A stretch of 64,000 bases of DNA from Penicillus capitatus (Eukaryota; Plantae; Chlorophyta). Shown here piece after piece: positions 1-64,000 of the stretch. The position numbers and the translations under genes were made by a program. Where the stretch lies: the NCBI GenBank assembly GCA_965649825.1, contig OZ287700.1, positions 682,001-746,000 of the forward strand, written 5' to 3'. The stretch's first letter is position 1; every line of letters begins with the position of its first letter. The notes beneath the pieces are model-generated. The model saw nothing but the letters and a program-made list of their open reading frames with translations. It was not told where the DNA came from and did not search any database.

Positions 1-90
1 ACAGTTGCGGTGTAACTTGAAAAGCAAAAATCGCGGGAGTGCGTGGAGGTGAAGGGACAAAACACGGTCGTCTCTCATCCACACGTCACT

Positions 91-1894
91 TCATGGATCC
101 AGTCGAGATTTAAGGATTTGATTGACGACTGAAGGATTTGCTCGTCCTTTCGAAGCTTTCATGATTTGACCGACAAAGAATCCAAAGAGCTTTGTCTTCC
201 CGCTGCGATAGGCGCCGACTTGCTTCGGATGATCGGCCAGAATCTGATCGACGAGAGATGTCACATCATCCACATTCGAAATCTGCACTAAACCGCGTTC
301 TTCCACATAAGCTTGGACTCCGGACGCTCCGGCGCCTAAGGAATATCCGTGACATGAGATTTGAATCCCGACGGTGACCTTTCAGCAGATCAGGGAGAAT
401 CTGTTTCGCGATTTTTCCGCTGATGACAGACGATTGTATCAATCGGATCATCTCGATCAGCGTTTTGGGTTTGAGTGACACAGCATCCCATGCGACCTTC
501 TCAGTCTTGCAGTGCGCTGTGATGTCGCCCATGATCCAATTGGCCACTGCCTTGGCATCAGACGGCTGCGTTTCCCGCATGGCGGCGTCGAAATAGTCGC
601 CGATGTCTGTCTCATCCGTCAAGACCATCACATCCTCCAGAGAGAGGCCCAAATCCAAATACCTCTGTCGTCTTCCGGCCGGAAGTTCAGGACAGTCGGA
701 TCGAATCTTATCCATCCAGGCGGGATCGACGATAAGAGGCGGCAGATCCGGTTCGGGAAAATAACGATAGTCTGCCAGTCCCTCTTTCTTACGCATGGTA
801 TACGTCACATCAGATGATTCATCCCACAAACGCGTCTCCTGAACAATCTCCTCTCCCTTTCCCTCTTTCAGAAGCGTGGACTGCAGGCAGGGACTTGTGA
901 ATGGAGGGTACAGAATGGCATCTGTACTTGGCGCTTGATTTCGTAGTCGATGGCTTTGGCAATATAGGAGAAGGAATTCATGTTCTTGATCTCGACCTTT
1001 GTCCCCAGAGTCGTTGCGTCCTTTGCGGCAACGGAGATGTTGACGTCACATCGCATGGAACCTTCCTCCATATTGCCGTCCGAGATCCCCAGATAACGGA
1101 CGATGCGTCTGATCTCCGCACCGTAAGCAGCAGCCTCGGCGCCCGTCTGCAGATCTGGTCTCGAAACGATCTCCAGCAATGGCACTCCGGCGCGATTGAA
1201 ATCGATCAGGGAGTGACCAGCGCCCGATAGACGCCCAGATTCCGCGCTGTAGATCGATTTTCCGGCATCCTCTTCGATATGCATACGCTCAATGCCAATG
1301 CGCTTTTGCAGAAAAGCGTTTTTCTCACCCAGCGGTACCACGATGTCAACAAACCCATTCGTACAGAAAGGCACATCGTACTGCGAGATCTGGTAACCCT
1401 TTGGCAGGTCTGGGTAGAAGTACTGTTTCCGATCGAATTTTGATTCCAGACAGATTTCTCCGTGCAATGCTAACCCTATCCTCTATCCATGTCAAGGCAA
1501 AGCAGCAGTCACGATGCTTCTCTCACCTGCCAGAATGGCAAAATCCACGACCTGTCGATTAAACACCGGCAATGTGCCTGGATGTCCCATACACACCTGA
1601 ACCAGAGATCGTTGAACAGTAGGTATGGTAGTGGAGAGGGCGGGGCACTGGACATATGTGTGTGTTTGGCACACCACCGTAAACGTTGGCACAGTGACAG
1701 AAGGTTTTGGTCCGCGTCTTGAGTTGGACGTGGGTCTCGAGTCCGATCGTCGCTTCCAACTCCGTCATCGATGCGGCGTCGGTCTCACGCGTCGATATCG
1801 TCGCTTCGCATCGCCATCGTCGTGGACAACCCGTCATGCGGGGGGCCAAGGCGACCAGTGGCGTGCGGTTTGTCCAGAGGGTTGCACATCGCAT
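91..1894 (-). CDS. GATB: Glutamyl-tRNA(Gln) amidotransferase subunit B, organellar; multi-exon
   Basis: Motifs [70 protein letters not shown] and [16 protein letters not shown] spread over ORF fragments joined by GT-AG introns (for example a 47-bp intron near 862-908). Confidence 0.95.
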
Positions 1895-1934
1895 GATGAG
1901 GACGTCGATCGGTCAATCGTTGCTCATTTGCAAA

Positions 1935-3174
1935 ATGGCGCAACCTGCCGCGACCCACGGGACGACGCAGAAGCCCACGGTGCTGTTGCTTATTGGTGAT
2001 GTGACGCGGTGAGCTGCGGAGGGCCGATGTCCGAGGTGCTGTAGGAATGGCGGGGTCGGGGAAGACGACCCTGATCCAACGACTCAGTACTGAGCTCCGC
2101 GAGCGCCACCACCCGTCATACTTCATCAATTTGGACCCCGCTGTGACAAACATACCCTATCACCCAAACGTCGACATACGCGATACCGTACGTCGTGGCG
2201 GCGAAGAGTGCATAAGATACAGAGAGATGATTATGTAGATAAAGTACAAGGAGATTATGAGACAGTATCAACTCGGACCAAACGGCGCGATTCTCACATC
2301 CTGTAATCTCTTTGCCACCAAATTCGATCAAGTGAGCGAGCCGACATCCACCACGACACGCGATGAAGATGTGTGCGTTAGGTCATGAAGCTATGTGAAC
2401 AGACAAGGGACCCGCCACTGGACTATATCGTTGTCGATACTCCAGGCCAAATCGAGGTGTTCACGTGGTCGGCTTCAGGATCGATCGTCACGGAGCTTTT
2501 TGCGTCGTCCTTTCCGACGATCGTGATTTTTGTGGTGGACACCGTTCGCTGCGTCCATCCGAAGACATTCATGAGCAATATGCTCCAGGCCTGCAGTATC
2601 CTCTACAAAACACGTCTCCCTCTTCTCCTGGTCCGCCACACGTGCACGGCAGAGAGGGAGGTCGTGCTGGTTTCAGGCGTTCAACAAAATCGACGTGCAG
2701 AGTCATGAGTTTGCATTGGAGTGGATGAAGAACTATGATGAGTATGAACGTGCTCTGAATCAAGATCCTAGCTATGCTGCATCGCTGAGCAAGTCGATGG
2801 CGCTCGTTTTGGAAGAGTTCTACGAGAAGCTGCACAACGTTGGCATCTCAGCCGTTTCGGCAGAGGGCATGGATGACTTCTTCACCGTACGTCACATCAC
2901 ACTCGTCGCTATTCCACGGGAGAAACGCCTTCTGCATTTTGGTCAGTCTGTTCAAAGCTGCGTGGATGAGTACGAGGTGGATTACCGTCCGGAACTCGAA
3001 CGCAACGCGCAAGACCAGATTAACCGAGAAATCGAACGACAAAAGGTTCCTTCCCCCAATGGCATCAGACATGACCTATCCGCGATTCTTGACCTCTAGG
3101 ATCAATTGGAGAAATTGAGATTAGATGTGGCCTCATCTATCTCGTCCAGAAAGGAAGAGAAGAAACAGAGTTAG
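1935..3174 (+). CDS. GPN1: GPN-loop GTPase 1 (XAB1/Npa3-like); multi-exon
   Basis: [10 protein letters not shown]-loop, [23 protein letters not shown] (GPN motif), [16 protein letters not shown] and [14 protein letters not shown]; the introns splice in frame. Confidence 0.95.
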
Positions 3175-3739
3175 GACGAAAACGGAAATCGTATGCATGT
3201 ATGCAGACATGAACCCGCCCACAACTCCTCACGCTCCCACTGCAGACGTGCTTCAATGCTGCGTCCCGCAACGAATGTGATGTGACTGCTCGACCGATGA
3301 CGAATCGTATCGAGGACAGTGGGATCCGTGGATCTCCTAGACAGGTGGGTATCTAAGCACAGCTCTCGAGTACCCGTCGGTCCTCCGCCACGGGATACGG
3401 CTCAGTGGGACGTCGACCGTCGCGTTCTGCTTTCTGCTGTCTCTATCCGCGACAACGGACACCCGTTTCCGAACACGCCGTCACTCAGAACACACATCGC
3501 CGCCATCGAGCAGCACGAACGTCAAACTCGAGCGTCGGGGAGTGGCAGCCAGCCATCGGTGTTTGCCACCGGCTTCCCGTCTCAAAATATCGTCGTTCTC
3601 TGGTCCATAACCGGGCGTCATGTGATGGAACGTCGTCGCCTCTGTCTTTGCACGAGCTTCAGGATACCTTCGGTTAGCCACGTTTTTTGTTTACATTCTT
3701 CTCTGATTTCCTGTAAAGACTTCCTGTTTTGCGCGTAAC

Positions 3740-6700
3740 ATGGCGTCCACGTATTCCTCTAAACTTTCCGTTCTCTGTTCGCACAGCAAAGACCAGGATG
3801 CAATACCACAGTCCTCTGTCTTCTCGCCGGCGAGTATCTTTGAACCGCCTTCGCACGTACGCACTCCTTCAAAGGAACATGCGACAAACGCAGCGTCCTT
3901 TAGTTTCCGGCAACGTTACTGAGAAACAACCTCTTGGCGAACCACATTTCGGACGTCCTCGCAACGAAACTCGCAGAACTGGCACCTTCGTCGAGGAAAC
4001 AAACATTCCTGCGCGATATCGGCTATGTCGGCTGTTCGACGGAAAATGTGGCGTACCTCTGCAAAAAAGATTCCCCGGTGCTGCAGCCGTTGGAAATACG
4101 CCTCGAATCCGAAATCACGTTGCTCGAGACGATACGTTATGACTGGACCACGCAAAGCAAAAGGAAGGGTGGCACCACATTTCTGGCCCTCGTTACTGAA
4201 CTTGAGGTGACGTTCTCATACCTGACGTCCCCACACCGACAGCCCTCTCTCCCTGTGTTCAGATGCATTGCTATGAAGCGCGGCCGATCGAGCACGAAGA
4301 GATTGACCTCGTGCCCAGCTTCACCGTCGATGCTCCGTCCGGATCTCTTGTAACGTGCGTGCTCTCGACCAAGACGCGACGTGTGTTCTGCGGGACGAAC
4401 AAAGGTGAGATCTGTGAACTCCGGACAGATGCCAGAGATCGTCGGCCGATGTGGTTGAACATCGGTGACGGCGATGCGTATGCCAGTCCCGTTTCGCTCT
4501 TGCGCCTGGATCAAGGCAAAGGACTCGTTTATGCCTTACACGCCGATTCATCCGTAAACGTCTTCCTCTACCGTTTTGCCACTCCAGGCGAAATGGCGCG
4601 TCATATTGGGGGATTCCGTCCAGATCCAAACAGGCCGATCGCATTTGTCGAGCTGTTTCCGATGCCGAGTGCCGAAGAAGATGCCGCACATCTCCTGGGT
4701 GTTTCGAAAGATGGCGTCCTGTTCAACTTTGAAATGGATCTCCGTTCATTCCGTCAGACGCTATCCTTCGTAAAGAAACTCCTGCGCTCGGCTTCCTCAA
4801 CGTCACAGACGCTGAGTGTGGTCCACGAATCGACCAGCCTCTCCACGCGCCTCTGTTCGGAAGACGAAGAGCGCAGAGTGGCAGCAATTGGCTACTATGA
4901 GGGTCTGATCGTGGCAATGCCTGGTTCGGAAGAAGGCAATCCCACGATCGAGCTCTACTCTGCATCGCGTCTGCCGGCATCTCAAGACAGCAATGATGCA
5001 GAGCCGGCACGCGTGGTCTTCTTTAAGGAACCGATGCGTTTGGATGGCACTTTTGTATCGATGCATCCGGCTTCGGACGATGACAATATGCGTCTCTTTG
5101 AAGGATTGGATCTGGGCAGCGACGAACTGTCGCGACAGGTGTTCCTCAAGGGCAACAAGTTCGTGCTCATGACGGAGAATCGTGTGATCGATGTGCGCAA
5201 GCGCTGCCCCGTTGAGGTGCTGATGGAAATACTGCAAGAGCACGATCCGGAACGCGTGGATGAATTTTTCCGGCTCTATGGTCCAGTGGAGACGGCCACC
5301 ATGTCTGTTCAGTTGGCAGCCGCACGAGGGGATGATCATGCGCGACGGTTGCTTCTGGACGATCATCGCCTGAGTGCCATGTTTTTCTCGACGGAGACGC
5401 ACGGCCCTGATGACCTCTCTATTCCCACACGTGCCATCCTGAGCTACTTTCGAAGATTGGTCCGTCCTGTGTGGGATCGACCTCTCTTCTATGCGAGACA
5501 TGAGGGATGGCGCAAAGACGGCGCGAAAATGACGAGCAGTTTATCGACGTCGTTGCTGGAATGGTTTGCCGGAAGTCTGGAGGAATTGAATAAATTCATC
5601 GAGGTATATGTCGAAGAATTCCGAGCCGTGCGTTTCTTCGACGGCTCCATCTTCGCCCCAAAGTGTCCGAGTATCCTCCGAGAATTCGAGCTTCTCTTCG
5701 ATTTGAAGAATATCATTACAAAGTGCACAGAGATCATGAATCTGGTCAGAATCTACGAGGAAGCTCGACCAGTTGACGTTTCCGATCGCCAAATGAAGAT
5801 ATTCACTAAGAAACCGCTCCAAAGCTTTGTTTTCACAAATGAATCTCCAACGTGTCCAATTCAAGTTCTCATCACGTCGATGCTCGCCGGTAAAGACCCC
5901 GAAGTACAAGAGGCCATTACCTTCAAGATGGACAACGAAATCCCCAATCTCTGCAACACAAAGGACAAGATCTATAAAAAGGCACGCCCTGTGCTTCCCT
6001 TCTCTGCTGCGTGTTATGTGTGACCTCCTAGGCGCTGTCGCTGTTGAAGAAAGCTAAGATCTCTCCGAGGCTCGAGAGACAAGAGATCCTTGTCAGCAAA
6101 GCCATGAACTTGCTCGGAGATAACTGCGAGGAGCGACACATAGATGCCATTATAGCTGCCCTTGCAGATCTGCAGCGACACTATGTACGCGATACCGTCA
6201 GTGGAGAGATCTACGGTGCAATCGTGGTGTGATGCAGGAGGTGCTGCAGTTTGTGTCGAAGACGGCTAAGAAGCTCGTGCCTGAGCCAACCACATCAGAT
6301 GCAGCCGTGCAGAAGAAGGCACAACATTTGCGACGCCGCTGTTACGATCGCGTCTTTCAATACGTGGCAGACTACATCCAGAACATCGACATGGATGACG
6401 ACGCCTCTCTGGACATTCCTGTACTGTACGGTGCGGTTCAGTATCTGGACGACCGTCACATGATGCAGATGATGATGGAGAAACTCCTGGCGTTCAATAA
6501 AGTCCCAAAGCGCCAGTTGCATCAACCTAGCTATACAGAATTCGGCATTGCCCTTAAACAATACATTTCCCAGAAAGTCATGAATGTTTCCAGCCTGCAC
6601 GAAGTAAAGGAACAGATTGGAGTGCCCCTGTCTGCGTCGGCCGAACAGGAAGTACGTTTGCTTGTCGCCATCTGTCAGTCTCAGGAGGAAATGAAACAAG

Positions 6701-7158
6701 CCGGTGACTGGCTGATGCTCTTGGCCAAGAGAGCGTCGAAGCACGGTCGCGAGATTCCTCTCATCGAAAGGATCGGAGATTTGAACGACGCAAAGGCGAT
6801 GTATAAAACGGTGATGCCGGAGAGTTTTATGCGGCAGGTCGAGCGAGAGATTGAACTGGCAATGTTCCAACAGCGCGTGCTGACAATGGGCACGAGGATC
6901 TTCGCTATCATGAACGATGTGCACGACAACGGTCAAGACGTCAGAGACGTCATGACACGATTGGTGGGGGTTGACGTGCTGTACAGAGTGATTCGAGATA
7001 ACTTTCCAGATAAGGTACGATCCACTCTTGCCTCTCAGTGGACGTTTATGGGGCGTTTCTGTCTGTAGACTTCTCAGGATCTAACAGATGAACTGCAGAG
7101 GATTGCGAGAGAAGGTTTTGAAATCGTCTCTGGAGACGATACCTTGACAGAATCATAG
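3740..7158 (+). CDS. NUP155: Divergent nucleoporin Nup155/Nup170-like; multi-exon
   Basis: Propeller-like segment RRVFCGTNKGEICEL, then LSRQVFLKGNKFVLMT..RCPVEVL and FFRLYGPVETATM, which match recalled Nup155 motifs, followed by a helical region. It is shorter than typical Nup155. Confidence 0.65.
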
Positions 7159-8015
7159 AATTTTACCAATCTCCATCTGCCCGGGGCATTTTTGCCGTTT
7201 TCTTCGAAGAACTGATCGCCGTGACGCATCTATGACAAACAACATTCCCCATTCCCTCAGTGGTGTGTACTCTTTTCTGTTACCTACTGTCGCGGGCGCG
7301 CCGGGGCGAGATGCGGCATGATAATATGCCATAGCGTCTTGCCCGCGATAGGGACGATGTTTTCGTAGCACCGGTATCGTCCAAATTTCATCTTTTGTAT
7401 TACATACATCCCACTGCCGTTTGTCTTACTTGCACATATCTTTTGCGCACAACTATTCTTTACACACACGCAAAATGATGGGAAACACTGTCGGGATCGA
7501 GGGAAGCAGACTGGACCTCACTCTATGCGAGTCCGCCGTCTTGACATGGTTCAGGCAGAGAGCGCGGACAATTTTCAACGCATTTGCCTCTGGGATGGCG
7601 GCTTCATATCCAACTCTCTGCCAACATTCAATGCTACTATAACGGACAGCATCCTTTACGCTAATATAACGGACAGAATCCTCTGAGAACGCACTCTTGT
7701 TGTCTGCGGAGTGGCTTTGCTTGTCTTACCAGGATGATCTTTCAAACATCTGAAAGGTGGCCGATCGATGAACAGTCAGTCGTCTCGCTTACACACTATG
7801 ACTGTGTAACCACCTTGTGCATGGAAGATGTACGAACAGAAGACAACGGCCGTCATCTGATGGTCCATCTGTCAGACGCGGGAGACGCTGGCGGGCGGGA
7901 GGGCGGTTTTGGGATGTCGACCGACAACGACGTCGAGCGCCAGATGACGGCGCTCCTGACGGTTGCGCACAAGCCATTTTCGACGTTGCGTTCGCTCTGA
8001 ACACCACCCTTCACC

Positions 8016-8945
8016 ATGCGTTTCTTCTTGCCAGGCGGACTCTTTCTTGTCCTCCTTTTCGCTTTGAAGACTAGGGCTTCTGGCGATGTCGTTAATGCGA
8101 TCGCAGTGGAGGGATATCGCCAAGTGAAAAGCGCCGATGAGTTGTGGCGTTTTCATGCTGGGTCGACGGAAGCAGGGCTGACACTCGGAAGCGATTGCGT
8201 CTGTCTGTTAACGGCGCGAAATCTGTTTCTCGCTGGTCGTGGACAAGGCGTATACAGCCAATACCAATGGTGCAAACGCGATGAGCATTGGGAACTGCTG
8301 CCGATGGGCGGCGACAAATTCGCTCTGAAACATCGCATTATGGATGCCTATATGTCGTGCGCCAACAATGGCGGCGTCGTTCTTCGTGGTCATGCCAAGG
8401 GCGACGAACACTTCAACATCTTCATCAACGAAGAGGAAGACAAGATATCGTTCTACAGTGTTGCCCAGAAAAAATTTGTCCATGCGGATGAACGTGGGAA
8501 GACGTATTGCAATACGGACAAGAACGACAATCCCAATACGATTTTTCGCGGGTGGAAGAAAGGAGATAAGTCCGCGTGGATGCCATCTGAGAAGCACGAG
8601 GTAGCGGCGACTTTTGACAATTCAGCATCGCGAAAAATTAAAAATTTCCCGTTCACCGCGACGCTGGGAGTGAAAACGGACGAGAAAGCCGAGGCAGGCG
8701 TCGTCGTCGACCAGCCGCTTCTCTTAACGAGTGCTCTGAAAGAGAAATTTTTGGACAAGGATTACAAGTCAAAGTTTCAAACAGATTGGTCGAAGCAAGA
8801 CAAGAGCATCTGGGAGGACGCACAGAAAAAGAAGATATCCTGGAGAATGTATCCAGAAGACAAAGTGGAAATCCAGCAGGTCGTTGGCATCTATGGGCCG
8901 TTTAAGATCTACACCGACGAGTTCGTCGAAATTCCAGTGACCTGA
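8016..8945 (+). CDS. Secreted beta-trefoil (fascin/ricin-like) plus aerolysin/ETX-MTX2-like domain protein, paralog 1; intronless
   Basis: Hydrophobic signal peptide; trefoil-like repeats (VCLLTARNLFL, FALKH..AYMSC, ISFYS..KFVHA); C-terminal W..FDN..W..P..IQQVVGIYGPFKIYT pattern; clear paralogy with 9462-10472. Confidence 0.6.
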   Translation: MRFFLPGGLFLVLLFALKTRASGDVVNAIAVEGYRQVKSADELWRFHAGSTEAGLTLGSDCVCLLTARNLFLAGRGQGVYSQYQWCKRDEHWELLPMGGDKFALKHRIMDAYMSCANNGGVVLRGHAKGDEHFNIFINEEEDKISFYSVAQKKFVHADERGKTYCNTDKNDNPNTIFRGWKKGDKSAWMPSEKHEVAATFDNSASRKIKNFPFTATLGVKTDEKAEAGVVVDQPLLLTSALKEKFLDKDYKSKFQTDWSKQDKSIWEDAQKKKISWRMYPEDKVEIQQVVGIYGPFKIYTDEFVEIPVT

Positions 8946-9461
8946 ACGACATGACCTGCAGGGAACAAAGGAACGCAGGCCGCTTAATCGAAAGTGGAAT
9001 GATCGATGGAGAATGGAAAACCAGACGTCCTTTGCTAGCTGCACTTGCTTAAGCGTTGCATTTACCTTTATGTTGTTCATCTCAGACCTCTACCAGTTTT
9101 TATTTCGCCTTCCATATGAACAGCTCCCTATACTGGGTACCTAAGTCAATTGTGATGGGACGTTGTAACAGGATCCCTGATTGATAGTCTCTGAGCACGC
9201 AACGTCGATAACGTCCGACGGTTGCCACCGATGGACGATTCGTTCACAGAGCGATCTGCCGAGATACAGCGCTTGAGCTGCATACCAACTCGGTAAGCGA
9301 TGCCCCACTGCGCCGCGTTTCTCTCTTTAACGATTCTCCGTATAGATTCATCTTCATCGAAGTCGACAGGACACCAAATTTGCCGTAATTGACGTTGACC
9401 CTTCGGTCACCTTAACGAAACGAGTGAGAGCGATGAGTCATCTCCGCAACAGCATTATAAA

Positions 9462-10472
9462 TTGCCAATGGCGTCGTCGTTCTATACAATCCGAACAATG
9501 CAGTGCTCTTTCGCTTTCTTCTGTTTGGCTATCGCTTTTGGAGTTGTCTCTACATACCCGCTCCCTTTTCGCACAACGACCTTCTCTGGCGGCGATACTC
9601 TCCCTGTGGGCAACGAAGACTACACCGACGTTACGAGCAAGAAGCAGCTGTGGCGTTTCGCAGTTGGGAACGGCGATGGATACACTGTGGGAGAACGGTT
9701 CGTCTGCCTGCGTGTGAACAATAGGGCTGGTCGGTTGATCGGTGCTTCCTCAACCACTGTCTATCAAGAATCCAGCTGCCGCGACAACGCGCGATTGGAA
9801 GTGGAGTTTCTGACCGGCAACGAGGTCAAATTGAGGACCAAGCGCGGCAATCGATACATTTCGTGCGCGGATGATGGCAGGGTAAGAGTGACGACTTGGT
9901 CGGACGAGACGTCAATCTTCCAGCTCAGAATCAACAGCGACGAAGATAGTTTAATCCTGTACAATCCTTATTACGATGGCGCACTGTCCGCAGAGGGATA
10001 TACCATCACCTGCAATGGATATCGAGCAGAGACGCTGTCCAAGTTTAGAGGCTGGAAGCTTGGACCGAAGGAAGCCTGGGAAGCATCGGACGAGTGGCAG
10101 ATGATCGGATCCTTCGACAATCGCTATTCAGCGTCTAAGATGAAGTTTACCTATGGCACTGCGATCGGCATCGAGACGACTCTTGCTGGCAAAGCGAGTG
10201 TTTCCGATGGGGTCCGGGTGGAAATCGGGCCGGATATGTTTGAGACGTTCACGAAGAGTATCGCGTCGAAGTCGGATGTGGCGTGGCAAAGCACGCCGCC
10301 GAATGTGTGGCGCCATACGGAGTGGCTGACATCCCACATCGAGGTGGAGCCGAAGCGGATGACGAAGATCTACCAGGCGATTGGACGCTATGGCGTTTTT
10401 ATCATCCGAACGAACTATATGCAAGCGCGCGACGACGATGCGTACGTTTCATTCAGTAACTTGATGGAGTAA
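9462..10472 (+). CDS. Secreted beta-trefoil plus aerolysin/ETX-MTX2-like domain protein, paralog 2; intronless
   Basis: Signal peptide; shares LWRF..G..G.T.G..VCL, Y.SCA..G.V, IN..ED, FRGWK.G.K.AW, FDN and Q..G.YG.F.I.T with paralog 1; has a Ser/Thr-rich alternating beta segment (IETTLAGKASVSDGVRVEIG..ETFTKSIASKS). Confidence 0.6.
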   Translation: MPMASSFYTIRTMQCSFAFFCLAIAFGVVSTYPLPFRTTTFSGGDTLPVGNEDYTDVTSKKQLWRFAVGNGDGYTVGERFVCLRVNNRAGRLIGASSTTVYQESSCRDNARLEVEFLTGNEVKLRTKRGNRYISCADDGRVRVTTWSDETSIFQLRINSDEDSLILYNPYYDGALSAEGYTITCNGYRAETLSKFRGWKLGPKEAWEASDEWQMIGSFDNRYSASKMKFTYGTAIGIETTLAGKASVSDGVRVEIGPDMFETFTKSIASKSDVAWQSTPPNVWRHTEWLTSHIEVEPKRMTKIYQAIGRYGVFIIRTNYMQARDDDAYVSFSNLME

Positions 10473-10581
10473 ACGCAACGGGAGGCATTACCAAAGCGAG
10501 GGAGGGAGGGACCAGTGCTAGCGGGGCAGCCAATGTTGTTCACGTTGTCCGACAATCCCCGAAGTTTAAACGCGCAAATGC

Positions 10582-11973
10582 TTGACGATCTTCTGTGCAC
10601 TCCGAAAAGCGTTCTCGCGATTCCTTGTGAGGTATGCGATGCTGCGCCATCCGTTGTGGTACCCGTCGACTGCCATGAAAAAGCACAGCGATGTTAACCG
10701 TCATCAGATTTCTGCGGACGAGATGACTCCAAAACCCTGTTGGAAATGCGGAAAGCGCACGGACTTCGACGGTCAGGTAGAGGGGATCCGGAGAACGATT
10801 TGTTGCGAATCCTGCTGTTTGTGGTTCACGGAATCCGCCCCTCACCAGTACGCCGGCATACATCGCATGACGGAGAAACGCGCCGTCAACGAATACCACT
10901 GCACGCGCGACGACCTGGACACCATCGCGAACTGCGTCATGCTCCACTATCCGCGCAATAACACGTCCAGACTGTTCCTGGGAGCCGAGATCATCTGCCT
11001 GGCCGAAAGACGGACGAAGGCCAAGTGGAAGAAGCAGCTGAAGAAGAAGTATGCGGATATCCAGAGACGACTGGGCGTGCGACTGAAAAAGCTCGACCCG
11101 ACGATGAGGGCGTTCCTTCTGGACGACTACGCGTGTCGGTGGGGAGACCCTAAGACGACAATGGAGGATATCGAGAAAAGGCTGCGCGTCCTGCACCGCG
11201 TTCAGATTATTCGGAAGAGGTGCGAAAGGGCTCACCCGAAGGCCGTCTTCGACTTCTGCCTGTCCAACCCGGACGCGGAGCCTGAGGAATTCCTCGATCT
11301 CAGATCCAAGGTGAAGAGGGTGATGCGACTGGAGAGCGACCGGATCATGAAGCACCTGACACAGGTTCAGAGGAACGAGCTGATGGATACGCCTCTGAAA
11401 GACTGCGCCGAGCAGTACGCGTCAAGGGACAAGAAGCCGACCATCCGATCTCACCTGCAAGAGATGGGGGTATCGGAGGACGAGGCCAAGGAGATTGTGG
11501 ATCACCCCGCCTGTCAGCTCAGGATCGAGAGGGAGGACAACGAGAAGAGGGCGGCCGGCCTACTGCTGCGATTCTGGAGGGAGAAGGATGACATCTACAA
11601 GAGGGAGCGGAAGTTGATCATCGCCGGTCACCGCGGACTGGGAGGGCCCATGCACCAGTCGTCGACACCGTACCAGATGTATCTCAACGGCGACGTCGAT
11701 GCCGATCTCGAGGAGCTGACGTCGCATATGTACATCGCAAAGGATTGCAACTTCCCTTTCGAGTCCAAGCACCGAGATGAGAGGATCTCCATCGCCTTCG
11801 CCAGATTCGAAGACTGTCTTTACAGACAGAAAATGGAACTCTGTGCCTCGATTGTTGAGGCCGTCACCTACGGACAGAGAGTCCTATTGCCAGATGCGGA
11901 AGACGTCCGGGAGACGTTCGACTACAAGCAATTGGCAAACGGGTTCTGGAGTGACCGATGGGACATGCTGTGA
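10582..11973 (+). CDS. Intronless protein with an XPA-like C4 zinc finger and XPA-C-like DNA-binding module; start codon uncertain
   Basis: 463-codon ORF with CWKC-x17-CESC followed by MTEKRAVNEYHCTRDDLD..SRLFL..EI (XPA C-terminal-like spacing), then a helical region. Confidence 0.5.
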   Translation: MTIFCALRKAFSRFLVRYAMLRHPLWYPSTAMKKHSDVNRHQISADEMTPKPCWKCGKRTDFDGQVEGIRRTICCESCCLWFTESAPHQYAGIHRMTEKRAVNEYHCTRDDLDTIANCVMLHYPRNNTSRLFLGAEIICLAERRTKAKWKKQLKKKYADIQRRLGVRLKKLDPTMRAFLLDDYACRWGDPKTTMEDIEKRLRVLHRVQIIRKRCERAHPKAVFDFCLSNPDAEPEEFLDLRSKVKRVMRLESDRIMKHLTQVQRNELMDTPLKDCAEQYASRDKKPTIRSHLQEMGVSEDEAKEIVDHPACQLRIEREDNEKRAAGLLLRFWREKDDIYKRERKLIIAGHRGLGGPMHQSSTPYQMYLNGDVDADLEELTSHMYIAKDCNFPFESKHRDERISIAFARFEDCLYRQKMELCASIVEAVTYGQRVLLPDAEDVRETFDYKQLANGFWSDRWDML

Positions 11974-12580
11974 CGACGAATGCCGGGAGGCTTCGATCAA
12001 ACGATCTGTCCATCGGGAGGGGAGGTGGCGGCGCAGGCGAACATCGAGCATCGTGTTTGCTGCGGGTTCCGAAGTTGCCAGTTTTATAAAGACCATCCAT
12101 TATCCTTTTCCTTTCGATCATCACGTTTTTATCTTTTCAAGTCTTAGCATGGGGGGTTGACTCGAGATGCCAGCTCTGTAAGGTCTCTGTTCACATTGGA
12201 TCTGTGTTCGCTCTGCTGCGCCCTCGATCGCGCTTGACCTTCCTCGATGCTCCCTTCCTAGCCTGAGACACACACCTTCGCATCCAGTGGAGATATCACT
12301 CAGAACTCACTGCGACTCCCCTCTCGGATCTTGCCTCTCTCCTTGGAGGTGCCATGGGCGCCTTCAGGTATCAGGATCTGTCGACAGTCGAACGAAGCGG
12401 CCAGTGTACCTCTGCTAGATGTGATCGCCGCTCCCGATCTTCCGCCTCTCGCATGTAGATCGATTGAAGCTCTTTTCGTTCCAGTTCGATGAAATCGATT
12501 AGCTGGATGATGACCGCATGCTTATCGTACATTGTCATTTTCACTGCGCCTTTGCGTCTGTTGGGTTCAGGCATTCTTCC

Positions 12581-14306
12581 ATGGAACCGTCGCGAAATGC
12601 GTTCAGGTGTCGAAAACGGAAGGCAGAGGACACGCCAGGGGCTTCCGACGCGTCTGCGTTAAGCCCTTTAGGTGATGCTCTCAAGAACGAGGACATCTTG
12701 CTTAAGGTTCTCGGATATGTCGGGAATGATGATATTCGCGAATGTCGACGCGTCTGTCGTCGGTGGTATGAAGTTTGTGGACAAGTTCCATTCGCAAACC
12801 GCAACGACATAGACCTATGGCAACTCAGCAAACTGATAGAGAAGTTTCCCAATGTCACAGACGTGTCTCTCAAAGAATGTTCAGACAAAATCGATTTCCT
12901 GGACACACTCTTGACATTTTTGCCAAAGCTGAAAAGACTACGCACTCTAAGGCTATCACTGCATAAAGGACACCGAGTCCCAGAGGGTTTGTGCCCGATT
13001 CTTGTGTCCATGGATAGCCTACAGTCACTGTCACTCAACTTGCACGACGAGAGTGCCTTTATTGCTTGGATTGAAATCTTGAGACACTTGCCGGAACTCC
13101 TCTCTCTGAAGCTCTCATTTAGCGGTACTGTCAATACCGACCTGGGTATCGTCTCAGAGCTTCACAGACTTCGAGACTTGACATGCAATTTCCGTGTCTT
13201 CGTCAAAAGAGACGGGCGGCTTCTCTTCCCATCACTCAACCAACTCACGCGACTCAAGATCTGCTGTTCATATTCCCAGAGCAGACAAGTGCATGTCATG
13301 AACTTAAGAGTGAGCATCCGTCAGGCATACATCTTCCGTTTGAATCGCTTTTGTGCTTCTGCAGACTTTGGAACCCTTTGCCGCTTCTCTGCAGGTGTTG
13401 GATTTTGCAGGATTTACTAGACGCCGCTTGATTCAAGGGTTCTCGGCACTGCTGGCCTTTTCGCAATTGAAGACTCTTAGAATCGCGAACTCTAGTCTTA
13501 AAAACACCGACTTCTTTCTCATCCTTCCAAGATTAGATCATCTGACAGAACTGAAGTTCTGGGGATGTCACCTCGCATCCCCTTGTATCTCCCTGGATTC
13601 TATTAAGGCCCTCACTGGACTCAAGTCGCTTTGTCTCGACGTCCCGAAGACGTCAGTGGCCGCATATGAGACGACGGCTGCTTTTTCTGCTTTGTTGCGA
13701 TTGACATCCCTTACATTGAGCATTCACGGCATCTTGGGAAGATATTTGTATTGCCTGACGGCATTGGTCGATCTGACAATCAAGAGCAGTACTGCGTTGC
13801 CGCCGTACCTAGCAGATGCGATATGGTGCATGCAACATCTGACGTCTATACGACTCGGTGATCGGGAAGGAAAGTTCCAACTGCCGTCAGCTGCTTTGGA
13901 ACCGCTGAAAGAGCTCAAAGTAATAAAGTTCAAAAATGTACTGATTGCACCAGATTTCTTGGAAACCCTGGCAACGCTGCCCTGCATGACAGAATTGGAT
14001 TTCTATGTGCCCATTAGTTCCTTAGATCAATTTCAGTTTTATCCTCAACTAGGTCTTCTCTCAAACCTCGTTGTTTTGCGTATCCCTGCTGATCATACGA
14101 CGGTAGAGATTTTCGTTCATCGACTGGTTGGTCGTCTACCAAAGCTTCGAGAACTCGCACTCTATACTTGGCCGGATGCTACTTTGCGGGGCCTTACCTT
14201 CACTGAAGGTCGGCGGACACGAGAGCTAGAACCTGTATTACTAAATAGGTTCCCAAACCTTCGCCGGGTTTCCCAAATCTTTTTTGGAGCATATTGGATT
14301 ATATAA
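12581..14306 (+). CDS. F-box plus leucine-rich-repeat protein; one intron near 13310-13370
   Basis: F-box EDILLKVLGYVGNDDIRECRRVCRRW followed by many LxxLxxLxL repeats in two ORFs joined by gtgagc..ttctgcag. Confidence 0.85.
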
Positions 14307-14906
14307 TTTCTTTAAAGTGTGAATCACTTGTCGCCACGACCTGTTTATCTGATCATGCAGCCGACATCAATGCATCACTCGATCAAAGAACGCATTTCTC
14401 CTCATCGCAACTCGTTATTTGAGCCATCAAACAAAAACCTCGAAAACATATGAGTCTGTTAAAACCTCTGAGTCGTGCACAGTTGCGAATAAAACAATGC
14501 ACAAAGAGGATGTGTTGTACCACAATTGGACAGAACAGGATGGCTATACAGCAATGCTGTAAATGAACGATGGCGCGAGATTGAAGGACGATTTCAGTCC
14601 ACTACACCATCGGACAGTCTTTTCGCGGGATCTCGCAATCGACGTGCATCGGACGCTGGCAAACAGCTTAGAATTAATCGATGACCAGATCTTAACGACG
14701 CTATCGATCTTCCTGCCATTTGTTCACGTCTCAGTTACATGAAAAGAACACACAGCCACATAGCGAAGAAATGACGGAAGGGGAACAGATGTAAAGGGGG
14801 CCGCAGATACAGGTGCGCAAATGCACATTCCATTTCCAGATGTCCCATACAAGCAGAAATGCATGCGAAACGAACAAGATATCGACAGGATGAGGACCAC
14901 AAGCCA

Positions 14907-16372
14907 TCAGACATGCAGCGTCTCGTTCAGATTGAACTTGACATTGCACGAAAGCTGTGGTGTCTGATGCGGGATTCCCATAAACGACAGTACTGTATTG
15001 GTCAACTTATCGACAATCTTCCCCCCTATACCCGGTGTAGATGGCGTTCTTCCAGTCAGCTTTTCCATCGTCACGTGCATATGTGATAGCACTTGAGCAT
15101 AGGAAAGCCGCGGTCCCTTGCGCACCACCGCTTCGATGAATGCATGTGTGGCGGCGCCCGTATGCACACTACCGGACAGATCATCGGTGTCCTGTGCGAC
15201 TTGACTATCGGCACAGGCGCTGAAGAGAATGGCGATGCCTCCACTAGTGCCTTTGTATAACCGCGTTGGTCCTTCGCTTCGCCATTCGATGTTTCCGCCC
15301 TTGAGCTTTGTGTAGAATTCCAGATCCATTGCTGTCCCACTGTGACACGCATCGATGATGGCATGCAGATAGGCGCCTCTGGGCAAAGGATGGACGAGTT
15401 CGTTATTGATCTCATCGTCGATGATCTGACCAGCTGTCTGAAAATCGCAAGGGAGGAGCGTTTCATTCAGACCATCTCTCTCGTCTCCCGTGTGATCTGG
15501 CTTCTGCGAACCGTGACCGGAGAAATGAAAAAACAAGGAATCGCCCGGCTGCACATCTTGGACCAGCCATCGGAAATAGGAAAACATATTGGCGCGTGTG
15601 GGAATGGCGGCGCCCCTTGCATCGTCTGTTAGTATCCGGATGTTATCCTGTTGGAAGCCAAACTGTGTGAGCAGCATGTACTCGACATTCTTGGCATCGT
15701 GAATACACCCCTGAGAGCACACGTCAGCCAATGCTGGAGGAAAGAGAGGAAAAGTGTGACCTGCAATTCATACTGCGTTCCTCTGTAGTTGCACCCAATA
15801 ATCAAGGCTTTCTTTTTTGGCCGCATTCCATCAGCAGGAGTGACCATTGGAGGAGGGGGTGTCCACATGGTGGTCTGCTGTGGCGACGGGGAGATGCGTT
15901 GCTTTATTGGCGTCACATGCATTGGCGGAATTCGAGAAACTTGTCCTCCTATTGGCACTTGACCGTAGGCAGGAGGGTCTTTTCGTGGGACCAATCCATA
16001 ATCGACCGATTGCGAATGCATCGAAGATGTGTCTGAAAACCTACTATCATCGTCGACACTTTCAGGGACATACGGATTGGGTCTCGGCTGCGGCGGTGGT
16101 GGAGCTGGGAAAAGCGGCGGCGGAGCTGGGAAAGGCGTCAGATTCTGGCCGCTTGGAGGTACAGGTCCAGGAACAAAAGGCACGTGTGATGAGGAGTTCG
16201 AGCGAGGCCGCTGTGACTGCGGCGGTCGAGTGTCAGCCGTCGGCAGTTGAACGGGTGGCCCAGCATTGTAGTTTATCGTCGGATATCTGCTGTTCGGCGC
16301 TGGCGGCGGCGGTCCGACGATACCCGTATCGCGCTTATCCGTGCTCCGTTTCGACTTCCTGCTGCCTAACAT
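14907..16372 (-). CDS. Type I metacaspase with Pro-rich prodomain
   Basis: KKKALIIGCNY, ELQ/GCIHDA across an intron, FHFSGHG (catalytic His), DACHSG (catalytic Cys) and C-terminal QTPQLSC. Confidence 0.95.
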
Positions 16373-16445
16373 GATGTGCTAAACGTGCGTTTGACTTGGA
16401 TGGATTTAAGGCTGGATAGATGTTGCTGTCTCGTCATGGCTTGTC

Positions 16446-19400
16446 ATGTACCGGGCAATTCTCGACCATTCGCCGAAGCTTCGGGCCCAATGGATCGATC
16501 ACGATCGCATCTTGCTCCTTCGAGGGACGGTTCTCGCCATTCGTTCGACGACGCAATCGACGGTGGAGGTCTTCTGTCGAAATGTCGCCGGGCGTCGTGC
16601 GATGCCGCGAATCTAGGAGATCATCTCGGAGGACGTTCATGCGTTCGGATCATCATCTTCGACGCGATGCATCGCCTACGCGACGGTCGTGACAATCGCT
16701 CATCGAGAGGCAATCGAACGGCGTCGATGGCTCCGTAGTGCGCTGCTCGGCCGCGGATCATCTTGTATTGGCATCCGAGTCACAAACAGACAGTGATCCA
16801 CACGTCGGAATGCGAGACGCTCTGCACGTGCCTCTCTTTCTCGAATGATGGCGCATGGCTCGTTGCATCCATCCATTCCTCGGAGGACAACACACTGACG
16901 CTGTGGGATGTCGATAAAGTGATGCTTGGCCGCGTCGTCGAATCGACGAATGTGATGCCGTGCTGTAGAAATGCCCTATATCCAGCGTTCCGCTACCCTC
17001 AGCGATGGCATCATATCACGTGCAACCGGGAGAGACGTTTTGTTTCGCTGCCATCGATGATGAGCAGAATCTCGCCGTCTGGTCTTGTGAAGTCTTTTGG
17101 CATGGGCCTGAATTGAGGAAAGTGCCTCTGGCGTGGAACTCAATTCCTCGCCGCATCGTAAGCTGCTGCTGGCACGAAACAGTGAGATGCCTTATAAGCC
17201 TCTATTGGGTCATATGGAAACCCTAGGCGTTGCTTTTCCTCTGTACCGACGGTGGATTGCACCGCTGCACGGTTGGAAAAACGTGCGCGTTTCAGAAGAT
17301 GGGCGAAGTGCCTGTGATTTCGTCTGTATCGTCTATCTATGCCAACGACAATCGCTTGCTGATCGCAAGAAAGGGCGACACGCTCTTGACGGCACGTAAA
17401 GAAGACGGAGTAGGAGAGTACCATCGCGAGATGTTTCGCGAAAGAGCCGAACTGTATGACATCGAGCACATCGTCGAAAACGCATACATGCCTGGAAAAG
17501 TCCTCTTGCTCCATGCTTCTCGACTCTACACGCTACTCGATGTAAGCGCACCCCCGCCATCTCCGCTTCATTCCATCAAGGGTAACAATCGCAACGGAAC
17601 GACGCGCTACAGGTGACAGCCAACTCAGAGGACGGCATGACGATCACAGAGATCTCCCTTTGCAACGAGGAATGCAACGAAGTTGTCACGCAGAGAGCGA
17701 AAGTAGAGGAGGAGGAGACTGCCGCCAGATCGCAGAGGCATCCAGGTAGGAGGGATTCATTGTCCTGGAGAGATCGCTCTTGCGAGCGTGTCTTTCTCAA
17801 TAGGTTTGGCGGATGTCGACGATTCCATCGTCTCGAGGCTCGTCCTTCTGAAACAGAACCTTGAGCGACGCATCTTCTCCAATTCACGAGCCGACTCTCT
17901 GGAGAAAATGGATGAAGATGAGTTCATTCTCGACAAGGAAAGGGAAATGCGTTGCGCAGAAGAAAATGAGAAGCGTGTCCTGAATATCAAGAATCACGCT
18001 CAACATCTTATCGATCAATTGGAGAATCTAAAGTAGACGACGCACGCGGCATTTCTGGCAAGGCAGGGTTTTGGAACAAAGGGACCGAATCCGCGTTCAG
18101 TGTTGGGAAGGACATGCCATTCATCAGGGCGGCATCGTCGGCCTCGAAGATCCAGCGAGAATCGTCAAGAATTTTGAACTCGAACGCGAAGACGCCATCT
18201 CCATCCAACACTTTCGACAATCACGATTTCTACGCCGATGCGAGTTATCCCTTTCACGCGGCGGCGAATCGAAAACGGCATCGACGATCGAAGAAGCATC
18301 CGAGTCCGATGAGATTCTCGATCTTCTCTATCCCGAACACGAACTCGTGACCGTATCGAGACGCTGCACTCAGATTCGCCTTCTCGAGCGCTACATTCGA
18401 CGACGAAAGGTATGAAACGCATCTGCCATCATGGCACACCGTCTGTTTCGTGCTCGTGTGTTTTCAGGAAGAATTCCAAACGCAGTTCGAATCTGTACTC
18501 GCATCAAAGCAGAAATGCCTCGAGAAGATTCAGGAGAACAACGAAAAAGTGGAAGCGATCGTCGACTCGCTCATCGCTTTCGGCAAAGATTTGAACAAGG
18601 AAACGTATATATACCGTGCCGCGGACAGAGAAGACGTCGAGGCGCCGGAAGCTGTCCTTCTTGTCAAGGACTGCGAAATCCAACACGAAAAACCAAACAC
18701 GGATCCATCGCCAGCTCTGTCGACGGTTCGCCTTAGGCACGCGATGCCGAGAATTGAGGGATAGCAAATAGGAACCGGATGCGGACGCGCTAGCCGAACA
18801 GGAAACATACACACGCGGATTGCAGACGATGATGAATGGATCTCTAGACAACGCCATGTCCTTTGACGACATCGAAGCGGACCCGCCAGAATCCACGCAA
18901 CAAGATACGTCGATCTCGGCCGTCGAGCATCCAACATCAGTAATTGTTGCTCAACAGTTCTGCCCTTCTTTATCTGCACTGTTTGGAAATGAAGGATTCT
19001 CAGACGCAGGCAGTGAGAGTGACCGAAAGCCGAGCAAAGAGGGAAGCGCAGTTGGAGTCGGAACTGAAAGCGCGTATGAATGTCACACGCGAAACGCTCG
19101 AGGCATTCGATGCCGCACTCGAGGATTTGAGAACGCAACGAGATCAGATATGGTGGGAGATTTGCAAGACAGAGATGAAGATCGCCCTTCTCCAAAGATC
19201 CATTTTCGCCGCGTTGCATCCAGATCCGCCATCCGAAGCGCAGTGCATGATGATCGTCACTTCTGCCAAAGTGCGATCGCGTTTCGAAGCGCCTTGTCGG
19301 CGAGCGATCGCGAATAGGAAGATAAAGATAGCGCGACGGAGAAGCTGGAACAGTTGAAGTCTCTGATCGTCGAACGACAAGAGAAGTGCACGAGTCTGAC

Positions 19401-20653
19401 ATACGATGCACGCCGCATCGATCGATCGTTCAAATCGGAGTGCTCGAAATTGCAGAACGCACTGTATGGAGAACTGCAGAGGTGTTTCAAATGGCGAACC
19501 AATGAAAAGTTGCACCACTCTGTCCATAGAGCCGCCAACGACGTTTTTGTGCAGGTCTGAGGGAGATCTTGAAAAAATGCGTCCGGCGGGAGTGTCGACG
19601 CAAACGTGGCAAAAGGTCGTTGAATTGAGAGAAGCGCGGATGGACCTTGAACAAGAGTTGGCCCAAGAGCAACGCATTCTGAAATGTATGCGATATCAAA
19701 CGGAATTGCTCCAAGACAACGTCACCGCCGCAGAGCATACGACGCAGAACGCCATTAACATCGTTCGGCCTTTCGTGTTCAGCGATGGGCATCGCATTCG
19801 ATCTTTGGCCTTAGATTCAGCGAGAGAAGTCGAGGAGACAATCGATCGCATTCGATCTTGAACGCGTGCTCGATCTCGCCAACGGCCAACAAGAAATGCC
19901 GCCTAGTCCTTTTCTCTCTGAACATTTTGATCGCGGATGGATGATCGAGAAGCGTGCGCTCGATGCAATTAATGGCGCAATTCTCGAAAAGGCCGAGCAA
20001 AAGATCGCCGTTCTCCACCGAATCCAAGAATTCAAAAAAGGAGTCGATAAGCTTCGGTGGGAAAACGTTGGCCTCAGATTAAAAGTCACCTCACCTTTAC
20101 ACATACCCCACGATATCAAGCGTTTCTGTACAGACAGAGGATGTCATCGAGAAAACGAGAGAGATACAGTTACTCAGAATGGGCAAAGAGATGCGACACG
20201 TGCTTTCAAACGAGGCTCTAGAACGGCCACCGCAGAAAACTAAACAAGACAGATGCCAGGAAGCCGTCTACCTCAATAAGAAAATAAAAGAAAGAAAAGA
20301 GAGACTAGACCATCTGACATGTCAGTTGCGGAGAAAGAAAGCGGAGAACGCAGAGTTGATCATACAGCAACAGGACGCCTCGTCGTCCGATACAGATGCC
20401 ATCACCGACGTCGACGATTTCGACAGAGTCTACATTTCAAGGTGAGACATTTTTGATAAGAGTGACATGAGTGACGTCTCGTCATCTTAGGGAGATGGAA
20501 AAGCTGATCACGCACAAGAAACTGCGGGATCACTCTCGAAGGCAGAAACACGAAATCTCGGAAATGCAGAGTGTCTTAGAGAAATGGCACTTTCGCACTT
20601 TTCCGGCCTTCGTTACTCGGTCGTCCGGCTGTCCTGACACAGAGTGCGTGTAA
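16446..20653 (+). CDS. CFAP43: WD40 plus coiled-coil flagellar protein, CFAP43/WDR96-like; many exons
   Basis: N-terminal WD repeat (CLSFSNDGAWLVAS..LTLWD), long coiled coils, MRPAGVSTQTWQKVVELREARMDLEQE and terminal KKLRDHSRRQKHEISEMQSVLEKWHFRTFPAF, resembling the recalled CFAP43 C-terminus. Confidence 0.65.
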
Positions 20654-20804
20654 TGCTTAGCCGTGTGTTCGTGCGTTTCGTCCTGACCGATCTTCTAATC
20701 TTGTCGTACGCGTTCTTTGCATTTGACCCGTCCGCCGCCTTGGGCATTCCTTCGCGCACGTTTGTTCGTTTGTTCTCTCGTACTGTCCACACTGCTCGGC
20801 AGCA

Positions 20805-21398
20805 ATGGGTAGGCATCGAGTGTTCTGCACCGTCCGTCTCGATCTCTTCACTCTGCTGCTGTAGAGTCGCGTCACAAAGCTTACGAACTGCGCCACAAGA
20901 GTCGTTCAGAACTCAGCAGTCTCGTACGTCTTAGCTATCCGACCCCCACGATATACGCTTTTTTAGTTGGAGGATCTAAAGAACGAGCTCGGTGCCCTGC
21001 GTGTGGCCAAAGTGACTGGCGGCGCACCCAATAAACTCTCAAAGATGTGCGTCCTGTCCACCATCCTTTGCTCCACTGTGCCGTTCTAGATCTGTTGTGC
21101 GCAAATCGATCCATCGTGCGATGACGATCTATCGAGAACAGCAGAAGATCCAACTCGTGCGACGCTACAAAGAGGACATGGCAAAGAAACCGCACAAGAA
21201 GGTAGCCATCATCCATTATGCTTGACAGCGAAGAGCGCACACCAGCTGTGATGGTAGATCCACCTGCCTCTTGATCTGAGACCCAAACTGACGAGAGCCA
21301 AGCGCCGCGAACTGACCGCCGTGCAGAAGAGAAAGAAAACGCGCCGAATGCAACGCAAGCATTATCCTAAGATGCGCAAATTTGCATTAAAGGCTTGA
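20805..21398 (+). CDS. RPL35: 60S ribosomal protein L35 (uL29); 5 exons
   Basis: Spliced product contains [46 protein letters not shown] and RKFALKA; TGTAA lies just after the stop (21403-21407). Confidence 0.95.
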
Positions 21399-21561
21399 TA
21401 AGTGTAAGCAAGACAACATCGCACACAACATGTTATGCATTCCATGACGGTGTGGCTCATATCTCATATCCTCTTTTTTATCCCTAGCGAAAAATTAGAT
21501 ATCGATTGGATCGGTGGCTTAGCGGAAAATGCCACTCATGCAACGTTAGCTTTCATCGTTT

Positions 21562-22116
21562 TCAAGCTTCTCCCCTGTCTTCTTGAATCAACGAGTTCTG
21601 GCGATCGATGGTAAACGATGCCAGGAACATCACAAAGAACAGTGCAAAGTACGCCACGGCCGTAATGAAACTGAACCAGTAGGTCGACTTGAATACATCT
21701 GTATCCGATCCAGACCAGTCATAGCCCGTATCGTCATCGCTCTTGGAGAATCCCGTGTTAATATCGTCTTCGAATGCCACCAATACCAGACCGCACAGAA
21801 GGCAGAGTAGCGAAAGGTTCAGGGCCGAAGCGTTGATGAAACCGTACATGTAACCGACAGCAGAGCTGGAGACTTGTTTTCCCAGGAGGAGGAGGAAACT
21901 GAAGGCGGAAAAGGCGACAACGGCGGCGGCTCCTGCAAACGCCGCCACGAGAACGGCGACTGTTTGGTTGTCGGCATCATTCGCGTCGCTGTACGCTTCG
22001 TTGACTTTGGCAAAGGTTTTGAGGGAAAGGGCAGTGTAGACCGCAGCGATGACTGTACAAACGAGCCAGGTAATCCACAACACCGCACGAGAAACGCCAC
22101 AGTGGAAAGAGCACAT
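21562..22116 (-). CDS. Uncharacterised four-transmembrane protein; intronless
   Basis: 184-aa ORF with four hydrophobic helices separated by polar loops. Confidence 0.7.
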   Translation of the reverse strand: MCSFHCGVSRAVLWITWLVCTVIAAVYTALSLKTFAKVNEAYSDANDADNQTVAVLVAAFAGAAAVVAFSAFSFLLLLGKQVSSSAVGYMYGFINASALNLSLLCLLCGLVLVAFEDDINTGFSKSDDDTGYDWSGSDTDVFKSTYWFSFITAVAYFALFFVMFLASFTIDRQNSLIQEDRGEA

Positions 22117-22185
22117 ATTAAGGGGAGAATCGAAGGAGAGGTGTCTTGATGAACCTTACGAAAGAACAATAGAACCGCGCGGCCG

Positions 22186-23290
22186 CGTCCTGATGCGATC
22201 ATCTGTTGGTACGTTCAGACGTGGTTGGCCGTCAACAGCATTTGCGCGTTACGGACTTCGATGTCGAATCATGGAGGCGTGGACATCTCAGCAGTCCACG
22301 CAATTCACGTAAGACATTATTCGAGCTGCACAAACGCGAAGTGCCGTGGCTTAGAAACTCACTCGACAGAATGCGCTGCTCAAGGAGCAATTGCATCAAA
22401 GCGACGCCTACAAACTTATGAAAGAAATTGAACAACTGGAAGCTGAGGTCGGTCTCTCACGAATTGCTCGGAAGATGATGGAATGATGTGACATTCTGTT
22501 GCAGGACAAAGAATTGGAATGCATTGTCGACAACCTACACAAAGAAGTCGATCAGGTTCGAGTTCGTCTTCTTTGCTGTTTGATGTGGTGAGAAATGATG
22601 TGACAGGTCGTGCGAGCGGCCAAGCGTTTGCAGCACGTGGCTGCTGTGGAACACAACGAAGCACTCGAGAAAGTCTCTCGTGCCAAACTCTGTATTCAGA
22701 CCATCATTGAGGTAGATGACATGGCGAAAGGGACAGTCAGTTTGGCAATAGGAAGTGGTGTTTAGGAAGAAGGGGATTTTTTGTCGGAGCCAGATGCTTT
22801 TGTGGCGTCGTACTGGGATCGACTGGATCGCGTCGTGGACAAACTCGAAGAGGATCTCGGTGCCACCGCGTCCTTCATGCAGATCGACGAGGGCAGTTTG
22901 GATGAAGACGACACCGAATCCGAGATATGCCCACTCGTTACCCTGAACAACGCCACACGTCGGAGACTGCTTGTTCAAGTCAGGCCCGCCGCCAATTCCA
23001 CGAAGGATATATATAACAACGGTGCCGTAGGTCGAAATTGAGAGAGTGAATGAAGAAATAAGAGCGGAGTTGGAATACAGTGCCATGCTTGAACCTGTGA
23101 GTCATCCGATTCTTGACTTCGAAGATGACATCGACGCAGAGGCCGATGTGCTGGACAGTCTCGAGGCTGATATGAAACAGCAGCAGCAGATGACGTCTTG
23201 CCTTCCAGAGGTCTATGCATCCAATAAGCATACCAACATGTGCATTCAGCACGCTGTGAGCAATTTGACAGCCCAGGTTGCGAAGTAGTG
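22186..23290 (+). CDS. Hypothetical acidic/coiled-coil protein; multi-exon, boundaries uncertain
   Basis: Protein-like fragments (LLKEQLHQSDAYKLMKEIEQLEAE; YWDRLDRVVDKLEEDL; ELEYSAMLEP..DFEDDIDAEAD) separated by plausible GT-AG introns. Confidence 0.4.
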
Positions 23291-23630
23291 GCCTTGGTTC
23301 GATCGCCTAATATTTTATACGCTAAGTTCTGTTTTTGTTACACGGACTGTCATGTGTTCATCGGAAGATTCAGCACCGTCATTTCTACTGGTTTTTGGTT
23401 TATCTGACGGAAAGACAAAGAACAACGACTTGGTATGTAAATTCTGAAACTTGTTCGCGTTTATGATGTGGGTATGGACGGACACCAATCGCTAGCATCT
23501 GTGACAGGCATCGTCGTTGGCAGTGCTTTTCGATGTGATGATGATATACGGATCTTGGCATTAACACTTTCGATGTGCATGCAATGGCAACGACGAGGAG
23601 AACTGTTTGCATCGCCACACGTTTTTGATC

Positions 23631-24747
23631 ATGCGTCGCGAAGCGCTGCGCCGTTTAGTGCGGATTTGTGAAGAGCGATTTAACGAAGGCCTTTTCACAT
23701 CGCGATGGTTTTCCGCAGCGTCGATTCGGCCAACAGAGAGCGTTTATGGCGGCCAACGATCGACGCGGCCCATCACGCAACGAGTCATACGCGACAAATT
23801 TCTCCAGGGCGAGACACTGAGTATGGTCACCGCTTACGACTATCCTTCGGCGGTGCACGTGGAGAATTCTGAGATCGATTTCCTTTTGGTCGGCGATTCG
23901 GCGGCAATGGTCGTACACGGATACGAGACAACGCTGCCAATCACATTGGAGGAGATGATCCTCCACTGCCAGTCCGTTGTGCGTGGCGCCTCGCGGCCCT
24001 TCATCATTGGCGATCTGCCCTTTGGATCCTACGAGATCTCGACGCAGCAGGCCATCGCATCGGGCACACGTATGTTAAAAGAAGGACGCGTCGATGCCAT
24101 TAAACTTGAAGGAGGCACGGAACCTCGTGTCGAAGCCGTTCGGGAAATGACAAAGGCAGGCATCGCAGTGATGGGACATGTGGGGCTGACGCCGCAGATG
24201 ATCAGTGTCCTGGGTGGATTTCGACCACAGGCGCAACTGGCCGAGGAGGCAATTTTGACGGTTCGACAGGGAAAGGCGTTAGCAGAAGCCGGATGCTTTG
24301 CACTGCTCCTTGAATGTGTCCCCGCCGCCGTGGGGGCAGCATTGCAATGTGCTCTAGACATTCCAGTCGTCGGCATCGGCGCGGGACCTGCCTGTGCTGG
24401 ACAGGTCACACTTTTGCCTCTGTGTTTTATCCATCAAATAGATGTGACTGCAGGTATTGGTTTTTCACGATCTCTTGGGATTTGTCCAACACCCACATCA
24501 CGCCAAAGTGATGCCGAAGTTTTGCAAACGCTACAGTGAGGTCGGCAAGATGATTAGCGGTGCCTTAGCGGATTTCAATCGCGATGTCAAGAGTAACATC
24601 TTTCCTGGAAAAGACTATTCGCCATATCCCATCAAACAGGCAGAACTCGACAAACTCTGTGCCGTTCTCGAAGAAGAAGGCATGCATGAAGCAGCAGACG
24701 CTGCTTCGCTACAATACGAAAAACACAAAAAAACAGACACGGCATGA
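23631..24747 (+). CDS. panB: 3-methyl-2-oxobutanoate hydroxymethyltransferase (ketopantoate hydroxymethyltransferase), organellar
   Basis: MVTAYDYPSA, LVGDSAAMVVHG, GDLPFGSYE, IKLEGG, VMGHVGLTPQ, GIGAG and VFHDLLG; one intron near 24405-24453. Confidence 0.97.
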
Positions 24748-27700
24748 TTCGAATGTTTTGGTGATCCTGATCGTCGCTTTTTGTCAGTCATTTGCATCAG
24801 CAGATGGCCGTGGCCGAGATGCCGCGCCAGCGACAAAATGTAAAACGCGCTCTCCTGTCCACGGTAGCCATGTGTTTAGGAGCATCATACCGATCTCGAT
24901 GCAGAAACACCCGTTCTCTGTCCATAACATCTTCTTGTTGCAGCAGTCCGCATAGATGCCGTCGGTGCAGAGGGCTCATGATAGAGAGGACGCGCTGAGC
25001 GTTTCGATGTCCAAACGGCTTCGAAGGTCCTTGCTCGTCTGCTGAACTATTGACGTGAACACCTTCACTTGTGGCGTGACGTCTCTGACTGACGGTGCAT
25101 CACCGGAGGTCTCTGAAATGACACAGAGTTGAGAACTTAGGAGAGTGTCACAATCGTATGCAACAGCACAAGAACCCTCAGATAGAATCTCTGTACAAAG
25201 CGCCTCGACTTCAACTGCTGGCCTTGTCTTTCAATCAGGGATTTTGTTCGGGAATCGTGTGACGTCGCTTCGGTATCAATAGTCGATTCTCGAAAGAGGA
25301 GTATAAAGTGACCTCCCCTCTAGCTCAAAACAAAAACACTCTGTAAAACGCACCTATTCCTGCATGTTAAGAGGAGGCGGTGATCGTTTGATGATGATCT
25401 CGTTGGTTGACGCCTTGTTCTCCTTCGCGGACAAAACCGAAGAGCGCTATGGCGACGTAAGGTCTGTTGTGGGTGGCGTCGCCCTTCTCTGTTGCAACAA
25501 AGCCGATGAGTCACTACAACGAGCAAGACGATGATCGTTCTTTGCCTTGGGAGCGGTCGGTTGCAATACTGCTCTATCGACACCATCGGCTGCTCGGCTC
25601 TCCAAACGCGAACCGCATTGTCATTGCATTGTCTTCGCTTCAGACGACATCGCTTATGCTGTCGAATCTTACAGATGTGTTCCGTCATAGTACGATAACC
25701 AATCCTCTCTAGGAACGTCGAAAGAATGCACACTGTGAAGATCCACAAAGGAAAGGCTTCGATTCCAAGAGTCCTTGACGACTGGATGAGAAAACTGGTC
25801 TACGTTGGGCTCCTCCAGCAACGCGGTGAATCTTAAGAGCTTCCGCTGTTAGACTAGTTACCGCCTTTAATGGAAAAGGTAAAACACGAGATGCAGATGC
25901 TGTACTCAAAAAGTCCACAGGGATATTTGCGAAAACAACCAAATGATGGACAATGAGCATGGACTGTGATAATCATCAAAAGATTTCTCCACCAGCCAAG
26001 TCTCTAGTGAGGGATTCTTCGGAGTTTCATCGACTTCATGCACGTCACCAACCCGAAAGTGCAGCTAGCAATTCTTGAACGGCCTCAGGGGCCGGGATTA
26101 TCGCGCGAGATAGAAAAGAATTTCTTAGAATCTAGCCAACAGAGGTCTGTCAGCAAGGATAGATCTTTAAAGATAGTCTGCACCCCGACATCTGAGGAAA
26201 TCATCTTCGATCGATTCTTTGTATTCGAATTCTATTAAAGCTGTGGTGGCCAATGCTTGTCACGAACGCGTCTGACAGGGCCGTCCACGAGAACTCATCA
26301 ATTAACACGCCAATTGCCACACAAGCGTTAAGCACAGGCGGTTCTGCATGCAAACTGCCACACACCCTCTTTCTTGCCACTGCCATCCATCCGCCCTTTC
26401 TCGGTCAATGCCCCAGGTAAGGCCTGCTTCGAAACCTGTTAGCCGTTCAGGTATTCGACGATTCACGGCATCTGGCATTCGCATTTCCAGTTACCTCGGT
26501 GGCCATGAAGAAGGCACGAGATCTCGCAGAACAAGGATGCCGATCTTCGACAATGCCGAGATCACACTCTCCTCATAGAACTGGTTGGATGCTCAGAGCC
26601 GATACATCCGGTTACCGAATCTGGATCGAGCTTCAAGAACGGACAGTGTAATGGACATAGCCAACCTTTAGAACGGTGCAGACCTGTCTTCTGTCTGTGC
26701 TGCGAGGAGGCAGTCCGTGTGCTCTTGGCTCGACTCCCGTGTCAAAGATGTTGCCTCCGTGGCCTGCGAAAGCGATCTCCAGTCCGCCGAGACTGCAAAC
26801 GCTGCCTTTTAGCGTCAAGTCCACAGCTCGCGTCGCGCACTTCCAGTGTAACCTGTGTTCATCTTGGCCCTTGCCGTACAGAAACGAGCGACAAATTCGT
26901 CAACGGTCCATGGAATCCACGGTTGCGCGTACTGAATCCCCCAGACTCTTCGCCTTCAACGACCTGCGCAGAGAACCACGACTGGCTTGTTCCAGCTCAC
27001 TTCGGCAAAATGCGTTCACTGCATCAGGATCAGAGCAAGTCACTCCGTCATCTCGTTTCTTAGTCTCTGTGTACGGAGATCGTGAGTATCGAAGATCGTG
27101 TTGCGAGGAGCTGTCTATCCTTTGTCCAACTGCAAGAGTATCGGCGATATTAGATGGCGTTCTGCACACACATGTACTGCAAACAATCAAATATGTAACA
27201 CAAATGATCATGCTACCCAGCAATACTCTCTCTCTCTCTCTCCACTCTCTTGCTGTCTGTCATCTCTCTTTCTCCACGGAACCAAACGGAGTGGCTGCGA
27301 TGTCACACTGGCTCCTTCGGACAGACAAGTGCCAACTGCAACAACCCGACGTGTGCACACCGACTCAGCTATCATTCCCACCATAGAGCTCCTCTGCACA
27401 GCAAAACCTGTTCAGGACGTCGGATCCTGGCCATAGAGGACACTCCATGTCAGCAAATCCAGCTGTCTCGGCTGCGGGAACGATATTGACTTGTCGTCGG
27501 CCGTGCAGCGCCAGCCACCACTCCGGAGCTCCACCTTTCGAAAGCTCGAGGAGGTAAGTGTACTGTCGAACACTCACGTGCACGTGTCACTCATCCGCTA
27601 CCATGTGCCCTGCCTACACTGTTTCGGAGCAAAGCACTAGGAAAACAACTGCTCCATACCACACGCAGACAGCTTTGCTTTCCTGGGAAGACACAGACGG

Positions 27701-28240
27701 CTCGGATCTTTCAGAATATCACTCAAAGCACGGCGAATCCCGGTATACCCTCACTGCTCACACACCAGCGGACCGCTCTCGGCCACAGAACCGAACCCGC
27801 CAACGACGACAATGGCAGAGCTGCCTGTGCGCAGCTCGACAGGCAACTCTCCATGCCCGTCGCTCTTCGCAATCCATGCAGACGAGAGAACACTGCTGAC
27901 CCGCTGCTCTGTCTTGCTCCGATGGGCCGCGCATGCCTCGCCGGCCACGCCGAGTGCCCGAGCTAGACGAGGACGTCTGCAGTCCGGCGGCGGACGATAC
28001 CTGCAAGGCTTCTGCGCGAGCCCAGATCGATCGAGAACGGCGCCGACTGAGAGGAATCCGTGCCTAGACTCTCCAGCGAACGACATCTGCGGCGAGTCGG
28101 CCGAAAACATCCATCCCCGACGCCAGAGAACTCCAACGTCCGCGTCTTCCGACCGTTGATCCGCAACCGAGACGGCAAAAGGAGGTTCGCCTGATTGCCG
28201 AGGACCTTTTATCGGTTTCAGGCGCGCGATTTTTCTGACG

Positions 28241-29427
28241 ATGGACTGCGAGACTGTGACTCCTTGCGCGAACGACCCCAAGTACTCCTTTCCAGGGAAA
28301 GAGTAAGTGATTCTCTGTCCTCTAATGCCTCCGCCGCCATGCGTTGCGGCCTTTGAGCCGTGCGTCGACTCTTCCCGTTCTACCGCCTTCCGCACACGTC
28401 GATACCCATGTGCGAATGCCGGAAGCAGGATAAGCGCTCGCGGCCATCCAATCTCTCGGCATGCGGCTGTTTTCGACGTCTTTGCGCGTTTTCTGTTCTT
28501 CACGTCATCGAAGCCTGCAGACGCGTCGCTGCTCTGCATGACAGATACTGACTTCTTGTGCACTTTGTAGGTTTTCGGAGATCTCCTTGCAAGAGGTCCT
28601 GGGGAAGAGGCCCCCTAGGGGGTTCGTGGGGTTAGCACCTGCCGAAAGGGAGGCGTTGTTCTGGGAGTTGAAGGCGCAGTCGACGGCGCAGATGGCGCCA
28701 AGGGACGAGCCACCTGTCCGGTTTGGCCAACCTGCTGGCCAGACCGGTCAGCAGACTACAACGACGAGCAGGCGTCCGCGTCGCATTTCCGCAGAGGAAA
28801 GACAACGGCGCCTCGCTTCGTGCCAGCCACCTGGCAACGGCGTCCCGGAGGTAAGCTTACATCCATCCACGCGACTCTTCTCTTTTGACTCTTTTGTCTT
28901 GCAGGCCATGCCTCCATCGTCATCTGCGTCGCCGCCGCCTCAGCAGCCATCCGGGCCGCCGCCGACATGCACTGCGCCGCCGCAGCTGTCCGCCTCTGCC
29001 ACCATGCAGTGGTCACCCTCTCCACCTCCCGAGCCCACCCTGTCCTCGCCTTCCCTGCAGACTACACAGCCTCCTCCTCTCTTTCCACCTCGTCCCCAAA
29101 TTTTTTGCATCCCGGCAACACCTCCTCCTTCGATCCCGCCCCGTCCTCTAAAGTTTTCCCTGCCCTCTCGTCCCCCTGCCATACCTAAACGCACCTCCGT
29201 TTTCTCCTTTACCAGCCCTCCTGTAATCCCCCAGCGCCCTTTTATCTTTTCTGTGGGCCCACTTGGCATTCCTCCCCGCCCCTACTTCCTCTCCGGAGAG
29301 TGTGTGCCCTTGACTGGCAGTGCCATTCCGGAGCGACTGTTCTTCCTTTCTGGCCAGTGTGTAAGTCAATCCTTTCTCTCTTTTTTCTTTTATATTGTTT
29401 TTTGTGTAGGTCTTTATCCAAGACTAG
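28241..29427 (+). CDS. Orphan proline-rich protein with PxIPxR-type repeats; predicted exons 28241-28302, 28571-28850, 28905-29360, 29410-29427
   Basis: Three strong GTAAG donors with matching YAG acceptors splice in frame from ATG 28241 to TAG 29427. The 310-codon ORF 28587-29519 reads through two of these introns. Confidence 0.5.
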
Positions 29428-29489
29428 TTAGTCTAGAATCCTCACCTTTCCGTTCTTTCGGAAGCTGTTTTCTTTTTGGAGGGGGGCAG

Positions 29490-29735
29490 GAAAACAATAA
29501 AAAGAATAAAAATTTTTAATTTTCTCACACATCTCACACTTTTTTTGTGTGAGATGTATAGGTCAAAAAATGAAAAATTAAAAAATCTCACACTCTGATA
29601 AGTGTGATGAATAGTATTTTTTTATTTTAAAAAAAATAAAAAAAATAAAAATTAATAATCATCTCACACTTCTGAAGGTATGGGATTAAAAATCACAAAA
29701 AAAATAAAAAAATTAGAAAAATGAATAAACAATGA
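29490..29735. repeat. AT-rich island with clustered ATCTCACAC(T) motifs in both orientations
   Basis: ATCTCACACT at 29531, 29585 and 29661; TCTCACAC at 29523; inverted GTGTGAGAT at 29547 and AGTGTGAT at 29601; all embedded in A/T tracts. Confidence 0.85.
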
Positions 29736-30268
29736 CCTGTCTTTTCGCCAGTGACTGTGGGGCTGTTTTCTATATTTTCTTGTTTCGTTAGTGTGTTTGG
29801 CATATTCTGGCAGTCACGAGAAACTTCAATCCGACTGTATGCCTAGTTTTGATCTTTGTGCGCTGTTTAAGGAGGTGAGGTGGTTTGTAGCGTGTGTTAT
29901 TTGCTGTGAGGTGGGCAGATTTTTATTTGCTAACAGTTCTTTGTGGTGGTAGCTTGCGAGACATTTTTGTTGTCATGCATATCGGATTTTGTCTTTTCAA
30001 CGACCTTTGAAGATGTGGTTTTGCCGAGGGATGTAGCTTTCGAAACGGCCATGGCAGCAATCTTCAGTTGCGGCGGCGGGGCGGCAGATGAGCTATCTTT
30101 AAGACAGATGAATGACCTGCTCAACCGCTTTTCGCAGCTAAAGACGAACAAGAGTCATGCGTGTGTCTGAAAGTGGATTGGAGCATAGAGCAGTGGTCGG
30201 CTGGGAGTGTAAGATGATGTGGAGAGGTGGTTGTTGGGTCGGATCGGTCTGGAGCAGTAAACAAGGAG

Positions 30269-30782
30269 GTGCTGGATGGATGCGGTGGACCTGGACCTGT
30301 GCTGGATGGATGCGGTGGACCTGTGCTGGATGGATGCGGTGGACCTGTGCTGGATGGATGCGGTGGACCTGTGCTGGATGGATGCGGTGGACCTGTGCTG
30401 GATGGATGCGGTGGACCTGTGCTGGATGGATGGATGCGGTGGACCTGTGCTGGATGGATGGATGCGGTGGACCTGTGCTGGATGGATGGATGCGGTGGAC
30501 CTGTGCTGGATGGATGGATGCGGTGGACCTGTGCTGGATGGATGGATGCGGTGGACCTGTGCTGGATGGATGGATGCGGTGGACCTGTGCTGGATGGATG
30601 GATGCGGTGGACCTGTGCTGGATGGATGGATGCGGTGGACCTGTGCTGGATGGATGGATGCGGTGGACCTGTGCTGGATGGATGGATGCGGTGGACCTGT
30701 GCTGGATGGATGGATGCGGTGGACCTGTGCTGGATGGATGGATGCGGTGGACCTGTGCTGGATGGATGGATGCGGTGGACCT
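30269..30782 (+). repeat. Two-block minisatellite: 6 x 24 bp (GTGCTGGATGGATGCGGTGGACCT) then 13 x 28 bp (one extra GGAT)
   Basis: Read directly; a 6-bp GGACCT duplication follows the first unit. The overlapping repetitive ORFs in the track are by-products of this repeat. Confidence 0.97.
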
Positions 30783-33546
30783 GTGGTGTTTGAGGAGCTA
30801 AGAGTGCGAGAAATTTACTCTTCTCTGGGAGGGGTTAGGACGAGTGATGTGGGATTTGTTCTGGTGCAGTGGATTGGGAGGAGTACAGTGTTCTGTCGTG
30901 TGGCTCGGTGAATGACATGCCGAATCCGTTTTTTGAGCAGAATCTGATGAGGTGTCCTTACTGCAAGGTGGTGGATACAACGATGGCTTGCTTTATCTGG
31001 AAAAAGAAAATTATAAACAAGATTTGCTTTACAAGACATGCTGGATGCAAACGATAGTTTGCTGCAACAGATGAATGTGGTGAGAATGGGCAAAACAGCC
31101 GTTATGTGGAACATCAAAGTACAGTAACGCCCTCTTATGATCATCAACATCTCACGTTTATCATCAGGTATAAGAGGGGATTGGATTATATTTATGCACT
31201 CCGGCGAGATGATATCCGGAAAAGAATGATTGGCAATCCAACGTCACCATCCGACACGGTACCGAGATTTTATTAGACACATCACAGGACACTGAGAGCA
31301 AATGCCATTCCAGAAATGAGACAAGGCTGAAGACATCTCTGCTGAAGAGGAAGGACACGGTATCATCTTGATACACAAGAGATCTGCGTCGATAATCCAG
31401 TCTGCAAAGCTTGCGACATCTCACATTATGTCCCCTGCCGTCAGCGAATCTAAGGTTCCCAAAGACTATCTTTCATTTTGATATGTCATGCTAAGTGTGC
31501 TCTGTTCTGCAGAAAGACCAATTGTCTAAGAACGTCGAGAAGAGCTTCCAAGGCAGACAGCAGCATCCTTCCTGCTCGAGCTCAGTTGAATCCGATGTGA
31601 CGTCGACATTGGATCGCAGTATCAGTTTCTGCGAATGGAGTTCTTTCCCGACAAAGGATCTCTTCGATGAGCATGTCAGCGCACCGAATCCTGTACTCGG
31701 CAACACAATTCTCAAGGTTAGGCTAAGGATGTCTCATGCTCCTCTCCTGCATTATCGATTTGACAGGGATTTCAAGAATACGATGTCGAAGAAGTGGCAG
31801 CAGTGGCCTGGCTGCATGATAGAGAGTGCTGGGTCGAGAGAAGATACCTTGGATCGAGTCCTTTCTACAAAAATCGACGCGTTCGTCCTCCTACGAAGAG
31901 ATGGATTCACCAACAGCGGCATTCATCTCGACGACTCTATGCGTGATTGATGGATACATGAAAGCGAAAATCCTGGATCTTGCGACATCATGGCGCCGTG
32001 AGTGCTCTGGAGTCTGGACTGGTGATAAGGAGCAGAAGACTTAGAAGACAGATGACAACTGACAATGCCATTCTGATTTGAAGAGAGAAAGAGAGACCTG
32101 ACCTGCATCGCCTGGATTCACGCATCATCAGACAACAATGATGATACACCGAAAGGCCGTTGGTCGCATGCCAAAAGACTGGATGCATCAGGAAGCAGAC
32201 TGGAGCGTATCCTTTGCCAGCAGTTATCAGGATGCCCTGGATCTGTTTCCGGGGCATGGGAACTCTGAACTCTGGAGATTCGCGCAAATGGACAAGCAAA
32301 ACAGTTTGACTGCAAGATCGTGAGAAAGGAAAGAGCTTCACTGCCGGAACAATGAATTCTTATCCGAAATGAGGATCAGTTTAGTAGTAGTCCAGAGGCT
32401 CCATGGGATCAAGAGACTTGCCCGACCTGGACGAAGATTGACTGTTTCCTTCCAGGTATGTTCGCTGTCACTTATGCACCGAGGTAGCCTGTATCTTACA
32501 GAATCAACATGGAACTGAAGAGGACCGACCACAGTATGGACACTCGATGACGGCAAACAAGATCTCAAATATATCACTGTCACCTACCTTTGGTGCGTCC
32601 TTGAAAAGGGACAATTTCCCTCCAACGAAGATGAAAAGGTAAAAACTCAACAAGAGATGACACCAATCTAAGCTGACAGTGAAGGACGTGCTGGTACAGA
32701 AACAAAAGAAGACATGGTTCCGATGAGAGGGACATCGAGAGAATTCCCGCAGCCAGTTCGCCAGGTCAGAGTCCAGCTGTTGCAGACTAAGCCTAGATGA
32801 TGATTGCATCGTAGTTGTGTAGAAACAGATGTGGATGTACTCCATCACTCTCCTCCAGAGCGCCACTATCCGATTAGGCAGAGGAGTGTGTCTGGGAATG
32901 TGGACAGGCCGGATATCTGAGTTCAGCATGGATGTGGCTTATCGATCCGAAGACTTGGTAGACATTGCTGATGCATCCTCAGATCACATGTCAAGACTCC
33001 ACGAGGATTGGAAGAGCGACAACCGCCCTTCCATAGGGAAGGAGATGGGTTGATGGTCTCTTGTCTGACTATAGCATAGATGAGAAACCACTTGACAACA
33101 TGATCGCTTCACTGACAAGCTTTATCAGGTAGAGAATGCCAAATCTGCCCTTGTGCTCCACGACACAGTGCCATTAGGCAGAGATGAGGAAGAAGAGACA
33201 AAGGGGGAAGACGTCTATCCCTCAGAGACTTCCTGTGGAAATGGCACCTTCACGATTCTAAACGAACTGTGGATTGGATGACTGACAAACTTCGAAGAAA
33301 ACAGCCATTACCGCGAAGGGATTTCCATACAGAATGGAACCATCAGAAACTGGAGACAGAAAGAAGTGGATGCTTCTGAGAGGGCACATCACAGCGCTCA
33401 CGGTCGAGAGGACCAACGATAGATGGCCTTGCAACATCGTCGGTACAGAATTGGAAGAGGCCATCCGTTCATGCAAAGTGGACTCAGAGTCTGGATCAAC
33501 CAGAACACGACTCTATGTTTATGTGGCAGGATTTACTAAAGGACAG

Positions 33547-33764
33547 TGTGAACTCCTCATGGTACGGAACCATGATGTCACATTGGTGACGAGGGATCGG
33601 GAAGATGACGGTCCGATGCGACAGACAGAACTGATGGGATGCTGCGATCGAAAGCATTAAATAGAGACTCATGATGAGTTGTGTGGAAGAAACGTTTTGG
33701 TTTTTTAAAAATATTTGCTACGCAGCACCCATGGCCGACGCGAAGCGCGTTCGTCCCAATGACA
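33547..33764 (+). repeat. 5' LTR (218 bp)
   Basis: TGTGAAC..AATGACA, identical by eye to 38226-38443. Confidence 0.95.
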
Positions 33765-35284
33765 TGGTTTCGGAGCGAGGTTCTCGAACGAGAACCTGGC
33801 TTGTTTACTCGGAGTATACTCGAGACATTCACGAGTGGTTGTTTGAATCGCTGGAAATCACTACGGCGGTAGGACGTGAACGAGACCGAGCGTTGTTGGA
33901 CAGCCTCGAACCCCAGTCGGCAGCCTCGAAACTTGTTTTGCCTCAGCTAAAAGCCGTCCGACGCCTGGACGAAAAGGCATGTCGCGAAGAGCTTGGAGGT
34001 GAAACGGCGTCCGAAGAAACCGCAGTAGACGATCTTCGTTGGCAAGTATTGAATAAACGTTTGGCAGCGCTGTTGCCGAAAGATGACCTCGTGGCGCCCG
34101 AGGACCAGCTCCGTAGCATGAAACGTGATGTAGCGAAGGAAAACTTACTCGTCTACGTGGACCGTTTCGTTCGGGAAGCCCGGTCCTTTGTCGCCCAGCA
34201 AAAGGTGTCGATGGAGAAGGCCGTCCGGATCCTTTATCATCAAATGCCTGAAGAGATACGTCGGGCATTGATCCACACCGGAAAAGCCGGACTGAGTTTG
34301 ATACAAATAGAGACGCTGGTGCGAAACAAGCTCGAGGTGCTGGCCATGACGGACGCTGGAGAATACTCATATCGACAACTGGTCGAATACCTCGATGAAG
34401 CTACTTGTCGACAAAAGGCTAGTGGCAAACCGGAGACCGCCAGATTGGAACTTCCACTTGTGGGTGGAGAAACATCGCAGCCATCAAGCGGGCAACACCG
34501 ACGGTTGGACATCAATAACCCGAACCATGTGATGATCGCATGGAAACGTTTGATGCGGGTGCCCCGTTTTCGACGAGAAGCGCAGAAATATCTCGCCTCG
34601 AACTCCTTTGACGCGAGGCCGGCCACCCAACTCAGGGCTTTACAAACCGAAACCGAAGATGTTGACGATCCTTTGGAGCTTGAACTGACCGAAGAAGACG
34701 GGGATGTTCTTTCGAAACCAGGGCTGTATACCATGTACAAGGGTTACCCTCTGGTCTGCTCTCGAATTTCCCCGGTGGAAAAGGCTAGCATGAACGTGCC
34801 GACCTGCATCGAAGGGACCAAGATCAGTGGTTTGGTGGATACTGGCGCCACTGCATGTTTCATTCAAGAGGCTACTGTGAAAGCATTGGGAATCCAGCAG
34901 AGAGTAACACAGTGTGGAAACCTATACGTTTCGCTGGGAAATGGAAGTGCCTCTCCAATTCTGGGACGCATAAACATCGAAGCCCGTATAGATGACCATC
35001 CATATGAGATGGAAGCGTTTGTGATTGGAGGCAAAGGCCCGCCGCTCATCCTGGGATTCCCTTTCTTCGCTACAAATCAACTTCTCATTGATTGCCAAGA
35101 AAAGAGAATCTGGCGCAGAAATGGTGAAGAAATAACATGCACGCAGGCACAGCTAAAGGTCCTTAACCAAACTGATGTGACCCATCTCCTCGAAGAAATG
35201 CAAAGACTCCAAACTGAGCTCGATGAGCTAAAAGGGCAAAAAAACATCCAAGGAGCATCACTGAATCCAGCCCAGTGGTGTTAA
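33671..35284 (+). CDS. Retrotransposon ORF1: Gag plus aspartic protease
   Basis: Capsid-like LRSMKRD..LLVYVDRF; protease ISGLVDTGATACFI..LGNGS..LILGFPF; no CCHC knuckle seen. The true start may be ATG 33731 or 33764. Confidence 0.9.
   Translation: MMSCVEETFWFFKNICYAAPMADAKRVRPNDMVSERGSRTRTWLVYSEYTRDIHEWLFESLEITTAVGRERDRALLDSLEPQSAASKLVLPQLKAVRRLDEKACREELGGETASEETAVDDLRWQVLNKRLAALLPKDDLVAPEDQLRSMKRDVAKENLLVYVDRFVREARSFVAQQKVSMEKAVRILYHQMPEEIRRALIHTGKAGLSLIQIETLVRNKLEVLAMTDAGEYSYRQLVEYLDEATCRQKASGKPETARLELPLVGGETSQPSSGQHRRLDINNPNHVMIAWKRLMRVPRFRREAQKYLASNSFDARPATQLRALQTETEDVDDPLELELTEEDGDVLSKPGLYTMYKGYPLVCSRISPVEKASMNVPTCIEGTKISGLVDTGATACFIQEATVKALGIQQRVTQCGNLYVSLGNGSASPILGRINIEARIDDHPYEMEAFVIGGKGPPLILGFPFFATNQLLIDCQEKRIWRRNGEEITCTQAQLKVLNQTDVTHLLEEMQRLQTELDELKGQKNIQGASLNPAQWC
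33765..33782 (+). promoter_or_regulatory. Primer-binding site, tRNA-iMet-like
   Basis: TGGTTTCGGAGCGAGGTT directly follows the LTR and matches the plant iMet PBS (TGGTATCAGAGCCAGGTT, recalled) at 15 of 18 positions. Confidence 0.7.
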
Positions 35285-35300
35285 GCTTTGAGTTGCTGGA
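35239..35300 (+). promoter_or_regulatory. Predicted -1 programmed ribosomal frameshift signal (slippery heptamer plus H-type pseudoknot)
   Basis: A_AAA_AAC at 35239-35245 in correct phase; 8-nt spacer; stem 1 is 35254-35263 with 35273-35282; stem 2 is 35266-35271 with 35295-35300. Confidence 0.8.
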
Positions 35301-38022
35301 GACCCCTCTATACCTTCCATTTCTGAGAAACTGCTATCTGGTACTCCCTTTCAACAGATCGTGGGTGCTGGGTCCAGGGGAATGCCGAAAGCTCATCCTT
35401 CCCGTTAAGTTTGTCAAGGGAAGTTTAGGGTCCATCACGGACGCGCTGACTTGCCCAGGAGTCAGGTTTTCTCCACAGAGCAATGGATGTAGGGTATGGG
35501 GAATGCTAGAGAATCGAGGTCGGATGCCACAACATTTGACGCCTAGGATGCCACTGTGCATCATCCAAACCAATGTGACGCATGTACTGGTTCCAGACAG
35601 AGGGCAAATTCCGTTGACAGAAAGAGGAATTCCGTTGCCGCTGAGAAGCATTGTTGCGTATGGAGAAGATTTGCAGAATATATTGCGAGAATTCCACGAC
35701 TTAACCAGTGGCAATCTTGGGAAATGTGTCGATCATGTGGTGACAGATATCCCATTTCAGCATCGCCTGACAAGACAACAATCATCGCCCTCCATATCAC
35801 CCAGCGAAGAGTCGTTAGTTCTAGAAGAAATCAACAAGTTAGTAGAGTTGGGGGTGGTCAGGGAGACGTCCCAAGAGCCATATTTGATCCCGGCGTTCTG
35901 TATTCCGAAAAAAACTGGAGATGTGCGATTGGTGCTCGATTTTCGAAAGCTGAACTCGTGCGTAGAAGCGCAGCCCTTCCTGGCAGTGAATAGAGAGCAT
36001 ACGATCGCTGGGGTGCGCCCGTATGTGGTCGGGTCAGCAATCGATTTGCAAAACGCGTATTTCCAAGTAGAGCTGGCTCCCAAGCTGCATCATTGCTTTG
36101 GAGTGTGTTTGCGACGGAAATTCTACGTCTACGAACGACTCCCCTTCGGATACGTCAATTCACCTAGTGAATTCCTAAGAGCATTGAGACCTGCGATTGC
36201 AGAAATGGATGAAGCAGTGCAGAGCCAAGTGGTGGTTTACATGGATGATATTCTTTTGCTCTCGCAATCAGTACCAGAACATCTCCGAGATCTACGCCAA
36301 GTACTCCAGATTCTGGAAAAACGGGGATGGCGAATGCGACCGGATAAGTGCTCCTTCATGCAAGAGGTATTTGACTTCTTGGGACACGTTGTGACTCCAA
36401 CAGGTTGGCGTGCAAGTGCCTCAGCGATAGCACGCCTTCAGAAGCTACAGCCTCCCAGAACGCAAACAGAATGGAGAGCGATCAAGGGCTGGTTCCAGCA
36501 ACTTGTTCGATTCGTGGTGAACGGCAGAGTGGTTCAAGGTGCGCTACGGAAGGCGGAAGAATCGGGAAGGGTGGAGGATTGGCAGACATTTCTGAGTGGA
36601 TTGGAACAACACACAGTGGCATGTACACACGCAAAAGAAACAGCGGACTTTGGCATCGCAGTGGACTCGTCGGGAAGTGGCTGGGGTGCAGTGCTATTGC
36701 AACAAAAGCAAATAATTTGCTGTGCTTCTGGTTTGTGGCCGCAAGCATTGAAGCATCAGATTTCGAATCACTTGGAAATGGAGGCAGTGGTCAAAGCCCT
36801 TCGCAAGTTTCAACCATGGATCTTTGGAGGAAGAGTGACGGTGTTCAGTGACAACGCTTCGGTGGCCAGCCTCGCAAATGCAGACAATCGAAGTCCCTTC
36901 ATCCGACGACGGCTGGACCAAATCCAGGAGTGTTGCCCACGGTTGCGTTTCTTGCCGGGGCACTCCAATGTGCTGCCAGATCTTCTCTCGAGGCAGAGCG
37001 AGCTATTTCCGGATTCGTCAAGTGGTATAACGGCCTCCACAATGAGAGAGAGGCCATCGGATTTGGCCGGAGCTCACGCGGGGCACTTCGGAGCGGAAAA
37101 GACCTGGGAGATTGCCAAAGAACTAGGATTAGCAGTTACACGGGAGGAAGTCAAAGCCTATTGTCGTCAGTGTCGTGTGTGTCAACAATTTCAACCAAAG
37201 GTCAGGACCGTGCCGTTGGGACGGCTGCCCGAACCCCTCCGTGCTGGAGAACTCATTTCTATTGACTTCGTTGGCCCCCTACGGGCTGCCCGTACGGGGG
37301 TACGTTATGTCTTTACAATGGTCGATCATTTGACAAGGCTGGGAGCGGCTATGGCGTTCAAGCGATCCACGACGGCTTCAGCTCAGAAAGGGCTGGAATG
37401 GTGGTTTCGAGAGAATGGAGCCCCTAAGCGAATTCTGTCAGATCGAGCAAGCTATTTTAGCTCGCCGACCTTCAGCGCGTGGACAGAGGAATGGGGCGCT
37501 CAGAGTATACTGACTGCTCCGCATGCCCATCATTCGAACGGACTTAACGAACGATGGAATCAGACGTTGGTCAATCGTTTGCGCAGAATGTTGCTCGATC
37601 ACCCTGGAAAGACGTGGATCGACGTGCTGCCATTGGCAGTCGACTGCACAAACCAGGCGCCGCACAGCATTACCGGATTCGCTCCTTGGTACCTATGGTC
37701 GGGCATCACTATCGGAGGTCGGCAGGCTACACTTGAAGAGGTGACGAGAGACAGACAGATTGCCGCTTGGAGGACCAAAGAAGCTCGAGACAAAGAACTC
37801 GGGGTTTCTGGACGAATGGAACCGTTTCAGCCATCCATCGGAGAGGAAGTATGGGTCTTCGATGCCGTGAGGATGGAAAGGCTCGACGACAAACTGAGTC
37901 CCTTCTGGGTTGGGCCCTTTGTGATCGTCGAACAGTGTTCACCGCATATTTGCCGATTGAGACGTATTGGGTCAAGTCAGAAGATCATTTGCCATGTGGA
38001 CAATTTGAGGCCTTATGTATGA
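35239..38022 (+). CDS. Retrotransposon Pol in the -1 frame: dUTPase-like relic, RT, RNase H, integrase
   Basis: RT motifs PKKTGDVRLVLDFRKLN, LPFGYVNSP and YMDD; RNase H VDSSG..EMEAV..SDNAS; integrase H-H-C-C finger, IDFVGP..LSDRAS..GLNERWN and GPF motif; no chromodomain. Confidence 0.95.
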   Translation, partial: KKHPRSITESSPVVLSFELLETPLYLPFLRNCYLVLPFNRSWVLGPGECRKLILPVKFVKGSLGSITDALTCPGVRFSPQSNGCRVWGMLENRGRMPQHLTPRMPLCIIQTNVTHVLVPDRGQIPLTERGIPLPLRSIVAYGEDLQNILREFHDLTSGNLGKCVDHVVTDIPFQHRLTRQQSSPSISPSEESLVLEEINKLVELGVVRETSQEPYLIPAFCIPKKTGDVRLVLDFRKLNSCVEAQPFLAVNREHTIAGVRPYVVGSAIDLQNAYFQVELAPKLHHCFGVCLRRKFYVYERLPFGYVNSPSEFLRALRPAIAEMDEAVQSQVVVYMDDILLLSQSVPEHLRDLRQVLQILEKRGWRMRPDKCSFMQEVFDFLGHVVTPTGWRASASAIARLQKLQPPRTQTEWRAIKGWFQQLVRFVVNGRVVQGALRKAEESGRVEDWQTFLSGLEQHTVACTHAKETADFGIAVDSSGSGWGAVLLQQKQIICCASGLWPQALKHQISNHLEMEAVVKALRKFQPWIFGGRVTVFSDNASVASLANADNRSPFIRRRLDQIQECCPRLRFLPGHSNVLPDLLSRQSELFPDSSSGITASTMRERPSDLAGAHAGHFGAEKTWEIAKELGLAVTREEVKAYCRQCRVCQQFQPKVRTVPLGRLPEPLRAGELISIDFVGPLRAARTGVRYVFTMVDHLTRLGAAMAFKRSTTASAQKGLEWWFRENGAPKRILSDRASYFSSPTFSAWTEEWGAQSILTAPHAHHSNGLNERWNQTLVNRLRRMLLDHPGKTWIDVLPLAVDCTNQAPHSITGFAPWYLWSGITIGGRQATLEEVTRDRQIAAWRTKEARDKELGVSGRMEPFQPSIGEEVWVFDAVRMERLDDKLSPFWVGPFVIVEQCSPHICRLRRIGSSQKIICHVDNLRPYV

Positions 38023-38225
38023 CACTCTATCGGGAGAGGGTCATCAAAGAGTGAAGCGCTCAGACTGTCTTCCGTTGGTACATCACTGGGTAGAGATCCC
38101 GGGCCCTTGAGGGCTGGCTAATGTGATACGCCTATCGAATCTTCAAGCTGTTGACCACTGCAACGAGCTAAGGAGCTCAGAGTGGAACGGAGATCCCTTC
38201 GGAGTTTTGATCGCGCAGAGAAGCG

Positions 38226-38443
38226 TGTGAACTCCTCATGGTACGGAACCATGATGTCACATTGGTGACGAGGGATCGGGAAGATGACGGTCCGATGCGA
38301 CAGACAGAACTGATGGGATGCTGCGATCGAAAGCATTAAATAGAGACTCATGATGAGTTGTGTGGAAGAAACGTTTTGGTTTTTTAAAAATATTTGCTAC
38401 GCAGCACCCATGGCCGACGCGAAGCGCGTTCGTCCCAATGACA
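38226..38443 (+). repeat. 3' LTR (218 bp)
   Basis: Identical to the 5' LTR; preceded by a short purine-rich stretch (CAGAGAAGCG) as a weak polypurine-tract candidate. Confidence 0.95.
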
Positions 38444-39070
38444 ACAGTGTTCTGCTTGCACGGAAGGCGATGATGTATTGCTAATCCATAGCCGAGCAGA
38501 TCGTACAACATGGACACTGTTTCGATCTGCCTATTGTTCACTAGAACAGGTCTCTACCGTGTGGCAAAGACTGGCTTTCATCGAGAAAACTGTGGTTTTC
38601 TAGGCTGGTCTTATGGAGATGAAGGAACTCACGGAGCATACCGGTGGTCGATTGTCCAAACGGACCCTTTGCCAAACCCAGTATTCGAGAAATCTCTCGA
38701 CCGCATGTTCGATGGAACTGCTACAGACATACCTTCTAACAGAATTATTTGACGAAGTTTGTCTCTCGTATTCGTTTCACAGATTTCTCACTCTCTTGGC
38801 TTTGACAGATCAGTCTTTCGAGAGACATTCGGCTTTGTGGGATCATTATTCAGGTGGAAAGTTTGGAGAAGAAAACAGCAAACGTCTCTGATTCCTCTGC
38901 GGGGACCATTTCAGTCCTGGATCGCAGCTCTGCAAAATGATCCACTCTACCCACACCCCGGCAGCGGCAGCCGCTTTATTGGGAGGAAGGCTGGGCGACA
39001 GGGAGAGCAGAGGCCATGACATTGGGCAGCCACGTGATCCGGTTGATGACCTCGGGTAAGTCCTTTGGAT

Positions 39071-40361
39071 GGCATCCAGGGCCGTCTCTTCTATTCCCTT
39101 TGATCTCTTTTCTCCCCTGGATGCCCGTCTTCTTCGATCTGGGCAACGGAATCGGCATTTGTATTTTCTCCTTGTGTGTGAATGTGTTTTGTCTTTTTGT
39201 ATGCCTGGCAGTTTATCATTGCTTTCCCTTTGTCTGTTTCTTCTGCTCTGTGATTGTGTTTACCTTTCTTGTACCTGTCGCCGATTCCGTTGTCCCTTAT
39301 TGCATGTCTTTCATTTTTACCTTTCCTTTTCATGTTGTTTAAACTGTCTTTTGCAAGTGTCACTTTAATGTTTCTTCTATCCTATTCCTCTTGCTTTTGT
39401 TTCCGTCTCTTTCATTTTCTTGTGTTTTCATTCATTGTGTGTGCCTGGTCCCTTTTTGGACCTCTTATTTGCATGTCCGCGCAGCGCGGCGAATCCTTTG
39501 GACGATTCCTGAGACGGATGATTCGCCGATCACACTGGGAATTCTCACTCTTCCCAGGGCTGCTTTTCGGGAGAGGTCATCGGTGCTCTGCCAGGTTGCA
39601 TTGCGCGGCGCCGCTTGCCACAAGTATGCCCTTATGCCACTCAAATGTCACACCTCACTTTTCTATTCTAGATGGGGTTAATGATGACATGTCCAGAAGA
39701 GATGTCTACACACAGCAATCTCCTTCAACGTTTGCCAGAGAGGTAATCCTATCTAGAGATCTGCGTTTTCTCATTTTGCTCATCGATGTGATCAGGGGGA
39801 TGGTCGGGCACGCAAGAACTGGATAGAAGAAGATCAGCTGGACATCCGCAAGGGAGTGGCAAAGACCCAGAGTGTGGCTGGATAAGATCTTCGGTGATGG
39901 CTTTCGGATCGGCATCCAGGCCGTCTCTTCTGTCCCTTTTCTCTCTCTTATCCCTGGATGCCCGTTTCCTCGTCCCCGGCAACGGAGCCTTTTCTTTGTT
40001 CACTGTTTCCCTGTCCTCCTGATCTCTGAATATATTCTGTTCTGTGGCTCTTTCTTGAGTTTCCTTGATGTCTTTATTCTCGCTCATCTGATTGTACCGT
40101 ACCCCTGCATACCTTGTCTTTTCTTGCCTTCTGCTTGCCTTTGCTTCTCAATTGCTCCGTTGCCCCTAAGTAGTCTGTGTTCTCACTGTGCTTTCTCTTT
40201 GTTTTTTCGAGTGAATGGCTTCATCATCACTGTCTCAGAAGATTTCCTGTGTGTTCTGCCTGTCTCCTCTCTTTGCGTTTGCATCTGTGGAGTTTCTTGT
40301 TTTGTTTGCCGTCGTCATCGGTCCCTTTTTGGACCATCTAACTGCATGTCCGCGCAGCGCG
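39071..40361. repeat. Diverged direct duplication (period about 840-873 bp) in which the hairpin segments are conserved
   Basis: GGCATCCAGG..CCTGGATGCC at 39071 and 39911; GGTCC-CTTTTT-GGACC followed by GCATGTCCGCGCAGCGCG at 39447 and 40320. Confidence 0.8.
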
Positions 40362-41657
40362 TCGGGTCCGGAAGCCATGCTGGAGCCGATCTGGTTCACT
40401 CACCCACAAAACTCTCCCACACTCCCTATGCGGATGCCAGATCAGCGTGCGACTGGCACAAGCCTTGGTTGCAGTGAACTAATACCTTTCCATCAAGTAA
40501 GCTCTTGTCTCTTCCAGTCGGCAGATGTTCATCTCGTGTCATAGGAGAGACTACTCATGCCTCCAGTGAAGATTTTTGAAGACATCGATCTGAAAGTTCC
40601 CACAAATGTGATTGACTGAGCTCTTCTCAGCTTTCGAAGTTCTGACTCTATTGATTTTTTCGCAAAGAGAGATAGGCATTCTCTACTGATAAACAGCCAG
40701 TTGCCGCTGTTATGTTTTCGCCAAACTGTCAGTGAGTGGACCTGAGAATAATGGTTTCTGAAGTCAGATGAGATCTTTTTCTTGTGATAGCACGATTCAA
40801 TTATCACAGCTCGGCATTGAGCGCCCAATCAGGAAACTATCGTGTTTGTCGATCATTTGCTTTTCCCTGATCGAATCTGGAAATGCTGTCGATTGGACCT
40901 ATCACCTACTTTTGCTTTTGTGGCCTCTGTTCTCATCGTTCAGAAACGCGAGGCCGTCAGTACCAAGTCCAGATGTCATCATACTGACGGGGAAGAGACT
41001 GTATCCTCGGCTCAGTTGGCTATTCTTCTTGTTTTACCAAAGGGATTGGTTCATGCAAAGCGTTTCGTCAAAAACGGAATGTTCACCTGCCGACTTGTCT
41101 CCGCGTTTGTTCTTGGCCGACCATTGTCTCTCTTTGTCGCGTTCATTTCTGCTCCTGTCTCATCGCACTCTGTTCTTTACATGGCGGCCAAATGACAATT
41201 GTAAGGCCCAAAACTGAGAATGTCCAACGTAAAGAGATAGTCGCCGATGTCGTCTTCCTGTCCTAGACGCTGATAAGAAGCCGTTTAACATTCTCTATAC
41301 CGTAAACAATCCCAAACGCGACGCTGAGTGCTAAGGGAAGCAGGAGACACACAGATGACAGTTGATACATTCCCCATCGCAGAAGATACAAAGCGGCTGA
41401 CAGAGAAGCATTCGAAATACCATTGAGTTGTCTTTGAGATGACGAATGCGAATACAACACATGCAGAGATGGATGCTGTGATGGCATCCCTCAACTCAAC
41501 GCCGCTTTGGGATGTCCGCATGGACCGGGGTTTGGCTATCTGACTTCACCAGTACTCGGCCAGCCGTCTTCTGTACCCACGTGGTCGTCGGGACAAGAAG
41601 AGAGGAAAGAGCTCTTCGCATTTGGGATTGCCCGCCGTCGATAGCCACGATGCCGTC

Positions 41658-42963
41658 ATGTCCGCAGCAGAGGAAGAGAAATCATTTCTCGCCGCTGCAC
41701 TCAGCAAACTGCAGCAGGACCTCCACGGTACCCTCCACACAAAGTGCTCTTGTCCGAAACAGCACGTCACGCCTGCAGCACTGGAGTTTACTTGTGGCGT
41801 CGAACGTCGGCGCGGACCACTCTCAGCACTTGCCTTTCAACGCGATTACGTTTCGCGAAACAAGCCTGTCATACTCAGCCGTAAAGACACGGCATTCCGC
41901 GCAGGCCACTCGTCTGCTTTACAGATTGTTTGGAAGACTGGCCGTGTCTTGACAGATGGAGTGACGCAGCACTGATCGAGTGCCTGGGATCGAAGGAGAT
42001 CCCTGTGGCTATGACTCCGAATGGCCGAGCGGATGCCGTCGCGACGACAGGTTCGTAAAGCCTCCCTCGATACGACACATAATTCATCTCTTCCTGTCAG
42101 TCGATGAGTCCGGCCAGTCCATCGAGTGCTTTGCAGAGCCCCACGAAGAGAGGATGGGCTTTGATGCGTTCTTACGACATCTGCACGATAAGCACGCTCC
42201 AACCGTGGCATATCTCCAAGTGTGCCTTGCGAATGGCTGCCGTATGGGTTTCGAAGGCGTGTGCGTATTTGTGGACACAGCCTCAGAACGACAGTCTGCG
42301 GACTCTCTTCCCTGAACTGGTACCAGATGTTCGCATCTGTGGCCCATCGTGGGCTGAAGCGGCATTTGGCTGTCCACCCGAGGCGGTCAATTTGTGGATC
42401 GGCAATGAGAGAAGCGTCACTTCATTTCACAAAGGTCGCCTGGCATTCAGCGTCGACAGGTTCTCACCCTCATGTATGTCTGAGGCAGATCACTACGAGA
42501 ACATCTATGTCGTTGTGGAAGGCGCCAAGAGATTTCTGCTGATGCCTCCATGCGCTGACAATCGATTGCATTTTCGTAGCTACCCTCATGCTGTCTATCA
42601 GCCCAATGTCGAGGGCAGACTCGTTGCTCAATTGACATCTCCCAGGAAGGACGTCATCTGGAGTCCTGTGGAGCCAGATGCCTCCGATGCAGCGAAGAAA
42701 TGGCCGCGATTCGCTTCGCCGAATCAGCCGCCATCTCTAACGTGCACCGTCCACAAGGGCGAGCTTCTGTACCTCCCGAGTCTATGGTACCACTATGTCA
42801 CTCAATATCACAAAGAGAGCCGCAGCGTCATTGCGGTTAACTACTGGTGCGTTCCATCGATGGCGGCAGCAGATGTTGCAGTGGTTGTCTTAGGTACGAC
42901 ATGGCATACGATACAAAATTCGTGCATCATCAGTTGGTGGCCTCGCTGAGCGCGAGACTGTAA
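41658..42963 (+). CDS. JMJD7: JmjC-domain hydroxylase, JMJD7-like; multi-exon
   Basis: RDYVSRNKPVI, EAVNLWIGNERSVTSFHK/DHYENIYVVV, GELLYLPSLWYHYV and IAVNYW/YDM. Confidence 0.9.
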
Positions 42964-42974
42964 CGAGCATCGGA

Positions 42975-43229
42975 CTATCCCCCACTGATGGGTGGGATGA
43001 TTGCCATCTCGTCGCCTTCTTTGAGTTCCAGCTCATCCGATTTGGATACGTACTCCAAGTTCCTTGACAGAAGGACACTCTCCCAGATCTCCTTCAGAAC
43101 AGGATACTGCTCCAGAAGCTTCGTTTCAAACTCTTGCAAGGAAGGTTGATTCGAATCGAGCTCCAGTTCTATCTCCCTTTCGCCGACCAGCTCGCGACTG
43201 CGTGCAAAGAACCGAACGACGACGAACAT
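42975..43229 (-). CDS. MOCS2A: Molybdopterin synthase sulfur-carrier subunit (MoaD/CNX7)
   Basis: 84-aa ubiquitin-like protein, VRFFARSRE..LKEGDEMAIIPPISGG, ending in Gly-Gly. Confidence 0.95.
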   Translation of the reverse strand: MFVVVRFFARSRELVGEREIELELDSNQPSLQEFETKLLEQYPVLKEIWESVLLSRNLEYVSKSDELELKEGDEMAIIPPISGG

Positions 43230-43265
43230 ACCGTCTCATTACCGTCATTCGACAGATAGGCCTCA

Positions 43266-46200
43266 ATGAGATCGTTAACATCGGAGGCGTCTTCCGTGGT
43301 CTTTCACCGAGACGACGATGCGGTGGGTCGACTCTCGACAGCCCGGTCGCCGTGAGATCGTGTGTTCAGACATCCAGGGTCGAGAGTTCAGGCGCAATGC
43401 CGAGAACAGTTAAGGACGCTGCGATTGCTGTTCCTTCCGCCCGATAAAGAGACCTTCCAACTGATCTCGGATCTGGGAATCGGCTGGCGATTCTTGAATG
43501 TCGCCATTACGGACGTCTCCCTGGAGGACGTGGATCGATCTCCCCTTTTCTCCAGTCGTTTTCAATCTCTCGGCATCTCTCTAGAGCGATGGTCTGTAGA
43601 CAACGGCGGTCTATTGGATGAAGATTGCGTGGAGAGATGTGGAGACTGGTTCCTGACAGCTTCTTGCGTTTACGGAGCAGAGGGCCAAGGCATCTTGTGG
43701 GAAGTATTTCAACAGGCGTCTTTGCTCAACGAACAGCTTCAGGAGTTCGATCCCGAAACGCCGTCCTTTGCAGACTACTACCACTACTGCTGTCAGTCCA
43801 TGATGAAACTCCTCGAGCTATTCAAGCGAACAGTAAAACGACCCCTCTGTGTATCCGCCTTCCATAAGTCAAGCCGTAAGACCCCGCTGGGCCAAAGACG
43901 TCACCGATGACGGATTGGCTTACAGGGACGTCGCCACTTGGCGTTCACAGCTCGTTACACTTTGGTCTGCAGTTTCTCCTCACACTGGCAACTGTGCTGC
44001 CTGCCGAGCCAGTTGAAGACGTGCTCGTTCCTTTTCTTCTCGACAGGAGATCTCTTCTCGATTTCAAGAAGAGTGACCTCAAGGCTAAATCGATGATCCT
44101 CTCCGTTGGATTCCAGTTCATCGATGTTATGCACAAACGCAACATGAGGACCGATCAGCCTGTGGCCTTGATCCATGAGATCTTGATGTCACTCGTAGGT
44201 ACGTGCGGAGCGATTCGCGAAATGATGCAAGGACCTCTGCAACCACGCGAGGACATTGACTGGCATCCGTCGCTCTTCTCATCGCCATCCGAACACAGGG
44301 CATATCTCAAGATGCTGGAAACGGGCAGCGAGATTCTGGCAGAACTCGTCCTTGTACACCACCAGAGATGTATCTGCCGGTATCTGACAACAACAGAGAC
44401 ACTCAATCTGGACGACATCATGCGCTGCATCGAAGGCCTCTTGCCTCTGATGAACACAACAGAGAATACTCCATCGAGTGTCAAAGAGGCCGCTCTGGAT
44501 GTGATGATGATGGGACTGCGGGTGATCGAAAGAAGAACAATTGGCGAAGAACTGAAATCCTTCGCACAGTTCTGTATGGAGATCATTCTTCCGACCATCG
44601 ACAGTTACATCTGTTGGCATCTGCCTCAGAGAACCAACCAAACGCAGCACGCGCATCCGTCTCAGAGAGAAAAGGAAATCAAAGTAGACAACCTCAATGA
44701 TTTTACAGCGGGATGCACGGTGCTCTGCAGGTACTGGATGTGGCCACTCAGTTAGCAGGGGAGATCCGTGGGCTCTCCTTCATTAGTGGTCTGCTCAAAT
44801 GGCCACTTCACGAGCAGTATGGCACTCGTCCTTTTCCGCCGCACCTCTTCAGAGAAAAGGCAACCGCATTGCATCGGCGTTTTTTGTCCCTCTTCGTTTC
44901 GAGTTTCTTGAGAGTCGTCAGATATGCAGAGCATCCACTGACCAACTCTCAATACGCCTTCTGCCTTTCCTGCTGGTTCACCCAGCTGCTGGAGATGCAG
45001 CCTGGGTTACTGTCTTACTACGGCACGCGGATGCTGAGTCACCTTCCGGAACTGCGAGACGTGTTCGAAGGCGTCAACTGGAGAGAGCCGCTGCGGGACG
45101 GCTCTGTCCACAGTGCCACTTGGGATGTGACGGAAACGATTCTGCAGAAACTGGCGGCGAGAGAAAAGAGTGCTGTCATCATGATCACTCAACGAATGCA
45201 CCAGGTATAGACATCCCCCCACTAATCCGCTCTCAAACAAAGGACAGATGTTGCACGCACGGGAAGAAGAAATTGCGATTCGAGAAGATCTTTCAGGCAC
45301 GCAGAAAGCTGCTTATCTGCAAAAGTGTGCTATCTTTCTCAGAGGCTTTCTTCAGCTGAAGCTCTCGACCCAGTCGTCCATTCCGCAGAGAGCTTTTGGT
45401 CGAGAGCATCCTTCAGCCGTCTACACTCTGGCTGTCGAAAATCGTCCCTCGCTGATGGCGCTCTACTTCTCCTGGGTGGCAAAGGCTGTAGCCTCTCTCG
45501 AAGAAGCTTATCTGGGAGAACATCCTGCGGCACGTCACATCACACCACTGTCGAGTCCCGAAGCGATCACGCATGCTATCAAGGTGTGTGTCTTGGTTGA
45601 TGGTTTGGTTTTGACCTTGCTGTTGGGAAGGAATCGCCGATGGTATGTCTACGCGATGTGCTGGTCCTTTTCGTCAACGAATTCAGCAAATCTTCTATGG
45701 ATCAGCATTCGCCTTATCTAAAAGCACTGTATTTCTTTGTTCTCTCCGTCATGGAGATGCCCGTTGCTATCTACGGACCGAATCCTGTCGATTTGGCTAT
45801 TGCAGACTTTTTTGCAGCTGCCCTTGATCCCACAGAGCCACTGGTCTCTAACGACCCCCTATCCATCGTCCTCTCAACGGCACCGAGCGGCGGACAGTAT
45901 CACTCCCGCGTCCAGTTTATACACTATCTGCTTCGTACCTTCTTCTGGCACTATGTCGAAAAAGCGATCCATGGCAGTACCTCTGCAGAAAGGTATCTTT
46001 TATGGCTAGACCCGCAGTTGGGGATGTATGTTTGTGCAGAGCAGTGGTCAATGGGATTCATTTTATAAAGAGGCTGTTCGTTCGTTCGGCGTTTCGAGCG
46101 GAGACAGTATTCTGCACCTTGCTTCCTGCTGTTCTGGCTCCCTTGTGCCGAATCCTGAAATCAGAGTCATCAAAGGAGCTCTCGGCTTCATGCAAGATCC

Positions 46201-47085
46201 CAGCTCTATCTCTCCTCCTGGAACTTTTCGAGCACCACAGCGATTGGATTCCGGAGCCGCCCACAAACTGTAATCAATTGGAGATCGTTGGAAGCGTATC
46301 CATGCGGTAAGCATGCAGATAGTCGATGATCCATAGCCGCTGTTTTGTGTAGAGGCGGTCCATTGCAAACAGGAGGCACTGTTGACAAGGACGTCGCCCA
46401 GAAGGCGCTCTCCGTTTTGCTGACGGTGCTCTTTCGTTCTGTCCTTTCTATTTTCCGTTTCCTGTTACCATCACGTGTCCTCGATCGAGCCGATGCCATA
46501 CAAGACCGCGGTCCTGCCTATCACCCGATCACGGATCTGGTACCTGTGCATCGTCGATACCTCATCACTGACGCCCCGTTGACAGGACGCTGCCAGGGCA
46601 CAAGGATCTTTCGCTGTCCTCTTTGGACAGTATCGCAAGCCTACATGGGTCGAGAACCTTGCCCGTTCTCAGTTTCTCAAAATTCCACGTCTGGTTCGTG
46701 TGGATCACACGGAACACGTTTCCGAATCGCAAGCCCAGTTGCCGGAAAAGGCCCTCGCTTTCTTGTCGCGTTTTGTTACTCTCTCCACAGCAGCATTGCA
46801 CTGGACGATACCCATTCTCTCTCCCATGAAACGTCTATTCCACACCGGTACGTACATACATCAGCGTCCATCGATGGATGTTGCATGACGTCTGTTTTAG
46901 AGTGCCCATTAATTTTGCATTATCACAGCGACTTCACACCTCTTAACAACTGCATTATCAGCTCGGGCGATCCTATGGCAGCGTTCTCTACATCAGATGC
47001 AGCTGCTTCTATTCGAATCAAGAAAGAAGCAACAGAAATGGCAAGGATCAAGACAGAGCTCAAGGAAGAAAATCCCGGAGTGTGA
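43266..47085 (+). CDS. Large uncharacterised helical (HEAT/ARM-like) protein; multi-exon
   Basis: Chain of Leu-rich helical ORF fragments linked by GT-AG introns, ending ..ELKEENPGV-stop; family not recognised. Confidence 0.6.
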
Positions 47086-47136
47086 TGACAGCTTTGTGCG
47101 ATTTTCAATCGAGCTCCTTCGCAGAACAATGAATTT

Positions 47137-48168
47137 TTATTTCTTGGATCTTACGTCTAACAAAGATGTCGCAACCATGACGGTATTGCCGTTGGTGGGA
47201 TTCGCCTTTGGCAAAGCCTCTTTCGCGGCACGTGCCTCTGCCATTTTCACGTTGGTGTACCACACCATTCCCAGCAACGACACGCAGACGCCAACGAATT
47301 TCTTGAACGGCATTTCGTCTCCGAACAGCACGCATCCTCCCGTCAGAATAATGCACGTCTTCAGATGTCCGACCACGTTGTAAGTCAAACTCGATGTCGC
47401 GCCGATCACCAGAAACGTCGATAGACTGACCACGAGTCCCAGAACGGCGCTGAGGAGAATCGCCAGACAGGCACTGAGGGTGTAATGGTATCCGAGAACG
47501 GTCTCTTCTGTACGATTGATCCAACCCATTGGCTCGCAGATCGGAATGATGAGACCGAGCAGTATTGACGCCACTGGAGTGTACTCGTGGAGCAGTTGCA
47601 TGCTTCCAGCCTGAAGCTCTTTCTGTTTCGACCCAGCAAAGACTTGATAACTCGCTGTAGACAAGACAGCGCTGAGACCGATCAGCAGACCGAGAACGCT
47701 GGCAGCCACTTGGGTGTCGGTCACTGTTGCCACGCCGATGCCGCAGCAGACAACCATGACAGACATGAGCACGCGTTTCGATGCCGTTTTCCGAAAGAGG
47801 ATGTATTCGATGATCAGCACCGCGGGGGCGACAGCGATCTTGGAGATCTGGTAGAAGCCGATGGTGTTGTAATTGAGATTGAGATTGCAGCAGACGATGT
47901 AGGCGACAAACGCCCCGGCGAGACTCACGAGCTTCGACGTCGGGATGACTTTGCGTTCGAACATGCCAAAACGGCAGAAGAGTCGCATACCGACAAGCGT
48001 AAAGACGGTGTGGACCCACGTCAACGCTGTGGTAAACTTGAAGCCGAATGTCTGAAAAACGAATTTGTTGGCGAAGACGATGCCAGAAGCGGAGACAATA
48101 TTCATCAGTCCATAGCCAGCAGGCTTCAGCACTTCATCTGTAAACTCACGACGCGTGCGCTTGGACAT
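47137..48168 (-). CDS. Nucleotide-sugar transporter of the TPT/DMT superfamily (UXT/SLC35E3-like); intronless
   Basis: GIVFANK, NLNLNYNTIGFYQISKI, KQKELQAGSMQLL and TSSLTYNVVGHLKT; about 9-10 TM helices. Confidence 0.9.
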   Translation of the reverse strand: MSKRTRREFTDEVLKPAGYGLMNIVSASGIVFANKFVFQTFGFKFTTALTWVHTVFTLVGMRLFCRFGMFERKVIPTSKLVSLAGAFVAYIVCCNLNLNYNTIGFYQISKIAVAPAVLIIEYILFRKTASKRVLMSVMVVCCGIGVATVTDTQVAASVLGLLIGLSAVLSTASYQVFAGSKQKELQAGSMQLLHEYTPVASILLGLIIPICEPMGWINRTEETVLGYHYTLSACLAILLSAVLGLVVSLSTFLVIGATSSLTYNVVGHLKTCIILTGGCVLFGDEMPFKKFVGVCVSLLGMVWYTNVKMAEARAAKEALPKANPTNGNTVMVATSLLDVRSKK

Positions 48169-48415
48169 GGTGTTTCTGTGGCGAATGGGACGCTAGAGAC
48201 GAAACGAAGCGAAAGCAAGACAGTAGATGTGTACGACAGAGACACGAAGACCGTTTGATGTTGTCTCACGCGGTGACAGCGATGGGGTGGCCAGCGTCGA
48301 AAGGCGCGAGACGACGACAACGGCGCAGCTCGACACGCGACAGCGAAGGTGAAAACGATGGACTGACGAAAGGTGATGAATCTGAGAGAGCACGATGGAG
48401 ATAGTGCCATTTCAG

Positions 48416-49853
48416 CATGGCGGTCGTGGCGGCGTGAAACGATATCGACAGTTCGTCGGTTGGGAGATGCGACATAGAGTGACCCAGGAGACCGTCGGTG
48501 TGATTGAGGAGGTGAGAAGAGTGAGTTGTTGATTTCTATAGAAGGTGATGTGACGTGCAGGTCGTGTACGTCGAGGAGGATGCGGCTTCGGAAATGGGAC
48601 TTGCGTATTTTCGCGTGCTCCAACGAGGGAAATCTCCGGCGCGGCATATTATTCCCATCGTGTCTGAAATGATTCCTTCGTTTCGGCCGAATCTGCATCA
48701 TGTTATGATCTCGCCCCCGGCGGGACTGTTGGAATTGGGACAGAATTGTACGCAGATGGATAAGCTACAGACAAAACTGCAGCGCTACGCAAAGCCAGAG
48801 GACAAAAGGCACCGATGGTGTCGAATCGTCATGCCACAGGCCTCGCTGCTCGCATCCAAAGGACGTACGGATTTGATCAAAGAGATCAACGATCTCGGCG
48901 GCTTTGCCGAAGTTGCCGCCATTCTTGGATGGAAATTCGACCGACGGCCGTGGGGTGCACAGAACCCATTCTCTCCGCAGTTTTCGGATACATGTACGCT
49001 GATCAGGGTATTGGGATGATCTGCCGACCCTCGACAGGGAGATCTCCGATTTCATTGCCGCATCGTGGACAGAAGCCCAAGGCCTGGACGGAAGCTACTA
49101 TTACAACACGGTTTGCCTCACACACCTGTCACATCAAACTCCAGCACATGACGCGTCTAGGCGATTCAGAAGGTTTGCTGGAAGGAGCCAGTGATGCCGA
49201 CGACGAGACATAGCTCTCTACAATCCACCGACGTCGACTGGGATGATATGTCACGGATCATGCCCACCCAAAAGAGCGTGACGAACAGTGAGTGTCTGCT
49301 GGCATATGTGTGCGACACAGAAGGCTGAGATGTAGGTCGGCGATGGGACATGCATCATGCCATTATCTATCATGGGGGGTACCGTTCGGTTGCGTTGGAG
49401 TTGAATCGAACGCAGTGTCGACGGGCTTCGAAGTCACTATGCGAGATGGCTGTGTCATTGGACATCATTCATCATTTCATCGAAAAGCATCGCATGTCCA
49501 GTCTTCCTTACCTGACGGTTCTCAAGAGCTATGAAGAACCGGCGGTTGTGGAAGCTGTGAAGAAGGTGGGAGGCATCCGTGCCGCATCCGTCTTTCTCGA
49601 CATGCCATGCCATTACCGCCCCCGACCCTTTGCCAAGAAACGCGGCCCATCGACTCAGAAATGGAACAGCATCGAAGAAGCTGCCAGTCACATCGCCGCC
49701 TTCCAGCAGACAGAAGGATGCCGCAATCGATTTCCCACTCAACGCGAACTCGCGGCGGCGCATCGCTACGATCTGAAATACGCGATCGAGAAATTCGGCC
49801 GGACACGGATCAAGGCACTACTCGAATCCCTCAGTTTGCATCAGTGTTTTTGA
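48416..49853 (+). CDS. Putative plastid protein with repeated helical MP..L...GR.DL..I...GG..VA modules (as in PTST2/3-type N-termini); multi-exon, start uncertain
   Basis: MPQASLLASKGRTDLIKEINDLGGFAEVAAILGW; LPYLTVL..AVKKVGGIRAAS; FPTQRELAAAHRYDLKYAIEKFG. Confidence 0.55.
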
Positions 49854-50887
49854 AACGTCCCAAGAAAACTACGACCTTTCTGCATTCTCTGTTGTTCTTC
49901 TCCAGCCTGTTTCATGCGTTCCCGGAAAGTCGATGGAATGTCCTTTCCGTCGTACGATTGCACCACACTCCGCACATCCGACAGCGGTTGTGTTGCCAAA
50001 AACTGTAAAAACGGTAACAGATCTAACAGCAATGTATCTCCGGTGTCGCTCTTCCACGGCGGAAGCTTAATCGTGTTCTCTGGCTGCAATGCCCATGCAT
50101 CTGGCTTGGCCGAAATCATCAAGACCTGCGACAAATCTCTGCCGAGTTTGGACAGATCCCTCACATGTTTGCCGCCGACGTAGTTCGTATCCGGCCTCGT
50201 CAATCGATGGATACTCCGTTCGGGATCCAAACGATCCATAATGGGATCCACATAGGAGCTCTGCTGATCGGAATACACCACCAATTCGAAATAGGGAACC
50301 AGTTCACGGAGAAACTCCTGAACAGCCGGTCGCTTCAGCACCTTCCATCCAGACAGTCGCGTCCATTCGGAGTACACAAGCACTTCGTCCAGATCCAGAA
50401 CAAGGGTCTTGATACTTGGATGCGGTAAATCGGGCAACAGACGATCCTGTCGTGGCACGGCAAAGCTCCGAATCTCTCCTTCGACATAGGCGCGTTTCTG
50501 TAGATAGTATTCCAGCATCTCACACCACGCTGCGTGGAAGAACCCTTCTTTCTTGCCCTCCTCATCGATCCACTGCCGAATAGCTCTCTGGTCATTGAAG
50601 TAGGTAAAGCAGCCAACAGCGCCGCCAACAGCGAGGCTTCCAAAGAAGAGGACATTGCCGAAGAGACGAAGAGCACGACGCAGTGGTTTGGAATGGGGCG
50701 CCGCCGCCGCCGCTGCAGCCTGTCCCTGAGAAGACATCTCTGGCGACGGAACTGGCATTCTGTCCAATCGAGTGAACGCATCGGACTTCTTGCCAAAGTG
50801 CTTCGGCGATTGACTCCCATCCGCAGCAACAGAAGACAGAAACGCCCTGGCCTCACGCCAATGCCGCAGCCAAACCGTCGATCTCAT
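49841..50887 (-). CDS. TIM50: Mitochondrial inner-membrane translocase subunit Tim50
   Basis: Presequence-like N-terminus, single TM helix, then FCP1-like domain TLVLDLDEVLVYSEW..GWKVLKRP..RDLSKLGRDL..QPEN. Confidence 0.93.
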   Translation of the reverse strand: MRSTVWLRHWREARAFLSSVAADGSQSPKHFGKKSDAFTRLDRMPVPSPEMSSQGQAAAAAAAPHSKPLRRALRLFGNVLFFGSLAVGGAVGCFTYFNDQRAIRQWIDEEGKKEGFFHAAWCEMLEYYLQKRAYVEGEIRSFAVPRQDRLLPDLPHPSIKTLVLDLDEVLVYSEWTRLSGWKVLKRPAVQEFLRELVPYFELVVYSDQQSSYVDPIMDRLDPERSIHRLTRPDTNYVGGKHVRDLSKLGRDLSQVLMISAKPDAWALQPENTIKLPPWKSDTGDTLLLDLLPFLQFLATQPLSDVRSVVQSYDGKDIPSTFRERMKQAGEEQQRMQKGRSFLGTFQKH

Positions 50888-51290
50888 CTCTTCCGAGACG
50901 TGCCGCTTCGGTCCTCACGTTGAAACACAAAATACCCCAACAGCGTGATAAACACTCCCGTTCCCGCAACCGACAGCGCCACCAGTCCACTCGTCGGCTT
51001 CTGCAGGGATACACCACGCCATTGGATCGTCTCTTCGGTACAGGGAAACGTACAACGTAGCGTTCGAAGGTGAAGAAGCTAAAGGGCGAGATATAAGGCG
51101 CGTTGCTTGGCGTCTACAGACACAGAGGAGTCGACAGGCGCGTCGGCGGTGAGAGTGGTGCCTTCGGCGTCGTTTTGTTGTTAGTCATCAAGACAGTGCC
51201 ATCTCGCGAAATGACGTCAGAATAGTATGAACTCCCTGACCGCATCATCACCAGACGAACGCACGGAAGTAAGACGCAAGCTCGGATAAG

Positions 51291-52112
51291 ATGGTGGAGC
51301 TGGAACAACCCAGATTTATCTGTCGAGTGACGACGCGCGTCATAACCTCTGTGCGTCTCGCCGTTTCACTTTGCGCGAGGGAACGCGGAGATGCAGCAGA
51401 GAGAGGTGTGGTGTGTAGTTGGCGGAGGCGGAAAGGCTGAAGGAAGCAGGGAATGCCTGTTTTAGACAAGCGACGTATGAAAGTGCCGCTGTACGTTTGG
51501 AAAGAGGCAGAGAGTCCGTGGTGGCGGTGGTCAAACGAATGCTGTTGTTGTGTTTAGGATTTGTATCAGCAGGCGTTATCTGTAGCCCCGTCCAATTCTG
51601 CCAATCGTGCCATCTATTATGGTAACAAGGCGGCATGTCATATGCATCTCTCTCAGTATGAAACAGCCATTGAAGCATGCACTCGGGCGCTAAGTATAAA
51701 TGCCAAGTATATCAAAGTGTTGTTGCGGCGAAGCTCTGCATATGAACATCTCAAAAACTACAACCAAGCTTTAGAAGACGCCAAAAAAGTGCCAATCCGT
51801 GTGAAGGTGCATGGCATGACCGTCTTGGCCGTTTTGTTAGGTTTTGGAAATAGAACCCGGGCACGAGATGGGGATGAAAGCTGTGAAGCGACTCAAGAAG
51901 AAGGAGATGGAGGAAAACGCAGCAGTCAAGGACGAAATGTTGGGTAACGATGCCGCAGATGGGGCTGACGAATATGGACGGCTGCTGTCTGTACAGGCAA
52001 GCTAAAGGATCTCGGCAATACGGTTCTCGGCAAGTTCGGCGTGTCGTTGGACGATTTCAAGGCCGAGCAGGATCCAGAAACGGGGAGCTACAGTCTGAGT
52101 TTCAATAAGTGA
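51291..52112 (+). CDS. TTC1: Tetratricopeptide repeat protein 1-like; multi-exon
   Basis: AERLKEAGNACF, AIYYGNKAACH, YIKVLLRRSSAYE and terminal KLKDLGNTVLGKFGVSLDDFKAEQDPETGSYSLSF. Confidence 0.9.
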
Positions 52113-52812
52113 CAGAGACGGTTGATGACGGCGCCAGATGTGCTGCTCCTTATCTGCTGCTGCTGCATGACATACAGGAGCAAGAAATCATTCTTCGCAT
52201 CCTTTTTTTACCTTTACCCAATGCATGAGGTCATTGTTTAAAGTAACGACGAATTTTGTGTGGGGCATCTGACAGTGACGGGTACGGCGATTGAACACCT
52301 CCGGGAAAGACCGGCGGCAAACGCAATCGATGTATCTCTCTGTGGATTCTGTGCACGTGAAGGATATGTTTGTTTTGTGCTACTCAACGCATTCACTCCA
52401 TAACAAAACGGATGATCTGTGGCTATCTTTGAAAGGGGCCACGCAGAAGTGGGATATTTGAGCAAATGAGTGTCACCCTGGAAAGCCGTTGGGGTTCAGG
52501 CCCTTTTCGATGTGTTGTTGTTTGGGAAGCTGTCCCGTGGGACTTTGTTAGGATGGACTGCGCTCGCGATGCAGATGTGTGTGATCTCTGTACGACTCGT
52601 GCAGTTATCTGGACAAAGTCCCTCTAAGCCGACAGCAAAGCATAAGATACGATGAATGGCTGATCCAATCGCAGAGGCTCGACGATCGACGGCAGGCCAT
52701 CTGCTGGATGCCCACTCCTTTCCGCGATGCGACGTGATGTGACAGGTGTCGCTCATGAACCCTGCTCGTGACGCACCTGACCTGGCACATTCGGTCGATT
52801 CCTAAGTTCGGC

Positions 52813-54180
52813 ATGCAGGTGACGGCGCCCGGTACACAACTGACCCATCAGATTCCATTGCGTCTGCCCAATGTGGCGTATCGCGCATCTGTCTTATCCT
52901 TTGCGTCCGTCCGAAGAAAGCACCTGCCATTACAACGACGCACCACAGCTTCTCCACGACGTCCCATCACTTGTCGCTTCCCAGAGGAGGCAAACGTGCA
53001 CAGACCTTAGCAGGAGACAGAGGTGCATGATTGGATGTAGGGGACGCTCATTTCTTATGCCTCTGCGGCAGAGGCAGCAAAGGAACCCGAATCACCGTCG
53101 ACTACCACATTGCCTTTTTTCAAAATGGCCATCTATGTCGTTTTCTGGTGATCATCTCCTGTGCCTCATTGCCCCGTCACATCATCCCTTTGCCGTGTAG
53201 GTATGGATTCAACATTGTGTTCAACATCTATAACAAACAGGCACTCAACGCTTTTCAGTGTCCTTGGTTTGTGTCATCGCTGCAGCTGGCAGCGAGTGTC
53301 TTGTTTATGGGATTCTTGTGGTTAACGGGATTGCAAGCTCGGCCAAAAGTCAGTCCAGCGCTTTTCAAAGCTCTCGCTCCGGTGGCACTGTTTCATACCA
53401 TTGGTCATGTATCCGCCTGTGTGAGCTTCTCCAAAATGGCCGTCAGCTTTGCCCATATCGTCAAAGCAGCCGAACCCATTTTCTCTGTCGCTCTCTCGGG
53501 GCCGATTCTGGGAGAGACCTACCCAGTTGCGGTGTGGCTGTCTTTGGTGCCCATCGCATTCGGCTGTTCCTTGGCAGCCATGAAGGAACTGAGTTTTTCA
53601 TGGGGTGGATTCAACAGTGCCATGATCTCCAACATGGGTATGGTCTTTCGAGGCATCTACTCCAAGAAAACCCTCAACGACTACAAAGTCCTTCTCACAC
53701 TTCTCCTCTCTTCTGTCACTCTTTTCCGTAGGAGATGGACGGAATCAATCTCTTTGGTCTCATCTCTCTCGTGTCCCTCATCTACTGCTTGCCTCTGTCG
53801 ATCATCGTGGAAGGGGCGCAATGGGGACCGGGCTACGCAGCTGCCGTAGAGGCAGTAGGATCTGCCAAGATTCTCACTTATCTCGCCATCAGTGGACTTT
53901 TCTATCATCTTTACAATCAGGTCTGTCATGCACAGCTTCTTCGTCGATGTCGATATGACGGTTACAGGCTTCGTATATGGTTCTGGGACTTGGTATTGCT
54001 CCCGTGACGTTCAGCGTTGGGAATACCATGAAACGTGTGGCTGTGGTCATCTCAAGCATTCTTTTCTTCCGAAATCCTGTCTCGGCACTCAATGCCATCG
54101 GTTCCTCCATTGCGGTTCTGGGCACACTGCTCTATTCATTGGCCAAGGGCAAAGCGGCAGAAAACAAGAAAAAAGAATGA
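52813..54180 (+). CDS. XPT: Plastid phosphate translocator, XPT/GPT-like; multi-exon
   Basis: Transit-like N-terminus, WYGFNIVFNIYNK, FHTIGHVSACVSFSKMAVSFAHIVKAAEP and GNTMKRVAVVISSILFFRNPV. Confidence 0.85.
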
Positions 54181-54228
54181 TGCATAGGTCTTGTAAACGA
54201 AGCACACACACATACGACGACTCTGCCA

Positions 54229-55727
54229 TCAGTCTTCTCGACGTCGTCTCCCTTTTCGCTCACGCACGTCGCGATCTCGGTGTTTCTCTTCTCTGCCAGA
54301 TTTGGCAGGTCGATGGCGTTCTCGATCCTCACGGTCTCTTCGTTTCAGAGCACCGCGTTCCAGTTTCTTCTCGTCCAACATCAGCTTGTAATCTCCCTGA
54401 TTCCGTGAATGAGCAGATCGCGTCTGTAAGTGACTCTGAGGATCTGGATGATCGGCTGTCTCGGACAACGGCTGTCCCAGTTTGCCAAATCGCCGATACT
54501 GTTTCCAGAGATGGTAGACACTCTGTGAAAAATCCACCTTAATGCGCCGATCATCAATCAGTACATTATTCATTTTGAAGTAGGCATCCTCCGACGCCTC
54601 ATCCGTTTCGTAACCGATGAAGGCATAACAGAGAGAGTCTCCCGTTTTCCAATCTCGAATGATGTCACACGACGTGATCGTGCCAAACCTTGAGAAAATA
54701 ATTTCGAGATCCTGCAGAGTCGATTGAGATGTCGGTTGAATCGATGGGGCAGGCAGGACCTCCTCTGTTGTGACAGGATTCAATTTGCAAACGAAGAGCA
54801 TGTTGGATGGAGGCTTGACCTCTGCCTCCGGAAGATCGCCGATCATTTCCAGCACCACTGCACGGTTGTGAGCCTCTCGCTGGCGCACCGCCTGTTCAAT
54901 CTCTTCTGCTGGGCGCGATTCTTCCTCCGGCACCCAGTCGTCCTCCAACCGATCCCCCTGTCACATCACGTCACATCATTCTGAGTCCACAACACACTAT
55001 CGTTTACTTCGACGAGGACGGGCTCCGGGGAACCTTCTGGAATGAGATCCTTCAAGAGGGGAGGGTCATCAAAAGGATCATCTAGGACGTATGTGTGCCG
55101 TATCCTGTGGCAAGGCGATCGGTATGTGCTGTGATAGAGGTGTCACATCATGCCTGATGTTTTGATATGGCTTTCCGTCTCCGTCGCAGTAGGTTTCATC
55201 GATACGCATCACGACATCCATTCCTTCAGCCACTTCACCAAAGACCGTGCGTCGATCGTCCAACGAATCCAGATCTTCGCCCGTGGTGATGTAGAATTGA
55301 CTGCCGTTTGAATTCTCGGCCGTTCCCGCCATACCCAAGACCCCTCGTTTCTTATGCTTGAGATGCGGATGCAGTTCGTCTTCAAAAAACCGAGCCTGCT
55401 CGCCATACATCAACCTGCGACGAACCCATCACGCACTGCTGCACATTCTTATGCCATCTCTTCGCACCCACCCGTAAATCGACATCCCTCCTGATCCAGT
55501 GCCTTCCGGATCACCGCTCTGGATGATGAAGTTTGTCTGGACGTTGTGAAAGAGACAGTTGTTGTAGTACTTTATCCTACACGACCCCGTCGTCTGCATG
55601 TACAGCAAACAGCTAAGGGATGCCCGCACTTGCAGAGTTTCAGAAAATTTAGTGCCGCTTTGGGACATTCTTTCACGTAGAGGTCCAGGACGATGTCGCC
55701 ACGACTCGTTTCGAGCAGCACGGACAT
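54229..55727 (-). CDS. CYP59: Cyclophilin-RRM protein (CYP59/PPIL4); multi-exon
   Basis: [74 protein letters not shown] and [17 protein letters not shown]; RD/RE-rich tail. Confidence 0.95.
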
Positions 55728-55998
55728 GGCGATGGGGACAGAAAGTGATGTGACGTTTGGAAGATGTTTGTTAGCAATGTCGGACTCCGTCGCCGCGCTA
55801 AAACGCTGTCCGATCTCGTCGCCTCGACGAAATCGTCCTTCTGCAGCGCAGCGCCTTGTCACATCATCCACTGCATGGCAGACAGGATGCAGAAGGCGGC
55901 CGAATGTACAGCAGCAGCACCAGAGGCGTCCTCTGCGTTCGGTTTGGCGACGAGGCGCCGTGCAAAGGAGGTTCTGCGCAGCCATCCGAACGGGACGC

Positions 55999-58812
55999 AT
56001 GACGGAAGGCAGAAAGGCACGTCATCTCATCTTGGTGACGTCTATCATCTCAGCATCTTTCTTTGCCTGTCTGTGCTTTCCGTGGCCGTCTCGCGGTGAC
56101 GCCTCTTCAAAAGACGAGCGAGAGCGCATTGGGAGAAACGGATTTCTGCACGATCTGTTGGGTCTCTTGCGACAGTCGCCATCGATCTACGATGCCGAAG
56201 CCTTTGCACGACATCTGCGAATGAACTGGCGGACGCCTTCGGAAAAGTGGAGGCCGTGGTGGAAGAGCAGATCCTCCAAACAGAACTGCGATGGCGATAC
56301 ATCCGATGTGCAGATCCAGGCCGCATATGAATTGCTGCAACGTCGATTTCCCGCCCTGCAACATGCCGTACGATTTTCGAGAGCTGTCGATTGCGTCTCT
56401 GGACACTGCTTCACCGTATCCTCCCCATCCATTCCCTCTTCTGTCAGATCTGGCCTATCTAGGTGTCCATCGAGGACAAGGCACTGTGTATTCGAGGCAG
56501 CAGTGGTGTGGAATTGGCCAGCGGACTGCACTGGTTTATCAAACGCGAATGCAAAGGAATGTCAACCTGGCACAGGACAGGAGGCACGCAATGGAGTAAG
56601 ACATGCACTTTGGTACCAACAGACGGTTAACAGGGTATCCAGTGGAGGGCTGTCTATCACACGACCATATCCATGCTCTCAAGGATTCTTTAACGATGCA
56701 TCAGGAACGGAGTGTCCCTCTGAGCTTCTACCAGAATGTCGTGACATCCAGCTACACCATGGCGTTCTGGGACTGGCCAAGATGGGAAGCGGAGATTGAT
56801 TGGATGGCATTGCATGGGGTCAATCTGCCGCTGGCTCTGTCGGGACAGGAGTTCATTTGGGTTCGTGTGTACGAAGAGATGGGCATAGGGTTTTCGGAAC
56901 TGGAAGATTTCTTTGCTGGACCTGCATTCCTTGCATGGAATCGAATGGGCAATCTCCAAGGATACGCGGGTCCACTGCCCTTGTCCTATATCGAGACGCA
57001 AGCAGGTCCATCCACGCACCTGTCCCCTGCACTCCACATTTGCACATGTAGAGCTGCAGAAACGAATTGTCCACAGAATGCGTTCCTTTGGAATGACGCC
57101 TGTCTTGAGTGGTTTTGCTGGTTTTGTTCCCAAAGCACTGATACAGCGCTTTCCTGATGTCAAAGCCAAGAAGTCTTCAAACTGGTGCGAATTTCCCGAG
57201 AGACACTGTTGTGTGTGGCTCTTGGATGCCAACGATCCGCTCTTTCATCAGATCGGTGCTTCCTTCATTGAGAAACAACGATCCGTCTACGGATCCGATC
57301 CCGTTGGCTTCTACGCTGTCGATGTGTTCAACGAGATGGCACCCTCCCAATCCGACCCTGCCTACTTGAAGAGCACTTCGGAAGCTGTCTTCTCGGCAAT
57401 GCGAGCTTCGGATTCTTCTGCTGTATGGATCATGCAAGCGTGGCTATTCTACAGCAATCGAGGGTTCTGGAAGCCACCTCAGATCGATGCTGTGCTATCT
57501 GGTGTGCCTATGGGAGGCTTGCTGCTGCTGGATTTGTATGCAGAGCGCTATCCACAGTGGAAACGCACGGAAGCGTTCTTTGGTCGTCCCTTCATCTGGT
57601 GTCATCTACACAATTTTGGAGGCAATACAGAGATGCACGGTGCCATGCCAGAAGTTGCAAGAGGCGTGCGTGATGCACTGGCGGCGCAGACGAATGTTGT
57701 CGGCCTAGGTATGTGTCCAGAAAGCCTCGAGCAGAATCCCATGGTCTACGAATTCACCAGCGAAATTCCGTTCCTTCCGTCGGAACCGGATATCGTTTCA
57801 TGGTTTCAATCCTATGCTCTCCAAAGATACGGCGGCAGAGAGTGTTCTTCTGCTGTGGCGGCGTGGAAGATGTTGAGCGAGAGCGTATACGAAAACACAG
57901 CCCATCGACACGAAACGGTGATGGATATTACCACTTCTCGACCTGGACTGACACCTTCAGAAGCTTTCTGGGGACTCAAGCCTCAAATCTGGTACAATCC
58001 AAACAAGGTCTCAGCCCTGTCACATCACACGATTCAGCAGAGAATTCGCTCCTAGGTGATCAAAGCGTGGGAAGAGATGGTACAATGCAGAAAGGTCTTT
58101 GCTGGAATCTCATCTGCCGAGTATGATCTGGTGGACATCGGTCGACAGGTGCTGAGCAAACTGGCCACAAAGTTCTGGAAAAATATCGAAGCAGCTTATC
58201 GACAGAATGATATCAAGTCTCTACACGTACGCATCACGATCGACGTCGGAAGCGTGATCGATCTTTTGTGTGACGTCAGTCGAGCGGAGAGCGTCTGTTG
58301 GAGTTGCTGCAGGACATCGATGACCTCGTGTCCTCTCATGTTGGATTCTTGCTGGCGCCAGTTTTGCACGAAGCACGACGTATGGGATCCACAGAGAAAG
58401 AGAAACGCATGATGGAACGCAATCTCAAACTCCAGCTGACGATCTGGGGCGACTCGCCAAGGGGCGACACCGAATTGAGTGACTATGCTAATAGGCAATG
58501 GTCTGGTCTCATCCAGTCCTTCTACAGAGAACGGTCACCCCGACTGCCGCATTGCGTATGAGACAACTGAGTGTCTGCGTGGCGTGCAGGTGGAGACTGT
58601 GGCTGGTGCGTTGTATGGACGACCTTAAGAAACGAAGAGCATACGATGCGCCGTCCTTTGTCAGAGATGCGATCGAGTTTACGCATGAGTGGATCGCTGC
58701 CGACAATCTCCACACCTTTTCTTCGGAACCGAGAGGGAATCCATGGGTCCTGTCGGAGAAGCTATTGAGAAAATACAAGGAGGAAGCGTGGGTGTTAGAA
58801 ATGAACATTTAA
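55999..58812 (+). CDS. NAGLU: Alpha-N-acetylglucosaminidase (GH89); multi-exon, N-terminal TM or signal segment
   Basis: [86 protein letters not shown] and [12 protein letters not shown]. Confidence 0.96.
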
Positions 58813-58831
58813 TGTAGAGGTTTTGTGCACA

Positions 58832-60393
58832 ATGCAGAGATTGAGACGATTGCTGTGTCTCTGGGGCAATGCCGAATACGGACGTCTTGGATTGGGCGAC
58901 GGCTCAGGGGGCAAAATGCTCCCGCACATCTGCGAAACCGTCAAAAACCCTGAGAGCGTCGCATGCGGCGCAGCACATACGGTTGTCCTGACCGGTGTGA
59001 TCCCTCTCCCCTAGACAGCTCGCCTCCTGCTAACGCCCTTTTTAGATTCTGGCGAGGTTTGGAGCTTCGGTCTCAATACAGACGGCCAATTGGGTCAGTC
59101 TTCGGCGAAAGAGGCTATCTGGGTCCGTCGTCCTTCAGCAGGAGTATTTGGAGCTGAGTGGAAATGCAGGTACCCGTTAGGGTCGAAATCCCGGAACCTG
59201 TCAAGAAGATCGCCGCCGGGCATTTACATACGCTCTGCCTGACAAGTCACACATTTCATCTCTTCTCACTCTTTTGCAGCCGTTCATTCTCTCAGGGTCC
59301 GGTGCTGTTTGGGCGTTTGGATCAAATACTTACGGCCAGTTGGGAATTGGACACAAGATCTTTCCCAAGACAACGCCCTCGCCAGTAAAACTCAAAGATT
59401 TTAAAGGTCTCGCTCCAACAACGAATATCACATCAAGCCGAGTCTCTTCAGGAGTGGACATTTGCTGTGGGGCTCTGCATTCCTTGGGCCTGAGCGCATC
59501 TGGAGATGTCTACTCGTGGGGATCGAATCAACAGGGACAGCTTGGGCATCCCAGCAGTCCGTTCACCCTTTGCCGTTTTATCCCAAAGTCTGTCTGTGTA
59601 GAACTGTTCGATTCTCCGAAGAGCTTCGAACCTCGACTCATTCGAGAACTCAGAGGAGTTACCGTCCAATGCCTCGCTGCAGGACATGTGTGCAGTGGAG
59701 TGGTGGATGAGGATGGCCGTATCTACACTTGGGGTTCAAATGCATTCTGGCAATTGGGCTATCCATCCATTAGCCATACCTTGACTCGGCCTTTCCAGGC
59801 ACGAAAAAATATCCCTTCCTCATCAGAGACAGTCTATGTAGATTTCAGGATTGGCCCATGGACATCACCTCATCATGGGAGGGCGTCATACGATGTGTGT
59901 CATGGAGAATGGATCTGTGTTCGTATGGGGTACCAATGAAAACGGATGTCTAGGACTGGGCCCCAAGGCAGAAGCATCGACACCGTCTATCACGTTGACA
60001 GATACTCTCACCGGCAAGGTCTCCATTAGCGAGGGCGCTCCCGGAGGAAACGCGCTCATCGAAACGGTCATTCCATCTCCGACCGTCCTGGAGGACACCA
60101 GATTGACGCAAGGCAGTCTGGGGTGGAAGCACAGCGGAGGGGTCACATCAGACGGCGTTCTGTGGATGTGGGGATGGGGTGGATCTGTTGGCGAGACGAC
60201 CTATTTCCTGGAGAATCATGAAGGGCCTGGCGGGCAGTTAGGCCACGGCACCGATTTCGATGCCTGGACACCGACGTGCATTTCACCCCCATCGCTCCCC
60301 CCGGAGACCATCGCGAAATTCCGTTGCGTTTCGTGTGGACTCAATCACACAGCGGCGGTGATCGATGTGCATGAAATTTCTTCTTCTTCTTAG
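58832..60393 (+). CDS. RCC1-repeat beta-propeller protein; multi-exon
   Basis: Repeated WG.N..G.LG.G and IAAGHLHTLCL / ICCGALHSLGL / VSCGLNHT motifs. Confidence 0.9.
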
Positions 60394-60495
60394 AATTGGA
60401 TTGATGACATCTGTCGTACAATACCAAAACTCATTGCAATGCATCTTAGACAGTTTGATTGATGATGTCTAGAACGATTAAATGAATTCCCAAGA

Positions 60496-63400
60496 TCATG
60501 GCGCATTGGCCGTTTTAGGTCGTAAAGCACTGATCACCTTTTTCGCGATTATTATAACACACAGGCTTCTGTTCTTCCACACGAGAAGTGCCCTACACAC
60601 AGATGCATTGAAGCCAAGCAGATAACGCCATGTGCTGATTACTGATTTGCTTATTGGACCGATGTAACCGAATGCAGCTGACGGTTCTTGGGCATTAGAC
60701 AGTTGTCCAAAATCGTCGTACAGTTCATTGAGCGTTGCTGTCAAGTACGACTGCCCTTTTAGATTCGAATGAAAGTAAGGTGAAGAGACGGATGAAGACT
60801 TTGCCGCTGTGAGCAGACGCGTGTACTCCGTTGACAGATCCAGTGACACCGACCACATCGCATTGTTCACGTGCCCACATGTCGGGGGACTGTTGCCCAA
60901 CGCTGTGCAGGAGTCTTCTGCAATGAGCAGCTGGCCATGGCCCGGAATATGCGAGAGATCTGTCGGCCCTGCTGGATGCTCCACGCTGCACGCATTGTCT
61001 CCGACATCGCCGTGCAGATCTGTTCCGCAACGGAATTTCTCCATCGAGAAGGCTTCGTACGAAGTCGTCACGGACAGCGTGTAGATGCATCCACAAGACA
61101 GTGTTGGGAACTTGAGGTCATTTGAACTGCCATCAATGTCATCCTATGCACAGCAGCGTTGTGATTATGGATAGGGAGGCATCAGGATCGTCGACCTGCA
61201 GCATGATTCTGTCTCTGGAGGAAACGGATGTGAAGGACAAGTAGATCTTTGCTGAGAATTCATCAAAAGTGATCCCTTTGGTATTGGCCAGTTCAATGGT
61301 GGCCCCTTTCAGCGCAGCATAGCGTCGCGTTTCGAAGAAGGCTGCCCACTTCTCCATTCCTGGCTTCACGCGCAGGCACATGATCTCGGATTTGACGTTG
61401 ATCTGCGTCAATCTACAGTTCTTGGCGCTTGGAATGTAATCGAACATCTCTGTGAACTTCATGTCTCTGCCAATAGTCTGAAGCTCTTTGTTGGTGGCTG
61501 AGCCTAGCTTGATCCATTCGACCTTGAATTGCTCGGAGCTTCCCGACGAGGATTTGATCTTTGCAGCATAGAGCGTTCCGGCAGACAGGTCATGTTTTAC
61601 GGAAGCCACAAATCGGAAGAGACCGCCACCGACAGCTCGGCCATTAGTGTAGTCCGTCATGTACACGGTCTTGCCATCTGGCATGACGGTAATACCGCCG
61701 TGCGAGAAGCGTCCCAGCGTATAGAACTTCTCAGGGCGCACACATCCATTCTTGTTGACGCGGATCTCGTATGCGTAGCCAAAGTTGTAGGGATTGAATT
61801 TCTTCCCGATCTCATCGAATTTGTTTTTCAGATCCTTGATGTAGATGCCTTGGTAACGCAGAAACTTGATGGAAGCGTCAAAGGACTGCTCAGCCTGCGA
61901 TTTGAAACAACTTGAGAAGCCGGTGATGCATTGGTAGCCGAGGAAGTCCAGAGCATCCGGTTCATGAATCTCTCCCGAAAGGTGCGTTGTCCACGGAGAC
62001 ACCGTTCCGCCGCCAGATGTCCAGAGCCCACCAAGAGCCGTCCAGTCGACGATGGAGGCCGAATCTGCCTCGAGTTTGTTTTTCTTTTCGTCAAGTGGGA
62101 TCACGTACGTCATGGCTGGCAGCGAATTGGTGGAAGTGATGGCGTAGAGTTGGCCACAGCTGTCGATAAAAGATGAAAAGCCGAGTGCGTGTGAAATCTC
62201 GTTGTCCTCCGTTCTGCGAGGCTCCACTGGAGCAACAGCATACCTAAGGCAGACAGACGACGATCGAGAAACGCTCCATTGGTTTCTGGGTCGGCTTACT
62301 GATCGACGGGTTTGTTGTTGGCATCAAGGACTTCGCCAATGAGCACCGGCCCTCTCTGTCCTCTCAATCGCATGCCTGTTCGGATAATGGGCGTGAATCC
62401 TTCGAACGTCGATGTCTCTCCAGATGTCACTCTGTTGAACCCAATGGGCAGATTCTTCGGTCCGACGTCGTAGGGGACGGCAACATCCGAAAACGCCATA
62501 GCCTTCTTGTACTCCAGTTCAAACGATCCAAAGTAAGACATCCATCCAAGCAGGTCGTAAGGATCCCGAATGGTGAGGCCGATGTAATTGTTGCCTCCAA
62601 TGACATCCTGATACCAGTTCAGCGAAGTGATACGGCCCCGTCGCGAGGCATGGAAGATTCGAACGTGACGTTTTGTCTCGACATCGATCGCCCAGACGAA
62701 GTTGTTTTGATGGTATGGCGAATCTTCTCCCACCAAGATCTGATCGAACTGATGGGCATAGGACAGAGCACGTGGATTGGCGATGTTCTCTGTGCTGCAT
62801 TGCAGACCTTTGCCGTCTTCGGCATCGATTTGGTCACCGCAGGAGACGGCCTCCATGCTGACGGCGTTGTAGTCCTTGTCCATGACGACCTTGAACACGC
62901 AGCCGCAGACGTTCTTCTCGATGAATGTTGTGCCTTTGCCCTTGCTCATGCCGATATTGCCGGATGTGATATCGACCACGCCGATGTAGAAGGAGTCGGC
63001 GTCCAAACGGGTAGCGATCTGCGAGAAACGGAAGATATCCATGGTGGCTCCTTTCAGAGCACCTGTCCGTTCCGGCTCCAAGAGACCAGCCAGATCTGCA
63101 TTCTTAATCTGCAAACATTCTATGCGTTCGCCGACCTTGGCCTCCTTATACCCTTTGGGACAGGATCCACCGATGGCGTCCTTTGCTGACAGCAGATCCG
63201 AGAATTTCGTGGTGCTTGTGTGATCCACATAAGGTGTCAATGTGGCGGCATCTCCAACGCCCAGTTGAACCCATTCGATGTCGAATATGGTACCCGGTTC
63301 GACTTTGGCACTGGGACCTGTGCTTTTGCGAAGGGTAATGACGGCAGCGGACAGCTCTCCACTCTTGAAGCCGCCAATCTCGTCAATGAAACGGAACAGT

Positions 63401-64000
63401 CCTCCTTTGCCACCCGCCATGTACACCGTAAAACCGTTCTGCATCACACCGATGCCGTTGGCGCCTGTCCGACCCATAGCATAGAGCTTCTGAATATCAT
63501 CAAGGACGCGATCACGGTCATTCAAATGCAGCTGAAGCTCGTAGGGGTAGCCATAACGATAAGGCCTGGAACACCACCCACATCACACATGTCTCAGCCT
63601 AAGAATCCTCCGACATACTTGAAACCAGGAATGCCCTTTTCTGCACTCTGCTTCAACTTGCCCTCTTTCTTCAGATCCGCTGGAGAACGGTCGAAGTAAC
63701 GCATGAAGTCGAGGATATCGGAGAAGAGGTCGGCGTCCTTGTTCACAACACAGTTAAAGCTTTTTGGATCTTCAAGGCATTTCGATTCGTCCAGAATCTT
63801 GCCTGCCATGCATCATCATTCATACATGGCAGGGGACGTCATGAAATCACATTACCGTCTGGTGGCGAGCCCTCGACTCCCAAAAGCGTATTCGTCGGCG
63901 TCTGAATCGCCACACGTGGTTTCCAGAGTCCACCCATTGGCGCAAGATTAATCGGAACATTGAGCTTGGTTGAAATCTGAGTATCATTCACCAATCGGAG
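60496..64000 (-). CDS. PhoX/DUF839-like protein with two tandem propeller domains; 5' end lies outside the window
   Basis: Two copies of Y.(M/L)GR..G..VM..G.TVYM..GGLFRF..LS(A)G.L.AA..(I/V)EW..LG; also SPWTTHL..EPDA, AAFFETRRYAALKGAT, NP.AL and GED/AED motifs. Confidence 0.75.

Follow-up and report, generated by a model that had tools for sequence, protein, structure and literature searches.

Trefoil and aerolysin-like modules predicted in a tandem pair of candidate secreted proteins from the green alga Penicillus capitatus

The g1-g2 gene pair and its conservation

Two complete genes, g1 and g2, lie in tandem on the forward strand of the Penicillus capitatus window (the whole 64-kb stretch of DNA that was analysed). 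The ORF calls place g1 at 8016..8945 (+), encoding 309 amino acids from an ATG start, and g2 at 9498..10472 (+), encoding 324 amino acids from a conserved ATG; both are intronless. The 552-nt spacer that separates them (8946..9497) is conserved together with the entire locus in the sister species (L001), where the tandem arrangement is intact and syntenic. The first-pass annotation described two same-strand ORFs of 309 and 336 residues. The strand and the g1 length hold, but the g2 length was counted from a TTG at 9462, where the longer ORF on this strand begins (9462-10472). The g2 start is most likely the ATG at 9498, since this codon is kept in the relatives P0001 and P0002, no such conservation is seen for the ATG farther upstream, at 9468, and a stop codon lies ahead of the start in the sister species.

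Both reading frames are uninterrupted, and they are collinear with their orthologs as well as with a complete relative on a short, transcript-sized contig (L002), in agreement with the intronless state proposed for them initially. The accompanying description of an intron-rich neighbourhood was overstated, as introns in the surrounding genes measure ~50 nt and occur roughly once per kb, with exons of up to 1.7 kb. The adjoining ORF (10582-11973, 463 amino acids) is likewise uninterrupted. Because the neighbours' introns are short and sparse and their exons long, two intronless genes of ~1 kb are no outliers. Scans of the 64-kb window for tRNA genes and Rfam families gave no matches.

The two proteins are paralogs over almost their entire length (27% identity, BLASTP E-value 7e-29). 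The cysteine and tryptophan landmarks noticed at first reading recur throughout, with C80, C104, C133, C182, W62, W196, W204, W273 and W281 invariant in six family members, and the C-terminal Q..G.YG.F.I motif (Q303, G306, Y308, G309, F311, I313) is common to the six as well. On sequence criteria the g1/g2 duplication is old; g1 and g2 sit in separate old subclades, each of which also contains Caulerpa and Bryopsis proteins. The g1 ortholog in the sister species (P0006, syntenic) is 69% identical and the g2 ortholog (P0002) 74% identical. The corresponding dN/dS ratios are 0.39 for g1 and 0.33 for g2; those of two housekeeping neighbours are lower (0.13 and 0.08), but the g1 and g2 values stay well under 1, and both genes are under purifying selection. 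A chance ORF or pseudogene was considered for either gene and is ruled out by the conservation and by dN/dS ratios below 1.

The named relatives of the family are exclusively hypothetical proteins or gene models of Caulerpa (C. lentillifera) and Bryopsis sp. (Bryopsis homologs include GMH41435 and GMH37502). The NAGLU gene of the neighbourhood has its closest counterpart in Ostreobium quekettii. Both observations agree with the green-algal setting assumed in the first-pass annotation. A dinoflagellate origin was considered and rejected: the spliced-leader sequence does not occur in the window, and the genes show green-algal affinities. Sequence comparison thus makes g1 and g2 members of a small unannotated family spread across the Bryopsidales, the siphonous green algae.

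Each protein begins with a predicted signal peptide. In g1 it spans residues 1-21 (8016..8078, +; MRFFLPGGLFLVLLFALKTRA, followed by S), with a mean Kyte-Doolittle hydropathy of 3.0, and is conserved in the ortholog; in g2 it spans residues 1-18 (9498..9551, +; MQCSFAFFCLAIAFGVVS, followed by T), with a mean of 2.8, and is conserved in P0002. The signal peptides proposed earlier are therefore supported by an N-terminal hydrophobic stretch in both proteins (mean 2.8-3.0 over 10 residues), which stands out from a hydropathy of at most 1.6 anywhere in the rest of the chain. The putative cleavage sites were read off the sequence rather than taken from a dedicated predictor, and carry small residues at positions -3 and -1 (TRA before S in g1, VVS before T in g2). 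A hydrophobic N-terminal segment is common to most relatives. The N-terminal 49 residues of the 334-residue AlphaFold2 (AF2) model of g2 have pLDDT values below 50.

Domain architecture

The full-length model, with a β-trefoil followed by an aerolysin-type module, has its closest structural matches in Cry78Aa, Tpp80Aa1 and the Laetiporus sulphureus haemolytic lectin (LSL), and so reproduces in prediction the architecture first suggested from the sequence. The g2 trefoil comprises residues ~40-182 (9615..10043, +), contains four invariant cysteines and is modelled with a pLDDT of ~90. The g1 trefoil comprises residues ~30-176 (8103..8543, +), as delimited by alignment to g2 and by the match of the N-domain profile to fascin. 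This profile matches fascin with an E-value of 1e-25, as well as hisactophilin, CBM92, FRG1 and FGF2, with E-values of 9e-13 and 1.5e-11 for the CBM92 structures 7ZOI and 7ZOH. In Foldseek comparisons, the g2 trefoil model has target-normalised TM-scores of 0.7-0.84 against FGF and Symfoil trefoils. Relatives match the Pfam families Fascin, DUF7910, FRG1, DUF569 and FGF; g2 itself reaches Pfam Fascin directly with an E-value of only 0.12.

Profile and model both indicate that the N-domain is a β-trefoil of the fascin type (fascin/FRG1/FGF) and not of the ricin-B lectin type. The N-domain profile search matched no ricin-type lectins, and the ricin-B (QxW)3 repeat is absent from the domain, which has a single conserved QLW at its start. 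In the fascin-like CBM92 modules, a WExF sugar-binding motif (Trp-Glu) closes each trefoil subdomain (PMC11039641). This motif is missing from g2, where the aligned columns read A-R/T-S, and is at best vestigial in g1, as a shifted HWEL in subdomain alpha; WE[KT]F is retained by the distant relatives P0039, P0044, P0046 and P0078. The trefoil fold of the original proposal is thus upheld, but not the description of the N-domain as lectin-like.

The C-terminal modules occupy residues 177-309 of g1 (8544..8942, +), delimited by a match to the C-domain HMM (E-value 1e-58, P0005) and by homology to the g2 C-domain, and residues 183-324 of g2 (10044..10469, +), where AF2, Foldseek and profile searches point to an aerolysin/lysenin-like pore-forming fold. 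The g1 module terminates in the family motif QQVVGIYGPFKIYT. A fold check of the C-domain, run as a refutation test of the earlier assignment, returned an aerolysin-family fold. Modelled alone, the g2 C-domain has a pLDDT of 90.2, and its best Foldseek match is lysenin (E-value 6e-4, probability 1.0, query-normalised TM-score 0.51), followed by monalysin, the Bombina aerolysin-like protein, Dln1, lamprey LIP, Tpp80Aa1 and Cry78Aa. The aerolysin prepore, CPE, ETX, BinAB, parasporin-2 and LSL (E-value 0.73) also appear, and almost none of the best matches fall outside the aerolysin family. HA70, which has the aerolysin fold but is not a pore-forming protein, is also among the Foldseek matches.

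Profile searches converge on the same family. Against PDB sequences, the C-domain profile retrieves lysenin, Cry78Aa, LSL, Tpp80Aa1, Dln1, Sarol-1, monalysin, Vip4Da1 and parasporin-2, with just two unrelated weak matches, all at marginal E-values (0.003-0.03 and beyond); direct searches of PDB sequences with g1 and g2 found nothing. A profile built from six close sequences reaches P0054 with an E-value of 8e-8 in a search of 1.8 billion proteins. P0054 scores 37 bits against Pfam ETX_MTX2, for which the cut-off is 22, and both P0054 and P0058 exceed the gathering score across the residues homologous to the C-domain. Ten other distant C-domain relatives pass or come near this threshold over the homologous region, whereas g1, g2 and all bryopsidalean members tested fall under it. 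Indeed, g1 and g2 have no match at E-values up to 1 to ETX_MTX2 (PF03318), Aerolysin (PF01117) or Toxin_10 (PF05431), and none of ten bryopsidalean-clade members passes a Pfam toxin threshold, the best being Caulerpa P0009 (ETX_MTX2, E-value 0.24). The modelled fold together with profile homology shows that the C-domain belongs to the aerolysin-like superfamily.

A putative insertion segment, or pre-stem, lies between a family-invariant glycine and tryptophan. In g2 it extends from G224 to W263 (10167..10286, +; GIETTLAGKASVSDGVRVEIGPDMFETFTKSIASKSDVAW), between strands 2 and 3 of the module, and is modelled as a loop and an amphipathic helix. Flanking an SDG turn, both arms of the segment show alternating hydrophobic and polar residues, and the β hydrophobic moment reaches 2.0; in the second arm the amphipathic-helix score exceeds the strand score. 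In alignment, the segment corresponds to the Ser/Thr-rich stems seen in relatives, and it falls within the stretch aligned to lysenin residues 25-127. The corresponding g1 segment (G218-W258; 8667..8789, +) is unusually charged, with 15 of its 41 residues (37%) carrying a charge, and its alternation is weak. The Gly- and Trp-bounded insertion is conserved in the family, and many relatives have a classic Ser/Thr-rich alternating stem.

Several known proteins resemble g1 and g2 in part. Lysenin of the earthworm (3ZX7, 3ZXD, 5EC5), the top C-domain match by both fold and profile (profile E-value 0.0034), likewise joins a compact pore-forming module to a β-trefoil. Its domain order is the opposite, with the pore module N-terminal and the trefoil C-terminal, and the sequence identity is ~11%, with no hint in these proteins of its sphingomyelin specificity. 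LSL (1W3A) shares the order of g1 and g2, an N-terminal trefoil and a C-terminal aerolysin-like module, and is matched by the full-length model (E-value 4e-7) and by the profile (E-value 0.0058), but its trefoil is a ricin-B lectin. The best full-length matches (E-value 3e-7) are the Toxin_10/Tpp and Cry78 proteins (Tpp80Aa1, 8BAD; Cry78Aa, 7Y78; BinAB, 5FOY), in which the trefoil also precedes the pore module. These are bacterial crystal proteins with whole-chain TM-scores of ~0.3, and Pfam Toxin_10 is matched, weakly (5e-4), by two distant relatives only. Natterin and Dln1 carry jacalin-like or DM9 lectin N-domains in place of a trefoil, and Dln1 is matched through the C-domain only.

By domain annotation, Armillaria ARMOST_17075 combines a fascin-like N-domain with an aerolysin-like C-domain (PMC13433851). 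The Armillaria fascin-aerolysin proteins thus have the g1/g2 architecture at the level of annotation rather than of sequence comparison; they are fungal and functionally uncharacterised. Within Viridiplantae, the plant amaranthin-aerolysin proteins (AAT type, such as wheat Hfr-2) are trefoil-aerolysin fusions with a suspected role in defence (PMC5554364, PMC3110756); a survey that included six green algae reportedly found none in them (PMC5554364). Their N-domains are of the amaranthin type and usually doubled, whereas g1 and g2 match neither Pfam Agglutinin nor Pfam Aerolysin.

Proposed mode of action and alternative readings

The evidence as a whole leans towards g1 and g2 being secreted two-domain pore-formers, with a docking trefoil and an inserting C-domain, that descend from an old paralogous split within the Bryopsidales. 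We infer secretion, ligand binding, oligomerisation, pore formation and a biological role, the most likely mechanism being the one suggested by analogy with the family's fold. A soluble monomer would leave the cell via the secretory pathway, and its trefoil would dock it onto a ligand exposed on the surface of a foreign cell. Docked monomers would then oligomerise, and the segment of ~40 residues between strands 2 and 3 of the C-domain would refold into a β-hairpin that joins a transmembrane β-barrel. The likely use would be defence against grazers, microbes or competitors.

The best C-domain TM-score is just ~0.5, and the charge of the g1 stem, the helix-like second arm of the g2 stem, the marginal E-values against PDB sequences, the lack of direct Pfam toxin matches, the HA70 precedent and the absent WExF motif weigh against a pore-former reading.

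There is a smaller but appreciable chance that g1 and g2 are non-lytic binding or aggregating proteins with an aerolysin fold, perhaps extracellular or wound-plug adhesins that act beside the Bryopsis lectins, with the C-domain serving as an oligomerisation scaffold only. The highly charged, weakly amphipathic stem of g1 would fit such a role, as would the presence of the non-pore protein HA70 among the structural matches, and Bryopsidales are known to aggregate extruded cytoplasm through secreted lectins (bioRxiv 10.1101/2023.11.22.568388). However, the known Bryopsis aggregation lectins are of the F-type and H-type, with unrelated folds, and the retention of the bounded insertion, the Ser/Thr-rich alternating stems of many relatives and the alternation in the g2 stem itself all speak against this reading.

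It is improbable that g1 and g2 form a binary pore-former like the paralogous BinA and BinB, with one protein for targeting and one for insertion, or with the two in mixed rings. BinA/BinB provide the precedent for two-component action, and the full-length model has its top structural matches in the Bin-like Tpp and Cry78 toxins; the deep divergence of g1 and g2, their different stem chemistry and their same-strand tandem arrangement, 552 nt apart and kept in the sister species, also speak for it. Against this, the g1-type gene stands alone at the syntenic locus L009 of a more distant relative, three further loci of the family (L004, L005 and L007) are single-gene, another tandem pair (L008, 56% identity) is simply a younger duplication, and aerolysin-type proteins usually self-oligomerise. 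With the g1-type gene on its own at the distant syntenic locus, the designation of the pair as a toxin system is not supported. A related scenario, to which we likewise give little credence, is that the charged-stem g1 and the amphipathic-stem g2 co-assemble, or that one targets for the other, and that both are released upon wounding of the coenocyte, killing microbes or deterring grazers while the wound plug forms. A wound-released two-component pore-former of this kind would, if real, give Chlorophyta its first described defence system based on pore formation.

A recent gain of the pair through horizontal transfer or retroposition, which the first-pass annotation raised from the lack of introns, is very unlikely: aerolysin-like genes have moved between kingdoms in the past (PMC3424411) and g2, missing at the L009 locus, may have moved in, but the GC content, GC3 and codon usage of both genes match those of their neighbours, the g1/g2 split is old with each subclade containing Caulerpa and Bryopsis proteins, the intronless state is ordinary in this neighbourhood, and a scan with two patterns found no relative among 185,579 prokaryote genomes (GTDB). 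Pattern scans of JGI metagenome contigs gave no confirmed relatives; the sequences in the broad alignment of the C-domain varied too much to yield search patterns. An ancient transfer into the ancestor of the family may have taken place.

Meaning for the Bryopsidales

Fusions of an aerolysin-like pore-former with a domain that binds sugars or surfaces are known in bacteria, fungi, animals, land plants and red algae. The literature searched contains no earlier account of aerolysin-like or pore-forming proteins from green algae, Bryopsis, Caulerpa and Ostreobium included, and the words "toxin" and "pore" are absent from the Bryopsis genome preprint. The g1 and g2 proteins add a green-algal example to a well-known kind of pore-forming protein; the kind itself is not new, and the understanding of how aerolysin-like proteins work is unchanged by this family. 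As a new sequence family invisible to Pfam, it allows better annotation of bryopsidalean genomes. Bryopsidalean algae are giant single cells able to survive wounds, and Ostreobium inhabits coral skeletons, densely surrounded by microbes and animals. A putatively secreted and pore-forming family is a concrete, testable candidate for a chemical-free defence in these algae.

Gene models and domain architecture of g1 and g2

The g1 gene (8016-8945, plus strand) starts at an ATG and encodes 309 aa. It is followed on the same strand by a second open reading frame (ORF), 9462-10472 when counted from a TTG codon; both ORFs are present as the first-pass annotation described. Its length of 336 aa for g2 is an ORF-counting artefact, because the gene calls of the orthologs, together with an alignment of six sequences, place the predicted start at the ATG at 9498 (324 aa), a Met that is invariant in the alignment and whose equivalent in the sister species has a stop codon just upstream. 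An ATG at 9468 lacks a counterpart in that species. The two proteins are 27% identical (E 7e-29) over an alignment spanning both domains, and the window contains no third copy. The previously noticed Cys/Trp landmarks and C-terminal motif are real, with four Cys, five Trp and Q..G.YG.F.I invariant among the six sequences. At both N-termini, small residues (TRA-S in g1, VVS-T in g2) come directly after a strongly hydrophobic segment. The hydrophobicity of this segment is unmatched elsewhere in either protein and the feature is common to most relatives, from which secretion of both proteins is predicted.

An AlphaFold2 model of g2, calculated from the six aligned sequences, has a mean pLDDT of 80.6, and about 90 over both domains. 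In superpositions on FGF and on designed trefoils, its N-domain reaches target-normalised TM-scores of 0.7-0.84. A 26-sequence N-domain profile matches fascin with E 1e-25, a score to which the distant fascin-like relatives included in the profile contribute in part. The same profile matches the bacterial fascin-like CBM92 modules 7ZOI and 7ZOH (E 9e-13 and 1.5e-11), as well as hisactophilin, FRG1 and FGF2, and gave no match to ricin-type lectin. Pfam families matched by the relatives are Fascin, DUF7910, FRG1, DUF569 and FGF. CBM92 modules bind beta-glucan via a WExF motif, one per subdomain (PMC11039641). This motif is kept in distant N-domain relatives, is absent from the aligned columns of g2, and appears in g1 just as a shifted HWEL in one subdomain. 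Thus, the N-domain is a fascin-type trefoil, as the model and the fascin-group matches indicate, and the description "lectin-like" is unproven.

Among 1.84 billion representative proteins, a profile built from the six close sequences retrieved 134 relatives, most of which share only the C-domain, preceded by different N-terminal modules (for example VOMI, chitin-binding or FGF-like). Pfam scans of 86 relatives identified ETX_MTX2 in 12, Toxin_10 in two and Aerolysin in one; in P0054 and P0058, ETX_MTX2 exceeds the gathering score over the same residues that match the g1/g2 C-domain. The direct Pfam scores of g1, g2 and every bryopsidalean member stay below the toxin-family thresholds. Against all PDB sequences, a 46-sequence C-domain profile matched lysenin (E 0.0034), LSL (E 0.0058), Cry78Aa, Tpp80Aa1, Dln1, Sarol-1, monalysin, Vip4Da1 and parasporin-2, with just two unrelated matches, both weak. 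Foldseek with a C-domain-only model of g2 (pLDDT 90.2, pTM 0.81) ranked lysenin first (E 6e-4, probability 1.0, query-normalised TM-score 0.51), followed by monalysin, the Bombina aerolysin-like protein, Dln1, lamprey immune protein, Tpp80Aa1 and Cry78Aa. Further matches were the aerolysin prepore, CPE, ETX, BinAB, parasporin-2 and LSL. The full-length g2 model best matches Cry78Aa, Tpp80Aa1 and LSL, and in all three a trefoil precedes the pore module. The C-domain model and profile agree on aerolysin-family proteins, lysenin first, and not on the non-aerolysin fold that would have contradicted the earlier proposal. The C-domain is an aerolysin-type module, as had been proposed, with individual sequence E-values and TM-scores that are modest; the structure was modelled for g2, and the assignment of g1 follows from its alignment with g2.

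The putative membrane-inserting segment comprises ~40 residues between a family-invariant Gly and Trp, located between strands 2 and 3. In the alignment it corresponds to the alternating, Ser/Thr-rich stems of relatives, and it falls within the stretch aligned to lysenin residues 25-127. In g2 (10167-10286 nt), an SDG turn is flanked on either side by alternating hydrophobic and polar residues, and the second arm is modelled as an amphipathic helix, helix scoring better than strand. The g1 segment (8667-8789 nt) is 37% charged and alternates weakly. Because of this difference, g2 is a plausible pore-former and g1 a less certain one.

Conservation, host lineage and family history

A 1.68 Mb ENA contig from the sister species (L001) is syntenic with the window (85.6% nucleotide identity over 10.7 kb), with g1 and g2 both intact and in the same order and strand. 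The dN/dS values between the two species are 0.39 for g1 and 0.33 for g2, compared with 0.13 and 0.08 for two neighbouring housekeeping genes. Hence the pair is under purifying selection, yet evolves faster than its housekeeping neighbours. Fast evolution is common among secreted proteins that take part in interactions with other organisms. The nearby F-box/LRR gene (12518-13420; 61% aa identity to the sister species, dN/dS 0.52, atypical codon usage) evolves faster still.

The green-algal host is supported by several observations. Named relatives are limited to one EukProt protein from Caulerpa lentillifera and two proteins of Bryopsis sp. KO-2023 annotated as hypothetical. For the neighbouring NAGLU gene, the nearest match is from Ostreobium quekettii (56% identity), then Botryococcus braunii (49%). 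The dinoflagellate spliced leader is absent from the window, and the window GC of ~51% is close to the 52.4% of O. quekettii (bioRxiv 10.1101/2020.07.21.211367). The most fitting description of the host is a bryopsidalean alga that resembles Ostreobium but is not O. quekettii itself, and g1 and g2 are functional genes of this alga. In addition, window 5016-11946 has a near-identical counterpart, 6.9 kb long, in a 1.17-Mb ENA metagenome contig (99.35% identity, with 44 differing positions and one indel). This contig may represent the other haplotype or a close strain, the divergence being comparable in magnitude to the ~1.29% heterozygosity of diploid O. quekettii (bioRxiv 10.1101/2020.07.21.211367).

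In a neighbour-joining tree, g2 groups with P0003, P0004 and P0007, next to a group containing the Caulerpa protein, and g1 groups with P0008 and P0013; the g2 clade and the g1 ortholog pair have bootstrap values of 100, and deeper nodes are weak. The g1/g2 duplication thus appears to be old. The 1.2-kb JGI contig encoding P0003 (L002) is transcript-like: it has short UTR-like flanks and, ~25 nt from its 3' end (within L002:1100-1228), a TGTAA, the polyadenylation signal usual in chlorophytes.

The locus of a more distant relative (L009, GC 43%, Logan SRR33785045) carries a nucleoporin-like gene, the g1-type gene P0008 (L009:4001-4978) and a 463-aa ORF in window order, with syntenic flanks at L009:278-6552 and no g2-type gene. 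Either g2 arrived later or it was lost in the L009 lineage. Single family genes occupy other loci, and a third sister-species member, P0016 (L007:4001-4648; 215 aa, N-terminus possibly truncated), lies on a separate 815-kb contig. A second same-strand tandem pair (L008:17-1075 and L008:4001-5077; 56% identical, classic Ser/Thr-rich stems) adjoins a split nitrate reductase gene on a contig of 22x coverage, which comes from the same ENA sample as the near-identical window copy and may belong to the same organism or to another. This pair is a younger duplication than g1/g2, so that tandem duplication is a habit of the family. The tandem suggested earlier to be a "system" is genuine and kept in the sister species, but it is not universal and cooperation between its members is unsupported.

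Origin and genomic surroundings

Recent horizontal transfer or retroposition, raised earlier from the lack of introns, is unsupported. Both genes are indeed uninterrupted, but the neighbourhood is less intron-rich than described: introns are about 50 nt long and occur roughly once per kb, exons reach 1.7 kb, and the 463-aa ORF downstream of g2 is likewise uninterrupted, which makes the lack of introns weak evidence. GC, GC3 and codon usage of g1 and g2 are within the range of their neighbours, and limited pattern scans of 185,579 prokaryote genomes and of JGI metagenome contigs found no relatives. Ancient transfer has been proposed for other eukaryotic aerolysins (PMC3424411) and is possible for the ancestor of this family.

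The 463-aa ORF (10582-11973) lies immediately downstream of g2, has an unusually high GC3 of 0.76, is conserved in L001 and L009, has no Pfam match and is overlapped by a long antisense ORF (10540-11355). A Ty3/gypsy-type LTR retrotransposon occupies 33546-38443 and contains gag-aspartyl protease (33671-35284) and RT-RNaseH-integrase (35275-38022) ORFs. Its two identical 219-nt LTRs (33546-33764 and 38225-38443), together with these open reading frames, suggest recent insertion. At 30273-30785, a 28-nt minisatellite (consensus TGGATGGATGCGGTGGACCTGTGCTGGA; 18.8 copies with 97% matches) overlaps probably spurious ORFs (30157-30911). An alpha-N-acetylglucosaminidase gene (56819-58776) is interrupted by very short introns or frame changes, and a PhoX-type alkaline phosphatase fragment (61139-62227) is on the minus strand.

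Proposed mechanism and comparison with known proteins

By the proposed mechanism, the g1 and g2 proteins would be secreted, the trefoil would bind a target surface, bound monomers would oligomerise, and the C-domain would insert a beta-barrel into the membrane. Fold and homology are nearly certain and function is inferred; the chain as a whole is somewhat favoured. The same order of a trefoil and an aerolysin-like module is seen in LSL, Tpp/Cry78 toxins, Sarol-1 and plant amaranthin-aerolysin proteins (PMC5554364) and, by annotation, in Armillaria fascin-like plus aerolysin proteins (PMC13433851); lysenin is the nearest likeness to the C-domain. Our literature search returned no account of such proteins from green algae, and the Bryopsis genome preprint (bioRxiv 10.1101/2023.11.22.568388) lists F-type and H-type lectins only and does not contain the words "toxin" or "pore". 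The g1/g2 proteins form a new family that Pfam does not detect, and they extend a known kind of protein to a new host lineage.
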